The position numbers and the translations under genes are program-made. From positions 138,813 through 202,812 of the forward strand of contig CAZMLK010000002.1 of the NCBI GenBank assembly GCA_964567265.1: a stretch of 64,000 nucleotides of DNA. The letters run 5' to 3'. The notes beneath the pieces were generated by a model that saw only the letters and a program-made list of their open reading frames with translations, was not told the DNA's origin and searched no databases. The stretch comes from an uncultured Candidatus Saccharibacteria bacterium. GTDB lineage: Bacteria > Patescibacteriota > Minisyncoccia > Phycocordibacterales > UBA12088. Every line of letters starts with the position of its first letter. Within the stretch, counting starts at the first letter, position 1. Shown here piece after piece: positions 1 through 64,000 of the stretch.

Positions 1-141
1 TGTGCTGAGGACATCGCGAAGCGCCTCAAGCACTCGCCAGGCTACTTGCCGGAAGGCATCCTCCTCGAGGATATCGTAAAACCGTCTCCGCATGCGGAGA
101 CGATCCTCAAGAATTTTTTGAGGACAGTCGCGAGCGATTAA
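1..141 (+). CDS. C-terminal fragment (46 codons) of a gene entering from the left, product unknown
   Basis: Frame 1 is open from position 1 to TAA at 139-141; too short to classify. Confidence 0.2.
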   Translation, partial: CAEDIAKRLKHSPGYLPEGILLEDIVKPSPHAETILKNFLRTVASD

Positions 142-1328
142 CGGCTCAAGACGTCGACCAGCGTTTTCGTAAGTTTTGGTGCAACGGCGGTGTTGAACGT
201 GCGCGCATAGGCAGCGAGATTGCTTTTAAGCAGGCTGTCGAGTGTGATGCCTGCGTTCTCGGAAAGATCCCGGTTCACATGCGCGAGCGTGATCGCGCGG
301 AGGTCGCGATCTTCCGTTTTTTCCGCGTCGGTGCTCGTGACGACGAGGCCGATCGCATCTCCGTTCGCATTGACCACGGTGCCGCCCGACGAGCCCTTCT
401 GCGCGATCACGGTGCCGCCGACCGACATGAGGTCGGCAGTGCCTTTCTGGAGATCGAACGTGTACATCTTCTTGACCGTCGAAATTGCCGAGGCGCTGTA
501 CAAATCTTTTTGGATCGTGATGCCTCCCAAGAATCCGGCAGGGTAGCCGGCGACGAGCACATTCGCGCCTTCGGCAGGCTCGTTGATTTCTGGATGGATG
601 AAGGGAACGGGGAAGGAGACGACGAGGTTCGGATCGGTGCGTCCTGTGATGCGGAGAAGCGCGTAATCATGCTCGCCGGTGCCGGTCGGATTCTGCTCGA
701 TGAGCGTCTCCTTGTTGTTCGCGATCCACTCCGGCGAGATGTACAGGAGCTCGAGCGTGTACATGTTGCGCGCGGGGCTGCCGGTCCGCGCCACGCACTC
801 GACGTAATTCGGCATGCCGTAATCCTTGAGGAGGAGATACTGGGCGACGTGCGCATTCGTGAGGATCACGCCCTCCGGGCCTATGACGAGTCCGCTCCCA
901 GAAATGGGATTCAGTGACCCGCCGCTTTTCGTCGTGCAGAGGATGTTCACGATGGCGTTCCGGACGGATGCGTTCACGTTCGTAAACGATGACGGGACAG
1001 GAGCGGTTTGAATCGGCGGCAGGAACGGTACCGTGATGGTCGTTGTTTCGGCCGGTTTTGTTTCCGTCTTTGGTTTTGTCTCTGGAAGCGCTTTTGGAAT
1101 CGGTGTCGCTTTCGTGACCTTCTTCGGAGTCGTCGTTGCTCGAATGGTCGATGACGCCACCTCCCCCACTCTTTCAGTGAGAGCGGTCACGATTGTGCTC
1201 GTTCCGGTCTGTGAAGTGCTCGTGGCCATGTTCTCGATCGGAGCCATCGGCCCAAACAAGACCATGGTCAGGGTTGTTACGACTGCCGTGAACGATGCAA
1301 GAAGTTGTAAGAGGAACGACGTAAACAT
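138..1328 (-). CDS. membrane-anchored trypsin-like (S1/HtrA-type) serine protease
   Basis: N-terminal TM helix, Thr/Pro-rich linker, then GSGLVIGPEGVILTNAHV and GSSGG motifs typical of chymotrypsin-fold S1C peptidases; no PDZ seen. Confidence 0.75.
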   Translation of the reverse strand: MFTSFLLQLLASFTAVVTTLTMVLFGPMAPIENMATSTSQTGTSTIVTALTERVGEVASSTIRATTTPKKVTKATPIPKALPETKPKTETKPAETTTITVPFLPPIQTAPVPSSFTNVNASVRNAIVNILCTTKSGGSLNPISGSGLVIGPEGVILTNAHVAQYLLLKDYGMPNYVECVARTGSPARNMYTLELLYISPEWIANNKETLIEQNPTGTGEHDYALLRITGRTDPNLVVSFPVPFIHPEINEPAEGANVLVAGYPAGFLGGITIQKDLYSASAISTVKKMYTFDLQKGTADLMSVGGTVIAQKGSSGGTVVNANGDAIGLVVTSTDAEKTEDRDLRAITLAHVNRDLSENAGITLDSLLKSNLAAYARTFNTAVAPKLTKTLVDVLSR

Positions 1329-1470
1329 GGACCCAGTATACCAAAGCCGGCGGGTTGCTTCCGCTTGCCGGTCATCTATGGTACAAACAGTGCACCTCTA
1401 GGTCGGAGGAGGGGTCCCTATTCGCCCGCTGTGCCCGAGCTTGTTCGGGACAGTTCTAACCACACACACC

Positions 1471-1608
1471 ATGTCTGATGTCACCACCACTCCTGCGGAT
1501 GTTGCCGCAGAGGAAGTAGCAGTCGCCCCTGAGGCGGAAGTTGCTGCTGAGGTTGAAGCGGAGGCCCCTGAGGCTGTCGTTGCCGAGGAGGCACCGGCTG
1601 CTGAGTAA
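1471..1608 (+). CDS. 45-aa highly acidic Ala/Glu/Val-rich small protein (MSDVTTTPADVAAEEVAVAPEAEVAAEVEAEAPEAVVAEEAPAAE)
   Basis: ATG at 1471, TAA at 1606-1608, high GC3, followed 15 nt later by a strong GC hairpin terminator; below the 60-aa cutoff of the ORF track. Confidence 0.3.
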   Translation: MSDVTTTPADVAAEEVAVAPEAEVAAEVEAEAPEAVVAEEAPAAE

Positions 1609-1622
1609 GCCGACCGACACTC

Positions 1623-1664
1623 AAAACGGAAGCGCCCCGCGATTTCGCGGGGCGCTTCCGTTTT
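1623..1664 (+). terminator. intrinsic terminator (aaaacggaagcgccccgcga-tttc-gcggggcgcttccgtttt)
   Basis: 16-bp GC-rich perfect stem followed by TTTT. Confidence 0.6.
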
Positions 1665-1713
1665 GGTCAGATTTTGCTAGGATAGCAAAGCGGTCGGGCA
1701 GAGACCCCAATTC

Positions 1714-1784
1714 GCGGGATTAGTTTAATGGTAGAACATCAGTTTTCCAAACTGAGAGCAGGAGTTCGATTCTCCTATCCCGCA
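1714..1784 (+). tRNA. tRNA-Gly (anticodon UCC)
   Basis: Cloverleaf GCGGGAT acceptor / TTTAATGGTAGAAC D-arm / anticodon stem CAGTT-TTTCCAA-AACTG (UCC) / GGAGTTCGATTCTCC T-arm / ATCCCGC + discriminator A; CCA not encoded. Confidence 0.85.
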
Positions 1785-2035
1785 CAGAAAGAGCGAAGCG
1801 ATTGAGGGGCAGGATAGGGAGCCGCCTTCGCGCCTCCCGTAGGAGAATCGAAGACCTTTTCGATGCTTCTGAGCGACTCTGTCGCGAGGAAACCGAAAAG
1901 GTGTACTGGTCCTGTAAGGACCGATCGGGCAGAGCGTTTCAAGCAAGACAAAATGTTTAGCACCTGTGACCGATTCTCCTATTTCTGGTATGCAGTACCA
2001 TATATAAACACCTGTAACGTTATTCCTGTTTACAC

Positions 2036-2068
2036 AAAGCCGCCGGTCGCGAAGCGACCGGCGGCTTT
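2036..2068 (-). terminator. hairpin aaagccgccggtcgcgaagcgaccggcggcttt downstream of minus-strand ORF 2087-2434
   Basis: 12-bp GC stem flanked by A-run/T-run (bidirectional geometry). Confidence 0.5.
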
Positions 2069-2086
2069 GCTTTGTACCCCACCTAT

Positions 2087-2434
2087 CTACACTCCCTTTC
2101 CTCCGTCACCTTCAGTCGCAGGCCGGACCTGGATGGGACTCGGCACGCCGTCCGACGGAAGCTCCGTTTCGAGGACGCCGTGTCGTTCCTCATACTCTTT
2201 CATGTTTTTCTGGAGCAAGAGGAGGAACCGCTTCGCATGTTTCGGTGACAAGATGTAGGGCGCGATGTGGTCGCCCGAACGGAGGACGAAATAGACTTCC
2301 TCGCCGGATGGTGGCAAGAGAAGTGCGATGTTGTCGCAGTAGATCCGTTCAGGTTCCATATGTTTTTCTGGCGGCATGCTGTGTGTGCTTATCGAATACC
2401 TGTTCTGTATGCGCCCATTTTGAAACGATGTCAA
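2087..2434 (-). CDS. hypothetical small protein
   Basis: ORF followed by its own hairpin terminator; protein-like composition (YCDNIALLLPPSGEEVYFVLRSGDHIAPYIL); true start may be the internal Met (MEPERIY). Confidence 0.4.
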   Translation of the reverse strand: MTSFQNGRIQNRYSISTHSMPPEKHMEPERIYCDNIALLLPPSGEEVYFVLRSGDHIAPYILSPKHAKRFLLLLQKNMKEYEERHGVLETELPSDGVPSPIQVRPATEGDGGKGV

Positions 2435-2488
2435 CGGAGGATTCGTATGCTAGGATACCCCCAGCCATAGAAAGAAAGGAGTCACCCT

Positions 2489-3172
2489 ATGAGTACGGCC
2501 GAAAGACAGACCGCGTTGATTGTAGGAGGTACTTCCGGCATAGGTTTCGAGCTCGCCTTGAAGCTCGTCGGAACTCACGATGTCATCGTGACGGGACGTC
2601 ATAACCCAAACCGGCAGGATCTCGAATATCTCCCTCTGAATCTGGATGGACTGCAGGTGAATGCAGACATTGCAAAAGTCTGTGCCACTCTTCCGAAGAT
2701 AGACTGTTTCATATATGCCGCTGGGTATCAGCAACCTCAGACAATTGCCGGACTTACAGAGCGAGACATTGATTCGATGACGAGCGTCGGCTTCACCGCC
2801 TGCGCAAAAATTATTGCACGGATACTACGCGAGCAGGACCACTTGCCGGGGCTCATACTGATCAGTTCTTCTGCACAGTGGAAGCCGCTCGAGCGACATA
2901 TTCTGTATCGGGTCACGAAGCATGCGCTCGGGTATCTTGGTGAGTGCCTCTCACTCGATCCCGCTATCAGCAAGGTCCTGGTGTTCGGACCTGGTGGGGT
3001 GAACGGTACGGGATTCCGCAAAGACCACGTACCTGGATACATGGACGCGTCGGTAGTGGCAGATGCAATACTATATGCGTTCAATGAGGACATCCCCGGT
3101 GCTCCATTCAAGTACCGTGAAGTAGAGATGCCCCATGATACCGGCATTCCGCGCACACATCAGTGCCGTTAA
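2489..3172 (+). CDS. short-chain dehydrogenase/reductase (SDR) family oxidoreductase
   Basis: N-terminal Rossmann motif ALIVGGTSGIGFELALKL (TGxxxGxG), catalytic YRVTK (YxxxK) region. Confidence 0.8.
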   Translation: MSTAERQTALIVGGTSGIGFELALKLVGTHDVIVTGRHNPNRQDLEYLPLNLDGLQVNADIAKVCATLPKIDCFIYAAGYQQPQTIAGLTERDIDSMTSVGFTACAKIIARILREQDHLPGLILISSSAQWKPLERHILYRVTKHALGYLGECLSLDPAISKVLVFGPGGVNGTGFRKDHVPGYMDASVVADAILYAFNEDIPGAPFKYREVEMPHDTGIPRTHQCR

Positions 3173-3259
3173 GATCTCGCGCACACCTCTCTCTGGGCAA
3201 CCAGCGAGAGGTGCTTTTTTGATACTCGCCAAAATTTTTGGGAAGCGTAGACTGAATGC

Positions 3260-4429
3260 ATGCAACCGCTCGCTGCAAAGATCAGGCCGGAATCACTCGA
3301 CGACTATGTAGGGCAGGATCATTTGGTCGGGGCAGGGAAGCCGCTCCGGATCGCGATCGAGAACCAGCACCGCTTCTCATTCATCCTGTGGGGCCCGCCC
3401 GGTTCCGGAAAGACGACGCTCGCGCGCATCTATGCACGTGCGCTTGATGCACACCTCCATGAGCTCTCTGCTGTCTCTGCCGGCAAGGAAGATATCCGTC
3501 AGCTCTTGAAAGAAGATACGGGCGGCAAGCCGCGCGTGCTTTTCCTCGATGAGATCCATCGGTTCAATAAAGCGCAGCAGGATTTTCTCTTGCCGTATGT
3601 CGAGTCGGGCGAGATCACCTTGATCGGCGCAACGACCGAGAATCCGAGTTTTGAAATCATCCCTGCGCTCCTTTCGCGGGCGCGCGTGTTCGTGCTCTAC
3701 GCGGTCTCGCCGGACGGCATGCGCCGCATACTGCATCGTGCCGGATACGACATCCCCGACGAAGCGCTCGACTGGCTCGTGGAGATGGCGAATGGTGATG
3801 CGCGCGCCGCGCTCTCCGTTCTTGGAAATGCGAAGGAGCTCTACGGCGACATCACGCTGTCGTCGCTGAAGGAATCGCTGCAGTCCACCTTCCTCCGGTA
3901 CGACAAGAAGGGTGAGGAACACTACGATACCGTGAGCGCGTTCATAAAAAGCATGCGCGCCTCGCAACCCGACGCCGCGCTCTACTATCTGTCGCGCATG
4001 CTCCAGGGCGGCGAGGACCCGAAGTTCATCGCGAGGCGCATGGTCATCTTCGCGTCCGAAGACATCGGGCTCGCCCAGCCGACCGCACTCGTCGTCGCAA
4101 ACGAAGTCTTCCGCGCGTGCGAGATCATCGGCCTTCCGGAATGTGCGATCAATCTCGCGCACGGCGTCGCGTATCTCGCGCTCGCCAAGAAGGACCGGTC
4201 GGCATACGATGCGCTCCGCGAAGCGGAAGCAGATGCGAAGAAGCACGGCAATCTCCCGATTCCGCTTCCGCTCAGGAATGCGCCGACCAAGCTCATGAAA
4301 GACCTCAAGTATGGAAAGGGGTACGAGATGTACAGTGCCGAATCATTCCTGCCTGAAAAATTAAAAGGAAAGAAATATCTGAAGGACGGCGTTCCGAAAT
4401 CAAAGAAGAAGCCGGATGCTGACATATGA
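3260..4429 (+). CDS. rarA: replication-associated recombination protein A (AAA+ ATPase RarA/MgsA)
   Basis: Walker [17 protein letters not shown], Walker [17 protein letters not shown], MgsA C-terminal helical domains. Confidence 0.9.
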
Positions 4430-4480
4430 ACAAGCGGCCCGCCTGGAAGGCGGGCCGCTTGTTTCGAAAAGAGATGGATG

Positions 4481-4753
4481 CTATTTGACAGCGTCCTTGA
4501 GGGCCTTTGCAGCGCGGAACTTCGGTACGCGCATCGAGGGAACCTTGATGGATTCACCGGTGCGCGGATTGCGGCCGGTGCGTGCCGGACGGACCTTCGT
4601 TGAGAAGATGCCGAGTCCTGCGATCGAGACTTCGTCGCCTGCCTTCAGGGTCTTCACGATTGATTCGATGACCATTTCGACTGCGCGCTCAGCATCCGCT
4701 TTCGTGGTGCCGATGACGCCCTGTACTTTTTCTGCGAGATCTTGTTTGTTCAT
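4481..4753 (-). CDS. hup: DNA-binding protein HU
   Basis: 90 aa, MNKQDLAEKV...GLGIFSTKVRPARTGRNPRTGESIKVPSMRVPKFRAAKALKDAV, canonical HU/IHF fold signature. Confidence 0.9.
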   Translation of the reverse strand: MNKQDLAEKVQGVIGTTKADAERAVEMVIESIVKTLKAGDEVSIAGLGIFSTKVRPARTGRNPRTGESIKVPSMRVPKFRAAKALKDAVK

Positions 4754-4983
4754 TGCATTTTTCTTAAAAAAGAATAAACCGTCGACCCAACCTGCACTCT
4801 TCTTGGCGGTGTGCCGGTACGGGGTGCCTTGAGGCAGTGCCCGACCCTAAAAGAATTATATAGTAGGCCATTTTTCACGCAATACATAGCCGTTTGCCGG
4901 GAAATTCATACTGCGCCTGTCAAATCGGAGCCGGCATAGCGGCGCTTGTGCCCCCTTTGACTCTCAAGGTATGCTTATTTCCT

Positions 4984-5541
4984 ATGAAACTTGGAATCTC
5001 AGGGGCAAAAGGCAGTTTTTCAGAGGAGGCGGCTGGTGAATACTGTAGAAAAGAAGGGATCGGGGACGCAGAGATCCAATACCTGGTGAGTGTCGAGAAT
5101 GTGCTCGAATCGGTAGAAAATGGCTCTATAGAGCTGGGAATTTTCCCTATCGAGAACTCGAACGGGGGCATCGTCATCGAAGCAGTCTACGCCATGGCCA
5201 AACACCGCTTCTCAGTCCTCAAGATGTTCGAGATCGACGTCCACCACATGCTCCTTGCGCTTCCGGGTACCAATCCCGACCAGATCACCCTCATTACTTC
5301 CCACGATCAGGCCTTGAAGCAGTGCCGGATGTACTTGAAACGGAAATGGCCGAGTGTGGATATCCAACCCTATCCGGACACCGCGAAGGCCGCAAAAGAC
5401 CTTTCCGAAGGAAATCTGCCGAAAACGGCCGCGGTCATCGCCCCCAAGTCTTGCGCTGCACTCTACAAACTCGACATTCTTGAAGAAAGCATCCAGGATC
5501 TCAAATTCAACTTCACGACGTTCGTCGCGGCGGCTAAATAG
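4984..5541 (+). CDS. prephenate dehydratase (PDT) domain protein, no ACT domain
   Basis: MKLGISGAKGSFSEEAA...ITSHDQALKQCRMYL resembles the PheA PDT domain; ORF-track start at 4894 trimmed to the ATG at 4984. Confidence 0.55.
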   Translation: MKLGISGAKGSFSEEAAGEYCRKEGIGDAEIQYLVSVENVLESVENGSIELGIFPIENSNGGIVIEAVYAMAKHRFSVLKMFEIDVHHMLLALPGTNPDQITLITSHDQALKQCRMYLKRKWPSVDIQPYPDTAKAAKDLSEGNLPKTAAVIAPKSCAALYKLDILEESIQDLKFNFTTFVAAAK

Positions 5542-5587
5542 TGTGTGTTTCTCATAAAAAAGTCGCGGGCGCCCAGGGCGCCCGCTT

Positions 5588-6037
5588 CTACTTTTTCGTC
5601 TTGTTGAACCTGAGAGTAGTTGGCGTCATTCTGCCTCTGACGTAGATGTCCATCTCTGCGTACTCTAAAACATGAGGGTCAGCGTTCGTCATATCCATGT
5701 GGATCGCGCACATGCGTGTGAATATCCCAGTCTCCTCGAGGTGTGTGATCACGATCACGTGGGGAAGTGGGAGCACCTTCTCTCGAAATAGGACTGTCGA
5801 TTCAGCCCAATTTGTGTCTATACGCCAGAGTTTGCGTATGTCCAACCCCCCAAAGACCCTGGAAACGATTTCGGCGGTCTCAATACCGCGACCCCATTCG
5901 GAGCAGATGATGACCGGATTTGTTTCGAGAAAGAATCGACGTGCGAATCGTGCTGAAAACAGTATCTCGTTCCTGCCGTATGGAGTGACCGCGTCATCCC
6001 AGTCCTGACCATGCCGCAGGATAGCAGCGATTTCCAT
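5588..6037 (-). CDS. histidine phosphatase (phosphoglycerate mutase-like) family protein
   Basis: N-terminal IAAILRHGQ (RHG catalytic signature) and later ITHLEETG; start trimmed to MEIAAIL. Confidence 0.55.
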   Translation of the reverse strand: MEIAAILRHGQDWDDAVTPYGRNEILFSARFARRFFLETNPVIICSEWGRGIETAEIVSRVFGGLDIRKLWRIDTNWAESTVLFREKVLPLPHVIVITHLEETGIFTRMCAIHMDMTNADPHVLEYAEMDIYVRGRMTPTTLRFNKTKK

Positions 6038-6154
6038 GTGCCTGTCCTCCTTGGTGCTCGGACAAAGATGCCATTTCATGCGAAGGAAGTCAATTCATTG
6101 ACAACATACAAAGCCCCGCCAGCGCAAAGCGCTGGCGGGGCTTTGGTACGGTCA

Positions 6155-7684
6155 CTATCTTGCCATCTCGAGCACGCGCTGTTCGCGGATGACCAAGACG
6201 CGGATTTCTCCTGGGTATTTGAGCTCCTGTTCAATCTTGAGCGCGATATTGCGCGCGAGATCGCGTGCTTCAAGGTCAGAGATCGCATCAGGACGTACAA
6301 ACACGCGGATTTCGCGGCCCGCCTGGATCGCATACGCTTTATCGATCCCATTGAATGAGTTCGCGATCGCTTCGAGGTCAGCAAGGCGCTTGATGTAGTT
6401 CTCGACGGAATCGCGGCGCGCGCCCGGGCGCCCGCCCGAAATCGCGTCCGCAACCTGCACGATCACCGATTCGATGGTGTCATACGGATATTCCTCGTGA
6501 TGGGCGCGCATCGCGTGGATGATGGCCTCGCTCGCGCCGAATTTCTGGAGGATGCGGATGCCGATCTCGACATGCGAGCCCTGGACCTCATGGTCGACCG
6601 CCTTCCCGAGATCATGGACGAGCGCGCCTGCCCGCGCGACCGCTGGGTCAGCGCCGAGCTCTGAGGCCAGCATGCCTGAGATGTGCGCCATTTCAACCGA
6701 GTGCTGGAGGACATTCTGGCCGTAGCTGGTACGGAAGTAGAGGCGGCCGAGGACCGCGAGAATGCGCGGGTCGAGGTTGAGGACTCCGGCTTCGTACGCT
6801 GCCTGCTCGCCTTTTTCCTTGATAATGCGGCCAATCTCTTCTTCAGCTTTCCGTACCATCTCCTCGATCTTCGCAGGCTGGATGCGTCCATCGAGTATGA
6901 GGTTCTCGAGCGCGATCCGCGCGATCTGCCGGCGGACCGGGTCGAAGGATGAAAGGGTGATGGTACCTGGGGTATCGTCGATGATGACTTCGACGCCGGT
7001 CGCACGCTCGAAGGCCTTGATGTTGCGGCCCTCCTTGCCGATGATCTTTCCCTTGATCTCATCGTTCGGGATGGTGATGGTGGTCGTGAGCACGTCCGAA
7101 TTCACTGAATTCCCGAGCCGGTGGATGATCGAGGTCAGGATTTCCTGCGCCTTCTTTTCCAACTTCTCCCGTCCGACGCCTTCGAGCTTGCGCATGCGGA
7201 TGCCGAGGTCTTCCTCTTCCTCGCGCTCGATGCGCTTCATGAGCTCGTTCTTCGCTTCTTCGGTCGTGAGCTTCGCAACGCGCTCAAGTGCTGCATGCTG
7301 CTCCTCTTCCGCCTTCGCGATCTTCTCGCGGATGACCTTGATCTCCTCGATCTTCGATTTCACATGCTCGACTTCGCGCGTCACATCATTCTGGCGCTGC
7401 TCGAGGGTCTCCTCCTTCTTGATGAGGCGCTGCTCGCTCTTCTTGATCTCGTCTTCCTTTTCTTTCAATTCCGCGAGCTTCGCCTTCGCGGCGATCTCGC
7501 CCTTCCGCTCGCCTTCGTCGGTCAGCCGCTTCGCCTCCTCCTTGGCTTCGAGCATCATCTTCTTGATCTCGAGCTCGACCGAACCCTTCTTCCCGAGGGA
7601 GACGATCAGGCGGAGGAAGTAGCCGAACCCTATGCCGAAGAGGCCAGCGAGGCCGAGGAGCATCAGTATTAATTTTAGGGACAT
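6155..7684 (-). CDS. rny: ribonuclease Y
   Basis: N-terminal TM, long coiled coil, KH domain (IGKEGRNIKAFERATGVEVIIDD), HD domain (HSVEMAHISGMLA...LVHDLGK). Confidence 0.9.
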   Translation of the reverse strand: MSLKLILMLLGLAGLFGIGFGYFLRLIVSLGKKGSVELEIKKMMLEAKEEAKRLTDEGERKGEIAAKAKLAELKEKEDEIKKSEQRLIKKEETLEQRQNDVTREVEHVKSKIEEIKVIREKIAKAEEEQHAALERVAKLTTEEAKNELMKRIEREEEEDLGIRMRKLEGVGREKLEKKAQEILTSIIHRLGNSVNSDVLTTTITIPNDEIKGKIIGKEGRNIKAFERATGVEVIIDDTPGTITLSSFDPVRRQIARIALENLILDGRIQPAKIEEMVRKAEEEIGRIIKEKGEQAAYEAGVLNLDPRILAVLGRLYFRTSYGQNVLQHSVEMAHISGMLASELGADPAVARAGALVHDLGKAVDHEVQGSHVEIGIRILQKFGASEAIIHAMRAHHEEYPYDTIESVIVQVADAISGGRPGARRDSVENYIKRLADLEAIANSFNGIDKAYAIQAGREIRVFVRPDAISDLEARDLARNIALKIEQELKYPGEIRVLVIREQRVLEMAR

Positions 7685-7950
7685 AGTGCGTCAGAACTTG
7701 CCGACACAGAGCATCCACTTTCAAACGTATCGCAAAATTTCCACGCGCGGTGAAGCAAGAAAAACCATATGTGGAGCGTTCATTTGAAGCATAGGCTAGA
7801 GGTAAGCAAGTTTGAGATTACAATATTTCAAATAAGGACAGCATCCTCGTTGGCGGTCAGGAGAGAGGGAGTCCGGGTGATACCGGCCGTCCATCACTTC
7901 GTCGGAGACATCAAGGATACATTCACACTGTACCAGTTTTTCCGGCTTTT

Positions 7951-7996
7951 TCAACAAACCCCCGCCCATAGCCTCGAGGGCTAAGGGCGGGGGTTT
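7951..7996 (-). terminator. clpP terminator hairpin (cccccgccc...gggcggggg with nested palindromic loop)
   Basis: 9-bp GC stem, T-run on minus strand; sits 25 nt downstream of the clpP stop. Confidence 0.5.
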
Positions 7997-8019
7997 CGGC
8001 GACTCCCTGAAAGGAAACC

Positions 8020-8607
8020 CTATTTCTTCGACTTGTGGATCTCGTCGATGATGCCGTATTTCTTTGCCTCGTCCGCGTCCATGAAGTAGTCACGGTCGAC
8101 GTCCTTCTCGATCTTCGAGAGCGGCTGGCCGGTAGCCTTCGAAAGCATCTTGTTGAGGCGGTCCTTGGTCTTCAGGATCTGCTTCGCGGTGATCTCGATG
8201 TCAGTCGCCTGGCCCTGCGCGCCGCCCCATGGCTGGTGGATCATGATTTCGGCGTTCGGGAGCGCGTAGCGCTTGCCCTTGGCACCGCCGGCAAGGAGGA
8301 TGGCCCCGCCTGAAGCCGCGATGCCGACGCAAACCGTCGCGACATCCGGTTTCACGTAGTTCATGGTGTCGAGCATGGCCAGGGTCGCGGTCACCGAGCC
8401 GCCCGGAGAGTTGATATAGAGGAAGATGTCTTTCTTCGCATCCTCGCTCTCAAGGAAGAGAAGTTGGGCGATCACGAGGTTGGCGGTCGTATCCTCAATC
8501 GGGCCGCCCATGAAGATGATGCGGTCGCGGAGCAGGCGGGAGTAAATGTCGTATGCGCGCTCGCCAAATGGCGACTTCTCGATGACGGTGGGTACCAGAT
8601 AGCTCAT
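8020..8607 (-). CDS. clpP: ATP-dependent Clp protease proteolytic subunit
   Basis: [26 protein letters not shown]...[14 protein letters not shown]...MIHQP, full ClpP signature. Confidence 0.92.
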
Positions 8608-8732
8608 ATATTGAATGATTAGGTGGCTAGTCGTGTCGTTCGTGTGGGCAGTGTATCAAATTCCGCTAATTTCGGGAATCCAAAAGAAGAATGCCCGGGC
8701 GCTGACGCGCCGGGGCACACATGCCGACATAT

Positions 8733-9392
8733 TTAGAATTCCGCCGTTCTCACCGAGCTCCGGGGACCAATGCTCGGAACCTCCTCGATCGTAGAGTACA
8801 GACAATCGATGCGGCGGATTACTTCCGCAGTGCCGACTGCCCACTGGTGAGTGACCCACCCGTCTCCTTCCCAAATCTGCATATTGCTTCCGAAGAAAGT
8901 GGGGAGGATGCGCATGTACAAAAGTGGGAGACGAGCATGATCGTGCTCTTCAGCGTACGGATTCCGCGTCCGTAGATCAAGGAAGACCACGATGCCTTCG
9001 GCGACCACCCACTTTCCGTCCACGCGCGTGTGGACCGGAGAACCCTCGATTTCCCAGGACACCGTTTGCCCGCGCTGCCTTATGCGCACGCTTGCTCGCC
9101 GCTCGAGGTTGTCGAGCGAGGCTAAGAGCGTTCCTTTGAGAATTTCAGCAGACCGGGTGGCGGTTCTCTTGAGAAGCCAGAATTTGAACCGATTTTGTAC
9201 CTGCTGTATGCCTCCGAATCGTATAGCCGCACCAATGGCCGTGGAAAATATCCCGAGAAAAAAAGCATAGTACGAGAATATGCCCCCTCCGTAGCCGATT
9301 CCGTCCCGATAGAGGGGAAAGCCGAGCAGCACGGCACCAAGAAATAAGGGTCCATAGCCAAAATCTCGTGTTTGCATCGGAAAGTCCTCCAA
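8733..9392 (-). CDS. hypothetical membrane protein
   Basis: Two N-terminal TM helices (GPLFLGAVLLGFPLY, YYAFFLGIFSTAIGAAI) then soluble domain; no recognisable motif. Confidence 0.45.
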   Translation of the reverse strand: MEDFPMQTRDFGYGPLFLGAVLLGFPLYRDGIGYGGGIFSYYAFFLGIFSTAIGAAIRFGGIQQVQNRFKFWLLKRTATRSAEILKGTLLASLDNLERRASVRIRQRGQTVSWEIEGSPVHTRVDGKWVVAEGIVVFLDLRTRNPYAEEHDHARLPLLYMRILPTFFGSNMQIWEGDGWVTHQWAVGTAEVIRRIDCLYSTIEEVPSIGPRSSVRTAEF

Positions 9393-9473
9393 CCACCGCC
9401 CCCAATAGCGGGGCCGATATCTGGTCTGAGGTGACTATACCTTCAGCGCCATTAATTTCAATAGGCAAGCTAC

Positions 9474-9504
9474 TTGACTCTGACGTTGCGTGATAGTTTA
9501 TGCT
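9474..9504 (+). promoter_or_regulatory. MerR-type promoter TTGACT-N19-TATGCT upstream of the merR/tipA-like gene
   Basis: -35 TTGACT (9474-9479), 19-nt spacer, -10 TATGCT (9499-9504); the 19-bp spacer is the hallmark of MerR-regulated promoters. Confidence 0.35.
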
Positions 9505-9561
9505 CTGGTAGGGTGAGGTCGTCACTCAATATAGGAGTATCAGCCGGAGTCTCGCATCGAC

Positions 9562-10320
9562 ATGTACTACACCGTCCAACAACTTGCTACGCTCGCGAAT
9601 ATCAGCGTGCGCACGCTCCATCACTACGATGCGATCGGGCTTTTGCGGCCCTCGCGCGAGGAGAAGAACGGCTACCGCCGCTATGGGGAGGCAGAACTCC
9701 TTCGGCTCCAGCAGATACTCTTCTTCCGAGAGCTCGATTTTCCGCTTCCGGAGATAAAAGTAATCCTTGCTTCACCCACCTTCGACATGCGGGCAGCGCT
9801 CCGGGACCAGCGGAATCTCATCGAGATCAAGAGGAAACGTCTCACCGACCTCATGCAGACGATCGACGAGACGATTACCAGACTCAATACCAACAGCAAT
9901 ATGGACGACAAGAAACTCTATGACGGGTTCGATACCGGGGAGCAGGATCAATATGCGGACGAGGTGAAAGCGCGCTGGGGCAACACCGAAGCATACAAGC
10001 AGTCCAAGGAACGGACCAAGAACTGGACCAAGGCCGACTACGATCGGCTGAAGCAGGATGCTGACACCTGGATGAAAGCATTCGTGCTTGAGGTGCCGAA
10101 AGGCGCGAAGAGCCCGGAGGTGCAGAAGATGATCGCCGAGCATTACAACGCGCTCCGCAAATTCTACGAGCCGAACCTCAAGATGTACCGCGGCCTCGCC
10201 GACATGTACGTCGATGATCCGCGTTTCAGTGCCTACTATGAGAAGTACATGCCCGGGCTCGCGCTCTTCATGCAGGAGGCGATGCATTTCTACGCGGATA
10301 CTGAGGAGGCGAAGCAATAA
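9562..10320 (+). CDS. MerR-family transcriptional regulator with TipAS-like C-terminal domain (TipA/Mta-like)
   Basis: MYYTVQQLATLANISVRTLHHYDAIGLL HTH, coiled-coil dimerisation, C-terminal TipAS-type domain. Confidence 0.85.
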   Translation: MYYTVQQLATLANISVRTLHHYDAIGLLRPSREEKNGYRRYGEAELLRLQQILFFRELDFPLPEIKVILASPTFDMRAALRDQRNLIEIKRKRLTDLMQTIDETITRLNTNSNMDDKKLYDGFDTGEQDQYADEVKARWGNTEAYKQSKERTKNWTKADYDRLKQDADTWMKAFVLEVPKGAKSPEVQKMIAEHYNALRKFYEPNLKMYRGLADMYVDDPRFSAYYEKYMPGLALFMQEAMHFYADTEEAKQ

Positions 10321-10383
10321 GCCGAAGACCCCGGCAAAACAAAAAGCCCTTCAGGGCTTTTTGTTTTGCCGGGGTCTTCGGCT
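10321..10383. terminator. long perfect inverted repeat (29-bp arms) forming a bidirectional terminator between the convergent merR-like and SET genes
   Basis: gccgaagaccccggcaaaacaaaaagccc-ttca-gggctttttgttttgccggggtcttcggc. Confidence 0.6.
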
Positions 10384-10774
10384 ACCGATAGTACGCCGCC
10401 TTCTCGTCTTCCGGCTCTTCGAGCGAGTTGTAGTCGATCAGGATTTCCTCGTCAGCCGCGATGTCGCGTGCAGCGAAATAGAGGAAGTCCGTATGGATCG
10501 CATTCGGCTCTTTCGAATGGTTCAGATACCAGCCGATCTGCATCTTGCCGAAATCCATCGGGCAGTGGAGCTCATTACCTTCGATGATGCAGTGCTGGAT
10601 GAATGATTCCGGGATATCGCTCCGCTTCAAGATGCGTACTTCCTCGCCCGCGTCGGCATGATCGCCGAAGAGTCGGAGCGGAGCGCCCTTTGCGATTGCA
10701 TGGGTCGCGAAGACGCCGACGCCGTGAGCGCCGGGCCTGAGGACGAATGAGAATTCAGTGGTCGTTGTTTCCAT
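10382..10774 (-). CDS. SET-domain protein (putative protein-lysine methyltransferase)
   Basis: GWYLNHSKEPN matches the NHSCxPN SET motif; EEILIDY matches the EELxxDY post-SET motif; 130 aa. Confidence 0.65.
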   Translation of the reverse strand: METTTTEFSFVLRPGAHGVGVFATHAIAKGAPLRLFGDHADAGEEVRILKRSDIPESFIQHCIIEGNELHCPMDFGKMQIGWYLNHSKEPNAIHTDFLYFAARDIAADEEILIDYNSLEEPEDEKAAYYR

Positions 10775-10843
10775 GAGGTCAGTATATACAATCCCCCGCC
10801 GTTTTTGCTTCGCAAAAACGGCGGGGGATTGTATTTCCTCTAA

Positions 10844-11410
10844 CTATCGAATCCCGCTGTCACACGAGATATGCGCCTCGGTCGCTTGTCCTGCGGTGAC
10901 GGTTATCATCACATCCATGCAACTCGGAAGCACTTCAGCAGCTATGGGGTGGAGCGTGTATGCGCCTGGGGCGAGCGATACCATGAACCTGCCGGACTTG
11001 TCGCTTTTCACGGTCCCTGCGAGTACCATCGACTCCTGCCGATATATCTCAATTGTGGTGGAGTACGGCCGCGGCGCGCAGCCTGGCTCCGGCGGCACCC
11101 TCTCGACAGGGCATGTCGGCGAGACATCGACAAGACCGGTCACATCGCCCTTGGCGACGGTGCTGCCGATGCGGCCGGTAGTGCCTGCGGAGGTGCCAGG
11201 GCACTCAGCAAAGCTGCAGTTCGGGCCCGTGCGTCCAACGGAGCTTCCATCGGGGCATATCTTCGCATCAGCATCGCAGACCTGGCCGCCGATTACGTCC
11301 GGTCCGGGTGCCATCGCGTGACGGACGCTCGCACCATAGAGGGCGAAGATGCCGACACAGAAGAGAAGGAGTCCCGATACGATGATGCCGAATAAATGCT
11401 TGTGGTTCAT
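10844..11410 (-). CDS. secreted/anchored protein with N-terminal Cys4 module (C-x6-C-x12-C-x4-C) and C-terminal beta-sandwich (carboxypeptidase-regulatory/Cna-B-like) region; paralog B
   Basis: Signal-anchor LFGIIVSGLLLFCVGIFALYGA; motif CDADAKICPDGSSVGRTGPNCSFAECPG; later GTVKSDKSGRFMVSLAPGAYTL. Confidence 0.65.
   Translation of the reverse strand: MNHKHLFGIIVSGLLLFCVGIFALYGASVRHAMAPGPDVIGGQVCDADAKICPDGSSVGRTGPNCSFAECPGTSAGTTGRIGSTVAKGDVTGLVDVSPTCPVERVPPEPGCAPRPYSTTIEIYRQESMVLAGTVKSDKSGRFMVSLAPGAYTLHPIAAEVLPSCMDVMITVTAGQATEAHISCDSGIR
11196..11290. repeat. nucleotide-level repeat copy 1 (encodes the Cys4 module of paralog B)
   Basis: 32-nt exact identity (cactcagcaaagctgcagttcgggcccgtgcg, 11202-11233) with 11453-11484, about 80% identity over roughly 95 nt; third diverged copy at 18086-18180. 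Confidence 0.7.
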
Positions 11411-11682
11411 TGGATTTCGATTGATCCTTCAACGGCGGCGCCAGCTCCCGGACACTCAGCAAAGCTGCAGTTCGGGCCCGTGCGGCTTACATAACTTCCA
11501 TCCGGGCACTGCTTCGCGTCCTGTGTACAGATCTGACCGCCCGTGAATTCCTCGGGACCATTTCCTATCCCGCGATTTACCTTTGCCGCATAGAGCGCGA
11601 GGACGCCGACCCCGAAGAGAAGGAGGCCGACCACGATCATGATAAAGAGTGAATGAGGCTTCATGCGGGTCATACGATTCAA
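11407..11682 (-). CDS. small (91 aa) secreted/anchored Cys4-module protein; paralog A
   Basis: Signal-anchor then CTQDAKQCPDGSYVSRTGPNCSFAECPG; 4-nt overlap (ATGA) with the downstream paralog B. Confidence 0.6.
   Translation of the reverse strand: MNRMTRMKPHSLFIMIVVGLLLFGVGVLALYAAKVNRGIGNGPEEFTGGQICTQDAKQCPDGSYVSRTGPNCSFAECPGAGAAVEGSIEIQ
11447..11541. repeat. nucleotide-level repeat copy 2 (Cys4 module of paralog A)
   Basis: See copy 1. Confidence 0.7.
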
Positions 11683-11684
11683 GA

Positions 11685-12074
11685 TTACGAAATAAGGGTA
11701 CTAAAATATCCCTGCGAGAAATATGCACCTGCGAGGCCGACAATGACCGCGACGACGAAGTACGCGAAACTCTTGAGAGTCCGGACCGACGACAGCTGCC
11801 TGACGACCATGCCCCCCAAGGGAGCAAGGATGATGTACGGGGCCGCCATTGTCGCGAATCCGTATGCCGCCATCTGTCCGCCATTATAGCCTGAGAGCTT
11901 GATAATTTCCCCGGCCAGCTTCGATCCATACTCGAGGACCTCCTTCGGGCCGAAGAAGAGCATGAGACCGGCAACGAATCCGAACGCGATATTGATAATG
12001 ATGCTGAGCAGGTTAGTTTCATCCGGAGACGCGAACGCATTCGGCATCATGGGGTTCATCTGGAACGGGTCCAT
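11685..12074 (-). CDS. small hypothetical membrane protein (3 predicted TM helices)
   Basis: Hydrophobic segments IINIAFGFVAGLMLFF, AAYGFATMAAPYIILAPLGGMVV, YFVVAVIVGLAGAYF. Confidence 0.5.
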   Translation of the reverse strand: MDPFQMNPMMPNAFASPDETNLLSIIINIAFGFVAGLMLFFGPKEVLEYGSKLAGEIIKLSGYNGGQMAAYGFATMAAPYIILAPLGGMVVRQLSSVRTLKSFAYFVVAVIVGLAGAYFSQGYFSTLIS

Positions 12075-12175
12075 ATAGGTAGAGTATATTGGCGAACCAC
12101 TGTTTCAGGAACAGGCGTTATGCACCGAGAGGGGGAGCATTGCATGCGCACCCGTTCGGCATATACTGTCGGCAT

Positions 12176-12526
12176 ATGGAAACAAACACACAGATGGTGC
12201 CGCACAACATGGTGACGACAGGCTTCGAGCTCCCGGAGCACAAGGTCATTAAGAACCTCGGGATGACGCGGGGGATTGTCGTCCGCTCGCGCTCGATCAT
12301 CGGCTCGATCGGTGCCGGCCTCCAGACCATCCTCGGCGGAGACATCACCCTCTTTACCAGTCTCTGCGAGAAGACGCGCGAGGATGCGTACAATCTCATG
12401 CTCCAGCATGCTGCTGCAATGGGCGCGAACGCGGTCATCGCGGCCCGCTATGACGCCACCGAGCTCGGCGGCGGCATCACCGAAGTCCTCGCGTACGGCA
12501 CGGCAGTTGTTGTGGAGTCGAAATAG
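12176..12526 (+). CDS. YbjQ/UPF0145 family protein
   Basis: [86 protein letters not shown] is the typical YbjQ fold sequence; start trimmed to METNT. Confidence 0.75.
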
Positions 12527-12539
12527 TTTCCGTACGTTT

Positions 12540-12583
12540 GAAACGGCAGAAGCCCGCGCGTGAGCACGGGCTTCTGCCGTTTC
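12540..12583. terminator. hairpin gaaacggcagaagcccg...cgggcttctgccgtttc after ybjQ
   Basis: 17-bp stem. Confidence 0.5.
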
Positions 12584-12602
12584 AACACATCCAAAATAGA
12601 AA

Positions 12603-12628
12603 GCCCCGGATGCGTGCGCATCCGGGGC
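12603..12628 (-). terminator. hairpin gccccggatgcgtgcgcatccggggc with T-run on the minus strand, downstream of ORF 12646-13326
   Basis: 10-bp GC stem, preceded on the plus strand by aaaataga. Confidence 0.5.
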
Positions 12629-12645
12629 CACTTCACGATCTCGAT

Positions 12646-13326
12646 TCAGCTTCCAGTGCGGACGGTTCTCCCGCCATCGATCACTTGAAGTTGAGTGGAA
12701 CTATTCGGCGCGAGTAGTTGGTTATAGAGACTCTCCAGAGCCGCAATCGCCTTCGGGTAGGTGGGATACTCGCTCCAGCTCTTCCCGTCCCAGATCCACC
12801 ACGTACGTCTTTCCGAAATGGTGCTCGAGTTAAGCGGGAGCACTTGCACCCGGATCAATTCCTGCGCCCTCTGAAGAGGATCGCCGTTGCTGTTTCCGGG
12901 GTCCGGCACCTTGTAGGTGAGGGAGATACGGAACTCTTCACCTTGGAGCCACTGCCTGGTACTGCTCCGGCGGTCGAGTAGTGCGACGGGGATGCCGACG
13001 CACTTCAAGTGGATTGATGTCGAATGGGGGAAGTTGGCCTCCCATCGTTTCTCGACTCCCCTGGAGAAATCGACCAAGGCTTCCTCAAGAAGTACCGCGG
13101 TCCGTTTCGCCGCATATGATCGTTTGAAATACCCGAAGGTGTTTCGGAACATCCGGGCCCACTTGGGGTACGTGGCACTAGCGAGCGACATGCCAGCCAA
13201 TGTCCAGGTGTGCCAAGTAAAGCCACCTGACCAGGTCCACTTGGCGGTAGAGGCGAAGAGAAACCCAAGCAGGATTGAACCCATGATGTAGGCATTCTGC
13301 TCAACCCAGTCACGCAGAGCGTCCAT
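12646..13326 (-). CDS. hypothetical protein with N-terminal TM/signal
   Basis: ILLGFLFASTA hydrophobic start, Trp-rich; no recognisable motif. Confidence 0.5.
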   Translation of the reverse strand: MDALRDWVEQNAYIMGSILLGFLFASTAKWTWSGGFTWHTWTLAGMSLASATYPKWARMFRNTFGYFKRSYAAKRTAVLLEEALVDFSRGVEKRWEANFPHSTSIHLKCVGIPVALLDRRSSTRQWLQGEEFRISLTYKVPDPGNSNGDPLQRAQELIRVQVLPLNSSTISERRTWWIWDGKSWSEYPTYPKAIAALESLYNQLLAPNSSTQLQVIDGGRTVRTGS

Positions 13327-13385
13327 TCACATTCCTCCAGTCGGGCCGACCTCACCACGAGGTGGCGTCTGAATCTGTCAGGATT

Positions 13386-13410
13386 TTGACATATTCCTAA
13401 GAAATGTCAA
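13386..13410. promoter_or_regulatory. perfect palindrome TTGACAT-N11-ATGTCAA in the promoter region of ORF 12646-13326
   Basis: 7-bp inverted half-sites, each containing a TTGACA -35-like hexamer. Confidence 0.3.
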
Positions 13411-13422
13411 ATAGTCGGAGCT

Positions 13423-13944
13423 TTACGGCACGTAGATTTCCTCGATCTTCGTCACGATGTTCCCTTGGACCGTGAGGTGGTAGGGAAGGGTGTTCCAGTG
13501 GAGGGACTTGTCGTCGATGAGCTTGGCGAATGCCGCAATGTCGATCTCGTGCGGAGCGACACCCTTGGTCTCCATGTCCAAGGTCTGCATGATGACTTTC
13601 GCAGACGGGCTGGTCTCATAGAGAAGCGGGGTCGAGGTCGACGGGTTGTCGATGAAGTAGTCATTCGGGAGGCATTCATCGCGTGTTTCCTCGGTACAGA
13701 CGCCGGCCCGGATCGCCGCATCCTCGCCCGCCTTGCCCGAAAGCCACTCGGCTTCATCAAACGCGATCCGGACATCCTTCGAGGTATCAACGTAGCGGAT
13801 GAATCCGAGCGTCGTGGTCGCGCTCTCAGTGTCCTCAGGAGTCGGCACCTCAGCCTGCTGCTTGAGAGTGTTCGCATACCAAAACCCAGCTCCAGCGATG
13901 CAGAGGATGAAAAGCGAAGCAGATAGAAAAAAGCGTTTAGACAT
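13423..13944 (-). CDS. hypothetical secreted protein
   Basis: Signal peptide MSKRFFLSASLFILCIAGAGFWYA; the ATG sits inside the terminator hairpin of the upstream gene; ORF-track TTG start at 13950 is also possible. Confidence 0.5.
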   Translation of the reverse strand: MSKRFFLSASLFILCIAGAGFWYANTLKQQAEVPTPEDTESATTTLGFIRYVDTSKDVRIAFDEAEWLSGKAGEDAAIRAGVCTEETRDECLPNDYFIDNPSTSTPLLYETSPSAKVIMQTLDMETKGVAPHEIDIAAFAKLIDDKSLHWNTLPYHLTVQGNIVTKIEEIYVP

Positions 13945-13964
13945 GTACAAAGTCTAAACGCTTT
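13930..13964 (-). terminator. 13-bp perfect hairpin aaagcgtttagac-atgtacaaa-gtctaaacgcttt followed by T6 on the minus strand
   Basis: Terminates ORF 13986-14624; its loop and left arm overlap the start codon of ORF 13423-13944. Confidence 0.55.
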
Positions 13965-13985
13965 TCCAAAGACTGGCTATAGATT

Positions 13986-14624
13986 CTAATCAAGCAATTT
14001 GAAGCTTTTCCAGATCCGATCAAGATCTGCCATCGGAATTCCGCGTGTCGTTATGCGGTAAAAATATCCTTTCCAAATGAAAAGTGTTGTGCGCTCCTCA
14101 TCTTGCTCAGCCACGGTATGTACGGGATCTTTGGACATGTCGAACTTCCTCGTCAACGCAGGAACGCCAGAAACGGTCGTCTGCCCGATAAGATAATTTT
14201 CTTCATTGCCAACCCAGTGGTGGTATTCATCCGACAGTGATCCAGTCGCTGCTTGGGAGTTTACGGTAAGGATCCTCTCCTTCCCGGTCATATCATTTGC
14301 AATGAGCGCATAGGATGTATATTGATTCGGGTCGCCTTCGCCTACTAACATGCCGGAGGGGCGAAATTCCATATCGGAAGGCGCGTCAACGGAAAAGTGA
14401 AGAAAGTCATTTTTGTAGCGAACCCATTCACTAGAGAGCTGGGTGGATGACCCAGTGAATGATGTCGGAAGTTCATCTGCGCGTAATGTCCGACTTCCTT
14501 GCATACTCACACTCTGTGGAGCCTTACCAGAGTTCATTTTTGCAGCGAAATAAATAATACCCCCTGCGATAACGAGGGCCCCGAGAAAAATAAATGTAGC
14601 GACGCTGAGGTTTGATTTTTTCAT
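13986..14624 (-). CDS. hypothetical N-terminally anchored protein (low-GC island gene 1)
   Basis: MKKSNLSVATFIFLGALVIAGGIIYFAA anchor; about 45% GC versus about 60% background. Confidence 0.5.
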   Translation of the reverse strand: MKKSNLSVATFIFLGALVIAGGIIYFAAKMNSGKAPQSVSMQGSRTLRADELPTSFTGSSTQLSSEWVRYKNDFLHFSVDAPSDMEFRPSGMLVGEGDPNQYTSYALIANDMTGKERILTVNSQAATGSLSDEYHHWVGNEENYLIGQTTVSGVPALTRKFDMSKDPVHTVAEQDEERTTLFIWKGYFYRITTRGIPMADLDRIWKSFKLLD

Positions 14625-14692
14625 GTGGATGCAATGATAGCAATAAGAAATTTTGGATTTAAAAAAAGTAGTTGCCCTATCTTACATGGAAC

Positions 14693-15553
14693 TTAATGCA
14701 ATTCGACATGTCCAAATGGTGATTTTTCCACTCTAACGCAAGGCAATGTCTGGGCAATTTCGTTGATCGTTTCCAATTGCGCTTGGCTCTTGGATGGGGG
14801 CCATGCTCCCTCAATCGACAATGCCCATTCACCCACATCCTCCAAAACATAAGTGTAAGTCACTATTTTTGCACCTCGTTTCTCGTGGATGATGATGGTT
14901 TGCGTCGTAACCTCTTTGATGGAGTCAACCAACTGCTGAACGACCTCACTGCGTGCATCTGGTGGAATTTCAAAAATAATGCTTGGCGCGTCAGCAGTTG
15001 TTGCTCGGTCGTAGTAGGAAGTCACTACTGCAATATTCCTTGAGTCAATTTTCTTACTGGTGATTGATTTCCAGATTGCAATAATTATTCCGTCTCGCAC
15101 TATTTCCCACATTGCTGAATCTATATCAGCTTGAATGTGAGCAATGGCCCAGTCTTTTATAGGAATGAGTATTGTTATGGCGTGGGAAGCGAAGTCCACC
15201 AGACCTATCATTTCTGCGCTCACCCCTCCTCCATATCCATGGGTATGCCAATTTAGCTCGTATTGATACTTCCCATCTATGTGTTCTTTGGCATGCTCAA
15301 CAGCCGCATCATCCACAATTGTCACCTCCAACCCCGTTTGTTTTGAGGTCAATTCAGAGACTAAGGGTGTAAGTAGGGAGTTCTCGATTTTTATGCGAAG
15401 TTTCAAGTCCCCGTTGCCAATAATGTTCTGGGCCGATTCTCTTGCCGCCTCAAGTTCTGCGTAATATTTTTGTGAAAAATCAAACACTCTAGCAGATTTT
15501 CGCTGTTCTAGGATACGGAGTAAAAAATTTTCGAGTTGTTCAAAAATTCGCAT
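14693..15553 (-). CDS. hypothetical cytoplasmic protein (low-GC island gene 2), contains NWHTHGYGGG motif
   Basis: 286 aa, no TM, no recognisable family; lower GC than surroundings. Confidence 0.5.
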   Translation of the reverse strand: MRIFEQLENFLLRILEQRKSARVFDFSQKYYAELEAARESAQNIIGNGDLKLRIKIENSLLTPLVSELTSKQTGLEVTIVDDAAVEHAKEHIDGKYQYELNWHTHGYGGGVSAEMIGLVDFASHAITILIPIKDWAIAHIQADIDSAMWEIVRDGIIIAIWKSITSKKIDSRNIAVVTSYYDRATTADAPSIIFEIPPDARSEVVQQLVDSIKEVTTQTIIIHEKRGAKIVTYTYVLEDVGEWALSIEGAWPPSKSQAQLETINEIAQTLPCVRVEKSPFGHVELH

Positions 15554-15594
15554 ATATTCGTAAACAGGCCTCCTTGCGGAAGCCTGTTTCTTTT

Positions 15595-16746
15595 CTACTC
15601 TTCTTTTTTGTCAGCTTTGCCTTCGAGGATTTCAAACACTTTCTCGTTACGCATGATGGTTTCGACGTACATGCGGACCGAGTCGGGGTTTGCTTCCTTG
15701 TAGTGCTCGAGGACGTGGTTCACGTCGCGGGCGACCTTGTCCTCAGGGAGGAGGATGGTCTCCTTCTCGCTGATCGCGTTCAGGATGAGCTGGAGCTTGG
15801 CGCGCTTCTCGGCTTCTGGCTCCCATTCCTTGCGGATGTCCTCAGGCGATTTGCCGAGGTGCTGGAAGTAGGTTTCCGGCTCGACGCCCATGCGCTCGAT
15901 CTCGGAGCGGAACTCGCCCATCATCTTGTCGAGCTCTGAGTCCTTGAGGATCTTCGGGAGGGCGATCGTTGCTTTCTCGACGAGCGCTTCGACGATGGCG
16001 AGGCGACGCTTCTCCTTTTCCTTCATTTCTTTCTCGGATTTGATGTTCTCACCAATCTTGGTGCGGAACTCGGCGACGGTGCCGAATGAGCCGAGCTTCT
16101 GGACGAACGCGTCGTCGAGCGCAGGAAGGTCCTCGTCCTTGATGTCGCTGCCGTCGTGCGCGCCGTGTTCGCCGGCTTCGTGACCTTCTTCGTCCTCATG
16201 CGCGTGATGCTGCTCGTAGTGCGCCATGCGGCGGCGGATGGCGAGAATGGCCTCATCCACTTCTGCTTCGGTTGGGTCGGCGACCGTGCTCTCCATCTTC
16301 TTCACGATCTTCTCGGAGATTGCCTTGTAGTCGGGGAGCTCGAAGGTCGGGACGACCGCCGTTTTCGCGACGAAGGAGACGGGGTTGCCGCGCGCGAGCT
16401 TGGTGATCGAGATATGCGGCCGGCCGATCACATCGAGCTCGTTGTCGATGATGATCGCGGGATACACGTCGGCGAGCGCTCGCTCGGCCATTTCTTCCAT
16501 GATCGCCATCTCGCCCACCTGCTTCACGAGCACCTCCTCAGGAACATGTCCTTTGCGGAAGCCGTCGATCTCTACCCGCTCGCTGACATACTTCACGGCC
16601 GCCTTCCGGTAGCTGTTGATGACTTCGACCGGGATATCGCCGCGGATTTCAAGCTCTGACTGCTCGAGCTTGATGATCTCGAGGTTGGTATATGGCTGAT
16701 TTCCTGGCTTCTTTACTTCGTTTGTTTCCTCGTGTGAGTCTTGCAT
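15595..16746 (-). CDS. tig: trigger factor lacking the PPIase domain (His/Glu-rich linker instead)
   Basis: Ribosome-binding signature GFRKGHVP in the N-domain, TF C-terminal chaperone domain; middle region HYEQHHAHEDEEGHEAGEHGAHDGSD replaces the FKBP domain. Confidence 0.8.
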   Translation of the reverse strand: MQDSHEETNEVKKPGNQPYTNLEIIKLEQSELEIRGDIPVEVINSYRKAAVKYVSERVEIDGFRKGHVPEEVLVKQVGEMAIMEEMAERALADVYPAIIIDNELDVIGRPHISITKLARGNPVSFVAKTAVVPTFELPDYKAISEKIVKKMESTVADPTEAEVDEAILAIRRRMAHYEQHHAHEDEEGHEAGEHGAHDGSDIKDEDLPALDDAFVQKLGSFGTVAEFRTKIGENIKSEKEMKEKEKRRLAIVEALVEKATIALPKILKDSELDKMMGEFRSEIERMGVEPETYFQHLGKSPEDIRKEWEPEAEKRAKLQLILNAISEKETILLPEDKVARDVNHVLEHYKEANPDSVRMYVETIMRNEKVFEILEGKADKKEE

Positions 16747-16828
16747 AGGCCCGACTATAGCAGAAAAACCACGCGCCCGTCCATGTGTGGACGGGCGCGT
16801 GGTTTTCGTCTATTTCAGGTCGTGGACA

Positions 16829-17269
16829 CTAGTTCCCGGACGTAGTATTGACTCCCTGCATGTCGCCATCGAGCGATTCGACATTGGTTGCGTTCAAGTC
16901 TGCTTCGATCGATGAGGTCTCGTCTGACGAGCTCTGCGTTTGAAGGGCTTTCACTGCCGGATCCTCTGAAGCGCCATTGCTGGTGCTGGTCGGCGGCGTC
17001 TGCGCCTTCTGATCTGGGACCGCACTGTTCTGCTCGTCGGAGAGCATCTGCTGGTTGAGGCGCATGCCCCAATAGTAGAGGCCTCCGATCGCGACCAGTG
17101 CGACGATGATGATCGCGCCGATCATCTGGCCGACGCTCGAGGAACCTTTCGGTGCCTCTGGAGGGGCGGCAGGCGGGACCATCATGTTCGGCACGCTGGT
17201 CGCCGGGGCAGGGGTTGGCGCTGCGGGAGCCGGAGCTACTCCTGGGGCGGAAGGCGTTTGTTCGTCCAT
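16829..17269 (-). CDS. hypothetical membrane protein with Pro/Ala-rich N-terminus
   Basis: APAPAAPTPAPATS low complexity, one TM (IGAIIIVALVAIGGLYYW), Ser/Thr-rich tail. Confidence 0.45.
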   Translation of the reverse strand: MDEQTPSAPGVAPAPAAPTPAPATSVPNMMVPPAAPPEAPKGSSSVGQMIGAIIIVALVAIGGLYYWGMRLNQQMLSDEQNSAVPDQKAQTPPTSTSNGASEDPAVKALQTQSSSDETSSIEADLNATNVESLDGDMQGVNTTSGN

Positions 17270-17295
17270 AGCGGATGTTTTACGGATTTTTAATA

Positions 17296-18285
17296 CTATT
17301 CACCGGCATGCTCACCCTCATTGCTCTCCCTAGTCGTCGTCGCGGTCGGAGCTTTTTTCTTCGGTTCGAACGTTTTGAGGAGTCGGACGGCAGCTTCGAG
17401 CTCGCTCTGCGCTGTCTTCAGGTTCCCCTTGATGCTCTCGACAAGGTCGCGCACCTTCGAGAACTCGCCTTCAGGATCATCGGATGCAATCACGGTGGCG
17501 AAAGTCGTCTTGATGTTCCCGATGCTCGACTGTGCTGCCGCAAGCGCTGCGCGGGCAGTGATGACATGGGACTTCGCTTCCCCGACATCCTTGCCGTCGG
17601 CTTCAAGCTTCGCGATCCGTGAATCGATACGGTCTGCGATCTTGAGGAGGCGGCCGTACGCGACATCGAGGCGCGCGGCGACATGGCTCACTTCATCGGC
17701 AACCTTCGCCTTTATGCGCTCCCTTGTCGACGACGCGATCTTCTGCCACATCTCCTGGCGCTTCTCGCGAAGCTCATCGAGCGGTCCGCCGTTCCCCTTC
17801 ATCTGGCCAGGGAATACTGCTGGCCGCGTGCCGGTCGCCATGCCCGGCTTGGTCGTTGAGGCCATGCGCATGCGCATCTCCTTCTCGCGCATTTCCATCA
17901 TATTTGAAGCCGTCGTTGATGCTTGGATCTTCTTCAACATCTCTGGGGTCGGCTTCTGGAGCGGACGATTCGTCGTTGACCCTTCTGATCCCCTTGCCGG
18001 CGGCATCGGAGGCGGGGGTACGTCGCCCTCAACATGGTCTCCGCCAGTCCGTGCTCCCGTCGGAGGCTTCGCGGTGGCCGCTCCCGGACACTTCGCGAAT
18101 TCGCAGTGCGGGCCGGTGCGTCCGACGGCGCTGCCGTCTGGACACATCTTCGCTTCCGCGGTACAGATTACGCCGGCACTCGCGTCGGCGTCCGCCGTCT
18201 CGTCAGCAAGCGCGAACGATACGCCGAACAAAAAAACAAATCCAATGGACAGGAAAGTACTGCCCAGTACGCGCATTCTCGTCAT
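17296..18285 (-). CDS. secreted Cys4-module protein with long coiled-coil/Met-rich C-terminal region; paralog C
   Basis: Signal peptide, then CTAEAKMCPDGSAVGRTGPHCEFAKCPG, then Pro-rich spacer and alpha-helical heptad region. Confidence 0.6.
   Translation of the reverse strand: MTRMRVLGSTFLSIGFVFLFGVSFALADETADADASAGVICTAEAKMCPDGSAVGRTGPHCEFAKCPGAATAKPPTGARTGGDHVEGDVPPPPMPPARGSEGSTTNRPLQKPTPEMLKKIQASTTASNMMEMREKEMRMRMASTTKPGMATGTRPAVFPGQMKGNGGPLDELREKRQEMWQKIASSTRERIKAKVADEVSHVAARLDVAYGRLLKIADRIDSRIAKLEADGKDVGEAKSHVITARAALAAAQSSIGNIKTTFATVIASDDPEGEFSKVRDLVESIKGNLKTAQSELEAAVRLLKTFEPKKKAPTATTTRESNEGEHAGE
18086..18180. repeat. nucleotide-level repeat copy 3 (Cys4 module of paralog C), more diverged
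   Basis: gcagtgcgggccggtgcgtccgacggcgctgccgtctggacacatcttcgc aligns with copies 1 and 2. Confidence 0.55.
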
Positions 18286-18414
18286 AGCTATTACCTTAGT
18301 AGTAAGAATCTTCTCAGAGATTGAAAAGATCGGGAACCAGTGGTGTTGTATGTAGTATACAAACGAGCGCTCGCATATGCGAGCGCTCGTTTGTTGATAA
18401 CTCAGGGGTTTCGC

Positions 18415-18939
18415 CTACTTCGCGAACTTCTCGTTGTAAAGCTCGAGGCTCTTCTCGAAGTCCTTCTTTGCGTCAGCGGCGCCGCGGAAGCCCTTTACCT
18501 CCACTTCCTTGTTCTGGAGCTTCTTGTAGGTCGAGAAGAAGTGCTCGATTTCCTTGAGGGTGTGCTTGTTGATGTCGGAAAGGTCCTTCACATCGCTCCA
18601 CCGTGGGTCTTTGACCGGCACGGCGATTATCTTGTTGTCGGATTCGCCGTCATCCACCATGTCCATGACTGCGACTGGCCGGACGCGGACCAGGATGCCG
18701 GGCGCGAGCGGGTAGGTCGTGAGGACGAGCGCGTCGAGCGCATCCTCGTCGTACCAGTACGACTGCGGAATGAAGCCATAATCGAACGGATAGTCCTGGG
18801 AAGTATGCATCGCGCGGTCGAGGGCGATCAAGCCCGTTTCCTTGTCGATCTCGTACTTGTTCTTCGAGCCCTTCGGGATCTCGATGATGACATTCATCTC
18901 GTCAGCCGTTCCCGGCTTCACATCGTGCCAATAGTTCAT
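18415..18939 (-). CDS. ppa: inorganic pyrophosphatase (family I)
   Basis: YPFDYGFIPQSY..DGDALDALVL..., 174 aa. Confidence 0.9.
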   Translation of the reverse strand: MNYWHDVKPGTADEMNVIIEIPKGSKNKYEIDKETGLIALDRAMHTSQDYPFDYGFIPQSYWYDEDALDALVLTTYPLAPGILVRVRPVAVMDMVDDGESDNKIIAVPVKDPRWSDVKDLSDINKHTLKEIEHFFSTYKKLQNKEVEVKGFRGAADAKKDFEKSLELYNEKFAK

Positions 18940-19002
18940 AGTTCTAGTCTTTAAGTGCTTAGTCTGTAGTCTATAACCAGTCCTTTGGAGGAGAAAGGGG
19001 GA

Positions 19003-20193
19003 TTACTCCTCGGTTTTCTCTGCTGCTGCCTCCTCAGTCGCGGCTTCTGCCGGCGCTTCCGGGGCGGCTTCCTCTTCCGAAGCTTCATCTGCGGCTACGG
19101 TCGGCGCTTTTGCGGAGTGGATGTCGATCTTCCAGCCGGTCAGCTTTGCGGCGAGGCGGACATTCTGTCCGGCCTTGCCGATCGCGAGAGACTGCTGGTC
19201 TTCCGCGACCTCGACGAGCGCGCGGTGCGCGCCGTCGTCGATGACGACATTCATGACCTTTGCAGGGGAGAGTGCGTCCTCGACGAACTGCTTCTGGTTC
19301 TCAGACCACTCGATGATGTCGATCTTCTCGCCACCGAGCTCGCTCATGACGGTCGAGACGCGCACTCCGCGCTGGCCGACGAGGGAACCGACTGGGTCGA
19401 TGTGGGTATCGGTCGACGCGACGGCGATCTTGGAGCGGCTTCCCGGCTCGCGGGCGATCGCCTTCACGACGACGGTGCCGGAAACGAGCTCAGGCGCCTC
19501 GAATTCGAAGAGCTTCTCGAGGAATTTCGGGTGTGAGCGTGAAAGGCGGAGGAAGACGCCGCGTGGTCCTTCCTCGACATTGTAGAGGTAAGCGCGGAGG
19601 CGCTCTCCCTGGCGGAATCGCTCGCCGGGGATCTGTTCGTCATACGGGAGGATGCCGGTCGCGCGGCCAAGGTCGATGTAGATGTTGCCGCGCTCGATGC
19701 GCTGGACCGAACCGCTCACGATATCGCCTTCGCGCTCGCCGAATTCGTTGAGCACGGAGACCTTTTCCGCTTCGCGGATCTTCTGGATGATGACCTGCTT
19801 GGCAGTCTGGGCGGCGATGCGTCCAAAATCATCCTGCGGCTCGAGCGGGAAGACGATCTCGTCGTCGAGCTCGGCGCCTTTCTTGATGCGGCGTGCATCC
19901 TCGAGGAGGATGTGGTGTTCCGGGTTGAAGCGGACGCGCTCGTCGTCTTCCGGAGCGTCTTCCTCGTCCATGCGGACCTGGGTATCATCAACGACCAGCT
20001 TTACCTGGTAGAACTCGGTCGAACCGGTGCCAATGTCGAACTTGGCACGCACGATCTGGCCGCGCTTGCCGAATTCCTTGCGGTACGCGGTCGCGAGCGA
20101 CTGCTCGATCGCCTCGATGACTTTCGCGCGGGGGATGCCGCGCTCTTCCTCGAGCTGGTCGAGGACGGAATTGATTACTTTGAGATCAAACAT
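19003..20193 (-). CDS. nusA: transcription termination/antitermination factor NusA
   Basis: NusA N-domain, S1 and tandem KH domains (IDPVGSLVGQRGVRVSTV...), acidic C-terminal tail. Confidence 0.9.
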   Translation of the reverse strand: MFDLKVINSVLDQLEEERGIPRAKVIEAIEQSLATAYRKEFGKRGQIVRAKFDIGTGSTEFYQVKLVVDDTQVRMDEEDAPEDDERVRFNPEHHILLEDARRIKKGAELDDEIVFPLEPQDDFGRIAAQTAKQVIIQKIREAEKVSVLNEFGEREGDIVSGSVQRIERGNIYIDLGRATGILPYDEQIPGERFRQGERLRAYLYNVEEGPRGVFLRLSRSHPKFLEKLFEFEAPELVSGTVVVKAIAREPGSRSKIAVASTDTHIDPVGSLVGQRGVRVSTVMSELGGEKIDIIEWSENQKQFVEDALSPAKVMNVVIDDGAHRALVEVAEDQQSLAIGKAGQNVRLAAKLTGWKIDIHSAKAPTVAADEASEEEAAPEAPAEAATEEAAAEKTEE

Positions 20194-20362
20194 GGTTGTG
20201 TTGGTTATGAATTGGGTGGGCTCTTAAAAAAACGTGCCCGCCAAAGGCGGACAGGTCAGATAGCAAAACTATAGGCTTGCATCCGGCTTCTGTCAAGTCT
20301 GTCTGTGTTCCCCGATATCCGCATTGTAAGCCTGCTGTACACAAAAGAGAATCAACACCCTT

Positions 20363-20371
20363 TGCTATACT
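20363..20371 (+). promoter_or_regulatory. possible extended -10 element TGcTATACT upstream of pilB
   Basis: TGnTATACT 23 nt before the GTG start. Confidence 0.25.
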
Positions 20372-20393
20372 AATGAACGAATAGAAACTTGCT

Positions 20394-22145
20394 GTGTACG
20401 TTAATACAGAACAACTGAAGGAGTTTGTCCTCGATTCGGGCCTGGTGTCCCGGAAAGACTTTGAGGCTGCGGAAAAGGCGGCTGAAGAGAAGGGGGTGAC
20501 GGTCGAGCAGGCGCTCATGAATGCGGGCAAGGCGAGCGAGGACGACATCCGCCGTGTCCAAGCCTACGTGCTCGGGATCCCGTTCATCAACCTCAAGAAG
20601 CAGAAGATCGATTTCGATATCCTCTCCCTGATCCCCGAGCCGATCGCCCGGAAGCACAACATCGTCGCCTTCAAGAAGGCGGAAGGGGCGCTCGAGGTCG
20701 CGATGCTCGACATCGACAACCTCCAGGCGATCGAGTTCGTGAAGAAGAAGGTGGGTCTCAAGATCTTGCCACGCCTCACCGACGCGGATTCCATCAAGGA
20801 ACTCCTCCTGCAGTACCAGAAGACACTCAAGGACGAATTCGGCGACCTCATCAAGAAAGAATCTGCAACACTCGACGTGCTGCCGGAAGGGGAGGACGCG
20901 TCCGTCTCCGAGAAGGACCTCAAGAAGATCGCGGAGGACCTGCCGGTGGTGCGCATCGTGAATTCGCTCCTCAAGCATGCGATCATCCAGGACGCATCCG
21001 ACATCCACATCGAGCCCATGGAGAACGAGGTGCTGGTGCGGTACCGCATCGACGGCCTCCTCCATGACGCGATGACGCTTCCGAAGAACGCAGGCGCGTC
21101 GATCACCGCGCGCATCAAGGTGCTTTCGAACCTGAAATTGGATGAGAAGCGCCTCCCGCAGGACGGCCGCTTCAAGATGCGCATCGACAACGACAAGGTG
21201 TCATTCCGCGTCTCGATCCTCCCGACGTATTTCGGCGAGAAGACCGTGATGCGCCTCCTTCGCGAGTCGGGCGGCGGCTTCACACTCGAAAGTCTCGGCT
21301 TCCACGGCGAAGGACTGGAACGCATCCATGCAGCGACCAAGCTCGCCACCGGCATGATCCTCACGACCGGACCGACCGGAAGCGGCAAGACGACGACGCT
21401 CTATACCGTGCTTGATATCTTGAATACGCCGGATGTGAACATTTCTACTATCGAGGACCCGATCGAGTACCAGATGGCGCGTGTCAACCAGACGCAGGTC
21501 AAGCCGGAGATCGGATTCACGTTCACGAACGGCCTCCGCTCGCTGGTGCGCCAGGACCCGGACATCATCATGGTGGGAGAAATTCGCGACGGAGAGACGG
21601 CGTCGCTCGCCATCAATGCGTCTTTGACCGGCCACTTGGTGCTTTCGACGCTCCACACCAACAGCGCTACGGGAACCATGCCGCGCCTCATCGACATGGG
21701 CTGCGAGCCGTTCCTGATCGTTTCCACCTTGAATGTGGTCATTGGCCAGCGCCTCGTGCGCAAGCTGACCGGGGGGAAGGAGGAATACAATCTCTCGTCC
21801 GCGGAAATCAAATCATTGTCCGAGCATGCCGATCTCGACCTAGTCTTGAAGACATTGAAGGATGAGAGCATCGTCCCCAAGAACGCCACCTTCGACAAGA
21901 TCCCGTTCTACAGGCCGGTCGCCTCTCCCGAAGCAGGGGATGGCTACAAGGGTCGTATCGGCATCCACGAGGTGTTCAAGATGACGCCGACCATCCGCGA
22001 GATGGTGATGCAGGGAAAGACCGCGGCTGATATCGAGGTGCAGGCGAAGAAAGAAGGTATGCTCACGATGCTCGAGGACGGCATCTTCAAGGCTGTCGAG
22101 GGCGTGACGACGATCGAGGAGGTCTTGCGCGTCGTCAGCGAATAA
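20394..22145 (+). CDS. pilB: type IV pilus assembly ATPase PilB (GspE family)
   Basis: GSPII_E N-domain, Walker A GPTGSGKTTTLYTVL, Asp box, His box, tetracysteine-less variant. Confidence 0.9.
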   Translation: MYVNTEQLKEFVLDSGLVSRKDFEAAEKAAEEKGVTVEQALMNAGKASEDDIRRVQAYVLGIPFINLKKQKIDFDILSLIPEPIARKHNIVAFKKAEGALEVAMLDIDNLQAIEFVKKKVGLKILPRLTDADSIKELLLQYQKTLKDEFGDLIKKESATLDVLPEGEDASVSEKDLKKIAEDLPVVRIVNSLLKHAIIQDASDIHIEPMENEVLVRYRIDGLLHDAMTLPKNAGASITARIKVLSNLKLDEKRLPQDGRFKMRIDNDKVSFRVSILPTYFGEKTVMRLLRESGGGFTLESLGFHGEGLERIHAATKLATGMILTTGPTGSGKTTTLYTVLDILNTPDVNISTIEDPIEYQMARVNQTQVKPEIGFTFTNGLRSLVRQDPDIIMVGEIRDGETASLAINASLTGHLVLSTLHTNSATGTMPRLIDMGCEPFLIVSTLNVVIGQRLVRKLTGGKEEYNLSSAEIKSLSEHADLDLVLKTLKDESIVPKNATFDKIPFYRPVASPEAGDGYKGRIGIHEVFKMTPTIREMVMQGKTAADIEVQAKKEGMLTMLEDGIFKAVEGVTTIEEVLRVVSE

Positions 22146-22346
22146 CTCACCATACTAAAAAGATTCGCCGCGGGCCCCTTTGGGGCCCGCGGCGTTTCGC
22201 TACGATACAGGTTCTTCCATATCGAACTCTATCTGGCGCACGGGGATACTAGTGCCCGGTATTCGCTCGCAAGCAGCGAAGAAGTCGCGATTATCCGCAT
22301 TTCTCGCGTAGCGAGAAATGCGGATTGCTCTTACAATTGAAATGCA

Positions 22347-23567
22347 ATGGCGATCTTTACGTACAAGGCGACGAACAAGGAAGGGGAAGAGTATGAAGGG
22401 ACCGCGACCGTCGCCGACCGATTCGAGCTCTACTCGCATATCCAGAAGGAAGGCGGCACGATCATTTCCTATGCCGAGGGTAGTGCGGGCGGCGGTTTCA
22501 CGCTCGATGCGCTCATTAGCAAGATTTTCGGCCGCGTGAAGGAAACGGACAAGATCGTTCTTACAAGGAATCTCTCCGCGATGCTTACGGCAGGACTCTC
22601 GCTCACGCGCGCGATGGCCGTGATGAACCGCCAGACCAAGAACAAGAAGCTCAAAACCATCCTTGGGATGGTCGAGGGCTCGATCGAGAAGGGCGGCACC
22701 TTCCATGAGGCGCTGATCCCGTACCCGAACGTATTCAGTCCGCTCATGGTCGCCATGGTGAAGGCGGGCGAGGAAGGCGGCCGCCTCGCGGAATCGCTCT
22801 CGACGATCTCGAACCAGCTCGACCGCTCGTACAACCTCAAGAAGAAGATCCGCGGCGCGCTCATCTATCCCTCGATCGTCATCTTCGCGCTCGTGGTCGT
22901 CGGCATCCTGATGCTCATCTTCATCGTGCCGACCTTGACGAAGACCTTCACCGAGCTCCATGTTGAGCTCCCGGCCAGCACGAAGTTCGTCATCGCGTCG
23001 AGCAATTTCCTCACGCACCATACAGCCACCGCCGTCGCGATCGCCCTCCTCATCGCGGGCGGGGTCTGGATGGCGCTGCGGACCAAGAACGGCCGGCGCA
23101 CGTTCGAGTGGCTCCTTCTCCGCATCCCGATCATCGGCACGCTGGTCCGCGAGACGAATGCCGCCCGCACTGCGCGCACGCTCTCCTCGCTGCTTTCGTC
23201 GGGCGTCGAGATCGTCCGCTCGCTCGAGATCACCGTCGAGGTGGTGCAGAACTCGTACTACAAGGAAGTGATCGTCGAGGCGGGGGAGCGCATCCAGAAA
23301 GGACTCCCGCTCTTCGAGGTGTTCAACAAGTACGAGTCGTTGTACCCGCCCTTGGTCGCGGAACTGATCGCGGTCGGCGAGGAGACTGGAAAGCTCCCGG
23401 ACATGCTGCTCCAGATCGCGGATTTCTACGAGCGCGAAGTCGAGCAGAAGACGAAGGATATGTCGACCATCATCGAGCCGTTCCTCATGATCATCGTGGG
23501 CTCGGTCGTCGGCTTCTTCGCGGTCTCGATGATCACGCCGATCTACTCCATCACGGAGAATATTTAA
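22347..23567 (+). CDS. pilC: type IV pilus inner-membrane platform protein PilC (GspF family)
   Basis: Two T2SSF repeats, three TM segments. Confidence 0.9.
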   Translation: MAIFTYKATNKEGEEYEGTATVADRFELYSHIQKEGGTIISYAEGSAGGGFTLDALISKIFGRVKETDKIVLTRNLSAMLTAGLSLTRAMAVMNRQTKNKKLKTILGMVEGSIEKGGTFHEALIPYPNVFSPLMVAMVKAGEEGGRLAESLSTISNQLDRSYNLKKKIRGALIYPSIVIFALVVVGILMLIFIVPTLTKTFTELHVELPASTKFVIASSNFLTHHTATAVAIALLIAGGVWMALRTKNGRRTFEWLLLRIPIIGTLVRETNAARTARTLSSLLSSGVEIVRSLEITVEVVQNSYYKEVIVEAGERIQKGLPLFEVFNKYESLYPPLVAELIAVGEETGKLPDMLLQIADFYEREVEQKTKDMSTIIEPFLMIIVGSVVGFFAVSMITPIYSITENI

Positions 23568-23596
23568 TGCAGGCGTAATCCTGGCATTCTGCCGCA

Positions 23597-25357
23597 ATGA
23601 CTTTTCGCACCACACATTCGGCCGCGCGCGGCTTCTCACTCATCGATACCATCATCGGCATCGCGCTCATGACCATCGTCTTCTTCGCGCTCTTCGGCGC
23701 GTTCCGCTTCAGCTTGATCCTACTCGGCATCGCGAAGGCAAAGATCAGCGCGATCGCGCTCGCGAACGAGCAGATGGAATACATCCGCTCCATCGATTAC
23801 GACTCGGTCGGTACCGTGTCCGGCATCCCGGCAGGCGCGATCCCTCAGATAGAGAATTTCACCTACAACAATATCGCCTACACGCGGCGCGTGCTGGTGC
23901 AGTACGAGGATGCGCCGCAGGACGGGCTCGGCGCCGCCGACTCGAACAGTCTCACCGCCGACTACAAGCGCATCAAGGTCACGGTCTCGTGGACGGCGCG
24001 CGGCCGCGCGTTCGAGTACTCGCTCATCTCGACCATGGTGCCGCGCGGCGTCGAGAGCGTCGCGGGCGGCGGTACGCTCCGCATTTATGCGCTCTCAGCG
24101 CTCGGCGCGCCGCTCGATGATGCGACCGTACGAATCCAGAACCCGTCAACAACGCCCGCGATCGACGTCACGGTGAATACGAACAGCGCCGGCAAGGTCG
24201 AATTTCCGGGCGGCACGCCGGCCGCGAGCGGCTACCAGATCACCGTCTCGAAGAGCGGATACAGCACGGCGAAGACGTATTCGGTCACGGCCGCGAACCC
24301 GAGCCCAAGCCCTGGCCATCTCACGGTGGTCGCCGGCGGCACCACGAGCTCGACCTTCTCGATCGATCAGACGGCGACGAATACCATCCGCACCTTCATC
24401 CCGCTCCAGGCAGGCAGCTTCTCGGATTCGTTCCCGAACAGCGCGCAGACATCGCTCCTCGCCTCGACGACGGTTGCGGGAGGCGAGGTGGATCTCGTGA
24501 TTGATCCAGATACCAGCGATTATGCGCCGCAGGGGGAGGTGCGCTCGACGACTGTGAATCCGTCATACCTGTACTCGTGGGAATCGTTCTCCTGGACCGA
24601 CGACCGGCCAGCGGGCACGGATATCCGTTATCGCGTGTACTACGATACCGGTTCTGGATACGCGCTCGTGCCGGATAGCGCCCTGCCGGGAAATGCGCTC
24701 GGCGCGACGACTTCACCGATTGTGCTCACGACGCTTGCAACGACCACCTATCCGCGCCTCCGGCTCTCGGCAACACTTGCGGCCTCTGTGGGATCAACTA
24801 CGCCGAGCGTCCATGACTGGGATCTCTCATACAAAGGCGGCCCGACGCCGCTTCCGAATATCGCATTCACGCTCCAGGGTGCGAAGACTATCGGCACCAA
24901 TGGCGTCGGCACGCCTATATATAAGTACTCGCAGAGCCTGAATACGGGCGCGAGCTCCGTGGTTGCGGTTCCCGGCCTCGAGTGGGACAACTACACCATC
25001 ACGCTTTCAGGCGGCACCTATGACATCGCGGAATCCTGCAAGCCGCAGCCGGTCGGCGTGACGCCCGGGAGCATGATCACGACTGATCTCACACTTGCGG
25101 CGCATACCACGAACTCGCTCCTGGTCGCGGTCCGTGACAATGCCGGCGCACTCGCTTCTGGCGCGACGGTGCGCCTCTATGGCGGCGCGACCGACATCAC
25201 GAAGACAAGTTCCGAATGCGGGCAGGCCTTCTTCAGCAGCCTCTCTTCAAGCCTTCCGTACACGCTCGAGGTGTCGAAGTCTGGCTTCCAGACGACCACC
25301 ATCACGCCGGTCAATGTGGGCGGGAACCAGAGTATGAGCGCGACCATCAATCCGTAA
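23597..25357 (+). CDS. large prepilin-like (pseudopilin/minor pilin) protein
   Basis: Leader MTFRTTHSAARG then FSLIDTIIGIALMTIVFFALF (class III signal-like, D at +5), 586 aa Thr/Ser-rich beta-type body. Confidence 0.55.
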   Translation: MTFRTTHSAARGFSLIDTIIGIALMTIVFFALFGAFRFSLILLGIAKAKISAIALANEQMEYIRSIDYDSVGTVSGIPAGAIPQIENFTYNNIAYTRRVLVQYEDAPQDGLGAADSNSLTADYKRIKVTVSWTARGRAFEYSLISTMVPRGVESVAGGGTLRIYALSALGAPLDDATVRIQNPSTTPAIDVTVNTNSAGKVEFPGGTPAASGYQITVSKSGYSTAKTYSVTAANPSPSPGHLTVVAGGTTSSTFSIDQTATNTIRTFIPLQAGSFSDSFPNSAQTSLLASTTVAGGEVDLVIDPDTSDYAPQGEVRSTTVNPSYLYSWESFSWTDDRPAGTDIRYRVYYDTGSGYALVPDSALPGNALGATTSPIVLTTLATTTYPRLRLSATLAASVGSTTPSVHDWDLSYKGGPTPLPNIAFTLQGAKTIGTNGVGTPIYKYSQSLNTGASSVVAVPGLEWDNYTITLSGGTYDIAESCKPQPVGVTPGSMITTDLTLAAHTTNSLLVAVRDNAGALASGATVRLYGGATDITKTSSECGQAFFSSLSSSLPYTLEVSKSGFQTTTITPVNVGGNQSMSATINP

Positions 25358-25364
25358 GAGCGAT

Positions 25365-25988
25365 ATGAACCCTTTTTTCAAACATGAGGATACCGGCGGG
25401 GTGCGCGGCATGACGCTCATCGAGATGCTCGTCGTGATCGCGGTCGGTACCGCCGCGTCTCTCGTCCTCAGCGCGAACATCATCTATCTCTACAAGATCA
25501 ACCAGATCAGCTACGAGCAGGGCTTCGCCCTCGAGAGCGCGCGCCGCGGCATCGAGCTTTTGGTGCGCGATATCCGCGAGGCGACCTATTCCGACGACGG
25601 CTCGTTCCCGATCGTCGCCATGAGCCCGTACTCCTTGATCGTCTACAGCGACACCGACCGCGATTCGAGCGTCGAGCGCATACGCTATTTCATTTCAGGA
25701 ACCAACCTGAAGCGCGGTATTGTAGATGCGACGGGCACGCCGCTCACGTATCCGACTGCAAATGAGAAGGTGACGCTCGTTTCCGACTACGTGCGCAATT
25801 CCGAGCAGAGCATTCCTTCGTTCACGTACTACAACGCGGCAGGGGCGGAGATCACCGATTTCACCGATGTCTCCGACGTGACCTTCGTGAAAGTGAATCT
25901 CATCGTCAACATCAGCCCGACGCACCTGCCTGACGAATTCCTACTCCGCTCGAGCGCGGCGGTGAGAAACCTTCGCCCAAACCCTTAA
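25365..25988 (+). CDS. type IV pilin-like protein (PilW/GspJ-like pseudopilin)
   Basis: Canonical prepilin signal MNPFFKHEDTGGVRG|MTLIEMLVVIAVGTAA. Confidence 0.7.
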   Translation: MNPFFKHEDTGGVRGMTLIEMLVVIAVGTAASLVLSANIIYLYKINQISYEQGFALESARRGIELLVRDIREATYSDDGSFPIVAMSPYSLIVYSDTDRDSSVERIRYFISGTNLKRGIVDATGTPLTYPTANEKVTLVSDYVRNSEQSIPSFTYYNAAGAEITDFTDVSDVTFVKVNLIVNISPTHLPDEFLLRSSAAVRNLRPNP

Positions 25989-25993
25989 CAGGT

Positions 25994-27421
25994 ATGCACT
26001 TCTTCCCAAAAGCAGGACGCGAGAAGGGGAGTCTCATCCTCCTCACCTTGGTATTCGCGGGCATCTTCACCATGATCGTCGCGTCCTTGGCATCATTCCT
26101 CATCGTCCAGCAGAAGGTGGAGCGCGGGAAGGAAGCGCGCGAGCAGGCGATCCAGATCGCAGAAGGCGGGCTCGACTATTACAAATGGTTCCTCGCGCAT
26201 TACCCGAACGACCTCAAGGACGGCACAGGCGTCGCAGGACCGTATGTTCACGACTATACCGATCCGGAGGGCGGCTCGATCGGCAAGTTCTCGCTCTCGG
26301 TGTCAGGAAATTCTCAGTGCGGGTCGGTCGCGTCTATCGACATCACTTCGACCGGCTGGACCAATGACCGGGCCGAGCTGAAGCGTACGGTCTACGGACG
26401 CTATGCGCGGCCATCAGTCGCGGAATTCTCACATATATTGAACAGCAGTGTCTGGGCCGGAAGCGACCGTGAGATCTACGGGCCCTACCACTCGAACGGC
26501 GGCATCCGCATGGATGGCACCAACTATTCGAAGGTCACGAGCGCCGTCTCGACCTGGTCGTGCACCGCGAGCTTCGGCTGCTCGCCGACGGCGACCAAGA
26601 ACGGCGTATTCGGGAGCGGGCCGAACGCGAGCCTTTGGCAGTTCCCGGTCGCGCCGGTCGATTTCAACGGGCTCACGGTGGACCTGGTCGCGATGAAGAA
26701 TCTCGCGCAGACCCAGGGCGGCGTCTATTATCCGCCGGCAGGAAAGGGATATCACATCATCTTCAACGCGAATGGCACCATGACGGTGTACCGCGTGAAT
26801 AACACTTCCACGGTCTGGAGCTATTCCACTGAGGATGGGTGGGTACAAGACCCGCAGATCATCACGAACCAGACAAATCTCGGGACCATTGCCGTTCCGG
26901 CGAACTGCAAGGTCATCTTCGTCGAGGACAATCTGTGGCTTGAAGGGATCGTTTCTGGGAAAGTTGCGATCGCTGCCGCGAACGTGATCAACGCGACCAT
27001 CTCGCCGCGCATCCTCCTTTCGGGAAATATCACGTACGTGACCGGCGGCACGACGGATGGCCTTACCGCGATCGCCGAGGATTCCGTGTTGATCCCGCTC
27101 CAATCGCCGACGAACATGGAGCTCCACGGCGTATTCATTGCCCAGAATGGACGGTTCGCGCGCGACCACTATGTGACCTCGGGTACCAACCAAGTGCCGA
27201 GCGCCTACGATTCCTACGTGCAGCAGAATGACCTCATCATGTACGGCACCATCGTCTCGAATGGCCGCGTCGGGACCCAGTGGACCTGCGGCGGCACCTT
27301 CTGCTCCGGCTATGCGAACCGTGAGAATTACTACGACCGCAATCTCGCGACCTCGCCGCCGCCCCTTACCCCGCACACGAGCGAGGACTACCGGTTTATC
27401 GAGTGGCGGGAGAATGACTAA
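25994..27421 (+). CDS. PilX-like minor pilin/pilus tip-associated protein
   Basis: N-terminal GSLILLTLVFAGIFTMIVASLASFLIV hydrophobic helix as in PilX_N, large Thr/Gly/Asn-rich body. Confidence 0.5.
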   Translation: MHFFPKAGREKGSLILLTLVFAGIFTMIVASLASFLIVQQKVERGKEAREQAIQIAEGGLDYYKWFLAHYPNDLKDGTGVAGPYVHDYTDPEGGSIGKFSLSVSGNSQCGSVASIDITSTGWTNDRAELKRTVYGRYARPSVAEFSHILNSSVWAGSDREIYGPYHSNGGIRMDGTNYSKVTSAVSTWSCTASFGCSPTATKNGVFGSGPNASLWQFPVAPVDFNGLTVDLVAMKNLAQTQGGVYYPPAGKGYHIIFNANGTMTVYRVNNTSTVWSYSTEDGWVQDPQIITNQTNLGTIAVPANCKVIFVEDNLWLEGIVSGKVAIAAANVINATISPRILLSGNITYVTGGTTDGLTAIAEDSVLIPLQSPTNMELHGVFIAQNGRFARDHYVTSGTNQVPSAYDSYVQQNDLIMYGTIVSNGRVGTQWTCGGTFCSGYANRENYYDRNLATSPPPLTPHTSEDYRFIEWREND

Positions 27422-27440
27422 GAGTGCGCGCTGCCTCGCA

Positions 27441-27477
27441 AGGCCAGCCGGACCCTTCGGGTCCGGCTGGCCTTTTC
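27441..27477 (+). terminator. intrinsic terminator aggccagccggaccc-ttc-gggtccggctggcct + TTTT
   Basis: 15-bp GC stem followed by a T-run. Confidence 0.6.
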
Positions 27478-27499
27478 TAAACATGGTATTATAGGCCGG

Positions 27500-28270
27500 A
27501 TGAAAAAGCCGAAACGGATCGTCGCCGCCAACTGGAAAATGAACCCGGACACCCTGTTCCGGGCCAAGAAGATATTCGAGCCCTTGAAGCGGAACGCCTC
27601 CAAACTCCGGAATGTGAATCTCCTCCTCCTGCCGCCCTTCCCGTACCTGGCACCGCTCCGCGAATCCTACAAAGGGAAGAGTGTCGCGTTCGGGGCGCAG
27701 GACGTCTTCCCTGAGCTCCGCGGTTCGTTTACCGGCGAAGTCTCGCCGCTCATGCTCCAGAGCGTCGGTGCGTCTCATATATTGGTAGGCCATTCCGAGC
27801 GCCGGGCGCTCGGCGATACCGACGAGAAGGTCCACAAGAAGCTCCGCGGCGCGCTTGATAACAAGTTCGCAGTCATTCTTTGCATTGGGGAACATGAGCG
27901 CGACCATGGCGGCCACTATCTCGGCTTCCTGCGCGACCAGATCGTGGCTGCCCTCAAAGGTGTCACCGTGAAAGAATTGAAGGACATCACGATCGCGTAC
28001 GAGCCGATCTTCGCGATCGGCAAATCCGCCGACAACGCGATGAAGCCGTTCGAGATCCACGAGACCGTCCTCTTCATCCGTCGCGTCCTCACCGAGATCT
28101 ATGATCGGGACAGCGCGTTCCGCCTTCCGATTCTGTATGGTGGTTCTGTCGAGGTGTCGAATGCTGAAGGGATTCTCCGCGACGGGGAAGTGCAAGGATT
28201 TCTCGTCGGCCACGCGTCGCTCGTCCCGGACGAATTCCTGGAAATCCTCCGCATCGCGGACCGAACATGA
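27500..28270 (+). CDS. tpiA: triosephosphate isomerase
   Basis: IVAANWKMN, LVGHSERR, AYEPIFAIG(T) motifs. Confidence 0.92.
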   Translation: MKKPKRIVAANWKMNPDTLFRAKKIFEPLKRNASKLRNVNLLLLPPFPYLAPLRESYKGKSVAFGAQDVFPELRGSFTGEVSPLMLQSVGASHILVGHSERRALGDTDEKVHKKLRGALDNKFAVILCIGEHERDHGGHYLGFLRDQIVAALKGVTVKELKDITIAYEPIFAIGKSADNAMKPFEIHETVLFIRRVLTEIYDRDSAFRLPILYGGSVEVSNAEGILRDGEVQGFLVGHASLVPDEFLEILRIADRT

Positions 28271-29409
28271 ATCTTCCAACACTTGAAAGTCTGGGTGATC
28301 TCTCCGGCAAGCGTGTCCTCCTGCGTACGTCTTTGAATGTGCCCCTCGATGAAGGCGATGTCCGCAACGACTACCGGCTCCAGAAAGCACTTCCGACCAT
28401 CGACTATTTGAGAAACGCCGGGGCGAAAGTGCTGATCCTCGCGCACCTCGGCCGCGACGGCAACTCGCTCCTCCCGATTTTCGAGGCGCTCACAAAGACG
28501 CACCCGATGCTGTTCGCCCATGATTTTGAGAGCGATGAGACGAAAGTGCGGGTCGGTGGCATGAAGAATGGCGACGTGCTCCTCTTCGAGAATGTCCGCC
28601 GCGACCCCCGTGAGGAAGCGAACGATCCCGCATTTGCGGCGATGCTCGCGCACTTCGGCGATGCGTACGTGAACGACGCCTTCGCGGATTCGCATCGCGC
28701 GCATGCGTCGATCGTCGGCATCCCCCCGCTCCTTCCGTCTGCTGCAGGACTCCTCATGATCGAGGAAGTGCAGCATCTTTCGCGCGCGCTCAGCCCCGTC
28801 CACCCATCCCTCTTCATCCTCGGAGGCGCCAAGTTCGAGACGAAACGGCCGCTCCTCGAGAAATGCCTCCCGCTGTATGACCATGTCTTCACCGGCGGCG
28901 CGATCGCGAACGATTTCTTCAAGGCAATGGGCTACGAAACGGGTACCTCGCTCGTGTCTCCGAACATCGCGGGCGCCTTCGACACCTTGCGCGCGCATGG
29001 CAATCTTCTCCTCCCGCTCGACGTCACCGTCACGAAAGATGGAGCCGCACGCACCGCGACTCCGGAGACCGTGGCGCGCGATGAGATGATCGTCGATGCC
29101 GGCCCGGCGACCTTGGAAGCCCTAACCCATCACATTAACGAAGGGAAGTTCATCCTCTGGAACGGCCCCTTAGGGAACTACGAGCTCGGATTCAATACCA
29201 ACACCGAAGCGGTGGCGCACGCGATTGCAGGATCGAGCGCGACCTCGATCGTCGGCGGCGGCGACACCGTCGCAGCGATCGCGAAACTCGGCCTCTCTGA
29301 CAAATTCACCTTCCTCTCGACCGGTGGCGGCGCGATGCTCGACTTCCTCGCGACGGGTACGTCACCCGCGATCGATGCGCTCCTTGCTCCAAAAACTTCT
29401 GCCGCCTAG
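28267..29409 (+). CDS. pgk: phosphoglycerate kinase
   Basis: RVLLRTSLNVP, ILAHLGR N-domain motifs, full-length 380 aa; 4-nt overlap with tpiA. Confidence 0.92.
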   Translation: MNLPTLESLGDLSGKRVLLRTSLNVPLDEGDVRNDYRLQKALPTIDYLRNAGAKVLILAHLGRDGNSLLPIFEALTKTHPMLFAHDFESDETKVRVGGMKNGDVLLFENVRRDPREEANDPAFAAMLAHFGDAYVNDAFADSHRAHASIVGIPPLLPSAAGLLMIEEVQHLSRALSPVHPSLFILGGAKFETKRPLLEKCLPLYDHVFTGGAIANDFFKAMGYETGTSLVSPNIAGAFDTLRAHGNLLLPLDVTVTKDGAARTATPETVARDEMIVDAGPATLEALTHHINEGKFILWNGPLGNYELGFNTNTEAVAHAIAGSSATSIVGGGDTVAAIAKLGLSDKFTFLSTGGGAMLDFLATGTSPAIDALLAPKTSAA

Positions 29410-29430
29410 TCATTTTCCATACCAAGCAAT

Positions 29431-29991
29431 ATGTTTCTCGATATCGGCGTCGGCATCCTGGTCGCTCTCTTCGTCGGAAAAGTGTTCGCGCTCCCGGTAA
29501 GTGCAGCGCTTGTACTCGTCGGCATCTTATTCTCGCTCCTCGTTGACGCTGATTTCATCATCCACAAGCTGAATCCGCACATCATCGGCAAGGACCACCA
29601 GCACCGCGACCTCTTCCACTACCCACTCCTCTACATCTCGATCGGCGCCGTCCTTCTCTCGGTGATCGCGAGTCCGGCGATCGTCCTCATCTTCGTACTC
29701 TCTTCCTTCCTCCACTTCGTCCACGACAGCATCGGGATCGGCTGGGGCGTGCAGTGGCTGTACCCATTCGACACCCGGCACTTCTCATTCCTGTACATCT
29801 ACCAGCCGCGCCACAAGGAGCCGCACCCGAAACAGCTCGTCTATATCTGGAAGCATGAGGAGATCAATGAGATCAACCACAAGTTCGGCGATCCGGAGTG
29901 GGTCAAGAATGTCTACTTCAAGCTCCATCCGTATGCGCTCGTCGAATTCCTCGTGTTCGTCGTGGCGCTCATCGCGCTTTTGTCCTCATAA
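29431..29991 (+). CDS. membrane protein, possibly membrane-bound metal-dependent hydrolase (YdjM/DUF457-like)
   Basis: Four or five TM helices with conserved His (HKLNPHIIGKDHQHRDLFHYP, HFVHDSIG). Confidence 0.45.
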   Translation: MFLDIGVGILVALFVGKVFALPVSAALVLVGILFSLLVDADFIIHKLNPHIIGKDHQHRDLFHYPLLYISIGAVLLSVIASPAIVLIFVLSSFLHFVHDSIGIGWGVQWLYPFDTRHFSFLYIYQPRHKEPHPKQLVYIWKHEEINEINHKFGDPEWVKNVYFKLHPYALVEFLVFVVALIALLSS

Positions 29992-30217
29992 TTTTTTCAT
30001 CGGCGTTTTGCTTTCATACGCGTAGGGTGTACCAAATCCCTAAGGATGCTTCCCATGTATCCAACACGGGAGAGCGCTGGCAAGCTTTTGAGCATAGGAG
30101 GTCTGCGAAATCGGTCGCTGCATGACCGCCGAGTGTTAAGGCCGACACACGGACTCGAAAGAAGCGTCAGCGCTTCTTCTTGCCTCACTCCGGAAAACAG
30201 AAGATACTGGGCGGTAC

Positions 30218-30706
30218 ATGCAAGATCCTCATCCAACGGTCGCAAAGATAGAAGCGCTCCTCACGGAGCGCGGCGTCGCGTATGAGAAGTTTGAGCACGA
30301 GCCGGTTCGCACGAGCGAGGAGGCGGCTGCGATCCGTCCCGGCTTCACGCTTCAGGAAGGGGCGAAGGCACTCATCATCCGCGTGAAGAAGGGCGGCGAG
30401 AAGTCGTTCGCGATGGTCGTCGTCCCCGGCGACAAGAAGTTCGACTCCGGGAAGGTGAAAGCGATCCTCAGCGCCTCGGACATCCGCTTCGCGACTCCTG
30501 AAGAAGTCGGAGCCATCACTGACGGCGTCCAGCCTGGCGGAGTGCCTCCGTTCGGGAATCTCTGGAATCTCCCGGTTCTCGCTGACGAATCACTGTTCAA
30601 GAACGACCGCATCATCTTCAATGCGGGCGACCGCGGCGTTTCGATCACCATTCCGTCCGAAGTGTATCGAGCAGTCGTCGCGCCCAGAACGGCAGATATT
30701 TGCTAA
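30218..30706 (+). CDS. YbaK/ProX-type aminoacyl-tRNA deacylase (Cys-tRNA(Pro)/Ala-tRNA(Pro) editing)
   Basis: Conserved GGVPPFG and KALIIRVKK motifs of the YbaK domain. Confidence 0.7.
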   Translation: MQDPHPTVAKIEALLTERGVAYEKFEHEPVRTSEEAAAIRPGFTLQEGAKALIIRVKKGGEKSFAMVVVPGDKKFDSGKVKAILSASDIRFATPEEVGAITDGVQPGGVPPFGNLWNLPVLADESLFKNDRIIFNAGDRGVSITIPSEVYRAVVAPRTADIC

Positions 30707-30720
30707 CCAGACAACAATCC

Positions 30721-31287
30721 ATGAATAAAAATCAGGTCATCGCGTTCGCAGTTTTTGCTGTCTTCCTCAATCTTGGCGTATTTTTCCTTTTGAATAGGTC
30801 AGAAGAGGTGGTTCCAACTCCGAATCCGGAGAACAACCCACCTGTAACATCGGCAACGACCACGTCGCCGATCGGAACAACGTCTGTGAAGATCGCGCTT
30901 CTCGATACCACCGGGAACGGAACCGGCAAATCACGAGGCTGCGACACGGTGACCGTGGTCACGCGTACCGTGGCGACTACAACCGCGCCCCTCACTGCAG
31001 CGCTCAAGGAATTGTTCGCATACCCCGAAGGAATGCAGCCAAGCACAACGTACAATTTCATTGCCCGGACGAAGGGAACACTCAAATTCGATCATGCGAC
31101 CGTAGAGAATGGAGCCGCGAATATCTATCTCACGGGCTCGCTCTCAGGTCTCGCAGGCGTCTGCGATGACCCGCGTGCCGCCATCCAGCTCGAAGAAACC
31201 GCGCTCCAGTTTCCAACCGTCGAGAAAGTGCAGCTCTATCTGAACGGAACGGCGACCACGCTCACACCGAACGAAAAAGGGGAATAG
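30721..31287 (+). CDS. GerMN-domain protein with N-terminal anchor
   Basis: IALLDTTG..GCDTVTVVTR..LKELFAYP..GTLKFDHATVENGAANIYLTGSL..LYLNG pattern typical of GerMN/Gmad2; start trimmed to MNKNQ. Confidence 0.5.
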   Translation: MNKNQVIAFAVFAVFLNLGVFFLLNRSEEVVPTPNPENNPPVTSATTTSPIGTTSVKIALLDTTGNGTGKSRGCDTVTVVTRTVATTTAPLTAALKELFAYPEGMQPSTTYNFIARTKGTLKFDHATVENGAANIYLTGSLSGLAGVCDDPRAAIQLEETALQFPTVEKVQLYLNGTATTLTPNEKGE

Positions 31288-31342
31288 GCGCCGTAGGAGG
31301 GATCCACACTTTGAAGATTATCGCTTTTGTTATACTTACCGC

Positions 31343-31795
31343 ATGCAAAAGATACACCTTACAACGTTTATCAATGCCCCGCGGGAGAAGGTTTGGAACA
31401 CGATGCTTGAGGATGCGACGTACCGGGAATGGACGAGCGTGTTTAGCCCGGGCGGGTATTACAAAGGTAGCTGGGAAACGGGCTCGAAAATACTTTTTGT
31501 CGGCACTGACCCGGTAACCGGACTCGAGGGCGGCATGGTGAGCCGCATTGCGGAAAATCGGTTACACGAATTTGTCTCGATTGAGCATCTGGGTATTGTT
31601 GCAAACGGTGTCGAGGACACCACCAGCGAGTTGGCAAAAAAGTGGACCCCTGCATTTGAAAACTATACCTTCGCCCACAAAGACGGCGGTACGGAGCTGA
31701 CCATCGACATGGATATTACAGAGGAAGAGAAAGAACCGATGGAAGAGATGTGGAAGAAAGGACTCGAGAAGCTCAAAGAGATTTCGGAACAATAG
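31343..31795 (+). CDS. SRPBCC (Bet v1-like/AHSA1-type) domain protein
   Basis: FINAPREKVWNTMLEDATYREWTSVF resembles AHSA1/polyketide-cyclase SRPBCC. Confidence 0.6.
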   Translation: MQKIHLTTFINAPREKVWNTMLEDATYREWTSVFSPGGYYKGSWETGSKILFVGTDPVTGLEGGMVSRIAENRLHEFVSIEHLGIVANGVEDTTSELAKKWTPAFENYTFAHKDGGTELTIDMDITEEEKEPMEEMWKKGLEKLKEISEQ

Positions 31796-31863
31796 CGGAC
31801 AAAGCAAGAAAACGCCTAGGCGTTTTCTTGCTTTGTAATCGAGTTATTCTCAGCAGCATTCAG

Positions 31864-32274
31864 CTATTCGAATGCGTGGCGGATTTGCTCGGCAAGTTGT
31901 TCGAGTTCAACATCGTCGGCCATCGCGCCGGGGTGCGGATCGAGTGGCTCGCCTGCGGGGACAGGGTAGAGGCGGATGTGGGTATGGGGCACCTGGAATC
32001 CTTCGATGACGACGCAGACGCGCTTCGGCTTGAAAGCGGCGTCGAGCGCCTTTGCGATCTTCTTTGATACTTCGAAAAGATGTGAGTATAGGGGATCGGG
32101 GATGTCGAAGATATAGTCTATCTGTTCCTTCGGGATCACCAGCACCTGACCCTTCGTGGAAGGGAACTTGTCCATGAGGACGATGACGGACTCATCCTCG
32201 AAGACACGGACGCCGGGGATTTCGCCCTTGATGATCTTGGTGAAAATGGATGGCTCGGGGGTGTTTTCCATCGC
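31864..32274 (-). CDS. HIT (histidine triad) family hydrolase
   Basis: GFQVPHTHIRLYP contains the HxHxHxx histidine triad; start trimmed to MENTPEPSIF. Confidence 0.8.
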   Translation of the reverse strand, partial: AMENTPEPSIFTKIIKGEIPGVRVFEDESVIVLMDKFPSTKGQVLVIPKEQIDYIFDIPDPLYSHLFEVSKKIAKALDAAFKPKRVCVVIEGFQVPHTHIRLYPVPAGEPLDPHPGAMADDVELEQLAEQIRHAFE

Positions 32275-32701
32275 TCCAGTATACCGAGTTTTAGAGAGTG
32301 GAAAAGAAAACCGGCGCGCCACACTGAGGTGGCGCGCCGAGTTCAGGGAGCGACTGCATCCGAGGGTTGGACTTTGAACGCTGCTTGGAGTGCTTCAAAG
32401 AGATGGGCACTTTTCCGCTCTTCGCGGAGGATTCCCATTACGTATTCGATGTACCGCACCGGCACTCGGATTCCTTGGGTCCCATAGAGCGTGAATTGAA
32501 AAAGACGCGTGTCCATCAGCTCGAGGAGAAGATAGACCAGCTGCTTCCGCTCTGCGGGGTCAATGACCAGAAGGTCGACTTCTTGCCCGACGATGACGAC
32601 TTGGTTCTGCACGTTCTGCATGAGTGGTCTCCAGTTGCTGGCTTCATACTAGCGGAAGCGCGCATTTCTGCAAGGATTTATATTTCAGGTACAATACCCC
32701 G

Positions 32702-34399
32702 ATGAGTTACACCGTCCGCGAGGCAGTTCCTGAAAGCGTGAGTACCGAACTCTCCGCGTACGACCCCTTGCTGCAATCCCTCCTCTACGGACGCGGTATC
32801 GAGACGGCAACTGATGCCGCTTTCTTCCTCAATCCCGACTACGAGCTCCATACCCATGATCCGTACCTCTTCCTCGACATGGAGAAAGCGGTTCAGCGTA
32901 TCGTGACTGCAATTAAAAAAGACGAGCGTATCGTCATTTGGAGCGACTATGACACCGACGGCATCCCGGGCGCGGTCATCCTCCATGACTTCTTCAAGAA
33001 GATCGGCTATGACAATTTCGAGAATTACATCCCGCACCGGACGCTCGAAGGCTTCGGGCTCAATATCGCGGGCATCGAGGAACTCAAAGAGCGCGGCGCG
33101 AACGTAATCATCTCGATCGACTGCGGCATCACCGATGTCGCTCCGGTCGCCCGCGCCCGCGTGCTCGGCATCGACGTCATCATCACCGACCACCACCTTC
33201 CGCATGGCGTGATCCCGGATGCCTTCGCGATCGTGAACCCGAAGCAGGAAGCGTGCGCGTATCCGGAGAAGATGCTCTGCGGTGCGGGCGTCGTCTACAA
33301 GCTGGTGCAAGGGCTCGTGAAGAGCGGCGCATTTGATGTGCCCGTCGGCTGGGAAAAATGGCTTCTCGATATGGCTGGCCTCGCGACGCTCTCCGACATG
33401 GTGCCGCTCCGGGGCGAGAACCGCGTCTTCGCACGCTACGGCATGCAGGTGCTTCGGAAGTCACGTCGGCCAGGACTCCAGACCTTGCTTCGGAAACTCA
33501 AGATCGACCAGCGGACCCTCTCAGAAGACGACATCGGATTCATGATCGCGCCGCGCATCAATGCGGCGTCGCGCATGGGCGTGCCGCAGGATGCGTTCCG
33601 CCTGCTCGCGACGAGCGATACAGGCGAAGCAAGTGTCCTCGCCGCGCACCTCGACCAGATCAACAACGAGCGGAAAGGCCATGTTGCTGCGATGGTGAAG
33701 GAAGCGAAGCATCGACTTGAGGAACTCGGCGAGCCGCGTGCGGTCATTGTGCTCGGGAGCATCGATTGGAAGCCTTCCTTGCTTGGGTTGGTCGCGAACA
33801 CGCTCGTCGAAGCCTACGGCCGGCCGGTGTTCCTTTGGGGCCGCGAGACGGGTACCGTCATCAAGGGCTCATGCCGCTCAGATGGTTCGGTGAACTTGGT
33901 CACGCTCATGGACGGCGCACGCGAGATATTCATCGACGCGGGCGGCCATGCGTTCTCCGGCGGATTCTCGATCACCTCGGAAATGCTGCATCTTCTTGAA
34001 GATCGGCTCGTCGAGGCATATCCGAAAGCCCGCGACGCAGACGGCGGGCTCCAGGTACTCCGCGCGGATGCGGAGGTGACGCTCGGCATCGTGAACGAGA
34101 AGACCTGCAAGGTCTTGGATCAGCTTGCGCCGTTTGGGGAAGGGAATCCGAAGCCGATCTTTCTGTTCAAGGGTTCGCGCATTGCGTCCATGCGACAGTT
34201 CGGGAAGGAGGCGAATCATTTGGAATTGATGCTTGAGGACGGCGGCCCCGCGAAAAAGGCGATCGCCTTTTTCGCGGGGCCCGCGAGCTTCGCGAAGCCC
34301 GCCGAAAAAGGAACGGTTGCCGACATCCTCGGCACCATTGAGCGCTCCAGTTTCGGCGGCAAGACCGAGGTCCGGCTCCGACTTCTTGGCATCTTTTGA
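32702..34399 (+). CDS. recJ: single-stranded-DNA-specific exonuclease RecJ
   Basis: DHH motifs (IWSDYDTDGIPG, ITDHHLPHG), DHHA1 domain, C-terminal OB fold; start trimmed to MSYTVREAV. Confidence 0.85.
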   Translation: MSYTVREAVPESVSTELSAYDPLLQSLLYGRGIETATDAAFFLNPDYELHTHDPYLFLDMEKAVQRIVTAIKKDERIVIWSDYDTDGIPGAVILHDFFKKIGYDNFENYIPHRTLEGFGLNIAGIEELKERGANVIISIDCGITDVAPVARARVLGIDVIITDHHLPHGVIPDAFAIVNPKQEACAYPEKMLCGAGVVYKLVQGLVKSGAFDVPVGWEKWLLDMAGLATLSDMVPLRGENRVFARYGMQVLRKSRRPGLQTLLRKLKIDQRTLSEDDIGFMIAPRINAASRMGVPQDAFRLLATSDTGEASVLAAHLDQINNERKGHVAAMVKEAKHRLEELGEPRAVIVLGSIDWKPSLLGLVANTLVEAYGRPVFLWGRETGTVIKGSCRSDGSVNLVTLMDGAREIFIDAGGHAFSGGFSITSEMLHLLEDRLVEAYPKARDADGGLQVLRADAEVTLGIVNEKTCKVLDQLAPFGEGNPKPIFLFKGSRIASMRQFGKEANHLELMLEDGGPAKKAIAFFAGPASFAKPAEKGTVADILGTIERSSFGGKTEVRLRLLGIF

Positions 34400-34969
34400 A
34401 ATATTCTCGGACTCTGTTCTGTAAGAAAGGGGAGAGGAGTGCGTCACCCCAAATAGGACCACTCTATAAATGGCTAAGTTGAGCCATAACTGGGAGCTAC
34501 ACAATGCTTGCCACCGTTCTTTCTCGAATCGTCGCCGTTACTGGTTTGACCACGAAAAGTCCCCCCACCACCACTGATTTCACTATGAGCATCAAATCTC
34601 ATGTGGGAGCGCCTTTCGACGCCAAACTCATTGAACGCCGCCGCAATCGCCGACCGCGCATAGGAAGCACTCGCCACCTCATCGCCGTCTGGTGTCATGA
34701 GACGAAGCAGCAGTACCGCATCATCGTCCGCCGTTCGTTGATCGAAAAATTGGCTCGCGGCAAGTCGGTCATCGCCAACGTCTATCATCCTGATCTTGGA
34801 CGTGCAGGCGCGCTTCCCGCCGAGCTTATACTCCGCTTCAACCACGCCGAGCCCGGTCTCGGCGCGACTACCGCGCAGCTCTTACATCTGCTTCACTAAC
34901 CTGAAGCATTCCCACATCCCGTGGCCGCATCCTGCGGCCACGGGATTCCTTTTTGCTATACTGCTCAGC

Positions 34970-35404
34970 ATGGAATCACCAAAACAGACAATCACGGTCT
35001 ACACTGACGGCGGCGCGAGAGGAAATCCGGGTCCCTCCGGCATCGGCGTCTTCATCGTCGGTGCAGACGGGAAGCCGCTCAAGGCCGTTTCAAAATATCT
35101 CGGCAAGCAGACCAACAACTTCGCTGAATACGAGGGCGTTGCGCTCGGACTCGAGACCTTGAAGAAAATGTTCGGTACAAAAACGAAGTCGATCCACGTT
35201 TCCGTGAAGCTCGACAGCGAGCTCATAAAGAAGCAGCTTACGAACGAATACCAAATCAAAGAAGAGACGCTCTGGCCGCAGTACATCAAGGTGCACAACC
35301 TCATCGTCTCCTCGTTCCCGCACATCTCATTCACCCATATCCCGCGCGCGGAGAACGCGAAAGCAGATGCGCTCGCGAACGAAGCGATGGACAGGGCTGC
35401 GTAG
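34970..35404 (+). CDS. rnhA: ribonuclease HI
   Basis: TVYTDGGARGNPGPSGIGV..NNFAEYEGVALGLE..ENAKADALANEAMD (DEDD catalytic residues); start trimmed to MESPKQ. Confidence 0.8.
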   Translation: MESPKQTITVYTDGGARGNPGPSGIGVFIVGADGKPLKAVSKYLGKQTNNFAEYEGVALGLETLKKMFGTKTKSIHVSVKLDSELIKKQLTNEYQIKEETLWPQYIKVHNLIVSSFPHISFTHIPRAENAKADALANEAMDRAA

Positions 35405-35419
35405 GAAAGCAACGCAGGA

Positions 35420-36925
35420 ATGCACACGCCGCCGGGCATACTTGCCCGGCGGCTTTGTATAATGATTCCCATGTTTCTCTATCCACTCATCGGTGGATTC
35501 GCAACAGGCGTCCTCCTCCGGTCCTTCCTCGTGATCGGGCTTCCGGGAGTCGGTTTCGGTGCCGTGATCGCGGCTGCACTCCTCGCGCTCGGTTTCCGCC
35601 GGGGCGAGCGATCGCTCACCCTCGCGGCGATTGTCTGTTTCGGTATCGTGCTCGGCATCTGCCGCTACACGCTTGCAGAGGATGCGCTCCCGTACGCGCT
35701 CGTCGATTCTCTTGGCGAAGGGCGCATGGTCGGGGCGGGCGTCATTGTCGCCGACCCGGATCTCCGCGAAGGGAACACCAAGCTCACCATCGATCTCGAT
35801 ACCATGAACAGCGCGACGACGACGCTCCGCATCCTCGCAACCGTGGATCGTTTCCCTCGCTTTGCATACGGGGATCGTGTGCAGTTGAATGGCATCCTCA
35901 AAAAACCCACAGCATTTTCCGGCGACACGGAGCGCGTCTTCGATTATCCCGCATGGCTCAAGAAAGATGGCATTGTCGCCGTCATGTCATATCCGCGCAT
36001 CGAACGCATCGAGGACGGAGGAGGCAACATCATTTTTCGATACCTGTTCCGCATCAAGCACGCCTTCCTCTCGAATATCGAGGAGCGCATTCCGGAACCG
36101 GAATCGGGACTCCTCGCGGGGCTCTTGGTTGGCTCGAAGCAGTCCTTGGGGAAGGAGCTCCAGGATACGTTCCGCGTCGCGGGTGTCATCCATATCGTCG
36201 TCCTCTCAGGCTACAACGTGACCATTGTCGCGGAAGCCATCATGCGGGCGCTCGCATTCCTGCCGCGCATGCTCTCCTATGCCGCAGGAGGGGTAAGTAT
36301 CATCCTCTTCGCGATCATGGCGGGCGGCTCGGCGACGGTGGTCCGTGCGAGCATCATGGCGGTCCTTGTCCTCATCGCGCGTGCGACGGGACGCACCAAT
36401 GATCTCCTTCGCGCGCTCCTTGTGACCGGCTTCGTGATGCTGATCCACAACCCCTTCATCTTGGCGTTCGATCCCTCGTTCCAACTCTCGTTCCTCGCGA
36501 CCTTCGGCCTCATATTGATCGCCCCGAAGCTTGAGACGCGGGTCACGTGGATTCCGGCAAGATTCGGCATTCGCGAGATTGTCGTCGCGACGCTCTCGAC
36601 GCAGCTCATCGTCTTGCCGCTCCTCCTCTGGATGACCGGTATCTTCTCGGTCGTCGCGCTTCCGGCGAACCTCCTTATCCTCGGCGCGGTGCCGCCCGCG
36701 ATGCTGTTCGGCTTCCTCGCCGGAATGCTCGGGTTCGTGAGTACCTGGCTCGCGCTCCCGTTTGCGCTCATCGCGGATGCGATCCTCCGTTACCAGCTTT
36801 TCGTCGTCCACGTGCTTGCTGGGCTTCCGTTCGCGGCCTTCACGCTCCCTGCCTTTCCGTTCTCAGTATCGCTGGTTGCGTACGTGCTCTTGGCGCTCGT
36901 CTATGTGCGCGTGTCGAAAAAATAA
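35420..36925 (+). CDS. comEC: ComEC/Rec2 DNA-uptake channel protein (N-terminal OB/DUF4131 plus competence membrane domain; no MBL domain in this ORF)
   Basis: AGVIHIVVLSGYNVTIVAEAIM matches the competence-domain signature (HxxxxSGxN), many TM segments; start may be 35420 or 35462. Confidence 0.7.
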   Translation: MHTPPGILARRLCIMIPMFLYPLIGGFATGVLLRSFLVIGLPGVGFGAVIAAALLALGFRRGERSLTLAAIVCFGIVLGICRYTLAEDALPYALVDSLGEGRMVGAGVIVADPDLREGNTKLTIDLDTMNSATTTLRILATVDRFPRFAYGDRVQLNGILKKPTAFSGDTERVFDYPAWLKKDGIVAVMSYPRIERIEDGGGNIIFRYLFRIKHAFLSNIEERIPEPESGLLAGLLVGSKQSLGKELQDTFRVAGVIHIVVLSGYNVTIVAEAIMRALAFLPRMLSYAAGGVSIILFAIMAGGSATVVRASIMAVLVLIARATGRTNDLLRALLVTGFVMLIHNPFILAFDPSFQLSFLATFGLILIAPKLETRVTWIPARFGIREIVVATLSTQLIVLPLLLWMTGIFSVVALPANLLILGAVPPAMLFGFLAGMLGFVSTWLALPFALIADAILRYQLFVVHVLAGLPFAAFTLPAFPFSVSLVAYVLLALVYVRVSKK

Positions 36926-36963
36926 GAACGGCCGCGCGAAGCGCGGCCGTTCTTATTTTTTTT
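36917..36963. terminator. bidirectional terminator aaaaaataagaacggccgcgcgaagcgcggccgttcttatttttttt between comEC and sodA
   Basis: 17-bp stem flanked by A6/T8 runs. Confidence 0.65.
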
Positions 36964-36971
36964 AGAAAGTA

Positions 36972-37556
36972 TTACGCAATCTTCTCGAACCTTGCGGCGA
37001 TCGTCTCCATATTGAGCGCCGCGAGATACGCGTCGACATACTTCATCTTGTCGCCAGGAAGATAGTCGACCATATAGGCGTGCTCCCACACATCGAGGGC
37101 GACGACGACGGGAAGCGTGGCGAGCTGACCCTCGTCGTGATTGGTAACCCAGTTCATGTGGAGGCACTTCGCGATCGGATCGTAATTGAGGAGCGCCCAG
37201 CCGCTGCCGCGCGCGACGATCTTCTTGAATGACTCCTTCCAGGCATCCACCGATCCGTATTCGGCGATGAGGAGGTTCGAGAGCGGGCTTGCGGGTAGTA
37301 CTTTCGGGCCGCCTTCCAAATCCCCGAAATAGTATTCGTGGAGGCGCATGCCGTTGAACTCGAATCCGAGCCGGCGGCGGAGTTCCTGCATCAGGTGGCC
37401 GTTCTTCGCGGCATCCGCTCCGAGTTCCTTGAGTTCGTCATCGATCAGGTTCACGTGCTTCACGTAGCCCTGGTACAGCTTCACATGTTCCTCGATCTGC
37501 TTTGCGGAGACGCCGGGCACTTCGGGAAGTGTGAATATTTTGGCTTCGTATTTCAT
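36972..37556 (-). CDS. sodA: Fe/Mn superoxide dismutase
   Basis: DVWEHAYY-type motif (DVWEHAYMVDY), HVNL...H metal ligands. Confidence 0.9.
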   Translation of the reverse strand: MKYEAKIFTLPEVPGVSAKQIEEHVKLYQGYVKHVNLIDDELKELGADAAKNGHLMQELRRRLGFEFNGMRLHEYYFGDLEGGPKVLPASPLSNLLIAEYGSVDAWKESFKKIVARGSGWALLNYDPIAKCLHMNWVTNHDEGQLATLPVVVALDVWEHAYMVDYLPGDKMKYVDAYLAALNMETIAARFEKIA

Positions 37557-37598
37557 GGACGGGTTTGGTTAGCTGGTCTCGAAAAGTATACACCAAAG

Positions 37599-37628
37599 AA
37601 AAAAGCCAGGGTCCGGGTGGACCCTGGC
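37599..37628 (-). repeat. hairpin repeat copy 1 (gccagggtccgggtggaccctggc preceded by A6), reads as an intrinsic terminator on the minus strand
   Basis: 24/24 identity with 37814-37837 except one loop base; flanking similarity extends to ...gggaggc. Confidence 0.6.
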
Positions 37629-37745
37629 AAGTAAGATCAGGGAGGCTAAACGTCTGGGAGGAGATAAGCACGCGGCAATGCGTGTGCCCCAAGTCATGTG
37701 AATGACCAGGTGGGCTTGAAGCCCAGGAACCGCAAGTCCACTGAC
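37600..37745 (-). ncRNA. candidate small RNA (about 140 nt) with its own promoter TTGACA-N17-TACAAA (37749-37777, minus strand) and terminator (copy-1 hairpin)
   Basis: No protein-like ORF; internal hairpins (GACAC...GUGUC; CACGC...GCGUG); bracketed by promoter and terminator; class unknown. Confidence 0.3.
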
Positions 37746-37807
37746 ACCTTTGTACCAGTGTCTTGGAATGCTGTCAATGCCGCGTGAGTGAGGGGTGCGG
37801 GGGAAAT

Positions 37808-37837
37808 GAAAAAGCCAGGGTCCGGAGGGACCCTGGC
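37808..37837 (-). repeat. hairpin repeat copy 2 (gccagggtccggagggaccctggc)
   Basis: See copy 1. Confidence 0.6.
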
Positions 37838-37981
37838 AGTCAGTCGAGGAACTGGGAGGCACGATTACCATAGCAGTCTTCATGATATTTTGTCAATTAA
37901 CCAGGCGTTTTTACAGGTAATCCACATGACAGGCCAAGCGATTCCTAGAGCGGAAACGGGGCCATGGTACCATTTCCAGAT

Positions 37982-38185
37982 ATGCGTACCGCCCTTTTCT
38001 TCATTACTATCCTTGCGGTCGTCGTCGGCGCCTTTCTCTATCTGAACCGGACGCCGTGCGAGGGGAAGTGCCCTGAATCAGCGGGCAAGGAATACTGCCG
38101 AAGCCTCGACAAACGCCGCAAGAATACAGAATTCAACCTCTCATATGGCGACCGTGTCCGCATGGTCATAAACGGCTGCTACTAG
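37982..38185 (+). CDS. possible 67-aa small membrane protein with Cys-rich tail (MRTALFFITILAVVVGAFLYLNRTPCEGKCPESAGKEYC...)
   Basis: One clear TM helix, ends 6 nt before the ComEC-MBL gene. Confidence 0.3.
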   Translation: MRTALFFITILAVVVGAFLYLNRTPCEGKCPESAGKEYCRSLDKRRKNTEFNLSYGDRVRMVINGCY

Positions 38186-38191
38186 GCTTTC

Positions 38192-39049
38192 ATGACATTC
38201 TCTCCGCTCCGGATTCGGATCGGCACACTCGCGCTCCTCGCCGGCGTGACCATTTTCATCTGGTACCTCGCGCTCCAGGCGACGTCCTCTCAGCTCACGG
38301 TCGCATTCCTCGATATCGGACAAGGAGATGCGATTTATATCGAGGGGCCGAACGGGAATCAGATTCTCATCGACGGCGGTGCGGACACCAAGGTGCTTGC
38401 CCGCCTCGGGGAGGTGATGCCGCTCGGCGACCGCTCGATCGATGTCGTCATCGGGACGCATCCAGACAAGGATCATATCGGCGGACTGCCTGACGTCTTG
38501 AAACGCTACGATGTTTCCTATGTATTCGAGCCCGGCATGGCGAATGATACGGCCGCATGGGACGCGTTCCTTCAGGCGATCGCGGACGAACACGCCGGGC
38601 ACATCATCGCGCGCCGGGGAATGGAGATCGATCTCGGACAGGGTGTCATGCTTTCGATATTGTTCCCGGACAAGCAGATCGCCGGCAAGGAGACGAACGC
38701 GGCTTCGATCGTCGCGAAGCTCTCGTATGGCGCCGTCGGCGTGATGCTGACTGGCGATGCGCCGCAGTCAGTCGAAGATCATCTTGTTACCTTGGATGGC
38801 GGGAATCTGAAAAGCGACATCCTCAAGGCAGGGCACCATGGATCGAAAACCTCAAGCGCTCCGCAGTTTCTCGATGCGGTCCGCCCGGCGTACGGGATCA
38901 TTTCCGCAGGGAAGGGAAATTCCTATGGCCATCCGCACAAGGAGGTCGTGAGCGCGCTCACGGAACGGAATGTGCGCACTCTGAGCACCATCGACAGGGG
39001 GACCATCATCTTTACTTCGGATGGGACGGCCGTCGCCTTACAGGAGTAG
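38192..39049 (+). CDS. ComEC-type metallo-beta-lactamase domain protein (stand-alone C-terminal nuclease domain of ComEC/Rec2)
   Basis: Signal/TM then VAFLDIGQGDAIYIE...VVIGTHPDKDHIGG...KAGHHGSKTSS (HxHxDH and later His of the ComEC MBL fold). Confidence 0.75.
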   Translation: MTFSPLRIRIGTLALLAGVTIFIWYLALQATSSQLTVAFLDIGQGDAIYIEGPNGNQILIDGGADTKVLARLGEVMPLGDRSIDVVIGTHPDKDHIGGLPDVLKRYDVSYVFEPGMANDTAAWDAFLQAIADEHAGHIIARRGMEIDLGQGVMLSILFPDKQIAGKETNAASIVAKLSYGAVGVMLTGDAPQSVEDHLVTLDGGNLKSDILKAGHHGSKTSSAPQFLDAVRPAYGIISAGKGNSYGHPHKEVVSALTERNVRTLSTIDRGTIIFTSDGTAVALQE

Positions 39050-39055
39050 GGCTCC

Positions 39056-39105
39056 AAAACAAAACCCCGCCGCAAGCACTCGTGCTTGCGGCGGGGTTTT
39101 GTTTT
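39056..39105. terminator. bidirectional terminator aaaacaaaaccccgccgcaagcactcgtgcttgcggcggggttttgtttt
   Basis: 16-bp GC stem with AAAACAAAA/TTTTGTTTT arms. Confidence 0.65.
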
Positions 39106-39108
39106 GGC

Positions 39109-39351
39109 CTAGATAACCCCTGCGTCCTTGAGCGCCTTGAACGGGCCCTTCTTGGTGATGGTCCGGAGACCCTTCGTGGAGACGGTGATCGTCACAAACT
39201 TCTTGAGTTCAGGGACGTAGAAGCGCTTCTTCATAAGGTTGGAGTGGCGCGTGACCTTTCCAGTCGGGTTGAACTGGGTAGCGCGAACACGGTTGGAGTA
39301 GCGGCCTCCGACCTGGGTTCCTTTATTGGTGATTGCGCAGACACGTGCCAT
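39109..39351 (-). CDS. rpmB: 50S ribosomal protein L28
   Basis: MARVCAITNKGTQVGGRYSNRVRATQ...; start trimmed to MARVC (80 aa). Confidence 0.8.
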   Translation of the reverse strand: MARVCAITNKGTQVGGRYSNRVRATQFNPTGKVTRHSNLMKKRFYVPELKKFVTITVSTKGLRTITKKGPFKALKDAGVI

Positions 39352-39457
39352 AGCCAGAAGACTGTACCACAGCCCTAAAAAAGAGACAAATCGAGAGGGT
39401 GGTCGGCAATCCTCTTCGATTCGGGGCAAAGGGGTTTCGTGCTACAAATAGTGGTGC

Positions 39458-40087
39458 ATGGATCCGTTCGTCATATTCCATCTCCTGGTGCTCATCCTCT
39501 CCATCGTCATCCACGAGGTGTCGCACGGCTATGCCGCGCTCGCGCTTGGGGACGCGACAGCCAAGTATCAGGGCCGCCTGACCCTGAATCCGTTGAAGCA
39601 CATTGACCCGGTCGGCTCTGTCGCTATCCCCGCCATTCTCATCCTCACGCATTCTTCCTTCCTCTTTGGATGGGCGAAGCCAGTACCCTATAATCCATAT
39701 AATCTCCGCAATCAGCGCTGGGGCGAGGCCTTTGTTGCTGCTGCCGGCCCCCTGGTAAACCTCACGATCGCGCTCTGTTTCGGGCTCCTCATCAAGTTCG
39801 GGGGAGGGGCACTCTCTTCGTCATTTGTGGATCTCGCCGCCCAGATCGTCTACATCAACCTCCTTCTCGGGATCTTCAACCTCATGCCGATCCCGCCCAT
39901 GGATGGGTCAAAGATCCTTCGCGCCGCGCTTCCATTCCGCCTGGCATTGTCCTTCCAGCGCCTCGAGGATCGCCTGTTCATGTTCGGCCCGGTCGCGGGA
40001 TTCATCCTCGTCTTCCTGGTCGTCTCCTTCCTCTGGCCGATCTTTTCGCCTCTCGTCGGTGCCCTATTCACCCTGCTTGTCGGGTAG
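39458..40087 (+). CDS. site-2 protease family (M50) zinc metalloprotease
   Basis: HEVSHGY (HExxH) in TM1, second ligand region [14 protein letters not shown] (LDG motif). Confidence 0.8.
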
Positions 40088-40200
40088 ATTGCGACTCTCT
40101 GGCATTTGCCTGCAACAAAGCGTCTTGCCTTTTTAGAGCGCACATAGTAGAGTATTCGGCGTGGGCATTTGGCCCTTTTCTTTTATCGAAGCCAGGCGAA

Positions 40201-40614
40201 ATGACAACAATCAACCAGCTCATCCGCAAGAATCGCAAGACCCCGGTCAGGAAATCCAAGACCGTGGTGCTTCGCCGTGGTTTCAACACTCTCGAGAACC
40301 GTCCAACCTTCTACCCATCGCCTTTCAAACGCGGTGTCTGTACGAAGGTCACGACCAAGACTCCTCGTAAGCCGAACTCAGCTATCCGTAAGATCGCCCG
40401 CGTCCGCCTCACGAACGGCATGGAAGTGACTGCATACATCCCGGGTATGGGCCACAACCTCCAGGAGCACTCTGTGGTGCTTCTCCGCGGCGGCCGCGTT
40501 AAGGACATTGGCGTCCGCTACACTGTGGTTCGTGGCAAGCTCGATGCAACCGGCGTTGCCAACCGTAAGACCTCACGCTCAAGCTATGGCGCAAAGCGTG
40601 CTAAGAAAGCATAA
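40201..40614 (+). CDS. rpsL: 30S ribosomal protein S12 (with about 13-aa insertion near the N-terminus)
   Basis: [60 protein letters not shown]. Confidence 0.92.
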
Positions 40615-40619
40615 TCACC

Positions 40620-41087
40620 ATGCGACGCCCACTCAAGAAAAAACTGACCGTAGCTCCGGATGTCATCTACCAGTCTGAAAAGGTAGCGAAATTCGTAAAC
40701 TCGATCATGCAGGACGGCAAGAAGGTTGCTGCCCGCAAGATCGTGTACGGCGCGCTCGACATCATCAAGGAAACGGATGGACTCGATCCTCTCGAAGTCT
40801 TCGAGACGGCGCTCCGCAATGTCGGTCCGTCTGTCGAAGTCCGCTCACGCCGCGTCGGCGGTGCCAACTACCAGGTGCCCCGCGAAGTCCGTCCTGAGCG
40901 CCGTTCAGCACTCGCGATGCGCTGGATCATCACCGCGGTCCGCGCAAAGAAGGGCGTGAAGACCGCAAAGTCCCTGGCCGAAGAACTCATCGCCGCATCG
41001 AAGAACGAAGGAACGGCCGTGAAGAAGAAGGAGGATACGCACAAGATGGCAGAATCGAACCGCGCGTTCGCTCACTTCGCCTGGTAA
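40620..41087 (+). CDS. rpsG: 30S ribosomal protein S7
   Basis: Full-length uS7, ...[24 protein letters not shown]... Confidence 0.92.
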
Positions 41088-41095
41088 TTTCACAA

Positions 41096-41141
41096 AATCA
41101 AAACAAAACCACGCCGGCTCCGCCGGCGGGGTTTTGTTTTG
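41096..41141. terminator. bidirectional terminator aaaacaaaaccacgccggctccgccggcggggttttgtttt after rpsG
   Basis: GC stem with conserved AAAACAAAA/TTTTGTTTT arms. Confidence 0.55.
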
Positions 41142-41154
41142 AGACGCCAATCAA

Positions 41155-41994
41155 TTACTCTGCCTCCGCATGCACCTCGTGGATGCGCTCGACGTCATCA
41201 TGGAGCCGTGAGAGCCGCGGCCCGATCCGATCGACGAGCTCGCTTCCAAATACCACAAAGGGGACGAGATCCTTGCTCTGGAACAGTGTTCCGTTCTCGA
41301 TCACGTACATGCGCTTGTCGCGCATCTCGATCGAGTAGGCGCTCCCGCGATCGATGAGGAATTCCATGATCTCCGGCGTGAGGATTTCGAGTGCCTCGAT
41401 CTCCAGATCTTCAGCGACGTACAGGTTGAACCGCTTCGCGAATCCCGCATCCAGGGTCAGCGATTTGTGATAGGTGTCTGCAAGCGCCTCTCCCTCAAAA
41501 AACCGATTTTCCTCGAGGATGAGATCAGGCAGGGGACCACTGAAATCGAAGCAGCAGACGGTATAGAAATGGCTCTGGCTGTTCTTCCCGCTCCCGGTGG
41601 TGTACTGGAAATGGAACAGCTCGAAGGCAGTCGCCCCGTATTCACCGCTCACCACGTTCGCGATTGCACGGGAGTGACCCTTCTTAAAGAGCATGCTCGC
41701 GTAGGAATCGTCGAGGTCAGAGTACGACGCGTACTCAAAGCCGCACGCGTCGGCAAAACGGCGCATGGACTCTGCCTGGTACCGGCTCGCCCGGTAGCTC
41801 GCGTAGAGGAAGAGGGGAAGGAGGACTCCGTACAGGAACACGTTCAGCGGCTGGCCAAGCCCGAACAGCGAAAGGAAGAGTGCAATGACTCCGAGCACGA
41901 TCCCGATAAGCGCGATCTTCCGGAGTTCTCCGACCACCATGGCACGTGTCATATTCGCGGGGAATGATGCGCCGGGTTTGGGGCCGATTGGCAT
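41155..41994 (-). CDS. hypothetical membrane protein (inserted between rpsG and fusA)
   Basis: Two N-terminal TM helices, then soluble domain (YTTGSGKNSQSHFYTVCCFDFSGPLP); no family recognised. Confidence 0.5.
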   Translation of the reverse strand: MPIGPKPGASFPANMTRAMVVGELRKIALIGIVLGVIALFLSLFGLGQPLNVFLYGVLLPLFLYASYRASRYQAESMRRFADACGFEYASYSDLDDSYASMLFKKGHSRAIANVVSGEYGATAFELFHFQYTTGSGKNSQSHFYTVCCFDFSGPLPDLILEENRFFEGEALADTYHKSLTLDAGFAKRFNLYVAEDLEIEALEILTPEIMEFLIDRGSAYSIEMRDKRMYVIENGTLFQSKDLVPFVVFGSELVDRIGPRLSRLHDDVERIHEVHAEAE

Positions 41995-42040
41995 AGATAG
42001 CGTCAGTATAGGCTAATTGCGGATTTGGTAAATAAAGAAA

Positions 42041-42068
42041 GCGCCGGCCCGAATTTTCGGGCCGGCGC
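42041..42068 (-). terminator. hairpin gcgccggcccgaattttcgggccggcgc plus T-run on the minus strand
   Basis: Located 6 nt downstream of the stop of ORF 42074-42544. Confidence 0.5.
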
Positions 42069-42073
42069 GGCGG

Positions 42074-42544
42074 CTAGCAGGTGCCAGAACAGATGTACAT
42101 GGCCATAAGTCTGTGGGACGTGCGCAAGGCGCGCTCACCGATTGCTGTCCCAGGATAGCGCTCGGAAAGATCCTTATAATACTTTGCCAGCTTCCAGAGC
42201 GACCTTCGCGCTTCTCCAAGGTGAACATAGAGGTCGATCTCAGGGAGACCGGCGTCGCCATTTCTCCCGTGTGGATCCCTCCAGGTTGTCGTTCTCAGGT
42301 GGATCGGTTTCGGCATCCCCCCGCGCCAAAAATAGAAATCGATGCGACGGCGGAGCAGGCTTTGGAGTGGACTTACGATGACCACTGTTTCCGGGGGTGC
42401 CGCCACCTTCGCGAGGAGGTCTTTGCAGAGAGCGATTCCCAAGCCGTCCATTTTGTCTAAGGATGCGGACTGGGCCCTCCATGTAATCAAATCGAGCTTG
42501 GGGCGATGATATCCCCTGAGGGAGGTGGTTGAGTTCGATGACAC
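42074..42544 (-). CDS. hypothetical protein
   Basis: ORF with its own terminator; no motif recognised. Confidence 0.4.
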   Translation of the reverse strand: MSSNSTTSLRGYHRPKLDLITWRAQSASLDKMDGLGIALCKDLLAKVAAPPETVVIVSPLQSLLRRRIDFYFWRGGMPKPIHLRTTTWRDPHGRNGDAGLPEIDLYVHLGEARRSLWKLAKYYKDLSERYPGTAIGERALRTSHRLMAMYICSGTC

Positions 42545-42605
42545 GCATGCGGCCTTCTCCTGATGCTCTGAGGTCTGTGAAGCAATCTCTCACAGCTCCT
42601 CTATA

Positions 42606-42634
42606 TTGTCTATTTCCCGAATTTGATTTATAGT
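42606..42634 (+). promoter_or_regulatory. candidate fusA promoter TTGTCT-N17-TATAGT
   Basis: 65 nt upstream of fusA. Confidence 0.35.
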
Positions 42635-42699
42635 CCTCCTACAAGCGCAAAGCGCCTTTTTGTTTCTTATAAGCCGCCGCCTCATCATTTAGCACCACT

Positions 42700-44853
42700 A
42701 TGGAAGGAAGAGATTATCCGCTCGAGAGAGTACGAAACTTCGGGATCATCGCCCACATCGACGCCGGAAAGACCACCACGTCCGAGCGTATTCTGTATTA
42801 CACCGGCGAATCCCATAAGATCGGCGAGGTGCACGAGGGCGAGACGGTCACCGACTGGATGGAACAGGAGCGCGAGCGCGGCATCACCATCACTGCAGCG
42901 GCCATCACCTGCTTCTGGACCAAGACGGATGAGGATCCAGCAGACAAGGCCAAGAAGCAGCGCTTCAACATCATCGACACCCCGGGACACATCGACTTCA
43001 CCGTCGAGGTGAAGCGCTCACTCCGTGTGCTCGACGGCGCGGTCGTCGTCTTCGACGGCGTTGCCGGCGTCGAACCGCAGTCTGAGACCAACTGGCGCTA
43101 CGCAGACGAGGCAAAGGTGCCGCGTATCTGCTTCATCAACAAGCTCGACCGCACCGGCGCATCATTCGAGCGCTCGTACCAATCCATCCTCGACCGCCTC
43201 AACAAGAAGGCGGTCCGCATGCAGCTCCCGATTGGCGACGAGGATGCCTTCTCAGGCGTCATCGACCTCCTCAAGATGAAGGCATTCACCTTCACCGGCG
43301 AGCTCGGCAAGATCGTCGTCGAAGGCGAGATCCCTGCAAACATGATGGCCGAAGCGGAGAAGTACCGCGCAGAACTCATCGAGCGCATCGTCGAACACGA
43401 TGACGAGCTCATGAGCGGCTACCTCGAAGGGAAGATCCCGACGATGGAAGAACTCAAGAAGACGCTCCGGAAGGCAGTGATCGCGAACGATATCTTCCCG
43501 GTCTACACCGGCTCAGCGCTCAAGAACAAGGGCGTCCAGCTCGTCCTCGACGCGGTCGTCGACTATCTCCCGTCTCCCTTGGACATGCCGCCGGTCACAG
43601 GCATCAACCCGAACAACGGCGAGGCGATCGAGCGCCATGCGGATGATTCCGAGCCGTTCTCAGCGCTCGCCTTCAAGCTCCAGGCAGACCCGTTCGTGGG
43701 CCAGCTCACCTTCTTCCGTGTCTACTCAGGTACGATCGAAGCGGGTTCATATATCTACAATTCAACCACCGGCGACAAGGAGCGCCTCGGCCGCATCGTC
43801 CGCCTCCAGGCGAACGACCGCGAAGAAGTAAAGAAGGTCTACGCCGGCGAGATCGCCGCAGCCGTCGGGCTCAAGAACACCCGTACCTCGCACACGCTCT
43901 GCGACGAGAATGATCCGATCATCCTCGAAGAGATCGTCTTCCCGGAGCCAGTCGTGTCGCTTCGCATCGAACCGAAGACAAAGGCTGACCAGGAGAAAAT
44001 GGGCATCGCGCTCAAGAAGCTTTCCGATGAGGATCCAACCTTCCGCGTCACCTCTGATGCTGAGACCATGGAAACCATCATCGCGGGCATGGGCGAGCTC
44101 CATCTCGAGATCCTCGTCGACCGCATGAAGCGCGAATTCAACGTCGAAGCGAATGTCGGCAAGCCGCAGGTCGCGTACCGCGAGACCATCCAGCGCGAAG
44201 CCGAGGCAGAACACAAGTACATAAAGCAGACCGGCGGTCGCGGCCAGTACGGTCACGTGAAGATCCGCGTGAAGCCGATGGAAGCATGGCCGGAAGACAA
44301 GAAGATGCCAAACAACGTGAAGCGCGAAGATCACTTCGAGTGGATCAACAACATCAAGGGAGGCGTCATTCCGCAGGAATACATCCCGGCTGTCGAGAAG
44401 GGCGTGAAGGAAGCAATGGAGCGCGGTATCGTCGCCGGCTACAAGCTCGAGGATGTCTCATGCGAACTCTACGATGGCTCGTACCACGATGTGGACTCAT
44501 CCGAAATTGCCTTCAAGATCGCAGGATCCCAGGCGTTCCAGGAGGCAGCCAAGAAGGCGGGCGCCGTCATCCTCGAACCGATCATGCGCGTCGAAGTCGT
44601 CATCCCGGAGAAATTCATGGGCGACATCAACGGCAACCTTTCCTCGAAGCGCGGTCAGATCGAAGGCATGGAAGATCGCGGCATGCTCCGCGTCGTGAAG
44701 GCCAAGGTCCCGCTCTCCGAAATGTTCGGATACACGACGGCGCTTCGCTCCATGACGGAGGGTCGCGGTTCCATGACCATGGAATTCGACCACTACGAAG
44801 TGGTTCCGAAGAACGTCTCCGACACCATCGTCGCGGCACGCGGAGGGAAGTAA
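42700..44853 (+). CDS. fusA: elongation factor G
   Basis: [11 protein letters not shown]1, DTPGHIDF G3, full five-domain EF-G, 717 aa. Confidence 0.95.
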
Positions 44854-44870
44854 CTCTGAATCAAACAACA

Positions 44871-44907
44871 CAAAGCCGGCGCGAGCTTTGCTCGCGCCGG
44901 CTTTGTT
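44871..44907 (+). terminator. terminator aaagccggcgcgagctttgctcgcgccggcttt + TGTTTT
   Basis: 13-bp GC stem after the fusA stop. Confidence 0.6.
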
Positions 44908-44971
44908 TTCACCCTCCATACAAAAAACACCCCGGAAATTGGCTGAAAGCCAATTTCCGGGGTGCAAAGAC

Positions 44972-45406
44972 TCAAGCAATAATCCGCTTCCGCACCCTCT
45001 CAAAGTAGAGAAGAGAGGCGAGGAAAGTGGCGATGGTGGGGAGCATTGTTGCACCGATTATAAATCCAATCGGATCCTGTATTGCTTCTGTCCGAGTAGC
45101 CACGTTTACCCAGCTCAGGTGAAGCATTATGGATCCCACCGCAGCCACCAGCAAACTTAAGGCGATCTGCAGGAGAAAGGAGTCGCCCTCAACGACATAG
45201 TCAGCGATGACCAATGACGCGAAGACCAAGATCGTCACAATGAGGACTGTCGAGATAGCCCCTCCGCCGAGCTGCCACCCGGGCCGGTCCAAGACCACGG
45301 CCATGGTTTCTGGGGCACTGTTTCTGAGAAAGAGCACCAGCATCGTCAAGCAGGTGAGTATGCTGGCGATTAACGAGCGCACAAAAGCACCTCTCATTTT
45401 CGGCAT
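44972..45406 (-). CDS. hypothetical 4-TM membrane protein (inserted between fusA and tuf)
   Basis: Four hydrophobic helices; no motif recognised. Confidence 0.45.
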   Translation of the reverse strand: MPKMRGAFVRSLIASILTCLTMLVLFLRNSAPETMAVVLDRPGWQLGGGAISTVLIVTILVFASLVIADYVVEGDSFLLQIALSLLVAAVGSIMLHLSWVNVATRTEAIQDPIGFIIGATMLPTIATFLASLLYFERVRKRIIA

Positions 45407-45506
45407 CCTTCCGTCGGTTCAGTACTCGTGCCAGCATGCCGGCGTCTCCGCGACGAATCAAGCCGTCCTCCGGGAGGGTACCGAAGCCTTCACCCCTGCC
45501 CGTTTA

Positions 45507-45535
45507 TTGACGTACCCCTTGCTTTCCGCTATTAT
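45507..45535 (+). promoter_or_regulatory. tuf promoter TTGACG-N17-TATTAT
   Basis: Near-consensus sigma-70 promoter 175 nt upstream of tuf; purine-rich leader. Confidence 0.45.
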
Positions 45536-45709
45536 CTCGCTACCGCAGTTGTTGCGTCCTTTTTTGTCATTGGACCTTGTCATTTGGAGGGCCTTGGGAG
45601 AAAGGGAGGTAGAAAAGGTGGTAGGTGTTCATTATAAATCGCTACCGTCTCGAATTGAGCCCTGGTTCTCGCGCGCTCATACGGGACAGTAGCCAAACAA
45701 GAAAATCAT

Positions 45710-46909
45710 ATGGCAGGTACATTCGATCGCTCGAAGCCCCATGTCAACGTCGGCACCATCGGCCACGTCGACCACGGCAAGACGACCCTCACAGCCGGCA
45801 TCCTCCACGTGCTCCACATGGCGGGGAATGGCTTTGGCGCATCCGAGAAGGGTGTTGACCAGATTGACAACGCGCCTGAAGAAAAGGCACGTGGTATTAC
45901 GATTTCGCTCTCGCACTCTGAGTACGAGACCCCGAACCGTCACTACGCGCACATCGACGCGCCAGGTCACGCTGACTACATCAAGAACATGATCACGGGC
46001 GCAGCCCAGATGGACGGTGCGATCCTCGTGGTCGCAGCGACCGACGGCATGATGCCCCAGACGCGCGAACACGTCCTCCTTGCAAAGCAGGTTGGCGTGC
46101 CTCGCATGATCGTCTTCATCAACAAGGTGGACATGGTCGAAGACCAGGACCTCGTTGACCTCGTCGAAGAGGAAATCCGCGACCTTCTCACGAAGCAGGG
46201 TTTTGATGGCGCAAACGCACCGATCATTCGCGGTTCAGGCCTCAAGGCCCTCGAATCGAAGTCGGTTGACGATCCGTACGCTCAGAAGATCATCGAACTC
46301 GCAAAGGCACTCGATGAATACATCCCGATGCCGGTTCGCGAGACTGAGAAGCCGTTCCTCATGCCGATCGAAGACATCTTCTCGATCGAAGGACGCGGTA
46401 CCGTCGTTACCGGACGCATCGAGCGCGGCCAGGTGAAGGTGGGCGAGGATGTTGAAATCATTGGCCTCCAGCCAACCGCGAAGACGACCATCACGGGTAT
46501 CGAAATGTTCAACAAGCAGCTTGATAGCGGTATGGCAGGCGACAACGCCGGCATCCTCCTCCGCGGAACCAAGAAGGAAGACGTGCACCGCGGACAGGTC
46601 CTCGCAAAGACGGGATCAGTTACGCCGCACACTGAATTCGAGGCAGAAGCATACATCCTCAAGAAGGAGGAAGGAGGCCGCCACACGCCGTTCTTCACCG
46701 GTTACAAGCCGCAGTTCTATGTCCGCACCACGGACGTGACGGGCGACGTGACCCTCCCAGAAGGTGTTGAAATGGTCATGCCAGGCGACACCACGAAGTT
46801 CAAGGTGAAGCTCGTCGCACCAATCGCGCTCGAAGAGCAGACCCGTTTCGCCATCCGCGAGGGCGGCAAGACGGTCGGTGCAGGCGTCGTCACCAAGGTG
46901 ATCGCCTAA
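45710..46909 (+). CDS. tuf: elongation factor Tu
   Basis: [22 protein letters not shown]; 399 aa. Confidence 0.95.
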
Positions 46910-46958
46910 CCCACAAAGTACTTACCAAAACCACTACTAGGACCTTTGACAACACGAT

Positions 46959-47339
46959 ATGGCAACGAAAGAAACTACAGAAGCTCCGAAGCGCGCCAAG
47001 CGCGCGGCGAAAGCTGTCAAAGGAGTTGAAGCCGTCTCCAAGCTCCGCATTCGCGTGCGCGCCTATGAGCACAAGCTCCTCGACGCATCCGTAAAGCAGA
47101 TCATGGACACCGCGCTTCGCTTCGATGCCACCATCGTCGGTCCGATCCCGCTTCCGACGGAAATCAAGAAGTACACGGTGAACCGCGCCGCATTCGTCTA
47201 CAAAGACGCGCGAGAACAATTTGAAATGCGAGTGCACAAGCGCCTCATCGACATCCTGAATCCGTCCGCGAAAGTCATCGAGTCCCTGACCAACCTCACC
47301 CTCCCATCCGGCGTCAACATCGACGTCAAGATGGTTTAG
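46959..47339 (+). CDS. rpsJ: 30S ribosomal protein S10 (with about 25-aa basic N-terminal extension)
   Basis: KLRIRVRAYEHKLLDASVKQIMDTA...RLIDILNPSAKVIESLTNLTLPSGVNIDVKMV. Confidence 0.9.
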   Translation: MATKETTEAPKRAKRAAKAVKGVEAVSKLRIRVRAYEHKLLDASVKQIMDTALRFDATIVGPIPLPTEIKKYTVNRAAFVYKDAREQFEMRVHKRLIDILNPSAKVIESLTNLTLPSGVNIDVKMV

Positions 47340-47384
47340 GTAAAAGGAGTCAAACAAAAAATCCCCTCACGGGGATTTTTTGTT
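47319..47384 (+). repeat. direct repeat, left copy (last 21 nt of rpsJ + stop + terminator)
   Basis: atcgacgtcaagatggtttaggtaaaaggagtcaaacaaaaaatcccctcacggggattttttgtt. Confidence 0.75.
47352..47384 (+). terminator. rpsJ terminator aaacaaaaaatcccc-tcac-ggggattttttgtt
   Basis: Hairpin 13 nt after the rpsJ stop; this is the part duplicated at 48221-48270. Confidence 0.55.
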
Positions 47385-47426
47385 ACACTATGGAGGATTT
47401 CTTTTACATACTAACCGTTCAATCTC

Positions 47427-48131
47427 ATGTCAGAAGGATTCCACGAGGCGAGTGCAGAAAAATCACCCAAGGAGGCATTTACAGAAAAATTCCTTGATCA
47501 GCCTTACGGGAACCTGACAGAAGAACAGCAGGCGATGCTTCGTACGCATGTTGAGGGGCGGGAGGGTCCATGGACAACGGTGCCGAACATATTCGATGTA
47601 ACTTGGGATGATGAAGCGAAACGGATTGTCATCGAGCTGTCTGAGGGAGGAAGCCAAACGTTTATATACGACCCCTTCGTGCCGAAGGTGCCACAAGCTG
47701 CACCACCTGTAGAATCAAGAGGAGACTCCGAGCCGAGTGGCGCAGTAAAAGTCGGGGAAGAACCCGTCTCAGTTGTGACTCAGAGCAACGAGGCGTTGCG
47801 CACCGTGATCCCTGGCGGGGAATGGATCGATTTGTCTGGGAAAAAGATCGTAACCGATCAGGCTGGCTTGTATTCAGGCAAAGAACTGGTCATGAAAACG
47901 GGTGCCGCGAACACGATGAATTTTGTCGGCAAATATAATTTCCACGAGGGAACGATGATCGTTGGAGGGCCCGATGGCTCACTGCACGCGGCTCCGTACT
48001 CGGCAGAGAGAGAGGAGGCGCTCAAAAGCGCAGGGTACAAGCAAGAGTTCGAGCTGGTGCCGAGTTTAACAGGTCATCAAAGGTTCGAAGACGAGGAGAC
48101 CCAGAGGGTATTTGAAGCGCTAAAAAACTAG
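47427..48131 (+). CDS. hypothetical soluble protein (island gene a)
   Basis: 234 aa, no TM, no recognisable motif; lies between the two direct repeats. Confidence 0.5.
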   Translation: MSEGFHEASAEKSPKEAFTEKFLDQPYGNLTEEQQAMLRTHVEGREGPWTTVPNIFDVTWDDEAKRIVIELSEGGSQTFIYDPFVPKVPQAAPPVESRGDSEPSGAVKVGEEPVSVVTQSNEALRTVIPGGEWIDLSGKKIVTDQAGLYSGKELVMKTGAANTMNFVGKYNFHEGTMIVGGPDGSLHAAPYSAEREEALKSAGYKQEFELVPSLTGHQRFEDEETQRVFEALKN

Positions 48132-48191
48132 CTTCACTCTTCCTAGAAGTCAGGCGCTTCACGTGCGGGTGTTCTGTGTCACGGTACCGGA

Positions 48192-48270
48192 ATCGACGTC
48201 AAGATGGTCTAGGCGAAGGAGTCAAACAAAGAATCCCCCCAAGATAATTTCTCTAGGGGATTTTTTGTTT
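48192..48270 (+). repeat. direct repeat, right copy (degenerate rpsJ 3' end ...GIDVKMV* + terminator-like hairpin with enlarged loop)
   Basis: atcgacgtcaagatggtctaggcgaaggagtcaaacaaagaatcccc[ccaagataatttctcta]ggggattttttgtttttt; about 85% identity to the left copy outside the loop insertion. Confidence 0.75.
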
Positions 48271-48401
48271 TTTAAGAAAATAGAGATTCCGCAGAAAGGG
48301 AGGATCGGATCAAATAGAGACATTGACAAATCTATTATATGTGGTATATAATACCGCCAGATAAAGTCCTTCAATCATCGCGCTTCGGACGGAGAAAACC
48401 C

Positions 48402-48866
48402 ATGCGCCTTTCCTTGATTCTGGCCTTCGTACTCGGTCTCCAGAGCGGTTTTGTCGGCAATTCTGCTCACGCAGAGATTGCGACACCCGCCGATCTGCCC
48501 GCAGACTATGCTACCTGGCAAACGTTGCATGAACTCTCTTGTGAACCGCTGTCGATCAAAGTGTATTCGACAATCACGCCGGATGCCGAGATGGAGCTTC
48601 TGACCTACACCCTCGGCAAGAATCTGGTCGCGTACTCGATGTCATCATCCACAAATGCTGGCAAGGTAATCACCGACCATGGCCTCTACAAAGGGGAATG
48701 GAAATCGGTCGATGGCACCGATGCCAATAAGGAGAAATCGGAGCGTCTCGTGAATGCCGCCCTTCTCGATAACGGTGGACAGCCTGCTCTCGTTGCGTTC
48801 GGCCAGTGTAAGCAGGAGCTTGTGCGTAAAATCATAAAGGCTTTCTTTGCACCACTTGGCAGGTAA
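48402..48866 (+). CDS. hypothetical secreted protein (island gene b)
   Basis: Signal peptide MRLSLILAFVLGLQSGFVGNSAHA; start trimmed from ORF-track 48339. Confidence 0.45.
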   Translation: MRLSLILAFVLGLQSGFVGNSAHAEIATPADLPADYATWQTLHELSCEPLSIKVYSTITPDAEMELLTYTLGKNLVAYSMSSSTNAGKVITDHGLYKGEWKSVDGTDANKEKSERLVNAALLDNGGQPALVAFGQCKQELVRKIIKAFFAPLGR

Positions 48867-48912
48867 AACGGAGCCCATTGCATCAGTGTGTGTTCCTCGC
48901 CGTTGATACCCG

Positions 48913-48950
48913 CCCCCAGTCCACGCATGGACTGGGGGCTTCATTTTTTT
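48913..48950 (+). terminator. terminator cccccagtcca-cgc-atggactggggg + TTCATTTTTTT
   Basis: 11-bp stem followed by T7. Confidence 0.55.
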
Positions 48951-49155
48951 GCCTCATGGGGATTTTTTGATTTTTGTTGAAAATAGAAAAAGCCGAAATG
49001 CGCTGTTTCGGCTTTCTTCCTCGTGCATGAGGGTCACGGGTTCGGTGGTTAGTATAGTCTGCCACGAACAGGCATTGGTACAGCTTCTCATTGGACGTAG
49101 CGTTGCTAAAGCAAAAGAAAATCGCTGCGGGCCCGATGGTCCGCAGCGACATCCG

Positions 49156-49803
49156 TCATGCGCTCTGAGGGAATGAGGGCGTCAGAGTGGTGCGACGTCC
49201 CCAGAGATACATACAGAGGAGGATAAGTCCCGAAACGACGAGCAGGATCCCGCCAATTGCAGGGATGAGCCATGCTTGGCGCGTTCCGTCCGAATAGAAA
49301 TCGAACGTGAGATTTTCTCGGTCAACGCGCACTTTCCCCACGTAGGTGAAAAAAGTGTAGTCAGGAAGTGGCACTGCCGCGCTGATGTAGGTCGATAGGC
49401 CGTTCTCCAGCCTGACCAATGCGGTATATTCGACCACCCCATGGAGACCTTTGCCGTCCATGCTCCCGTCGTCCCGCCACCCATTCTGGATTACCACGAA
49501 TGTTGGAACGCTATTCCCCGTTCGTTGCTGAAAATCCTGCATTGGCAATTCTGCCGAAGGCGTACCGTTCTCGAAGGAAAGCACGCTGAGGGTCGTTGAA
49601 TTGTTCGGCTTCCACAACTCGACGTGTATCGGATCAGGCATAGGACTTGCAGTCCATCCAATCAGCATCCATGCACCGAGGGCAAAAATGCCCAGAGGCC
49701 ATCGATAGGTTTTCCACGCACATTTCAGTATCTTTCGAAACGGCTTTCTCTTCGAATTACCAGTCATCTTCCATGCTCCATGGATAGAGTGAACCCACGC
49801 CAC
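49156..49803 (-). CDS. hypothetical membrane protein (island gene c; TM at each end, extracytoplasmic middle)
   Basis: LGIFALGAWMLIGW and AIGGILLVVSGLILLCMYLW helices; hairpin aagccgaaatgcgctgtttcggctt downstream. Confidence 0.45.
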   Translation of the reverse strand: MAWVHSIHGAWKMTGNSKRKPFRKILKCAWKTYRWPLGIFALGAWMLIGWTASPMPDPIHVELWKPNNSTTLSVLSFENGTPSAELPMQDFQQRTGNSVPTFVVIQNGWRDDGSMDGKGLHGVVEYTALVRLENGLSTYISAAVPLPDYTFFTYVGKVRVDRENLTFDFYSDGTRQAWLIPAIGGILLVVSGLILLCMYLWGRRTTLTPSFPQSA

Positions 49804-49915
49804 CGTACCATCCGATCTTCAAAATGTAAATAAATATCTTCGCCCTCTGTGCGTAGACCGAGGGCTCCGTCGTTCCATGGTTCCTGAAAGCCGTTTGGTG
49901 CTATGCTACGGAGTC

Positions 49916-50377
49916 ATGAAGCAGAAGCTGAAAGCGCTATTCAAGTTCGCCTCCCCGGCCATCCTGCTGGTATTCCGGACGTACTACTTCATCTTCCGCC
50001 CGAAGGGGGAGAGCGTGAAGTGCGTGATCCGGAACGGTGGCAACATCCTCCTCATCCGCAATTCGTACGGCGCGAAGTTCTGGACGCTTCCCGGTGGCGG
50101 CGTGAAGTCGAGCGAGACCCTGGAACAGGCGGCCGTCCGCGAAGCACATGAGGAAGTCGGCATCGAGATCCGCGAGCAGGACCTCACCAAGCACGGCAAG
50201 GTGCGCTACCTCCTCGACTTCCGCCGCTCCACGGTCTGGGTGTTCAGCGTCACGGTGCCGTCTCCCGCATTCCACCTTCATGGCGTCGAGATCGAGGAAG
50301 CGAAGTGGTTTCCCGAGAACGCAATCCCCGGCATGCGCTCGCATCTCCTGGAACGTTTCCTCGATTTGGCGAAATAA
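49916..50377 (+). CDS. Nudix hydrolase (island gene d)
   Basis: Nudix box GGGVKSSETLEQAAVREAHEEVGI (Gx5Ex7REUxEExGU); start trimmed to MKQKLK. Confidence 0.75.
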   Translation: MKQKLKALFKFASPAILLVFRTYYFIFRPKGESVKCVIRNGGNILLIRNSYGAKFWTLPGGGVKSSETLEQAAVREAHEEVGIEIREQDLTKHGKVRYLLDFRRSTVWVFSVTVPSPAFHLHGVEIEEAKWFPENAIPGMRSHLLERFLDLAK

Positions 50378-50433
50378 CCGACCGATTTTAGAGTCGGTAT
50401 TGACTATGAAATTAAATTCGTCATGCTGGCACA

Positions 50434-51069
50434 ATGACTAGGTCCACAGAGGAATCACTTGAAATCATCTCAAACCAATTTGTCGTGAAGCGTCGGTTTA
50501 CCACGGGTACATTCAACCTTATATTGGGTGCGGTACTAGGCGCCACTTTGACTTTTTTAGTAGGAGCTATTAATTCTTACATCTCCAACCAAACCTTACG
50601 TCAAGCGGTTGCAAAGAGCATCTACATTGAAATTGAGCATAATAAAATTTTTTTAAATAGCTCTGTATCTGATTTAAACAGCGCAGTTTTAGATTGGAAA
50701 GGCAACAAAGGAAATAAATTAAATATGCAAGTATTCGCCCTGCATAGAGAAGACTTCTACCAAATTTATCTCCAAGATTTAACTCTATTAGATAAAAACA
50801 CTCTAGATGAAACCTACGAATTTTACGGAAGACTTAGGACCATTGATTACCTAACAAAATTAATCACTGATGATTTTGATCTCTATTACAGAAATGAAAA
50901 TCTAATTTCTAGAGCTGATATCTTGTCCCGACTAATGGAATTACAGCAGGATGTGGATGAGGCGCTTCGGAATGCTGACAAAATCCAAAGAGATTTAATT
51001 ACTAAATATGATGTTAACAGTGTTCAGAGTTCCTGTAATCCAACCAATTGTCTAACAAACTCTTGGTAA
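50434..51069 (+). CDS. hypothetical protein with N-terminal TM, very low GC (about 38%) (island gene e)
   Basis: Asn/Ile/Leu/Tyr-rich, AT-rich codons, in strong contrast to the about 60% GC host. Confidence 0.5.
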   Translation: MTRSTEESLEIISNQFVVKRRFTTGTFNLILGAVLGATLTFLVGAINSYISNQTLRQAVAKSIYIEIEHNKIFLNSSVSDLNSAVLDWKGNKGNKLNMQVFALHREDFYQIYLQDLTLLDKNTLDETYEFYGRLRTIDYLTKLITDDFDLYYRNENLISRADILSRLMELQQDVDEALRNADKIQRDLITKYDVNSVQSSCNPTNCLTNSW

Positions 51070-51075
51070 AGAGAG

Positions 51076-51104
51076 TTGCATCCTTTCAGACCTTCCTGTA
51101 TAGT
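51076..51104 (+). promoter_or_regulatory. candidate rplC-operon promoter TTGCAT-N17-TATAGT
   Basis: 145-nt leader follows with nested hairpins (gtccatt...aatggac enclosing gtccc-aata-gggac). Confidence 0.4.
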
Positions 51105-51249
51105 CCATTTACTCTCGTTCTGAGAGATTCTATGTCCCAATAGGGACCAATGGACTGAAATCCGCAAGGGATTCGTCCTTGGCGGTATTTTTAATACCAA
51201 AAACGATCAAAAGACGGTAGAAATCTTCAAAAAACCTATAAAACTCAAC

Positions 51250-51861
51250 GTGAAATTCATCCTCGGCACAAAAGAAGAAATGACGCAGGTCTTCGATGAG
51301 AAGGGCGTCGTCCACGCAGGAACCATCCTCAATGCAGGTCCTTTGACCGTCACCAAGGTCCTCACCAAGGACTCTGACGGATATGAGGCAGTCCAGGTCG
51401 GATACGGCGTCCGCAAGGAAAAGCATGCATCGAAGCCAGTCATGGGCCAGACCAAGGCGTTCGGTATCTTCCGGACCCTCAAGGAGTTCCGCGATGTCGA
51501 GGGCATGACCGCAGGCGACAAGATCGATGTCTCGGTCTTTGCCCCAGGCGACACCATCCAGGTCTCAGCGATCTCGAAGGGTAAGGGCTTCCAGGGCGTC
51601 GTGAAGCGTCATGGTTTCCATGGCGGTCCGCGTTCGCACGGCCAGAAGCACTCCGAGCGCTCCCCGGGTTCTATCGGCGGCGGCGCGCGTGCCGGAGGCC
51701 GTGTCGCGAAGGGCATGAAAATGGGTGGCCGCATGGGTACTGACCGCGTCACGGTCAAGAATCTCAAGGTGCTCGTTGTCGATGCTGCCGCGAACACCAT
51801 CATCGTGTCAGGAGCCGTTCCGGGTCGTCGCGGAACGCTCGTTGAAGTAGTTTCAAAATAA
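51250..51861 (+). CDS. rplC: 50S ribosomal protein L3 (GTG start)
   Basis: MKFILGTKEEMTQVFDEKG... Confidence 0.9.
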   Translation: MKFILGTKEEMTQVFDEKGVVHAGTILNAGPLTVTKVLTKDSDGYEAVQVGYGVRKEKHASKPVMGQTKAFGIFRTLKEFRDVEGMTAGDKIDVSVFAPGDTIQVSAISKGKGFQGVVKRHGFHGGPRSHGQKHSERSPGSIGGGARAGGRVAKGMKMGGRMGTDRVTVKNLKVLVVDAAANTIIVSGAVPGRRGTLVEVVSK

Positions 51862-51865
51862 AATC

Positions 51866-52642
51866 ATGGAAGCGACAATTTACAGCATGGACGGAAAGAA
51901 GACGGGCGCTCTCACGCTCCCGGAGAGCCTCTTCGCGCTTCCGTGGAACGCAGACCTCGTGCACCAGGTGACCGTCTCTGAGGCGGCAAACCTCCGCACG
52001 CCGGTTGCAGACACCAAGGGACGCGGCGAAGTACGCGGCGGCGGCAAGAAGCCGTGGCAGCAGAAGGGTACGGGCCGCGCACGCGCAGGTTCCCGTCGTT
52101 CACCAATCTGGAAGGGAGGTGGTGTTTCTCATGGTCCAAAGGCTGAGAAGGTCTTCGCACAGAAGATCAACAAGAAGATGAAGTCGAAGGCGCTCTTCAC
52201 CGTCCTCTCGAAGAAGTTCAAGGATGGCGAGGTTCTCTTCGTCGACCAGCTTTCATTCTCAGCACCAAAGGCGAAGCTCGCCAAGGAGACGCTGTTTGCA
52301 CTCGCAAAGGTCTCTGGTTTCGAGAAGCTCGCAACCAAGCGGAAGAATGCAGCACTCATCGGCCTCGGTACGCATGATTTGAATGCAAAGAAGAGCTTCC
52401 GCAACTTCGGCAATGTCGAACTCGGCGAGATCCGCAACTGGACCGCGTCTGACCTCCTCAAGTACAAGTTCCTCATCGTCGGGACTCCGGACGCGTCGAT
52501 CGCGCTCCTCCAGTCACGTGCAGAGGGTGGTGCCGCACCGGCAGCAGCTGTGGTTGCACCGAAGAAGTACGCTCCGAAGAAGGTTGCGGCAAAGAAGCCG
52601 GCAGCCAAGAAAGCGGTAAAGCCTGCAAAGGCCGCAAAATAA
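51866..52642 (+). CDS. rplD: 50S ribosomal protein L4 with Lys/Ala-rich C-terminal tail
   Basis: uL4 core plus about 45-aa tail AAPAAAVVAPKKYAPKKVAAKKPAAKKAVKPAKAAK. Confidence 0.9.
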   Translation: MEATIYSMDGKKTGALTLPESLFALPWNADLVHQVTVSEAANLRTPVADTKGRGEVRGGGKKPWQQKGTGRARAGSRRSPIWKGGGVSHGPKAEKVFAQKINKKMKSKALFTVLSKKFKDGEVLFVDQLSFSAPKAKLAKETLFALAKVSGFEKLATKRKNAALIGLGTHDLNAKKSFRNFGNVELGEIRNWTASDLLKYKFLIVGTPDASIALLQSRAEGGAAPAAAVVAPKKYAPKKVAAKKPAAKKAVKPAKAAK

Positions 52643-52646
52643 ACAT

Positions 52647-52994
52647 ATGGCACTCTTCAGCAAGAAAAAGGAATCAGGAGCAGCACCGAAAACGACAACC
52701 GGCACCATTCGTGATATCGGCAGCGCGATCATCCGCCCGCACATCACGGAGAAGGCGGCTATCCAGACCGGCAACGATGTCTATGTCTTCGAGGTGACCT
52801 CGAAGGCGACCAAGATGGAGATCGCGAAGGCAATCGTCGCCCTCTACAAGGTCGTTCCGGTGAAGGTCAACATCGTCACCAAGTCGCCACGCCGCGTCGC
52901 ATCACGCACGCGCCGCGGGATCATGGGCACAAAGACGGGCATGAAGAAGGCCTACGTCTACCTGAAGAAGGGCGACAAGATCGAATTTGTATAA
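52647..52994 (+). CDS. rplW: 50S ribosomal protein L23
   Basis: IIRPHITEKA...YVFEVTSKATKMEIAKAI. Confidence 0.9.
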   Translation: MALFSKKKESGAAPKTTTGTIRDIGSAIIRPHITEKAAIQTGNDVYVFEVTSKATKMEIAKAIVALYKVVPVKVNIVTKSPRRVASRTRRGIMGTKTGMKKAYVYLKKGDKIEFV

Positions 52995-53841
52995 ACATAT
53001 GAAGACCTACAAGCCAACAACACCGTCGCGCCGCCACATCTCGAATCCGAACTACAAGGAGCTTTTGTCTGCGACGACTCCGCACAAGGCGCTCACGAAG
53101 GGACGGAAGCGGAACATGGGCCGCAACAAGGACGGACGCATCACCACCCGCCACAAGGGAGGAGGCAGCAAGCGCCGTTTCCGCGATGTGGATTTCCTCT
53201 ACTCCAAGAAGGACATCGTCGCGAAGATCGAGAGCATCGAATACGATCCGAACCGTACTGGCTTCATCGCGCTCGCGCTCTATGCTGACGGAACCCGCTC
53301 GTACGTCCTCGCACCGAAGTCTCTCAAGGCCGGCTCAACCTTCCTCGTTTCAGAGAAGGCCAAGATCCAGCCGGGGAACCGCCTCCCGCTCGCGAATATC
53401 CCGGTTGGTACCTTTGTGTACAACCTCGAGATCAAGCCGGGAAATGGCTCGAAGATGGTCCGCTCAGCAGGAAACTACGCTGAGGTCATTGCGCAGGACG
53501 GCATTTATGCCCTCGTGAAGATGCCATCGACCGAAGTTCGCAAGTTCCTCGGAAGCGCATGGGCATCGGTTGGTGAGGTCTCAAACGATGAGCACCACCT
53601 CGCGAATGTCGGAAAGGCAGGACGCTCACGCAACAAGGGTATCCGCCCAACGGTTCGCGGTACTGCCATGAACCCAGTCGACCACCCACACGGAGGCGGC
53701 GAAGGAAAGTCTGGACGCGGTCACCGCCGCGCACGCTCTCTCTGGGGCAAGCCGACCGGCAAGGGTCACAAGACTCGCACGCCGAAGAAGTACTCGAACC
53801 ACCTCGTCGTTTCTCGCCGCAAGGTTGGAAAGAAGAAATAA
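52987..53841 (+). CDS. rplB: 50S ribosomal protein L2
   Basis: NPVDHPHGGGEGKSGRG signature; 8-nt overlap with rplW. Confidence 0.95.
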   Translation: MYKHMKTYKPTTPSRRHISNPNYKELLSATTPHKALTKGRKRNMGRNKDGRITTRHKGGGSKRRFRDVDFLYSKKDIVAKIESIEYDPNRTGFIALALYADGTRSYVLAPKSLKAGSTFLVSEKAKIQPGNRLPLANIPVGTFVYNLEIKPGNGSKMVRSAGNYAEVIAQDGIYALVKMPSTEVRKFLGSAWASVGEVSNDEHHLANVGKAGRSRNKGIRPTVRGTAMNPVDHPHGGGEGKSGRGHRRARSLWGKPTGKGHKTRTPKKYSNHLVVSRRKVGKKK

Positions 53842-53859
53842 GATCAAGACACGGGAAGA

Positions 53860-53899
53860 AACAAAAGGGCCGCGCGAACGCGCGGCCCTTTTGTTTTTG
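53860..53899 (+). terminator. terminator aaacaaaagggccgcgcgaacgcgcggcccttttgttttt after rplB
   Basis: 13-bp GC stem plus TTTTGTTTTT. Confidence 0.65.
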
Positions 53900-53911
53900 A
53901 TTGGAAATGAT

Positions 53912-53957
53912 CATAAAAAGATGAAGCCGCCGGCGTGCGTACGTGCGCCGGCGGCTC
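53912..53957 (-). terminator. hairpin aagccgccggcg-tgcgtacgtg-cgccggcggctctt with T-run on the minus strand
   Basis: Downstream of minus-strand ORF 53981-54289. Confidence 0.45.
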
Positions 53958-53980
53958 TTCAATTACACCCGGAAGGGGAG

Positions 53981-54289
53981 CTATCTTTTGCCGTTCTCGG
54001 CCGATAGCAGAAACGCCGTCTTGTCGTTGCGGACGGGACGCGCAGTCATCCTGTTGCCTGTAAGGGCTGCTAGGAGACGCGCAATCTGCTGGAGCTGGCC
54101 TTCGTCGGCGATCGTCACATCAGAACGCATTCCATCCACCAAAAGGTAGATTTGATTATTGCCCCTCATGATGAGCAGGGTGCCGCCGGGAGCCGAGACA
54201 ACGTCCCCCTCTTGGGGTGCTGTGGATCCGAGCTCACCATTGCATCTCAGTTCACATGCCACAATTAGTACCTTCCTGCAGTTTTCCAA
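53981..54289 (-). CDS. hypothetical 102-aa protein (inserted between rplB and rpsS)
   Basis: ORF with its own terminator; LLIMRGNNQIYLLVDG; possibly a small alpha/beta regulatory (roadblock-like) fold, uncertain. Confidence 0.45.
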   Translation of the reverse strand: MENCRKVLIVACELRCNGELGSTAPQEGDVVSAPGGTLLIMRGNNQIYLLVDGMRSDVTIADEGQLQQIARLLAALTGNRMTARPVRNDKTAFLLSAENGKR

Positions 54290-54861
54290 GTGACATTAAG
54301 AAGCAATCTGACGATTTGTCAAATTTCTTCTTTAGGGAAGCCCTAAAAAGATACGCCCCCGAGCTGCTCTGCAGCTCGGGGTACGTGTGTTCAGTAGGGG
54401 AGGGTCATTTCTCCCTGACGCGGCATCTGTGGTTCAAGAGGGACGGAGGACTTGAGCTCCTTCAGCTTGCAAACAAGCCTGAACGCCCTACCTATTTCCT
54501 GCGCCATGCGGTACTTCTGCTTGCCCTTCAGCAATATCGGCGTTTCCAAATAGAAGCTTGCTTCTGCCCTGGACCAGAAACAACGTCGTACCCGTTTCCG
54601 GCCAAGTATCCTGATGGCAACCGCAATTGCCACGGCTTCGAAGTAAGGACGCTCGACAACATAAAGCCCTTTGCACCGGATGAGGAGAAACTCGCAATTG
54701 GTCGTGGCATCTCGGCACCCAAAGTCGCGAACGCTCACGCGCTTGGGGGAAAACGCCTTGGTCATCCACTTTCCTCCAGAAAAGGCGGTAAAGAACAGCC
54801 GATATTAAAAACTCTATACGCCAATCTGTCAAGGGTAAGGAAAGAGGAAAGCGCCTTTTGT

Positions 54862-54890
54862 TTGACAGAAACCCCCGTTTTGCGTACTAT
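54862..54890 (+). promoter_or_regulatory. rpsS-operon promoter TTGACA-N17-TACTAT
   Basis: Consensus -35, 17-nt spacer, near-consensus -10, 40 nt upstream of rpsS. Confidence 0.5.
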
Positions 54891-54929
54891 GCTTCCCAAG
54901 CTCTCTCGCGAGCTATTTTCTTTACAGAA

Positions 54930-55280
54930 ATGACACGATCACTCAAAAAAGGCCCATACGTCGACGAAAAGCTCCTCAAGAAGATCGAGGGGAAGAAGGC
55001 TGGCACCACCGGCCCGATTAAGACGTGGGCACGCCGCTCGCAGATCGCCCCAGAGATGGTCGGCTTCACGTTTGGCGTTCACAATGGCAAAGACCATGTC
55101 CCGGTCCTTGTGAGCGAAGAAATGGTCGGCCATCGCCTTGGAGAGTTCTCTCCGACAACCAAGTTCGTCCGCCACGGCGGTAAGATGCAGAAGGAGCTTG
55201 AATCCAAGCGCAAGGAGGCAGAAGTCGCAGCAGCAAAGGCCGCAAAGGCTCCCGCAGCCGCGCCTGCTAAGAAGAAATAA
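54930..55280 (+). CDS. rpsS: 30S ribosomal protein S19 with Ala/Lys-rich C-terminal tail
   Basis: [20 protein letters not shown]...[10 protein letters not shown]; tail [17 protein letters not shown]; start trimmed to ATG 54930. Confidence 0.9.
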
Positions 55281-55285
55281 GGCAT

Positions 55286-55720
55286 ATGAAGGCTTCCCTC
55301 AACAACTACCGCCAGGCACCTCGCAAGGTCCGCCTCATCACCGATTCCGTCAAAGGGAAGCGCGTTGAGGTCGCACTTGTCGAACTGACCCATGCCCAGA
55401 AGAAGGGAGCCGACCAGATCAAGAAGCTCGTCGCCTCAGCCGTCGCGAACGCGAAGGTCCAGGACAGTGGCCTCAATGTCGCCGAGCTCGTCATCAAGAA
55501 CATCACCGTCGACCAGGGCGTCACTCTCCGCCGCTTCCGTCCGCGCGCCCGCGGACGCGCAGCGCCGATCAATCACGAATCCAGCCATGTCCGCGTGGTC
55601 CTGATGAAGGCAGCGGTCAAGGAAAAGGTCCGTGAGGTCTCTGGAAAGGAGGAGGCAGCAGCGCCAAAGGCAGCCAAGAAATCTGCCAAGATGGCTCCAA
55701 AGGCGGAGACCACCGAGTAA
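55286..55720 (+). CDS. rplV: 50S ribosomal protein L22
   Basis: uL22 core plus basic C-terminal extension. Confidence 0.9.
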   Translation: MKASLNNYRQAPRKVRLITDSVKGKRVEVALVELTHAQKKGADQIKKLVASAVANAKVQDSGLNVAELVIKNITVDQGVTLRRFRPRARGRAAPINHESSHVRVVLMKAAVKEKVREVSGKEEAAAPKAAKKSAKMAPKAETTE

Positions 55721-55741
55721 TTTTCCTATACACCAGACACC

Positions 55742-56515
55742 ATGACACACATTGTCCATCCATATGCACACCGCCTCGGAATCCTTCGCGAATGGAAGTC
55801 GCGCTGGTTTGCCGGCAATCCGAAGATGTTCGCGGAATATTTGAAGTGCGACACCATGCTCCGTGAGTACCTCACGAAGCGCCTTCGTACCATGTACATT
55901 GGCGGACTCGAGTTCGAACGGAATGGTAATACGCTCCGCATCATCATCAAGACATCCCGCCCGGGCATGATCATCGGACGCTCAGGCGAGGGTGCAACCA
56001 AGCTGAAGAGCGACATCGAGAAGGTCCTCTCGAAGCTCAAGCTCTCTGAGAAGCCGGAGCTCAAGATCGACGTCGAGGAAATCCGCAATCCGGAGGCAAA
56101 TGCTGCCATCGTCGCCTACATGGTCGCTGAAGGACTCGAGAAGCGCCTCCCATTCCGCCGCGTGATGAAGCAGACCATGGAGAAGGTTATGGCGAGCCGT
56201 GATGTGCTCGGCTGCCGCATCGTTCTCTCTGGCCGCCTCGGCGGTGCTGAAATGGGTCGCCGCGAAGAGCTCAAGAAGGGACGCATTCCTCTTCAGACCC
56301 TGCGCGCGGACATCGACTTCAAGCGTGAGAAAGCCTACCTTCCGTACGGCGTCGTCGGCGCGAAGGTGTGGATCTACCGCGGCGATGTCTTTGATGCATC
56401 TTCGAAGGACACCCAGGCCCCAAGCAATGACCGCCGCCCGTCATCATCTGACCGCCGCGATTCAGCTCCTCGGAGCGACCGCCCGCGTTCAAGCGCCCCA
56501 GTAAAGCGCTCATAA
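55742..56515 (+). CDS. rpsC: 30S ribosomal protein S3
   Basis: KH domain IIGRSGEGATKLKSDIEKV, uS3 C-domain, Ser/Arg/Asp-rich tail. Confidence 0.92.
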   Translation: MTHIVHPYAHRLGILREWKSRWFAGNPKMFAEYLKCDTMLREYLTKRLRTMYIGGLEFERNGNTLRIIIKTSRPGMIIGRSGEGATKLKSDIEKVLSKLKLSEKPELKIDVEEIRNPEANAAIVAYMVAEGLEKRLPFRRVMKQTMEKVMASRDVLGCRIVLSGRLGGAEMGRREELKKGRIPLQTLRADIDFKREKAYLPYGVVGAKVWIYRGDVFDASSKDTQAPSNDRRPSSSDRRDSAPRSDRPRSSAPVKRS

Positions 56516-56522
56516 AAACACC

Positions 56523-56948
56523 ATGCTTTTCCCAAAGAAAGTAAAATTCAGGAAGTGGCAGCGCCAGCGGAAGAACCCGCTCAAGGATACTTCGGCGTCC
56601 CGCGGCACCAAGCTCGCATTCGGCTCGTTCGGCATGAAGGCGATCACCCCTGCGCGCATACGCTCGAATCAGATCGAGGCTGCTCGCAAGGTCCTCGCCC
56701 GCCACATGGGCAAGACCGGCCGCACCTGGATCCGTATCTTCCCGGACCGCCCATGGACCCAGAAGGCCGCGGAAGTGGGCATGGGCAAGGGAAAGGGTGA
56801 TGTGCAGGGCTTCGAGTTCGAAGTCTGGCCAGGACGCCTTCTCTTCGAAATCGATGGCGTGCCCGAGAAGGTCGCCATGGAAGCCCTCATATCGGCATCG
56901 TCGAAACTGCCGGTGAAGACAAAGATTGTGCGTAGAACCGAAGCATAG
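56523..56948 (+). CDS. rplP: 50S ribosomal protein L16
   Basis: MLFPKKVKFRKWQRQR... Confidence 0.92.
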   Translation: MLFPKKVKFRKWQRQRKNPLKDTSASRGTKLAFGSFGMKAITPARIRSNQIEAARKVLARHMGKTGRTWIRIFPDRPWTQKAAEVGMGKGKGDVQGFEFEVWPGRLLFEIDGVPEKVAMEALISASSKLPVKTKIVRRTEA

Positions 56949-56952
56949 TAGT

Positions 56953-57138
56953 ATGGCCGACACTCAGAACAAAACAGTCGAAGAGCTCCAGAAGCTCCTG
57001 GCAGAGAAGCGCGAAGGCCTTCGAAGCTTCCGCTTCGGGATTACCGGCTCAGGAACGAGGAACGTCAAGGACGGACGGAACTCGAAGCGGGACATCGCAC
57101 GCATCCTGACCGAGCTCCGGAAGCGCGAGCAGGCATAA
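56953..57138 (+). CDS. rpmC: 50S ribosomal protein L29
   Basis: [28 protein letters not shown]; start trimmed to ATG 56953. Confidence 0.85.
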
Positions 57139-57158
57139 GACGGAAGAAACCAAACACC

Positions 57159-57419
57159 ATGGCAACCAAAACCACAACAGAACAGGTAGAAAAGGCGGGC
57201 AAGCGCTTCAGTGGCGTTGTCGTGTCGACCAAGATGAAGGACACGGTTGTGGTGTCTGTGGAGCGCTACGTGAAGCACCCGAAGTACCAGAAGTACATCA
57301 AGCGCGCGAAGAAGCTCCATGCGCATGATCCAGGGAACACCAAGGCGCTTGGCGACAAGGTGACCATCAAGGAGACTCGCCCGATTTCGAAGACGAAGAA
57401 TTTCATCGTCGTAAACTAA
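57159..57419 (+). CDS. rpsQ: 30S ribosomal protein S17
   Basis: [31 protein letters not shown]. Confidence 0.9.
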
Positions 57420-57420
57420 T

Positions 57421-57792
57421 ATGATCCAGCCACAATCACTCGTGAAGATCGCAGATAACTCCGGCGCCAAGATCGGACGCGTCTTCAAGATTCTTGGCGG
57501 CTCGAAGAAGCGCTACGCGGAGATCGGCGAGATCGTGGTCTTTTCAGTACAGACGGCAGAGCCGCGCAAGATGGTCAAGAAGAAGGACATCCTTTATGGC
57601 CTCGTCGTCCGCCAGACCAAGCCGCTTCGCCGAAAGGATGGCTCGTACATTCGCTTCGACGAGAATGCGGTCGTCGTGATGGAAAAGGGAAAGCCAGAGC
57701 CACGCGCAGGACGCATTTTCGGCCCGATCCCACGCGAGATCGCAGAACTCGGCTACCAGACCATCGTGTCTCGGGCCCCGGAAATCGTGTAG
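57421..57792 (+). CDS. rplN: 50S ribosomal protein L14
   Basis: MIQPQSLVKIADNSGAK... Confidence 0.92.
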   Translation: MIQPQSLVKIADNSGAKIGRVFKILGGSKKRYAEIGEIVVFSVQTAEPRKMVKKKDILYGLVVRQTKPLRRKDGSYIRFDENAVVVMEKGKPEPRAGRIFGPIPREIAELGYQTIVSRAPEIV

Positions 57793-57808
57793 TCGATTCT
57801 ATAAATAT

Positions 57809-58117
57809 ATGAAGATCAAGAAAGGCGACAAAGTAATCGTTTCAACCGGCAAGGACAAGGGCAAGACAGGCTCTGTGCTCAAGGTCTTTCCTCGTGAGGA
57901 TCTCGTCCTCGTTGAAGGGGTGAATATTCGCAAGCGCCATCAGAAGGGCACCCGCACCGGACAGAAGGGCCAGATCGTCGAGAAGGCGATGCCGATCCAC
58001 ATTTCAAACGTGATGGTGAAGGACGACAAGACCGGCAAGGGAACCCGCGTCCAGTACAAGATGGAAGGAGACAAGAAAATCCGCGTCGCTCAGAAGAGCG
58101 CTGCTAAGATCGGCTAA
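57809..58117 (+). CDS. rplX: 50S ribosomal protein L24
   Basis: MKIKKGDKVIVSTGKDKGKTGSVLKV (KOW motif). Confidence 0.9.
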   Translation: MKIKKGDKVIVSTGKDKGKTGSVLKVFPREDLVLVEGVNIRKRHQKGTRTGQKGQIVEKAMPIHISNVMVKDDKTGKGTRVQYKMEGDKKIRVAQKSAAKIG

Positions 58118-58126
58118 TCTACCACT

Positions 58127-58660
58127 ATGGAAATGGTTCAGGAAAAACAGAATAGCGCCTTCGCAACCCTCAAGGGAGATTTCGGATACACGAACAAGAT
58201 GCAGTCACCGAAGCTCGTGAAGGTGGTCATCTCGGTCGGAACCGGCTCAAACAAGGATAAGGAGAAGATCAAGGTCATCGAGAACCGCCTGCCGAAGATT
58301 ACAGGCCAGAAGGCTGCACAGCGGACGGCGAAGAAGGCTATCGCCTCATTCAAGACACGCACCGGCATGGTGATCGGCTACCAGGTGACGCTCCGCGGCC
58401 AGCGCATGATGGACTTCCTCAACAAGCTCATCCACGTCGCCCTCCCGCGTACGCGCGACTTCCGCGGCCTCTCCGCAAAGTCTATCGATGACATGGGCAA
58501 CTACACCCTCGGCATCAAGGAGAACACCATTTTCCCAGAGACATCGGACGAAGACTTGAAGGATGTGTTTGGTCTCGCGATCACGATTGTGACGACTGCG
58601 AAGTCGAAGCCGGAAGCAGAAGCCTTCCTCCGCCACATCGGCATGCCGCTTCAGAAATAG
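58127..58660 (+). CDS. rplE: 50S ribosomal protein L5
   Basis: DFRGLSAKSIDDMGNYTLGIKENTIFPE. Confidence 0.92.
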   Translation: MEMVQEKQNSAFATLKGDFGYTNKMQSPKLVKVVISVGTGSNKDKEKIKVIENRLPKITGQKAAQRTAKKAIASFKTRTGMVIGYQVTLRGQRMMDFLNKLIHVALPRTRDFRGLSAKSIDDMGNYTLGIKENTIFPETSDEDLKDVFGLAITIVTTAKSKPEAEAFLRHIGMPLQK

Positions 58661-58677
58661 ACCCAGAAATTTTAAAG

Positions 58678-58720
58678 AAACAAAAGGCCCCCGGCGCTTC
58701 GCGCCGGGGGCCTTTTGTTT
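58678..58720 (+). terminator. terminator aaacaaaaggcccccggcgcttcgcgccgggggccttttgttt after rplE
   Basis: 16-bp GC stem, TTTTGTTT tract that runs directly into the next promoter's -35. Confidence 0.65.
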
Positions 58721-58747
58721 GACAAGCCGCCAAATCATCAGTACCAT
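58719..58747 (+). promoter_or_regulatory. promoter TTGACA-N17-TACCAT
   Basis: -35 overlaps the terminator U-tract; drives small ORF 58804-58986. Confidence 0.45.
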
Positions 58748-58803
58748 CGATTTTTGGAACGATAGCCGGGCAATTCCGCCCCTATCCATCCGGAGAGTTT
58801 CAG

Positions 58804-58986
58804 ATGCCGACCAAGGGTTCGCCGATGAAGCGGTTCCGTCCGAATCGGGGCCAGCAAACACCAGGACAGCGTGCTTCAGCGCTCCGAAAACTGCGGCAAC
58901 GAGGGCACAAAGTAGCAACCCGGACCATCGAGGACGCGAGACGCGCGGCATATGGCGCTCGAAAGGCAAATTTGACTGCCGACTGA
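58804..58986 (+). CDS. hypothetical 60-aa basic protein
   Basis: Own promoter and own terminator; Arg/Lys-rich (pI high); no motif. Confidence 0.35.
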   Translation: MPTKGSPMKRFRPNRGQQTPGQRASALRKLRQRGHKVATRTIEDARRAAYGARKANLTAD

Positions 58987-59012
58987 TCATTCACGCTAGG
59001 AGCTGGTAACGT

Positions 59013-59043
59013 ACACCGGCCGAGGTTCCCTCGGCCGGTGTTT
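59013..59043 (+). terminator. terminator acaccggccgagg-gttc-cctcggccggtgt + TTGCTTTT
   Basis: 13-bp stem. Confidence 0.55.
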
Positions 59044-59047
59044 GCTT

Positions 59048-59075
59048 TTGACAATGGCTGAGAAGGTCGTACTAT
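59048..59075 (+). promoter_or_regulatory. promoter TTGACA-N16-TACTAT
   Basis: Drives ORF 59109-59516. Confidence 0.45.
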
Positions 59076-59108
59076 CGTCAGTAGTGTGCTCTGTGCGGAG
59101 GGGATGAG

Positions 59109-59516
59109 ATGACACAGGTAAGCATGTTCGGGTTGCCGACGCTCGCAGTCGAGATCGTGGGTGACCATGTCCACAGCCTTACGCACTACTTGTTCGAGAC
59201 GAGTCGGATGGTCGGGGAGGATGGGGCCGTTTCCCATTACGCAGCAGTCGTGTACGCCAGGCTTCCGTTCGGATTAGATGCGGTGTATCGGAATGAGGGA
59301 GCTGCCAGCGTTCCAACCAGCAGGCTGATCGAATCCGGCTCCCGTGACCCCATTTTGGCGGCGGTACCAGGGCTTTTCAAGTATCAGGCCGATACGAAAG
59401 CATCCTGGGACGCATTTCTCCGGGAAAAGCTCCTGCCGTATGTGCCTGCCGGCAGAATTCTAGTCCTTTGGATCAGTGAAGACGGCGCCACTGAGACCTC
59501 GTTTGTCGTATCGTAG
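59109..59516 (+). CDS. hypothetical 135-aa protein
   Basis: Own promoter and terminator; no motif recognised. Confidence 0.45.
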   Translation: MTQVSMFGLPTLAVEIVGDHVHSLTHYLFETSRMVGEDGAVSHYAAVVYARLPFGLDAVYRNEGAASVPTSRLIESGSRDPILAAVPGLFKYQADTKASWDAFLREKLLPYVPAGRILVLWISEDGATETSFVVS

Positions 59517-59532
59517 CCGCCCCTTGAGACTA

Positions 59533-59570
59533 CGCCGCCGGCCAGGTTTCCTGGCCGGCGGCTCTCTTTT
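59533..59570 (+). terminator. terminator cgccgccggccagg-tttc-ctggccggcggc + TCTCTTTT
   Basis: 13-bp GC stem. Confidence 0.55.
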
Positions 59571-59580
59571 CCGCCTTTGT

Positions 59581-59609
59581 TTGACAATGTATATTCAGGC
59601 TGTTAGTAT
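59581..59609 (+). promoter_or_regulatory. promoter TTGACA-N17-TAGTAT for the rpsN-secY block
   Basis: 57 nt upstream of rpsN. Confidence 0.5.
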
Positions 59610-59666
59610 AGCCGGAAGCTCGTTTAGGGCTTTCTTTTTTAGTTAGGCCTCGAAGAAGCACGCCAC

Positions 59667-59852
59667 ATGGCAAAGACATCAGTAAAGGTCCGGGCAGCCC
59701 GGACACCGAAGTTCGCAAGCCGCGTCGTACGACGCTGTTTCCGTTGTGGCCGCAAGCATGCGTTCATGCGCGATTTCGGACTTTGCCGCATCTGCTTCCG
59801 CGAACAGGCTAACGAAGGAAATATCCCAGGAATCAAGAAATCATCATGGTAA
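59667..59852 (+). CDS. rpsZ: 30S ribosomal protein S14 type Z (zinc-binding)
   Basis: 61 aa, [21 protein letters not shown]4 zinc knuckle. Confidence 0.92.
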
Positions 59853-60241
59853 CCGACCCGGTAGCAGACCTGATCACGCAGATCAACAATGCGAGCCGCG
59901 CCAAGAAGGCGCTGGTGTCGGTTCCGTACTCTGCCCTCAAGTTCGCGATCGCGCTCAAGCTCGTCGAGACAGGGTACGTGAAGACTGCCGTGAAGCACGG
60001 CAAGAAGGCGCGCAAGAATCTCGACATCGAGCTCAGCTACGATGCTGCAGGTGTTCCTCGCATCGAAAAGATGATTCGCGTCTCGAAGCCAGGAAAGCGC
60101 GCATACAAGAAGGTCGCTGACATGCAGCCGGTCAAGGGTGGTATGGGGTCTCTTTTCCTCACCACGCCGAAAGGAATCCTCACGAATGACGAAGCCCGCA
60201 AGGAAAAAGTCGGCGGCGAAGCCCTCTTCACTGTTTGGTAA
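59846..60241 (+). CDS. rpsH: 30S ribosomal protein S8
   Basis: [21 protein letters not shown]... Confidence 0.92.
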
Positions 60242-60247
60242 AAACAT

Positions 60248-60793
60248 ATGAGCCGCGTAGGAAAACAACACATCCAAATCCCAGCACAGACAACCGTGAC
60301 CCTCGCGGACGGCGTGCTTTCGGTGAAGGGTCCACTGGGCGCGCTCTCGAAGCCGGTCAAGGATACGATCGTCATCACCATTGCTGAGAAGGAAGTCACC
60401 TTCATGCCGAAGGGCGGAGAAGAAGCAAAGAAGGCAGACCGCTCCCTCTGGGGCACCTACGCCTCGCACCTCGACAACATGATCGAGGGTGTCACGAAGG
60501 GATTCTCGAAGAAGCTCATCCTCGAAGGCATCGGCTACCGCGCCGAAGTGCAGGGCAGCACCATGGTGTTCGCGCTCGGCCTCTCGCATCCGGTCCGCCT
60601 CCCGATCCCGGAAGGCATCAAGGTCCTCGTCGAGAAGACGGCGATCACGATCTCAGGAATCAACAAGGAGCAGGTCGGCCAGTTCGCCGCGACCGTCCGC
60701 GACCTGAAGCCGCCAGAGCCGTACAAGGGCAAGGGCATGCGCTATGACGGAGAAATCATCCGCCGCAAGCAGGGCAAGAAGTCCACCGCATAG
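60248..60793 (+). CDS. rplF: 50S ribosomal protein L6
   Basis: MSRVGKQHIQIP..., two uL6 repeats. Confidence 0.92.
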   Translation: MSRVGKQHIQIPAQTTVTLADGVLSVKGPLGALSKPVKDTIVITIAEKEVTFMPKGGEEAKKADRSLWGTYASHLDNMIEGVTKGFSKKLILEGIGYRAEVQGSTMVFALGLSHPVRLPIPEGIKVLVEKTAITISGINKEQVGQFAATVRDLKPPEPYKGKGMRYDGEIIRRKQGKKSTA

Positions 60794-60827
60794 GCAACAC
60801 CTCCAACGCGTTTCAAACCAACCGACC

Positions 60828-61181
60828 ATGAACCACAAAGCAACGACAAAGAAAGAGAAGCGAGACATGCGCCACAACCGCATCCGGGCGCGTGTGTCTG
60901 GTACGGCTGACAAGCCGCGCCTCGCGCTCTACAAGTCGAACAAGGCGGTATACGTCCAGCTTATCGACGACACGGTCGGCAAGACCATCGCGGCGGCTTC
61001 AAGCATGAACGAGAAGAAGGGTACGATGACCGAGAAGGGAACCGCAGTCGGCGTCGCGATCGCGAAGGCTGCTGCTGAAAAGAAAATCACCACCGCAGTA
61101 TTCGATCGCGGCGGCTTCCTCTATACGGGAGTCGTAAAGGCGGTCGCTGACGGCGCGCGCGCCGGCGGACTCAACTTTTAA
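60828..61181 (+). CDS. rplR: 50S ribosomal protein L18
   Basis: RHNRIRARVSGTADKPRLALYKSNKAVYVQLIDD; start trimmed to ATG 60828. Confidence 0.85.
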   Translation: MNHKATTKKEKRDMRHNRIRARVSGTADKPRLALYKSNKAVYVQLIDDTVGKTIAAASSMNEKKGTMTEKGTAVGVAIAKAAAEKKITTAVFDRGGFLYTGVVKAVADGARAGGLNF

Positions 61182-61184
61182 TAT

Positions 61185-61817
61185 ATGGCAGAGGAACCCA
61201 TGACAACAGAAGACACACTCGTGACCCCGACAGAAACGGATGCGGTTCCGGCCGTGGACGGTGTTGCCGATGAAGTTGCCGCTCCTGAGGCTGCTCCCGC
61301 AGAAGCTGTACGCGCACCACGCGCTGCATTTTCGAAGAACCGCCGCGAGCCGAGCCGCTCACGCCGCACTCCGCGCGAGCGCGTCCGTCCTGAATTCGAT
61401 CAGAAGATGATCTCGATCCGTCGCGTTGCCCGAGTGGTCGCCGGAGGCCGCCGCTTCAGCTTCTCCGTCGCGCTCGTCGCGGGAGATCGCCGCGGACGCG
61501 TCGGTGTCGGACTCGGGAAGGCGGGCGATACGTCGCTCGCGATCGAGAAGGCGCTTCGCGCCGCAAAGAAGGCGATGATCACTGTTTCTCTCACTGAAAA
61601 CAAGTCTATTCCGCATGATGTCGACGCCAAGTATGCGAGCGCGCGCATCATGATGCGCCCGGCTCCAGGTCGCGGTCTCGTCGCCGGCAGTGCCGCTCGT
61701 ACGGTCCTTGAACTCGCAGGCATCACCGATGTCTCCGCAAAGATCCTCTCCGGCAGCAAGAACCGCCTCTCGAATGCGATGGTTGCGATCGAAGCGCTTA
61801 AGAAATTCAGCGCGTAA
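61185..61817 (+). CDS. rpsE: 30S ribosomal protein S5 with about 60-aa acidic/Ala-rich N-terminal extension
   Basis: uS5 dsRBD and C-domain (GRRFSFSVALVAGDRRGRVGVGLGKA). Confidence 0.9.
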   Translation: MAEEPMTTEDTLVTPTETDAVPAVDGVADEVAAPEAAPAEAVRAPRAAFSKNRREPSRSRRTPRERVRPEFDQKMISIRRVARVVAGGRRFSFSVALVAGDRRGRVGVGLGKAGDTSLAIEKALRAAKKAMITVSLTENKSIPHDVDAKYASARIMMRPAPGRGLVAGSAARTVLELAGITDVSAKILSGSKNRLSNAMVAIEALKKFSA

Positions 61818-61826
61818 CCTACTATC

Positions 61827-62276
61827 ATGCAAAGCAACACACTCAAGCGTCATACACCGAACGAGGGATCGCGCCGCGTTGGACGTGGCGGCAAGCGCGG
61901 AAAGACCTCGGGTCGCGGCGGCAAGGGCCAGACCGCGCGCGCAGGCTCACGCCTCCGCCCGGAAATGCGAGATACGATCAAGCGCCTTCCGAAGCTCCGC
62001 GGTCACGGCAAGAACCGTTCGCACACCGTGAAGAGCGAGATGGCGCGCATCGTCCCGGTGAATCTCCGCGTGCTTGAGACCCATGTCTCAGTCGGCGACA
62101 CCGTGAACCCGGCATACCTCGTCCAGAAGGGTATCGTGAATGCAGCCCGCGGCCGCGCGCCGAAGGTGAAGATCCTCGGTGTCGGCGAGCTCACGAAGAA
62201 GATCACGATCTCCGGATGCGCAGTCTCCGAGTCCGCGAAGGCGGCAGTCGAGAAGGCAGGCGGTACGGTACTCTAG
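61827..62276 (+). CDS. rplO: 50S ribosomal protein L15
   Basis: GRGGKRGKTSGRGGKGQTARAG... Confidence 0.92.
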   Translation: MQSNTLKRHTPNEGSRRVGRGGKRGKTSGRGGKGQTARAGSRLRPEMRDTIKRLPKLRGHGKNRSHTVKSEMARIVPVNLRVLETHVSVGDTVNPAYLVQKGIVNAARGRAPKVKILGVGELTKKITISGCAVSESAKAAVEKAGGTVL

Positions 62277-62298
62277 ACCAACACTCCCCAGAAACCCC

Positions 62299-63570
62299 AT
62301 GTCGGTTTTCATACAGAAACTCAAACTCATTTTCTCAGACCGGGTGCTCCGCTCCCGGGTTCTGTTCGTGGTCGCGATGCTCGGCCTTTTCCGCCTCTTG
62401 GCAGCCATCCCAGTTCCAGGCATTGATGCGGCGCAGCTGAAGGCCCTCCTCGAAGGCAACCAGTTCCTCGGCCTCCTCAATATTTTCTCGGGAGGCGGCC
62501 TTTCGACCCTCTCGATCATGATGCTCGGCGTCTCGCCGTACATCACCGCGTCGATCATCATGCAGCTCTCGACCATCATGGTCCCGCAGCTCAAATCGAT
62601 GTACCAGGAAGAAGGGGAAGCGGGCCGCGCGCGCTTTGCGCAGTACACACGCCTCCTCTCGGTCCCGATGGCGCTCCTCCAGGGCTTCGGCTATGCGGTC
62701 CTGCTTTCACGCCAGGGCGTCCTCGTCGGGCTTGATACCTTCGGCTTCGCGACGGTCATCATCGTCATGACTGCCGCTTCCGTCCTCCTCATGTGGATCG
62801 GCGAGCTGATCACTGAATTCGGCATCGGCAACGGCGTTTCCCTCATCATCTTCGCCGGTATCGTCGCGCACCTCCCGACCGTGGCTGGCCAGGCGCTCTT
62901 CAGCTTCGATGTCTCCCAGATACCGCTCTACATCGGCTTCCTCGTCGCCGCACTCCTTGTCGTGACTGCAGTCGTTGTCATTACCGAAGCAGAACGCCCG
63001 ATCCCGATCACCTACGCGAAGAGCGTCCGCGGCGCAAAGAGCTTCGGCGGCTCCTCGACGTACCTGCCGCTCCGCGTGAACCAGGCCGGCGTGATCCCGA
63101 TTATCTTCGCGCTCTCGATCCTCCTCTTCCCGCAGATGATCCTCAACCTCGCGATTCGATTCATGACCGGCCCCGCTGCGGGGTACGCCACGGAGGCGCT
63201 CCAGTTCCTCTCGAATCAGTACGTCTACGGCATCCTCTACTTCATCCTCGTCTTCTTCTTCACGTACTTCTACACCGCCGTCACCTTTGATCCGGATTCC
63301 ATCGCCAAGAACCTCCAGCAGACGGGCGCGTTTGTGCCGGGTGTCCGCCCAGGTGCTCCGACGTCCGAATACATTGCCAACATCCTGACCCGCATCACGC
63401 TCGTCGGCGCGGTCTTCCTCGGACTCATCGCGATCCTCCCGCTCGTCATGCAGGCCATCACCGGCCTCCAGTCGCTCGCTATCGGCGGCACGGCGCTCTT
63501 GATCGCGGTCTCCGTGATCCTCGACCTCGTTCGAAAGATTGACGCGCAAATCTCAATGCGCGAGTATTAG
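62299..63570 (+). CDS. secY: preprotein translocase subunit SecY
   Basis: 10 TM helices, AIPVPGID, GVSPYITASIIMQL motifs; start trimmed to MSVFIQKL. Confidence 0.92.
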   Translation: MSVFIQKLKLIFSDRVLRSRVLFVVAMLGLFRLLAAIPVPGIDAAQLKALLEGNQFLGLLNIFSGGGLSTLSIMMLGVSPYITASIIMQLSTIMVPQLKSMYQEEGEAGRARFAQYTRLLSVPMALLQGFGYAVLLSRQGVLVGLDTFGFATVIIVMTAASVLLMWIGELITEFGIGNGVSLIIFAGIVAHLPTVAGQALFSFDVSQIPLYIGFLVAALLVVTAVVVITEAERPIPITYAKSVRGAKSFGGSSTYLPLRVNQAGVIPIIFALSILLFPQMILNLAIRFMTGPAAGYATEALQFLSNQYVYGILYFILVFFFTYFYTAVTFDPDSIAKNLQQTGAFVPGVRPGAPTSEYIANILTRITLVGAVFLGLIAILPLVMQAITGLQSLAIGGTALLIAVSVILDLVRKIDAQISMREY

Positions 63571-63584
63571 AAGAATGGATACCA

Positions 63585-64000
63585 ACACTATCGTTTTCAT
63601 GGGGCGGCCCGGTTCTGGCAAGGGCACGCAGGCAAAGCGCATTGCTGCGCATTTCGGCTACGACTACTTCGGCACGGGCGCGCTCTTCCGCGAACTCAAG
63701 GCGGAAGACTCCATGCTCGGGCGTAAAGTCGCCTCGACCATCGATGAGGGACACCTCATGCCCCATTGGTTCGCGTCCCATCTCGTCGTCGACAAGCTTG
63801 TCACGACGCCGCTTGAGACCGGCATCGTCTTCGATGGTTCCAACCGAACGCTCGCGGAAGCGGAACTCTTCTTCGAGGTCGCGACCTGGCTCGGGCGTCC
63901 GTACCGCGTCATCTGCCTCGCGGTAAGCGAGGAGACGATCGCGAAGCGGATCCAGATCCGTGGAGAGCAAAGCGGCCGCCCAGAGGACGCGCTCGCGATC
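63585..64000 (+). CDS. adk: adenylate kinase (N-terminal part; runs off the window)
   Basis: FMGRPGSGKGTQA P-loop; no stop before window end. Confidence 0.85.

Follow-up and report, generated by a model that had tools for sequence, protein, structure and literature searches.

The 3' end of a gene is where islands that target tRNA and tmRNA genes, and prophages e14 and 21 in icd, insert, bringing with them a replacement for the 3' end that they occupy. Chromosomes also contain hotspots of horizontal gene transfer (HGT) that are flanked by core genes. The junction of rpsJ and rplC, part of the str/S10 ribosomal-protein cluster, is contiguous in most bacteria. Gene gain is poorly documented in CPR/Patescibacteria, whose genomes are tiny and contain few mobile elements that can be recognised as such. 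Arrays of orphan modules at the T6SS effector-immunity, Rhs and CDI loci undergo sequential displacement, for which homology-facilitated illegitimate recombination (HFIR) has been proposed (PMC5361080).

The window (the whole 64-kb stretch of DNA that was analysed, from an uncultured bacterium of the Paceibacteria (CPR), to which all positions refer) contains an island between these two ribosomal-protein genes. Its conserved anchor is rpsJ, which encodes ribosomal protein S10 (46959..47339, plus strand; Pfam Ribosomal_S10, E 2.8e-31), and the S10 protein is identical across 9 Logan contigs. Copy 1 of a repeat (47319..47384, plus strand) comprises the final 21 nt of rpsJ including the stop codon, a spacer and a predicted terminator hairpin with a TCAC loop (stem 47353-47366 / 47371-47384). 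Module a (47385..48191, plus strand) follows, with the orphan gene a (47427-48131, plus strand, 234 aa) and 60 nt of unmatched 3' flank; the scan found no promoter or terminator of its own. Copy 2 (48192..48284, plus strand) begins with a 21-nt rpsJ relic that encodes IDVKMV* (48192-48212, plus strand) and continues with a spacer, a hairpin with a 17-nt loop (stem 48224-48238 / 48256-48270), and an A-rich post-terminator spacer ending in GAAAATAGA. Module b (48285..48957, plus strand) has a promoter, TTGACA-18-TATAAT (48323-48352, plus strand), identified in the promoter scan, the orphan gene b (48402-48866, plus strand, 154 aa) with a signal-peptide-like N-terminus, and its own terminator (48912-48939), from the terminator scan. 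Copy 3 (48958..48987, plus strand) consists of the right hairpin arm alone (GGGGATTTTTTG) and the native spacer (..GAAAATAGA).

Beyond copy 3, the terminator scan places at 48987..49017 (minus strand) the terminator of a convergent membrane-protein gene, itself at 49156..49767 (minus strand; the ORF is open to 49803, and M13 is the probable start). Then come a gene for a NUDIX hydrolase (49877..50377, plus strand; Pfam NUDIX, E 5.9e-19) and a variable slot delimited by its composition profile (50380..51096, plus strand), which holds an orphan gene of 211 aa with 33-38% GC (50434-51069, plus strand). The right-hand border of the island is the conserved region upstream of rplC (51097..51249, plus strand), followed by rplC for ribosomal protein L3 (51250..51861, plus strand; Pfam Ribosomal_L3).

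The three copies had been proposed in a sequence-only reading of the window, and alignment and motif search found all of them where that reading had put them, including the decayed in-frame rpsJ end of copy 2. Copies 1 and 2 (47319-47384 and 48192-48270) have in common a 22-mer, ATCGACGTCAAGATGGT(T/C)TAGG, with 1 mismatch, and a 35-mer at 83%; in the gapped alignment, 60 of 79 columns are identical, the main difference being a loop that is 13 nt larger in copy 2. With up to 3 mismatches allowed, the 22-mer has only these two sites in 64 kb, and none of 100 shuffled sequences had any match. Copy 3 agrees with copy 2 at 22 of 29 ungapped positions, with GGGGATTTTTTG and GAAAATAGA common to both. 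Allowing up to 1 mismatch, GGGGATTTTTTG has 5 matches in the 64-kb window, all within the three copies, against 0.17 expected. Logan assemblies made independently from several SRA runs show the same arrangement, which is therefore no assembly artefact; the repeat is confirmed as real, far beyond chance, in independent assemblies of the species.

The edges of the copies differ. Relative to the rpsJ end, the repeat extends from about -20 to +45 for a and from +32 to +61 for b, and the two overlap solely in the right arm of 12-14 nt. Left edges are nested, different and sharp: copy 2 is cut at about -21, and no likeness to rpsJ was found 5' of 48192, where the local alignment score is at chance, while copy 3 is cut within the hairpin, its possible leftward extension (CCTCA) being a weak likeness (p 0.1). 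Left-truncated relics of the rpsJ end, namely copies 2 and 3, thus stand before the older modules. Copy 3 is contiguous with native downstream DNA common to the contig L001 and is orthologous to the spacer of a sister species.

Copies 1 and 2 fold as perfect A-tract/GC/U-tract hairpins of -21 and -25.9 kcal/mol, with z about -4 (-3.9 for copy 1), and copy 3, without the left arm, forms no hairpin. Overall, the fold energies of the hairpins range from -21 to -35 kcal/mol, and z from -3.9 to -9. Compensatory changes at 4 of 15 pairs keep the hairpin across alleles and species, so that the predicted fold, a stable stem-loop of conserved structure followed by a U tract, has the features of an intrinsic terminator. 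A comparison with known RNA families gave nothing close to any gathering score. The copy 2 hairpin may still work, now most likely as the predicted terminator of gene a, and copy 3 is presumably inert.

Strain comparison draws on about 10 contigs of the species; no same-species contig was present in GTDB representative genomes or JGI metagenomes, where the best S10 identity is 78-82%. Contig L001 lacks window positions 48240-48964, and hence gene b, and copies 2 and 3 are a single copy there. L008 goes from a single rpsJ end straight to the rplC leader and lacks all that lies between them, gene a included. All strains, L008 too, rejoin at the region upstream of rplC, and the presence/absence polymorphism among strains has the repeats as its borders. 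Gene a is found in the window, L001 and L003. The tuf-rpsJ region is 97-99% identical among strains, and that of L008 is 97-98% identical to those of the a-bearing strains, inside their own range; a is therefore polymorphic within the species. In four contigs of the sister species, rpsJ is followed by a single hairpin, an A-rich spacer, the membrane gene, the NUDIX gene, a variable slot and rplC, in this order; neither a nor b nor any duplication is present, and copies 2 and 3 therefore derive from the native region downstream of rpsJ. Along its whole length, the membrane gene of the window shares 51-58% identity with the gene directly 3' of rpsJ in the sister species, and the NUDIX gene has the same position in both. 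In the window, these ancestral genes are the farthest from the rpsJ anchor, and a and b are later additions.

The copies also carry a record of alleles. Within one strain they are 76-83% identical, whereas orthologous DNA between strains is 95-99% identical, and the copies were therefore not identical at birth. The single copy of L008 is closest to copy 2 of L001 (69/75), and the two have the same hairpin type; the right flank of copy 2 bears a weak likeness to the native flank of L008 (p about 0.02). In the b-bearing strains the copy 2 hairpin is unlike those of both L001 and L008, which calls for further hairpin alleles. The suggestion of the sequence-only reading that each module ends in the same hairpin is not supported here: the hairpin 5' of gene a is always of the TCAC-loop type, the 3' hairpin differs between L001 and the window, and copy 3 has none. 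It is the upstream hairpin that moves together with its gene.

Neither gene a nor gene b has a match in Pfam, NCBIfam or PADLOC. Word-indexed searches outside the species gave no close homologue for gene a and no match for gene b; exhaustive HMMER found distant relatives for the C-terminal ~110 aa of gene a only, a domain of unknown function. In the function search on the two genes, the AlphaFold model reached a mediocre pLDDT of 65, and Foldseek returned nothing below E 0.3 for it against the PDB. The slot after the NUDIX gene varies in content: HATPase_c+DUF4325 in L001, different genes in L003, and, in the sister-species contig L178, the defence gene Shedu SduA. In L003, the NUDIX 3' end is duplicated in the same way as that of rpsJ.

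Similar scars occur elsewhere in Paceibacteria. The rpsJ|rplC junction is broken by at least 600 bp in 43 of the 116 Paceibacteria loci surveyed (about a third), and a search of the literature found no description of such a hotspot in CPR. A downstream direct copy of a locus's own rpsJ end or post-stop region is present in 7 of 88 loci from other species and in none of the reversed control; these relics are 16 to 71 nt long and 75-100% identical. A perfect 55-nt duplicate of the rpsJ end in one further locus was rejected as a scaffolding artefact, as it spans a run of N.

The best explanation, which we consider somewhat probable, is that the three copies arose by serial displacement through HFIR-like recombination anchored in tuf-rpsJ. 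They would be successive versions of one native unit made of the rpsJ 3' end, the terminator hairpin and the A-rich spacer, which in the ancestor, as still in the sister species, was followed by the convergent membrane-protein gene and then by the NUDIX gene. Two single-gene modules would then have been gained beside rpsJ, b first and a second, each time from a related strain whose DNA brought in an intact rpsJ end, its hairpin and a new gene. On the left side, homologous recombination may have taken place in the conserved tuf-rpsJ region; on the right side, an arbitrary join would have formed in the resident rpsJ end or terminator, at about -21 for a and within the hairpin for b, and the resident copy, left-truncated, would have been moved downstream as the scar. 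Such a route would be akin to homology-facilitated illegitimate recombination, probably following natural transformation. The window encodes ComEC, RecJ, and PilB-like and PilC-like proteins, and members of the Patescibacteria have been shown to be naturally competent (PMC10633639).

The repeats, the polymorphisms that they delimit, the ancestral state, the conservation of the hairpin and the lack of recombinase genes in what was scanned are observed; the sequence of the two gains, the way in which recombination proceeded and the action of the hairpins as terminators are inferred. The illegitimate joins are likewise deduced rather than seen, because none of the about 10 contigs of the species shows a donor, with rpsJ-a or rpsJ-b and no relic. 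With the relic behind it, gene a has rpsJ-end homology on both sides, so that ordinary recombination into naive strains is possible; a transfer of this kind would account for L001. One point against displacement is the junction of a, which is identical in strains with b and without b: sharing it needs a second recombination over only about 40-50 nt of homology, and a site-specific recombinase would be the simpler account of it. The further hairpin alleles that have to be supposed for copy 2, and the weakness of the likeness between its right flank and that of L008, count against displacement as well.

Site-specific integration is unlikely, yet it is the alternative to which we give most weight. 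Small elements would carry an attP made in the likeness of the 3' end and terminator of rpsJ, with the integrase located elsewhere or lost; copy 1 would be attL and copy 2 attR, and a second event would have given copies 2 and 3. The topology is exactly that of attL-insert-attR with the target gene restored, empty and occupied sites coexist, the same a junction stands in two backgrounds, and the right-arm motif is present in all three copies. In L001, an element-side hairpin in copy 1 and a native one in copy 2 agree with a crossover left of the hairpin. Against this, neither a recombinase nor a transposase domain turned up in the island genes of L001, L003, L008, the sister species and the window, or in the ORFs of the window's upstream ~1-45 kb that were scanned, and the four intervening proteins scanned, from four other lineages with a scar, contained no recombinase. 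The modules are only 0.7-0.9 kb long with one orphan gene apiece, and the two repeats span different stretches, as do the relics of other lineages (16-71 nt). A mobile origin left no trace either: two DNA patterns and both proteins had no match in IMG/VR, and the whole island had none among phages and plasmids. The idea, put forward on first reading the sequence, of att-site duplication by serial integrations therefore holds in one half, since L001, L008 and the sister species bear out serial insertions that leave repeats; the att label is not supported as it stands, given that no integrase was found in the island variants or the scanned upstream ~1-45 kb of the window, the repeat extents differ and the copies were unlike at birth.

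A broader variant, which we think quite unlikely, is that the rpsJ end and terminator form the attachment site of a Paceibacteria cassette-capture system whose cassettes encode no recombinase. Either a host enzyme would act on the terminator hairpin, or cassette-borne homology arms to the rpsJ end would be spread by transformation. If true, this would be an integron-like gene-capture platform within the ribosomal-protein cluster.

Local tandem duplication of the region downstream of rpsJ, by slippage or unequal crossing-over, with foreign DNA landing between the copies later, is distinctly improbable. Cargo-free tandem copies of the post-rpsJ unit do occur in other Paceibacteria (L018, L129 and L158), but divergence between the copies of one strain far exceeds that between strains, and two separate insertions exactly between copies would be required.

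Much the same divergence largely refutes a target-site duplication, made by a transposase or by a staggered break at the palindromic terminator. Palindromes are known targets for some IS families, and each insert does have flanking direct repeats; these are unequal in length, at 66 and 29 nt, and differed from the moment they formed, and neither terminal inverted repeats nor a transposase were found at the locus, which makes this origin very improbable.

Single-gene modules with imperfect palindromes between them recall an integron-like cassette array (CALIN) with the hairpins as attC sites, and GTCAAAC and GTTACAC each fit the R''/R' consensus at 6 of 7 positions. This reading deserves hardly any credence: IntI was not found among the island genes and scanned upstream ORFs, the stems pair perfectly and contain no extrahelical bases, the left arm is missing from copy 3, the 3' hairpin does not move with gene a between L001 and the window, and gene b comes with a perfect promoter and terminator of its own.

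Finally, three chance occurrences of a dispersed REP-like terminator family are extremely improbable, for although the hairpin resembles a generic bidirectional terminator, copy 2 also holds 21 nt of rpsJ coding sequence, and a search for further copies, which the sequence-only reading had named as the way to refute itself, found the motif at this locus only, in the 64-kb window, the other same-species contigs and the about 180 loci fetched, so that no genome-wide family is seen within that range.

The locus does not represent a mobile element of a new kind. Its value is that of a stepwise record, in which the ancestral state, one insertion and two insertions are preserved, each insertion with its scar, and in which gene gain took place beside an essential, highly expressed gene, at a junction that in relatives of the species carries variable cargo, one a defence gene. 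Should the proposed route of recombination prove correct, short gene ends displaced in this way could serve as a general marker for detecting and dating gene gains of this sort in metagenomes.

Compared with known systems, the island resembles HGT hotspots in being a strain-variable, low-GC region between two core genes, with Shedu in one slot of the sister species, and differs from hotspots in general in lying within the str/S10 ribosomal-protein cluster. Like integron arrays and CALINs, it has serial, strain-variable single-gene units with palindromes between them; unlike them, it has the hairpin on the upstream side of the module, one module with its own promoter and terminator, and no IntI, attI or attC signature. 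With the integrative elements of gene 3' ends it shares a target 3' end duplicated as non-identical direct repeats around an intact gene, but its inserts are below 1 kb with one gene each, its repeats are unequal, and no integrase was found. The T6SS, Rhs and CDI arrays differ in that their anchor is the constant part of a toxin gene, not an essential ribosomal-protein gene with its terminator, and their cargo consists of toxin tips with immunity genes, not unrelated orphan genes; the relics at rpsJ are also short (21 nt of coding sequence plus terminator). The likeness lies in the process that the rpsJ locus would share with these arrays: a conserved upstream anchor gene beside which new modules enter, older modules shifted downstream, each behind a 5'-truncated relic of the 3' part of the anchor, no dedicated recombinase, and later spread by ordinary homologous recombination.

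In this CPR bacterium, the repeated rpsJ ends are best read as recombination scars in a strain-variable island that interrupts the ribosomal-protein cluster. The cluster is of the str/S10 type, and in the window fusA (42700-44853), tuf (45710-46909) and rpsJ (46959-47339) are followed by a 3.9-kb non-ribosomal island that ends at rplC (from 51250; then rplD, rplW and rplB). Judged by its S10 relatives, the host is placed among the Paceibacteria/Parcubacteria, with S10 identities to the best species representatives of 78-88% at most. Two orphans, gene a (234 aa) and gene b (154 aa), open the island, and behind them lie a membrane-protein gene in convergent orientation, a NUDIX gene and an orphan gene of 211 aa (50434-51069; 33-38% GC). 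The distant relatives of gene a match only its C-terminal ~110 aa and their function is not known, and its structure model matched no solved fold; gene b has a predicted perfect sigma-70-type promoter and a predicted terminator of its own.

Copy 1 (47319-47384) begins with the final 21 nt of rpsJ, stop codon included; 12 nt of spacer separate these from a perfect hairpin, AAACAAAAAATCCCC-TCAC-GGGGATTTTTTGTT. Copy 2 (48192-48284), which follows gene a, opens with the 22-mer ATCGACGTCAAGATGGTnTAGG, one mismatch away from copy 1, and continues with a spacer, the two arms of the hairpin with 17 nt of loop between them, and an A-rich spacer with the terminal GAAAATAGA. Copy 3 (48958-48987), behind gene b, keeps the right arm GGGGATTTTTTG as its sole hairpin element, with a spacer of the same kind as in copy 2. 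All three copies reported by the sequence-only reading are present at the locus. The 22-mer has no further site in the 64 kb at up to three mismatches and was matched in none of 100 shuffles, and the five sites of the 12-mer arm in the window (0.17 expected) all lie within the copies. Hairpins are predicted to form in copies 1 and 2 (z about -4), and copy 3 is unable to form one. No rpsJ-like sequence occurs 5' of 48192, so the left edge of the copy 2 relic is sharp; the left cut points differ, at -21 in copy 2 and within the hairpin in copy 3, and the two repeats span different stretches. Copies 1 and 2 of the same strain are 76-83% identical, against 95-99% for orthologous DNA across strains; because the divergence within a strain exceeds that between strains, the two copies were different alleles when they were joined.

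The strain comparison used nine Logan contigs, assembled from different SRA runs, whose S10 protein is identical. The window arrangement was seen again in three of them (L002, L005 and L007), and L003 has both a and b, with different genes further along. Window positions 48240-48964, with gene b, are missing from L001; its rpsJ relic after gene a is followed by a single hairpin, TCCGCC-AGCAAT-GGCGGA, directly joined to the spacer and DNA found 3' of copy 3 in the window. L008 lacks gene a and has a single rpsJ end with a GCGGA-type hairpin as in L001, then a different 130-aa gene and the conserved rplC leader. Its tuf-rpsJ DNA is 97-98% identical to that of the strains with gene a, whose identities to one another are 97-99%; the presence of gene a therefore varies within a single species. 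The upstream hairpin moves with the module and the downstream one does not: the TCAC-loop hairpin is always 5' of gene a, and the 3' hairpin is of the GCGGA type in L001 and long-looped in the window.

In four sister-species contigs (L173, L174, L178 and L179; S10 87-88% identical) the order is rpsJ, one hairpin (AAAACAAAAATCCGGC..GCCGGATTTTTGTTTT), an A-rich spacer, a membrane gene orthologous to that of the island (51-58% identity), NUDIX, a variable slot and rplC. Therefore, GAAAATAGA is native to the post-terminator spacer; what L001 has as a fused copy and the window as copy 3 is the original DNA downstream of rpsJ, which has kept its place beside the membrane gene; and genes a and b were added later, on the rpsJ side. 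The serial insertions first proposed are thus borne out, as b is missing in L001, a in L008 and both in the sister species. The hairpin keeps its structure in different alleles and species, and 4 of 15 pairs show compensatory changes, which fits a selected intrinsic terminator.

The same pattern is found at a second gene. In L003 the final 36 nt of NUDIX (3814-3849) recur at 4160-4195 with 97% identity, separated by an inserted gene for a 58-aa two-helix membrane protein; over 49 aa it shares 41% identity with a small protein whose gene is inserted behind rpsJ in an unrelated Paceibacteria contig, L080 (4836-5024). The occupant of the NUDIX-rplC slot varies by strain and species: the 211-aa orphan in the window, HATPase_c+DUF4325 in L001 (3796-4812) and a known defence gene, Shedu SduA (E 3.5e-100), in the sister species L178 (9710-10759). 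The ~150 nt 5' of rplC (51097-51249), with small hairpins at 51112-51126 and 51165-51181, are kept in every strain, including one with a different island; they match no Rfam family and probably serve as promoter and leader for rplC, which would be transcribed separately from rpsJ.

The cluster is further interrupted at 44853-45710 (fusA-tuf), where two strong hairpins (44870-44906 and 44927-44965) precede a minus-strand 144-aa membrane ORF (44972-45406), and at 53841-54930 (rplB-rpsS), which has two minus-strand ORFs and receives inserts in sister species also; no duplicated gene ends were found at these two junctions. Elsewhere in the window, a 35-nt GC-rich intergenic hairpin with an A-rich lead, GCCAGGGTCCGG..GGACCCTGGC, occurs at 37595-37629 and 37804-37838 (89% identity, spacing 209 nt) and may be another duplicated terminator. 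A 74-nt repeat (11196-11269 and 11447-11520; 82% identity) sits in four tandem minus-strand ORFs of similar sizes (10844-13326), probably paralogous genes.

Among 116 other-species Paceibacteria loci with both genes, 49 have less than 150 bp between rpsJ and rplC, and in 43 the gap reaches 600 bp or more. The cargo is mixed (glycosyltransferases, Pirin, DUF559, a DGR, one DDE transposase, even EF-Ts), with no recombinase family among the 25 listed of 51 families. In 7 of 88 loci that extend 300 bp or more 3' of rpsJ, a direct downstream copy of the locus's own rpsJ end or post-stop region was detected (cut-off at least 30 bits); a reversed-sequence control yielded none. These include a 16-nt relic 3' of a small membrane-protein gene (L080), a 71-nt relic of 75% identity 3' of a 231-aa gene and a PemK/MazF-like toxin gene (L097), a 25-nt hairpin on both sides of a one-gene module (L148), and tandem copies lacking cargo (L018, L129 and L158). 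In L018 (5486-5760) and L129 (697-1120), two to three copies of a unit, the short motif CACTCAYTCGGA and then a long hairpin whose sequence varies, stand directly 3' of rpsJ, gene-free in between. A perfect 55-nt duplicate of the rpsJ end in a public MAG (L049, 2494-2592) spans a run of N and was rejected as a scaffolding artefact. Relic lengths and identities are widely spread and the scanned intervening proteins of L097 and L148 include no recombinase, which is easier to reconcile with illegitimate joins than with a dedicated enzyme.

Serial displacement is the most economical account. Donor DNA from a related strain would bring rpsJ, its hairpin and a new gene, recombining homologously in tuf-rpsJ on the left and joining within the resident rpsJ end or terminator on the right, illegitimately or via very short homology, so that the truncated resident copy would be pushed downstream. 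Gene b would have entered before a, and in L001 the a module would have entered a b-less strain, the relic serving as right-hand homology arm. The window encodes ComEC (35420-36925; Competence and DUF4131 domains), RecJ (32624-34399), and a PilB-like ATPase (T2SSE) and PilC-like protein (T2SSF) at 20394-23567, plausibly a DNA-uptake and processing set, and natural competence has been demonstrated in Patescibacteria (PMC10633639). Its weak points are that no donor haplotype was seen, that the second step requires recombination across ~40-50 nt, and that it calls for additional hairpin alleles. A trans-acting integrase would be the simpler explanation for finding an identical a junction in two backgrounds, and is considered unlikely: no recombinase or transposase domain was found in the island genes of any strain or in the scanned ORFs of the upstream 1-45 kb, and nothing matched viral contigs, phages or plasmids. 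The att-site label lacks support as stated, as no recombinase was found in the genes scanned, the repeat extents differ and the copies were unlike at joining; so does that of cassettes ending in the same hairpin, since gene a is followed by different hairpins in L001 and the window. Integron cassettes show the opposite hairpin behaviour, and target-site duplication is excluded by copies already allelically different at joining. Serial displacement is the model proposed for the orphan immunity arrays of T6SS loci and for Rhs orphans (PMC5361080); it is applied here to rpsJ, and the locus is a new example of an evolutionary pattern already known.

Follow-up and report, generated by a model that had tools for sequence, protein, structure and literature searches.

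The low-GC gene that immediately precedes rplC, referred to here as ORF X, is probably a horizontally acquired, AT-rich islet made up of a single gene, which lies in an insertion hotspot and encodes an accessory membrane protein. This reading is based on the following observations: (i) the composition and codon usage of the islet are far from those of the host, and (ii) its distribution is patchy, since ORF X is absent from 166 related loci and has homologues in unrelated lineages. Islets of deviating composition in core-gene-flanked hotspots are a known phenomenon. What is new are (i) the protein family, for which no curated model exists, (ii) the location of the hotspot inside the rpsJ-rplC pair, and (iii) the recurrence of the family at the L3 boundary in two domains of life. 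The term window is used throughout for the entire 64-kb stretch of DNA that was analyzed; its features are compiled in Table 1.

TABLE 1 Position and basis of the features identified in and around the rpsJ-rplC interval of the window
Feature	Position	Strand	Basis or detail
rpsJ (S10)	46959..47339	+	Pfam PF00338, 2.8e-31
Direct repeat copy 1 (terminal 21 nt of rpsJ and its terminator)	47319..47389	+	blastn-short
Island, 3.9 kb, from rpsJ to rplC	47340..51249	.	Five ORFs
Bidirectional terminator hairpin of rpsJ	47348-47389		Inverted repeat
Island gene 1, 234 aa	47427-48131	+	ORF list
Direct repeat copy 2, after island gene 1	48192..48275	+	blastn-short against copy 1
Island gene 2, 175 aa	48339-48866	+	ORF list
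Strong terminator 3' of island gene 2	48912-48939		
Third, partial copy of the rpsJ-end repeat, past island gene 2	48947-48987		
Island ORF, 215 aa	49156-49803	-	ORF list
NUDIX hydrolase of the island	49877-50377	+	Pfam; sole island ORF with a family match
Left junction spacer, 56 nt, AT-rich, NUDIX stop to ORF X	50378..50433	+	Sequence
Small hairpin in the left junction	50381-50398	-	Listed on the minus strand
ORF X (low GC, 211 aa)	50434..51069	+	ORF list, GC, CAI, homologues, AF2 model
Transmembrane helix codons of ORF X (residues 29-47, LILGAVLGATLTFLVGAIN)	50518..50574	+	Hydropathy scan
GC-rich 21-mer inside ORF X	50947..50967	+	Reverse complement (20/21) of rpsJ 47238-47258
Right junction spacer, 180 nt, AT-rich, up to the GTG of rplC	51070..51249	+	Terminator scan
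Terminator-like hairpin followed by a T-run in the right junction	~51157-51200		Scan: 51165-51181, 51173-51185
rplC (L3), GTG start, first gene past the island	51250..51861	+	Pfam PF00297

The claim that a low-GC gene is embedded in a GC-rich genome had been based on figures estimated by eye; the claim itself stood, and the figures had to be changed from 38% to 36% for the gene and from 60% to 57% for its surroundings. A GC calculation, which the earlier note had named as the result that could overturn its claim, upheld the deviation: ORF X has a GC content of 35.7% versus 56.8% for the whole window, corresponding to z = -5.1, and is the lowest-GC stretch of 636 nt in the window when all sliding windows are compared. 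The GC contents at codon positions 1, 2, and 3 are 41, 32, and 34%, respectively. Codon usage was assessed by the codon adaptation index (CAI), calculated against the ribosomal and EF genes as the reference set, in 78 greedily picked ORFs. ORF X had the lowest value of these (0.21; mean, 0.50), and it also had the lowest GC3 (0.34; mean, 0.67; standard deviation, 0.10), in agreement with the deviant codon usage and the AT-rich third positions reported earlier. The amino acid composition agreed in part with what had been claimed: leucine (13.3%), asparagine (8.5%), and isoleucine (7.6%) are enriched in the protein, and lysine and tyrosine, at 4.7% each, show no notable enrichment. The AT-rich tract is wider than ORF X and takes in both short flanking spacers, extending from position ~50378, right after the NUDIX stop codon, to position 51249, the base that precedes the rplC start. 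Both spacers contain a hairpin (Table 1), and the RNA fold of the right one has a z score of -2.1. A Shine-Dalgarno motif was not recognized in the left junction, nor was a sigma-70 consensus promoter recognized for ORF X or rplC, and no Rfam family was found within or around the islet. The single tRNA of the window is far from ORF X.

As stated in the earlier note, ORF X sits at the rplC-proximal edge of the island: it is the final gene before rplC, and Pfam identifies the flanking genes as those for S10 and L3. Upstream of the island are rpsL, rpsG, fusA, tuf, and rpsJ, and downstream are rplC, rplD, rplB, and rpsS. Because terminators follow rpsJ, island gene 2, and ORF X, the S10 operon is split into separate transcription units. 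The 3' end of rpsJ is present in repeated form. Copies 1 and 2 of this repeat share ~90% identity over 48 to 52 nt (E = 1.9e-9), the hairpin loop of copy 2 being expanded. Since copy 2 follows island gene 1, this gene is bracketed in the manner of an att duplication, and the duplication of the rpsJ end is the kind of att-like trace that an insertion at the 3' end of rpsJ would leave. Searches against Pfam and NCBIfam revealed no recombinase or integrase gene in the island. The ORF X islet itself was also considered as an integrative mobile element, a candidate that we rejected: no direct or inverted repeats, integrase, or transposase were found to bound it, and the att-like repeat occurs at gene 1 only.

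The best matches of the rplC product of the window among GTDB representatives come from Paceibacteria/Kaiserbacteria-type metagenome-assembled genomes (MAGs; 57 to 71% identity), and the closest rplC in the JGI metagenomes is 69% identical. The search for an empty site in these two collections thus gave no relative above 71% (GTDB) or 69% (JGI) rplC identity. In the Paceibacteria relatives, the gap between rpsJ and rplC ranges from 8 nt to ~10 kb and mostly measures 8 to 300 nt; in about one-fifth of the loci, 0.5 to 10 kb separate these genes. The cargo present at this site includes a ParE toxin module, a sigma-region-4-like protein, orphans, and a complete diversity-generating retroelement (DGR) with a Fib_succ_major target, bAvd, and reverse transcriptase. 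None of the proteins of the island in the window, ORF X included, has a homologue in the 166 related rplC loci. The rpsJ|rplC junction is a general insertion hotspot in the host clade. We found no description of insertions in the S10 operon of CPR bacteria in the literature. ORF X was also considered as a conserved member of the S10 operon, and this candidate was discarded, the inserts of the relatives being unrelated to it. One Kaiserbacteria MAG with a GC content of 50% carries at the same site a gene of 35% GC whose 263-aa product is hydrophobic in its N-terminal region; as a homologue of ORF X, this protein was rejected on the basis of a BLASTP E value of 0.4 and an hhalign probability of 0.1%.

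A word-indexed search of 5.8 billion proteins matched the ORF X protein only to itself. An exhaustive phmmer search of 1.84 billion representatives retrieved ten distant relatives, with E values between 1.9e-8 and 7e-4 and identities of 21 to 28%, that aligned over residues ~24 to 199. The homology search proposed in the earlier note thus returned distant relatives with at most 28% identity and no match to a curated family, and a donor or close homologue was not found. Profile searches extended the family to ~25 clusters. Its two subfamilies are joined by hhalign at a probability of 91.6%, and the window protein bridges both. The family alignment contains a conserved transmembrane segment, followed by a helix with the motif IA.ALY.(D/E)I, a central block Y..Y..KD(I/L)..(F/L)D....DLY.FY, and the C-terminal motif KY.VN. 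Long-form members, such as P0004, have in addition a C-terminal G.YKK domain of ~60 aa, a candidate winged helix. Members P0020 and P0021, on contigs of 3.7 and 4.5 kb, fall into one cluster with the L170 copy described below, and P0023, on a contig of 26 kb, is close to the archaeal copy. Searches for known families were uniformly negative. (i) ORF X has no match in Pfam (best, VTT_dom, E = 0.15) or NCBIfam, and no Pfam family is common to 11 members of its family. (ii) Neither PHROG (best E = 0.21) nor PADLOC gave anything significant, the best PADLOC match being Cas5 at chance level (E = 0.015). (iii) No match was found among PDB sequences. (iv) A tblastn search of ORF X against the INPHARED phages and PLSDB plasmids gave no match at an E value of ≤1, the viral contigs of IMG/VR, scanned with two family subalignments, contained no member, and BFVD provided no viral fold match (best E = 0.05). 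The ORF X protein belongs to a new and very small family that lacks a curated model.

The product of ORF X is predicted to be a four-helix bundle with a single N-terminal transmembrane helix as its membrane anchor, in line with the transmembrane helix and the helical domain claimed in the earlier note. The segment at residues 29 to 47 has a hydropathy H of 2.03 (0.34 for the next-best segment), and the hydropathy scan revealed no second hydrophobic segment. In the AlphaFold2 (AF2) model, which was generated from an alignment of 19 sequences (pLDDT, 80.8; pTM, 0.68), a single helix comprising residues 6 to 89 runs through the transmembrane segment, and two short helices together with the long helices 121-152 and 160-192 complete the bundle. 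The positive-inside rule is ambiguous as to the topology of ORF X (+3 versus +2) and assigns opposite topologies to the two subfamilies. A recognizable catalytic motif is absent from the product. Fold matches of the model were generic four-helix bundles, among which designed proteins ranked top. The matches include the 4HB_MCP-type sensors (Tar, 1lih; NarQ, 5iji; MCP2201, 9kup), whose likeness to ORF X is the generic four-helix fold. Sequence identity to these sensors is 5 to 10% with no Pfam match, and unlike them ORF X has no second transmembrane segment, HAMP domain, kinase, or signaling output and ends after helix 160-192. The membrane-associated helical bundles of DUF3829 (4yjw and 3rh3) share 11% identity with ORF X, which does not match PF12889; they differ from it in their anchoring, which in ORF X is by a transmembrane helix, and in their taxonomic range.

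Homologues of ORF X are scattered over another bacterial lineage, AT-rich bacteria, and one archaeon. The family genes have GC contents of 25 to 39% in hosts of 29 to 61% GC, and no member with a host-like composition was found in a GC-rich host. Their usual neighbors are transposase, toxin-antitoxin, or Bro-N genes. In the archaeal locus L083, which has genes of the S4e, L24, and RNase P p29 type, the family gene (33% GC; flanks, 58%) is divergently oriented at a distance of 372 nt from the first gene of a Methyltrn_RNA_3-L3-L4-L23-L2-S19 operon and is neighbored on its other side by three HicAB pairs and a Mutator-type transposase. In the groundwater bacterium represented by locus L170, the family gene (39% GC; flanks, ~61%) precedes rplC by ~390 nt and has the same orientation; the best nonself relative of its product, P0003, is the window protein. 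At locus L082, the family gene is adjoined by DUF2283 and an IS200-like gene, and a homologue that shares 87% identity with the L082 copy lies in a different context at locus L085. At locus L168, a perfect 17-nt inverted repeat flanks the family gene, a feature seen in this locus only among the islets compared; no motif is common to the islet borders of the window, L170, L083, L168, and L082. In loci L084, L086, and L169, the family gene and a conserved fragment of an rve_3/DDE transposase point toward each other, and a Bro-N gene or a gene for a PolA-type protein of 1,335 aa is found nearby. In locus L087, it adjoins a gene with a SocA/Panacea domain.

We propose that an islet of ~870 bp (50378-51249) carrying ORF X would have entered a Paceibacteria chromosome of ~57% GC by horizontal transfer. 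Entry may have occurred through homologous or homology-facilitated recombination at the conserved flanking genes, plausibly after natural transformation. In hotspots that lack mobility genes, turnover proceeds through recombination in the core genes on either side (PMC5635113), and natural competence occurs in Patescibacteria (PMC10633639). ORF X may be expressed by read-through from the NUDIX gene or from an AT-rich promoter that escaped recognition, and its family would circulate, on mobile DNA or next to it, in bacteria with small genomes and in at least one archaeon. The recent horizontal acquisition postulated in the earlier note was borne out in part, in that distant, scattered, and almost always AT-rich homologues beside transposase or toxin-antitoxin genes fit a foreign origin; the transfer may have been recent. 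Three observations run counter to transfer, namely, the lack of a donor or close homologue, the lack of an integrase, transposase, or repeat bounding the islet, and the lack of a relative close enough to display an empty site, which would be direct evidence of gain and recency. The lack of a host-like composition in all members from GC-rich hosts and the recurrence of an AT-rich copy at the L3 5' boundary in three genomes, to which the earlier note does not refer, would also fit a selection for AT-richness or a site-specific association, rather than a single recent transfer.

As for the function of the accessory membrane protein, a role in conflict, exclusion, or immunity is suggested by the neighborhood of the family genes as likelier than a housekeeping one, and we put it forward as a tentative possibility. 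This role is read from the neighborhood only, because no viral or plasmid copy and no significant PADLOC match were obtained. A more specific proposal, which sees in ORF X a stand-alone defense or abortive-infection gene whose product acts as a membrane effector or as an exclusion protein against phages or foreign DNA, appears rather improbable to us. It would account for the abundance of toxin-antitoxin and insertion sequence genes in the family neighborhoods, as well as for the low GC content and sporadic distribution of the family. In L082 and L085, moreover, a short ORF upstream of the family gene ends in ERVFELYGLG.EEI.II, a putative motif of the C termini of restriction-methylases, and in subfamily B, a conserved ORF of ~60 aa with two transmembrane segments is located directly upstream of the family gene (L083, L086, L169, and L175), which suggests a two-gene membrane module. 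Against this proposal stand the PADLOC result, which does not exceed chance level, and the PHROG and viral fold searches, neither of which was significant; in addition, the window copy has no partner ORF and lies 56 nt from the NUDIX gene.

A different explanation starts from the position of the copies and holds that genes of the ORF X type are targeted to, or selectively kept at, the 5' border of rplC (L3) or of its operon. In 3 of the 11 contexts with identifiable neighbors (the window, L170, and L083), i.e., in two bacteria and one archaeon, each with a GC-rich genome, an AT-rich copy directly adjoins the L3 gene or operon on its 5' side. In the window, the copy lies 181 nt upstream of rplC and is encoded by the same strand. 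A fourth copy is located 1.9 kb downstream of L13-S9 (L082), and a fifth between hsp20 and dnaK (L168). L3 of L170 shares just 44% identity with L3 of the window, and the fact that P0003 has the window protein as its nearest nonself relative hints at a shared history of linkage between ORF X and rplC. When the discovery case is left out, the remaining 2 of 10 contexts have, by our own estimate, a probability of ~2e-4 under random placement and of ~0.02 if there are a few dozen hotspots, rpsJ|rplC among them. Furthermore, every member is AT-rich, and none has drifted to the composition of its host. In one version of this explanation, the gene would be a selfish hitchhiker in front of an essential operon, from which it gains expression and protection against deletion and to which it perhaps supplies a promoter; in the other, its product would act at the membrane as a partner of the ribosome or of translation. 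In either case, the AT-richness would be maintained and would be no sign of recency. Several data argue against such a link: ORF X is missing from the other 166 loci that contain rplC, most family contexts are nonribosomal, no DNA motif is common to the spacers that separate the family gene from rplC in the window, L170, and L083, the archaeal copy is divergent and separated from L3 by a methyltransferase gene, the sample is small, and rpsJ|rplC is a general hotspot with unrelated cargo. We consider targeting to, or retention at, the L3 boundary unlikely, and the stronger form, in which these genes are persistently AT-rich, cross-domain cassettes specific to the 5' edge of the L3 gene or operon that act as hitchhikers, which may come to control the transcription of the essential operon, or as membrane-anchored, ribosome-tied factors, slightly less likely still.

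An assembly artefact in which a foreign AT-rich fragment was joined into the contig would be consistent with the metagenomic source and with the sharp shift in composition at both ends of the tract, and it is nevertheless very improbable. The Logan contig SRR16481187_187164, from an independent assembly, is 100% identical to positions 46703 to 51608 of the window (4,906 nt) and consequently spans both junctions of the AT-rich tract, from rpsJ to the rplC start, reaching into rpsJ, tuf, and rplC. In addition, an AT-rich homologue within GC-rich flanks recurs in unrelated samples and with different assemblers. A chimera is unlikely.

ORF X is a genuine and intact protein-coding gene. At the base composition of the tract, a stop is expected once every 14 to 15 codons, so that the chance of 211 open codons is ~3e-7; the dN/dS ratio is 0.39 for the closest family pair for which DNA is available. 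That the tract is merely the AT-rich promoter or leader of rplC with an accidental open frame, as might be supposed from its abutting the rplC start and from the need of rplC for a new promoter past the upstream terminators, is hardly credible in view of these values, of the full-length homologues that keep the tyrosine, aspartate, and alanine positions, and of the confident fold obtained from the alignment.

The reading of ORF X as a horizontally acquired islet in a hotspot can be compared with known systems. It resembles the core-gene-flanked hotspots described by Oliveira et al. in 2017 (PMC5635113) in its variable island with conserved flanks, lineage-specific unrelated cargo, and absence of an integrase, and also in that the phylum of the host has naturally competent members (PMC10633639). 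It differs from them in that the hotspot separates rpsJ from rplC, two S10 operon genes that are normally contiguous, and in that island gene 1 carries an att-like copy of the end of rpsJ. A further likeness is to integrative elements whose insertion duplicates the 3' end of a target gene, with att sites at tRNA or housekeeping genes, since a repeat of ~50 nt from the rpsJ end brackets island gene 1; unlike these elements, the island has no integrase, and the ORF X islet has no repeat. Low-GC abortive-infection and exclusion proteins that are encoded by single genes on mobile DNA, such as those of the lactococcal Abi genes, are small, of sporadic occurrence, often membrane associated, and adjacent to mobile elements. 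ORF X shares with them the small size, a GC content below that of the host, the sporadic distribution, the membrane association, and the mobile-element neighbors, and it differs in lacking any sequence or profile similarity to them and in having no detected phage or plasmid copy.

The str-S10 superoperon is usually taken as an inviolate block of markers for phylogeny and binning. In Paceibacteria it is a site of gene turnover, and in the genome analyzed here it is split into separate transcription units. Since rpsJ|rplC tolerates insertions, genetic tools for Patescibacteria might be placed at this junction. The family is a rare one, with ~25 clusters among 5.8 billion proteins; because both an archaeon and bacteria with small genomes have it, it could serve to trace gene flow between these groups. 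Should the recurrence at L3 hold true, it would suggest that mobile genes can exploit essential operons in a manner not recognized so far.

A single observation that stands apart concerns the GC-rich 21-mer inside ORF X that is antisense to rpsJ (Table 1). It has no counterpart in the loci of the homologues. Within the window, it is the best match of ORF X, with a score of 18 and a next-best score of 13, and none of 200 codon shuffles of ORF X reached this value, their maximum being 17.

The island that separates rpsJ from rplC carries repeats of the 3' end of rpsJ. Downstream of its first gene, a 234-aa ORF, we found a second copy of the last 21 nt of rpsJ together with the rpsJ terminator hairpin (~90% identity, 48-52 nt; hairpin loop enlarged). 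With rpsJ end and terminator thus duplicated on its far side, the 873-bp cassette containing the 234-aa ORF looks, as judged from the sequence, like an att-flanked insertion at the 3' end of rpsJ. No integrase was found within the island, and a comparable rpsJ-end repeat was absent from the relatives that carry inserts between rpsJ and rplC. The second gene of the island (a 175-aa ORF) is preceded by a perfect sigma-70 consensus, TTGACA-18-TATAAT, at 48323-48352. Translation of this gene probably begins not at its listed ATG (48339) but at the codons for MRLSLILAF..., an N terminus that resembles a signal peptide.

Two of the relatives with inserts at this junction are as follows. (i) In Kaiserbacteria RIFCSPLOWO2_01_FULL_51_21 (locus L005), a gene of 35% GC lies between rpsJ and rplC (9049-9840) in a genome of 50% GC. 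Its 263-aa product has a hydrophobic N-terminal region, is unrelated to X, the AT-rich 211-aa ORF that precedes rplC in the window, and weakly matches the C-terminal winged-helix domain of DUF6293 (E = 7e-4). X and this gene are independent examples of AT-rich genes at the rpsJ-rplC junction. (ii) In a Nomurabacteria MAG (locus L022), the two genes are separated by a complete diversity-generating retroelement (1709-4518), in which bAvd and a reverse transcriptase accompany a Fib_succ_major/Lcl_C-type target protein.

In subfamily B, one of the two subfamilies of the X protein family, a conserved ORF of ~60 aa with two TM helices is located directly upstream of the X homologue, an arrangement suggestive of a membrane module of two genes; X in the window lacks this partner. 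On contig L168, the X homologue lies between hsp20 and dnaK and is bracketed by a perfect 17-nt inverted repeat, shown by no other locus, whose two arms could delimit a small mobile cassette as its terminal repeats.

Repeats, partner ORFs, and junction features
Feature	Position	Remark
rpsJ-end/terminator repeat, copy 1	47319-47389	
rpsJ-end/terminator repeat, copy 2	48192-48275	3' of the 234-aa ORF
rpsJ-end/terminator repeat, partial copy	48947-48987	3' of the 175-aa ORF
Two-TM ORF, subfamily B	L083 9727-9906	
Two-TM ORF, subfamily B	L086 252-434	
Two-TM ORF, subfamily B	L169 298-480	
Two-TM ORF, subfamily B	L175 41-241	
17-nt inverted repeat	L168 356-372 and 1256-1272	CGAAAGCGGGAATCCAG / CTGGATTCCCGCTTTCG
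rpsG-fusA insert	41088-42699	minus strand; two orphan ORFs, 279 + 156 aa
fusA-tuf insert	44854-45709	orphan ORFs, 90 + 161 aa
rplB-rpsS gap	53842-54857	~1 kb
Promoter-like TTGACA-17-TACTAT	54862-54890	directly before rpsS

X itself contains an in-frame, GC-rich 21-mer (CAG GAT GTG GAT GAG GCG CTT; 50947-50967) that matches the reverse complement of a conserved rpsJ stretch, 47238-47258, at 20 of 21 positions. This is the top-scoring match of X across the whole window; its score of 18 was reached by none of 200 codon shuffles (shuffle maximum, 17). Since X and rpsJ are both encoded on the plus strand, their mRNAs could pair, to judge by this complementarity. The match has no counterpart in the X homologue loci.

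Beyond the X tract, a second region of low GC, milder than the first and probably a further acquired islet, lies at 13986-15553. Its two ORFs, both on the minus strand, encode 212 aa (47% GC) and 286 aa (44% GC), have CAI values of 0.29-0.35, and match neither Pfam nor NCBIfam. The str-S10 cluster of the window is broken not only at rpsJ-rplC but also at the rpsG-fusA, fusA-tuf, and rplB-rpsS junctions. The rplB-rpsS spacing amounts to 0.4-5 kb in nearly all Paceibacteria-type relatives examined, compared with ~10-100 nt in other phyla.

Follow-up and report, generated by a model that had tools for sequence, protein, structure and literature searches.

In bacteria generally, a gap of about 1.1 kb between rplB and rpsS is unusual, which raises the question of what occupies this junction in the present genome, a member of the Patescibacteria, class Paceibacteria. 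The window, the 64-kb stretch of DNA analyzed here, carries rplB (L2; 52999..53841, plus strand) as the final gene of an upstream ribosomal-protein transcription unit, and rpsS (S19; 54930..55280, plus strand) opens the downstream unit. rplB was assigned from its ORF and translation, and from the match of Pfam Ribosomal_L2 to the identical protein encoded in L001 and L082. A sequence-only reading of this DNA had described the segment between the end of rplB at 53841 and the start of rpsS at 54930 as an insertion, and the segment is indeed present. It is an insertion when compared with the usual adjacency of the two genes, but its length lies within the range of this clade. The rplB-rpsS gaps of relatives ranged from 59 to 3794 nt (median about 600), and 46 of 62 were at least 300 nt long; a further 18 relatives had no rpsS within the available downstream sequence. 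A literature search on rplB/rpsS splits or ribosomal-operon insertions in Patescibacteria/CPR found nothing relevant.

The junction holds two small minus-strand genes set among three non-coding scaffolds: the rplB terminator, the spacer IG2 and the divergent promoter region IG3. The promoters and terminators named here are predictions, called as consensus matches and folds. The terminator previously noticed after rplB proved to be a strong bidirectional intrinsic terminator (53859..53896), an 18-nt perfect inverted repeat whose predicted folding energy is -34.2 kcal/mol (z -8.4) when read from the plus strand and -31.9 kcal/mol when read from the minus strand. It forms the left anchor of the islet and was 100% identical in L001, and the homology between strains stopped at 53897/8. 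IG2 (54281..54390, minus strand) is a composite spacer, in which a predicted terminator hairpin at 54357-54381 is followed by the promoter of slot 1. Its identity was 99% with L001 and 94.8% with L082, where both adjoining coding sequences are different, and the hairpin, the -35 box and TTGACAAATC were recognisable in the other species L002. When the insertion was compared with the 64-kb window by blastn, no second copy of IG2, IG3 or any other part was found, so nothing marks IG2 as the border of a mobile or multi-copy cassette.

At the right edge, the consensus promoter suspected upstream of rpsS was located at 54862..54890 on the plus strand (TTGACA-17-TACTAT), back to back with the promoter of the slot 2 gene, orf124. 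The minus-strand half of IG3 (54766..54861), read from the sequence, carries the putative expression signals of orf124: a ribosome-binding site GGAGGA at 54777-54772 and a near-consensus promoter with the -35 box TTGACA at 54832-54827, a 17-nt spacer and the -10 box TTTAAT at 54809-54804. These signals were conserved in L001, L087, L082 and L094. Transcription of rplB would halt at the bidirectional terminator and restart at rpsS from its own promoter, and the two minus-strand genes would be monocistronic, each with a predicted sigma-70-type promoter, ribosome-binding site and intrinsic terminator. The same architecture was found in six sequencing runs.

The segment 54290-54860 had been said to contain no convincing ORF, with the reservation that 54391-54765 on the minus strand could be real. 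However, this stretch is an unbroken 124-codon ORF, orf124 (54391..54765, minus strand), an intact gene with selection on its frame. Its non-coding status had been offered pending a clean protein homolog, and such homologs exist in other assemblies: alleles with 76-90% identity in L001, L087 and L094, and a 119-aa homolog with 32% identity (E 2e-11) in L082. The exact protein (P0006) is present in NCBI and in Logan. The frame was free of indels in four to five other public assemblies, and a one-nucleotide conflict suspected near 54480 did not correspond to a frameshift. The dN/dS values were 0.22-0.53 in six pairwise comparisons; between the window and L001 the value was 0.22, with 19 of the 32 differences at third codon positions. 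The hairpin and T-run noticed beyond the end of the gene were found at 54357-54381 (11 bp, -27.5 kcal/mol). The third-position bias, the dN/dS values and the lack of indels, together with the predicted promoter, ribosome-binding site and terminator, indicate from the sequence that orf124 is a real coding sequence. A 238-aa ORF on the plus strand (54217-54933) was rejected, having a dN/dS of 3.8 and a stop codon in the sister strain L001.

The orf124 product has 124 residues, is basic (pI 10.1) and has a predicted beta-beta-alpha-beta-beta-alpha topology. The best AlphaFold2 model had a pLDDT of 76.9, with one of five models being confident. Foldseek searches against PDB and BFVD gave no significant match, and a PDB sequence search with the islet proteins found none among solved structures. 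No islet protein of this species reached an E value below 0.09 in Pfam, NCBIfam, PHROGs or PADLOC, and the IMG/VR viral contigs held no relatives of any of the three protein families. For orf124, word-indexed single-sequence and profile searches of 5.8 billion proteins returned only the alleles of this lineage. When 1.84 billion representatives were scanned in full with HMMER, the only additions beyond the sister allele were two long repeat proteins, one with HTH repeats and one with TPR repeats, whose multi-stretch matches were regarded as artefacts. Comparisons of orf124 with a small-protein family at the same junction in eight other species and with the 128-aa protein of L002 each gave an hhalign probability of 0.1%. 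The His-hydrophobic-His motif of the HUH endonuclease superfamily (relaxases, Rep proteins, IS200/IS605 TnpA) was missing from orf124. The window protein contains no histidine at all, so it cannot carry this motif, and the family alignment has no invariant histidine column. In the searches run, orf124 and the slot 1 gene orf102 were restricted to this species-level lineage.

Slot 1 (53898..54280, minus strand), which spans orf102 from its ribosome-binding site to its terminator, could not be aligned with L001, L082 or L094. The minus-strand ORF earlier reported at 53981-54289 exists and has a terminator, but its 102-aa form, starting with TTG at 54289, is less likely than a 93-aa form starting with GTG at 54262 (53981..54262, minus strand). 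This shorter form has GGAAGG 8 nt upstream of its start and equals the NCBI-sourced protein P0002. The predicted terminator (53925..53956, minus strand) is the inverted repeat I2, with -25.8 kcal/mol and z -4.4, followed by a U-run. A putative promoter lies in IG2, with the -35 box TTGACA at 54322-54317, a 17-nt spacer and the -10 box TTAATG at 54299-54294. The product is near-neutral (pI 6.2), its AlphaFold2 model is unreliable (pLDDT 46), and its codon score is about 0.02 versus 0.4-0.7 for typical genes here. The search of 5.8 billion proteins found no further homolog; orf102 is a singleton, and it is thus taken as coding from its signals and the NCBI call.

Another slot 1 gene, orf113, encodes 113 aa, and orf124-type alleles are paired with either of these two unrelated slot 1 genes. 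A patch seen by eye ("Q.GDV") had suggested orf102 as a diverged relative of orf113; BLASTP gave no alignment and the hhalign probability was 0.2%. Across the species, slot 1 proteins have pI values of 4.75-6.2 and slot 2 proteins of 10-11, and the most divergent slot 1 allele accompanies the most divergent slot 2 allele, in L082.

Comparison of the strains revealed how differently the parts of the junction have evolved. The ribosomal genes were about 95-100% identical among strains and the intergenic scaffolds 87-100%. Between the window and L001, the ribosomal genes were 99.7-100% identical, whereas 53898-54280 was unrelated, and the flanks of slot 1 retained 93-100% identity although the slot itself was unalignable in L001, L082 and L094. 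rplB differed from that of L001 by 1 substitution in 843 nt, and orf124 was 91.5% identical, with its 32 substitutions clustered in about 235 nt. The dS of orf124 in this pair was 0.235 versus about 0, a difference not explicable by weaker codon-usage constraint. Against L082, identity was 94.7% in the ribosomal genes and 87% in IG3, and both coding sequences were unalignable as DNA. At the residues shared by orf124 and the 119-aa allele, 10 of 32 codons were identical versus 255 of 274 in rplB, which indicates that the alleles are much older than the genomes carrying them. The synonymous sites between these two alleles were saturated. A codon-usage constraint weaker than that of ribosomal genes could raise synonymous divergence in part.

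The L087 allele combined parts of the window type with parts of the L001 type in a visible mosaic, and the present data suggest that allele trees would be incongruent with the genome tree. The retention of the scaffolds, the swapping of coding segments and the mosaic allele point to recombination in the conserved promoter and terminator flanks. A diversity-generating retroelement was considered and rejected, as the 32 substitutions comprised 22 transitions and 10 transversions, with 19 at third positions, and the window held no repeat of the region.

The junction is therefore probably a small accessory-gene islet, lodged in a lineage-wide break of the S10 operon, with coding segments that are exchanged between conserved scaffolds. 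Whole coding alleles would be swapped by homologous recombination anchored in the three retained non-coding scaffolds, and deeply divergent alleles would be kept circulating in one population, the pattern expected under balancing or frequency-dependent selection.

Several other explanations had to be weighed against this one. The sequence-only reading had suggested a decayed gene or a structured RNA as possible contents of the segment 54290-54860. This could account for the low codon-usage score of orf124 (about 0.00 versus 0.4-0.7 for typical genes here), the lack of a family match and the omission of orf124 by the Logan gene callers in L084 and L094. Nonetheless, the intact frame, its substitution pattern, the strong ribosome-binding site and the near-consensus promoter all argue for a functional gene. 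No family reached its gathering score in a search of 53700-55100 with Rfam 15. The best matches were terminator look-alikes at 53856-53991, with at most 30 bits versus gathering scores of 40-111, and 54391-54860 yielded noise only (Bacillus-plasmid, 21.7 versus 31; F6, 21.5 versus 46). The segment also folded no better than shuffled sequence (z +0.23 and +0.58), and decay or a structured RNA is extremely unlikely. The earlier observation was partly confirmed, and its interpretation partly supported. An assembly or binning artefact with chimeric contigs is scarcely credible either. All sequences come from metagenome assemblies, some contigs are short and may blend strains, and L087 in particular is only 905 nt long. 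However, the independent Logan assembly L084 matched the window base for base over 3621 nt, the L082 variant was recovered again in a second run (L086) and the L094 variant in L097, and every assembly had identical architecture. Lineage-specific genes that arose de novo and evolve fast in place, with no exchange of alleles, would fit the lack of homologs outside the lineage, the weak codon adaptation, and the different, unrelated small ORFs that other species have at this junction. In-place divergence cannot, however, produce saturated synonymous sites at conserved residues of the 124-aa and 119-aa alleles beside flanks that are 87-95% identical. The mosaic L087 allele and the contrast of 32 substitutions in orf124 with 1 in rplB also speak against it, and we regard this explanation as improbable. 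The preferred explanation leaves room for families that arose de novo, only the part excluding exchange being contradicted.

The two remaining explanations concern the nature of the inserted genes. A mobile element (an IS, a MITE, a prophage fragment or an integron-type cassette) could have landed after the rplB terminator and before the rpsS promoter, leaving the insert as its remnant or cargo. The 10-nt direct repeat CCTTTTGTTT, which borders the insert on either side (53887-53896 and 54854-54863), might suggest this. In short-gap relatives the terminator T-run abuts the -35 box, which would make a plausible original target. However, CCTTTTGTTT is T-rich, and by our estimate chance alone would yield about 0.7 exact 10-mer repeats per 1.2 kb. 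The insertion carries no transposase, no integrase and no terminal inverted repeats besides the terminators, and no part of it has a second copy in the window. orf124 has no HUH motif, no IMG/VR relatives and no PHROG match. Gene calls for several kb around the junction included no integrase in any of the assemblies, and all the palindromes were terminator-like. This origin is distinctly improbable. A type II toxin-antitoxin-like module or an abortive-infection/defence pair, formed by the basic orf124 product and its acidic or neutral slot 1 partner, would account for the fast turnover and the divergent alleles. Both products are small, both slots co-vary in L082, both families are under purifying selection, and replacement of alleles at the strain level is typical of conflict systems. 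Against this, Pfam, NCBIfam, PHROGs and PADLOC were negative even at E values up to 10, with neither a toxin domain nor a DNA-binding antitoxin domain detected. The 101-nt gap between the genes (54290-54390), with its 11-bp GC-rich terminator and separate promoter, would be atypical of a toxin-antitoxin operon, and orf124-type alleles occur with the unrelated orf102 and orf113. We consider such a pair unlikely as the explanation of the islet.

The rpsS leader (54899..54929, plus strand) comprises a predicted hairpin, AGCUC-UCUCGC-GAGCU, and a U-rich tract, up to the ATG at 54930. In the window this hairpin is short (5 bp) and weak (-7.6 kcal/mol, z -1.4), and the leader has no Shine-Dalgarno sequence. 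A stretch of 43 nt (54883-54925) recurs with 100% identity in L002, a species with an rplB protein only 79% identical, and most of 58 relatives have a promoter and a leader hairpin ahead of rpsS. In 15 relatives the hairpin was longer, with 97.3% of cells paired and compensatory changes in 9 of 15 pairs versus 0 of 500 shuffles. This covarying hairpin is a candidate for a new ribosomal-protein leader RNA. The covariance model R1 failed to detect the window leader, which we did not assign to the long-leader family. A scan of JGI metagenomes with the conserved 26-nt rpsS leader gave 0 matches.

A low-confidence guess at the role of the islet genes is that their basic and acidic products interact, in toxin-antitoxin, defence or self-recognition fashion. 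It is also conceivable, though rather doubtful, that the rplB-rpsS break of Paceibacteria is a docking site dedicated to small genes, where fixed scaffolds of promoters and terminators drive interchangeable genes that lack known relatives, and frequency-dependent selection keeps ancient, deeply divergent alleles. If so, the genes might serve in self/non-self recognition, phage defence or episymbiont-host cell interaction, for example, and the locus would be a cellular counterpart of the PeSL hyperplastic regions of phages. The antisense, divergent placement could then couple expression to the ribosomal-protein units, and a previously undescribed leader RNA would govern rpsS. A genome of minimal size keeps a tiny, highly strain-diverse locus amid its most conserved gene cluster. 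Such diverse loci usually mark biological conflict or recognition functions, and the uncultured Patescibacteria are presumed episymbionts. With its conserved regulatory scaffolds, the locus provides a simple model, testable on population data, for the way in which recombination exchanges small genes. For annotation, the contiguity of the S10 operon should not be presumed in this class, and the gene callers behind Logan L084, L094 and L097 called nothing at the small genes of the islet.

Among known systems, ribosomal-protein leaders are autoregulatory structures of the 5' UTR, exemplified by the S10 leader of E. coli and the r-protein leader families of Rfam. The conserved promoter-proximal hairpin resembles these in preceding rpsS and the ribosomal genes downstream of it, but the hairpin of the window is short and weak and no Rfam family matches. 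The islet resembles type II toxin-antitoxin modules in its adjacent small genes, their basic and acidic or neutral products and the high allelic turnover, and differs in having no recognised domains, an intervening terminator, separate promoters and partners that are not strictly linked. Bacterial pangenomes in general contain chromosomal hot spots or islets where accessory genes sit between conserved core genes. The junction shares with them identical core flanks, strain-specific cargo and what appears to be homologous recombination in the flanks. However, it is tiny (two genes, about 1 kb), it lies within the normally contiguous S10-spc cluster, it is bordered by regulatory elements and not by core genes, and its cargo was confined to the lineage in the searches run. 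Another comparison is with the PeSL (promoter-early/stem-loop) elements, composites of a terminator and a promoter that T4-like phages carry in their hyperplastic regions (Arbiol et al. 2010, PMC2839356; Comeau et al. 2014, PMC4122927). They flank small ORFs of unknown function that are replaced between close phage genomes, and homologous exchange is proposed to take place at these conserved regulatory motifs (PMC2839356, PMC4122927). The islet differs in lying in the ribosomal-protein cluster of a cellular chromosome, in having IG2 as a single copy in the 64-kb window where PeSLs are dispersed repeats, in showing no sign of circular intermediates, and in that IG2 is read terminator first and then promoter, between two tandem minus-strand genes only. 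Like a PeSL, IG2 unites a predicted hairpin (54357-54381) with a TTGACA promoter, and it is conserved in L001 and L082 while the flanking ORFs differ, slot 1 being unrelated in both.

The gap between the end of rplB (53841) and the ATG of rpsS (54930) spans 1088 nt. As read from the sequence, it holds two genes, orf102 and orf124, which run antisense to the ribosomal genes and each of which has promoter-like and terminator-like elements of its own. The sequence-only reading had correctly placed the rplB end, the orf102 frame, the terminators and the rpsS promoter. The rplB terminator (53859-53896) consists of an 18-nt perfect inverted repeat with A-runs and T-runs at its flanks; it folds very stably on both strands, at -34.2 and -31.9 kcal/mol (z about -8). 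The longest orf102 frame occupies 53981-54289 on the minus strand. Its start is likely the GTG at 54262, with GGAAGG ahead, giving a 93-aa form also found in NCBI (P0002), and folding places its own terminator at 53925-53956 (minus). In the next spacer, IG2 (54290-54390), lie an 11-bp GC-rich hairpin with a U-run (54357-54381) and minus-strand promoter-like boxes (TTGACA 54322-54317, a 17-nt spacer, TTAATG 54299-54294). The 124-aa orf124 (54391-54765, minus) has a GGAGGA ribosome-binding site 6 nt ahead of its ATG and promoter-like boxes of TTGACA (54832-54827) and TTTAAT (54809-54804), also 17 nt apart. In the spacer IG3, these lie back to back with the divergent plus-strand rpsS promoter (TTGACA-17-TACTAT, 54862-54890), which precedes a short hairpin and a U-rich leader.

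The insert is bordered on both sides by an exact direct repeat of 10 nt, CCTTTTGTTT, seen as the tail of the rplB terminator (53887-53896) and as the bases adjoining the rpsS -35 box (54854-54863). It could mark where the insert first entered, between the T-run of the terminator and the -35 box. The repeat is T-rich, and we estimate that chance alone would give about 0.7 exact 10-mers, so coincidence may also explain it.

Judged by sequence comparison, orf124 is a true coding gene. Searching 5.8 billion proteins yielded a 124-aa protein with 90% identity (P0001), whose contig, L001 from a sister strain, has the same rplD-rplW-rplB / rpsS neighbourhood. The two alleles aligned with 32 differences and no indels, the ribosomal genes being 99.7-100% identical. 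Of these differences 19 fell at third codon positions of the orf124 frame (dN/dS 0.22). A plus-strand 238-aa ORF was rejected as a gene, with a dN/dS of 3.8 and a stop codon gained in L001. Further alleles were found in L087 (P0007) and in L094/L097, where the ORF is intact though missed by the gene caller; all six pairwise comparisons among 124-aa alleles gave dN/dS values of 0.22-0.53. L082/L086 encode a divergent 119-aa homolog (P0005; 32% identity, E 2e-11), and NCBI has a protein identical to the orf124 product of the window (P0006). Rfam gave no match near any gathering score for the segment, and its folding was no stronger than that of shuffled sequences on either strand (z +0.23 and +0.58). 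On these grounds the segment is neither a known or evident structured RNA nor a wrecked gene, the two readings proposed when 54290-54860 was thought to hold no convincing ORF. Nor does the one-nucleotide conflict reported near 54480 reflect a frameshift, the frame being unbroken in all assemblies.

The stored gene calls of the Logan assemblies L084 (2264-3351), L094 (6121-6788) and L097 (1-534) lack orf124, and those of L084 also lack orf102, despite the L084 sequence being that of the window and the L094 ORF being intact. Protein catalogues based on such calls probably list too few small genes of this type.

Among the compared assemblies, all of the window's species-level lineage, the non-coding scaffolds were conserved, while whole coding segments were replaced between near-identical genomes. 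L084 (SRR16481187), with ribosomal genes 100% identical over 3621 nt, matches the window in slot 1 (53898-54280, holding orf102), IG2, slot 2 (orf124) and IG3. In L001/L083 (SRR14932526; ribosomal genes 99.7-100%), IG2 is 99% and IG3 94.5% identical, slot 1 is unrelated DNA coding for a 113-aa protein (orf113), and the 32 slot-2 substitutions cluster at 54456-54690. L087 (SRR14932549), compared over only the first ~60 nt of rpsS among ribosomal genes (identical), carries the 113-aa type and a mosaic slot-2 allele, window-like in its 5' part and L001-like in its 3' part. Its IG2 is window-like save for one hairpin-loop change and four others, and its IG3 shows 4 substitutions and 1 single-base insertion. 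The 113-aa type recurs in L094/L097 (SRR28480386/82; ribosomal genes about 95%), which are 93% identical to the window over 54281-55826, spanning IG2 and IG3. Their slot 2 is a third 124-aa allele, with a dS to the window of 0.485 versus 0.121 in rplB. In L082/L086 (SRR31757426/29; ribosomal genes 94.7%, IG2 94.8%, IG3 87%), slot 1 encodes a 121-aa protein distantly homologous to the 113-aa one (26%, E 1e-6) and slot 2 the 119-aa homolog. Both coding segments of L082 were unalignable with the window as DNA, and the slot-2 homology break falls at the orf124 start and stop codons.

At residues common to the 124-aa and 119-aa proteins, codons were identical in 10 of 32 cases, compared with 255 of 274 in rplB of the same genome pair. 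The slot-2 alleles are therefore far older than the divergence of their carrier genomes, and this comparison excludes fast evolution in place. Import of the alleles and their exchange by recombination are implied. The slot-1 gene orf102 had no detectable relation to the 113-aa family, and no homologs anywhere else in the 5.8-billion-protein search.

The closest species representative, L002 (L2 79% identical to that of the window), shows a recognisable version of the same plan. It has a gene on the minus strand that is weakly related to the 113-aa family (E 0.009), the CCCCGAGC...GCTCGGGG hairpin and TTGACAAATC are kept, and an unrelated 128-aa minus-strand ORF lies next to the rpsS promoter. 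A promoter/leader stretch of 43 nt is identical (window 54883-54925, L002 6352-6394), comprising the rpsS -10 box and a leader with the hairpin AGCUC-UCUCGC-GAGCU plus AUUUUCUUU. We also noted an extra 108-aa gene in the L002 gap (4901-5227, minus), consisting only of a DnaA C-terminal helix-turn-helix domain (Pfam Bac_DnaA_C, E 1.7e-15). Both 11-nt stem arms of the orf102 terminator at 53925-53956 (AGCCGCCGGCG...CGCCGGCGGCT) are shared with the L002 slot-1 terminator (5313-5340), and in the sister strain L001 the terminator at this place is another one. These observations hint at a more distant lineage as the source of the orf102 cassette or of its 3' end.

The relatives identified through rplB belong without exception to the Paceibacteria group of Patescibacteria (labelled Adlerbacteria, Kaiserbacteria, Nomurabacteria, Paceibacterota and so on). 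In the 62 with both genes, the rplB-to-rpsS distance ranged from 59 to 3794 nt (median about 600), reaching at least 300 nt in 46 and at least 1 kb in 19; in 18 further relatives rpsS was absent from the available downstream sequence. Nearly everywhere, rpsS is served by a TTGAC-type promoter of its own, followed by a hairpin and a U-rich tract just 5' of the start codon. The split at this junction is therefore an old clade trait, not a recent accident here. Gap contents differ by lineage. They include a 6-member DgkA-like family and a 3-member phosphoribosyltransferase-like family, both assigned by eye from translations, a small-protein family without known relatives in eight species, and some ORFs outside these families. 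The eight-species family (consensus MRSYNFRYRHGQSMP...GSVTCTVSE.RKVPEP, about 60-95 aa) is encoded on the minus strand directly 5' of the rpsS promoter, pointing away from it: L016 4902-5162 and 6057-6386 (two copies), L024 4907-5143, L027 4900-5091, L034 4909-5148, L046 3393-3803, L048 2428-2841, L055 4952-5239 and L072 5318-5578. No relation of this family to orf124 could be detected.

Within the same ribosomal cluster of the window, another insertion of about 1 kb (58661-59666) separates rplE (58127-58660) from the zinc-type S14 gene (59667-59852). Shortly after rplE, the sequence at 58675-58720 resembles the rplB terminator, and the insertion contains a plus-strand 135-aa ORF (59109-59516) with no Pfam match on record. 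Unlike the variable rplB-rpsS islet, this ORF is present in other strains at 135-138 aa.

Fifteen genomes (L017, L018, L019, L026, L027, L034, L043, L046, L048, L055, L059, L070, L072, L080 and L081) share an irregular hairpin of about 47 nt within the ~57 nt directly 5' of rpsS (e.g. L043 5724-5780), between the TTGAC-type promoter and the start, with an invariant apical loop CGCUCKCUG and then AUUUnAUUU. Covariation was strong, pairing being kept in 97.3% of cells, with compensatory changes at 9 of 15 pairs (0/500 shuffles; slid controls 29-52%). The covariance model R1 matched only at the rpsS-leader position in these genomes (60-84 bits). This hairpin is a candidate new ribosomal-protein leader RNA, and the rpsS leader of the relatives is a worthwhile lead. 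Besides L002, many relatives carry a GCUC...GAGC hairpin and U-tract in the position of the short hairpin of the window and L002. The latter hairpin begins roughly where transcription is predicted to start; instead of terminating transcription, it may therefore stabilise the 5' end or bind a protein.

The islet proteins matched no family, defence-system or phage-protein profile and had no relatives among viral contigs. The best AlphaFold2 model of orf124 (pLDDT 76.9, pTM 0.68; the other four were poor) is a beta-beta-alpha-beta-beta-alpha sandwich whose C-terminal helix is long and basic; for this model Foldseek returned nothing significant. An HUH enzyme was ruled out because the protein has no histidine. 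The orf102 model was unreliable (pLDDT 46). Slot-2 proteins are strongly basic (pI 10-11) and slot-1 proteins of the window species acidic to neutral (4.75-6.2). An interacting pair with a conflict or recognition role, for example toxin-antitoxin-like, would be in keeping with these complementary charges, with the way both slots diverge together in L082 and with the retention of ancient alleles; we consider this proposal rather unlikely. A classical toxin-antitoxin operon is opposed by the terminator between orf124 and the slot-1 gene, by their separate promoters, and by the fact that orf124 combines freely with either orf102 or orf113.

The islet is thus small and strain-variable, a pair of protein genes that were found in this lineage alone, lying where the S10 operon is split across the clade. 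Its coding segments would be exchanged by homologous recombination anchored in the scaffolds, and long-term balancing or frequency-dependent selection may keep the allele classes. Its placement and the ancient-allele pattern are notable. Nothing is categorically new: the islet is a variant of an already known kind, the accessory-gene hot spot with cassette exchange mediated by regulatory scaffolds, and its protein families are new. The closest described analogue is the PeSL modular shuffling of T4-like phages, in which composite terminator-promoter motifs are exchange points between unrelated small ORFs (PMC2839356; PMC4122927); the islet differs from it in that IG2 is single-copy in the window.
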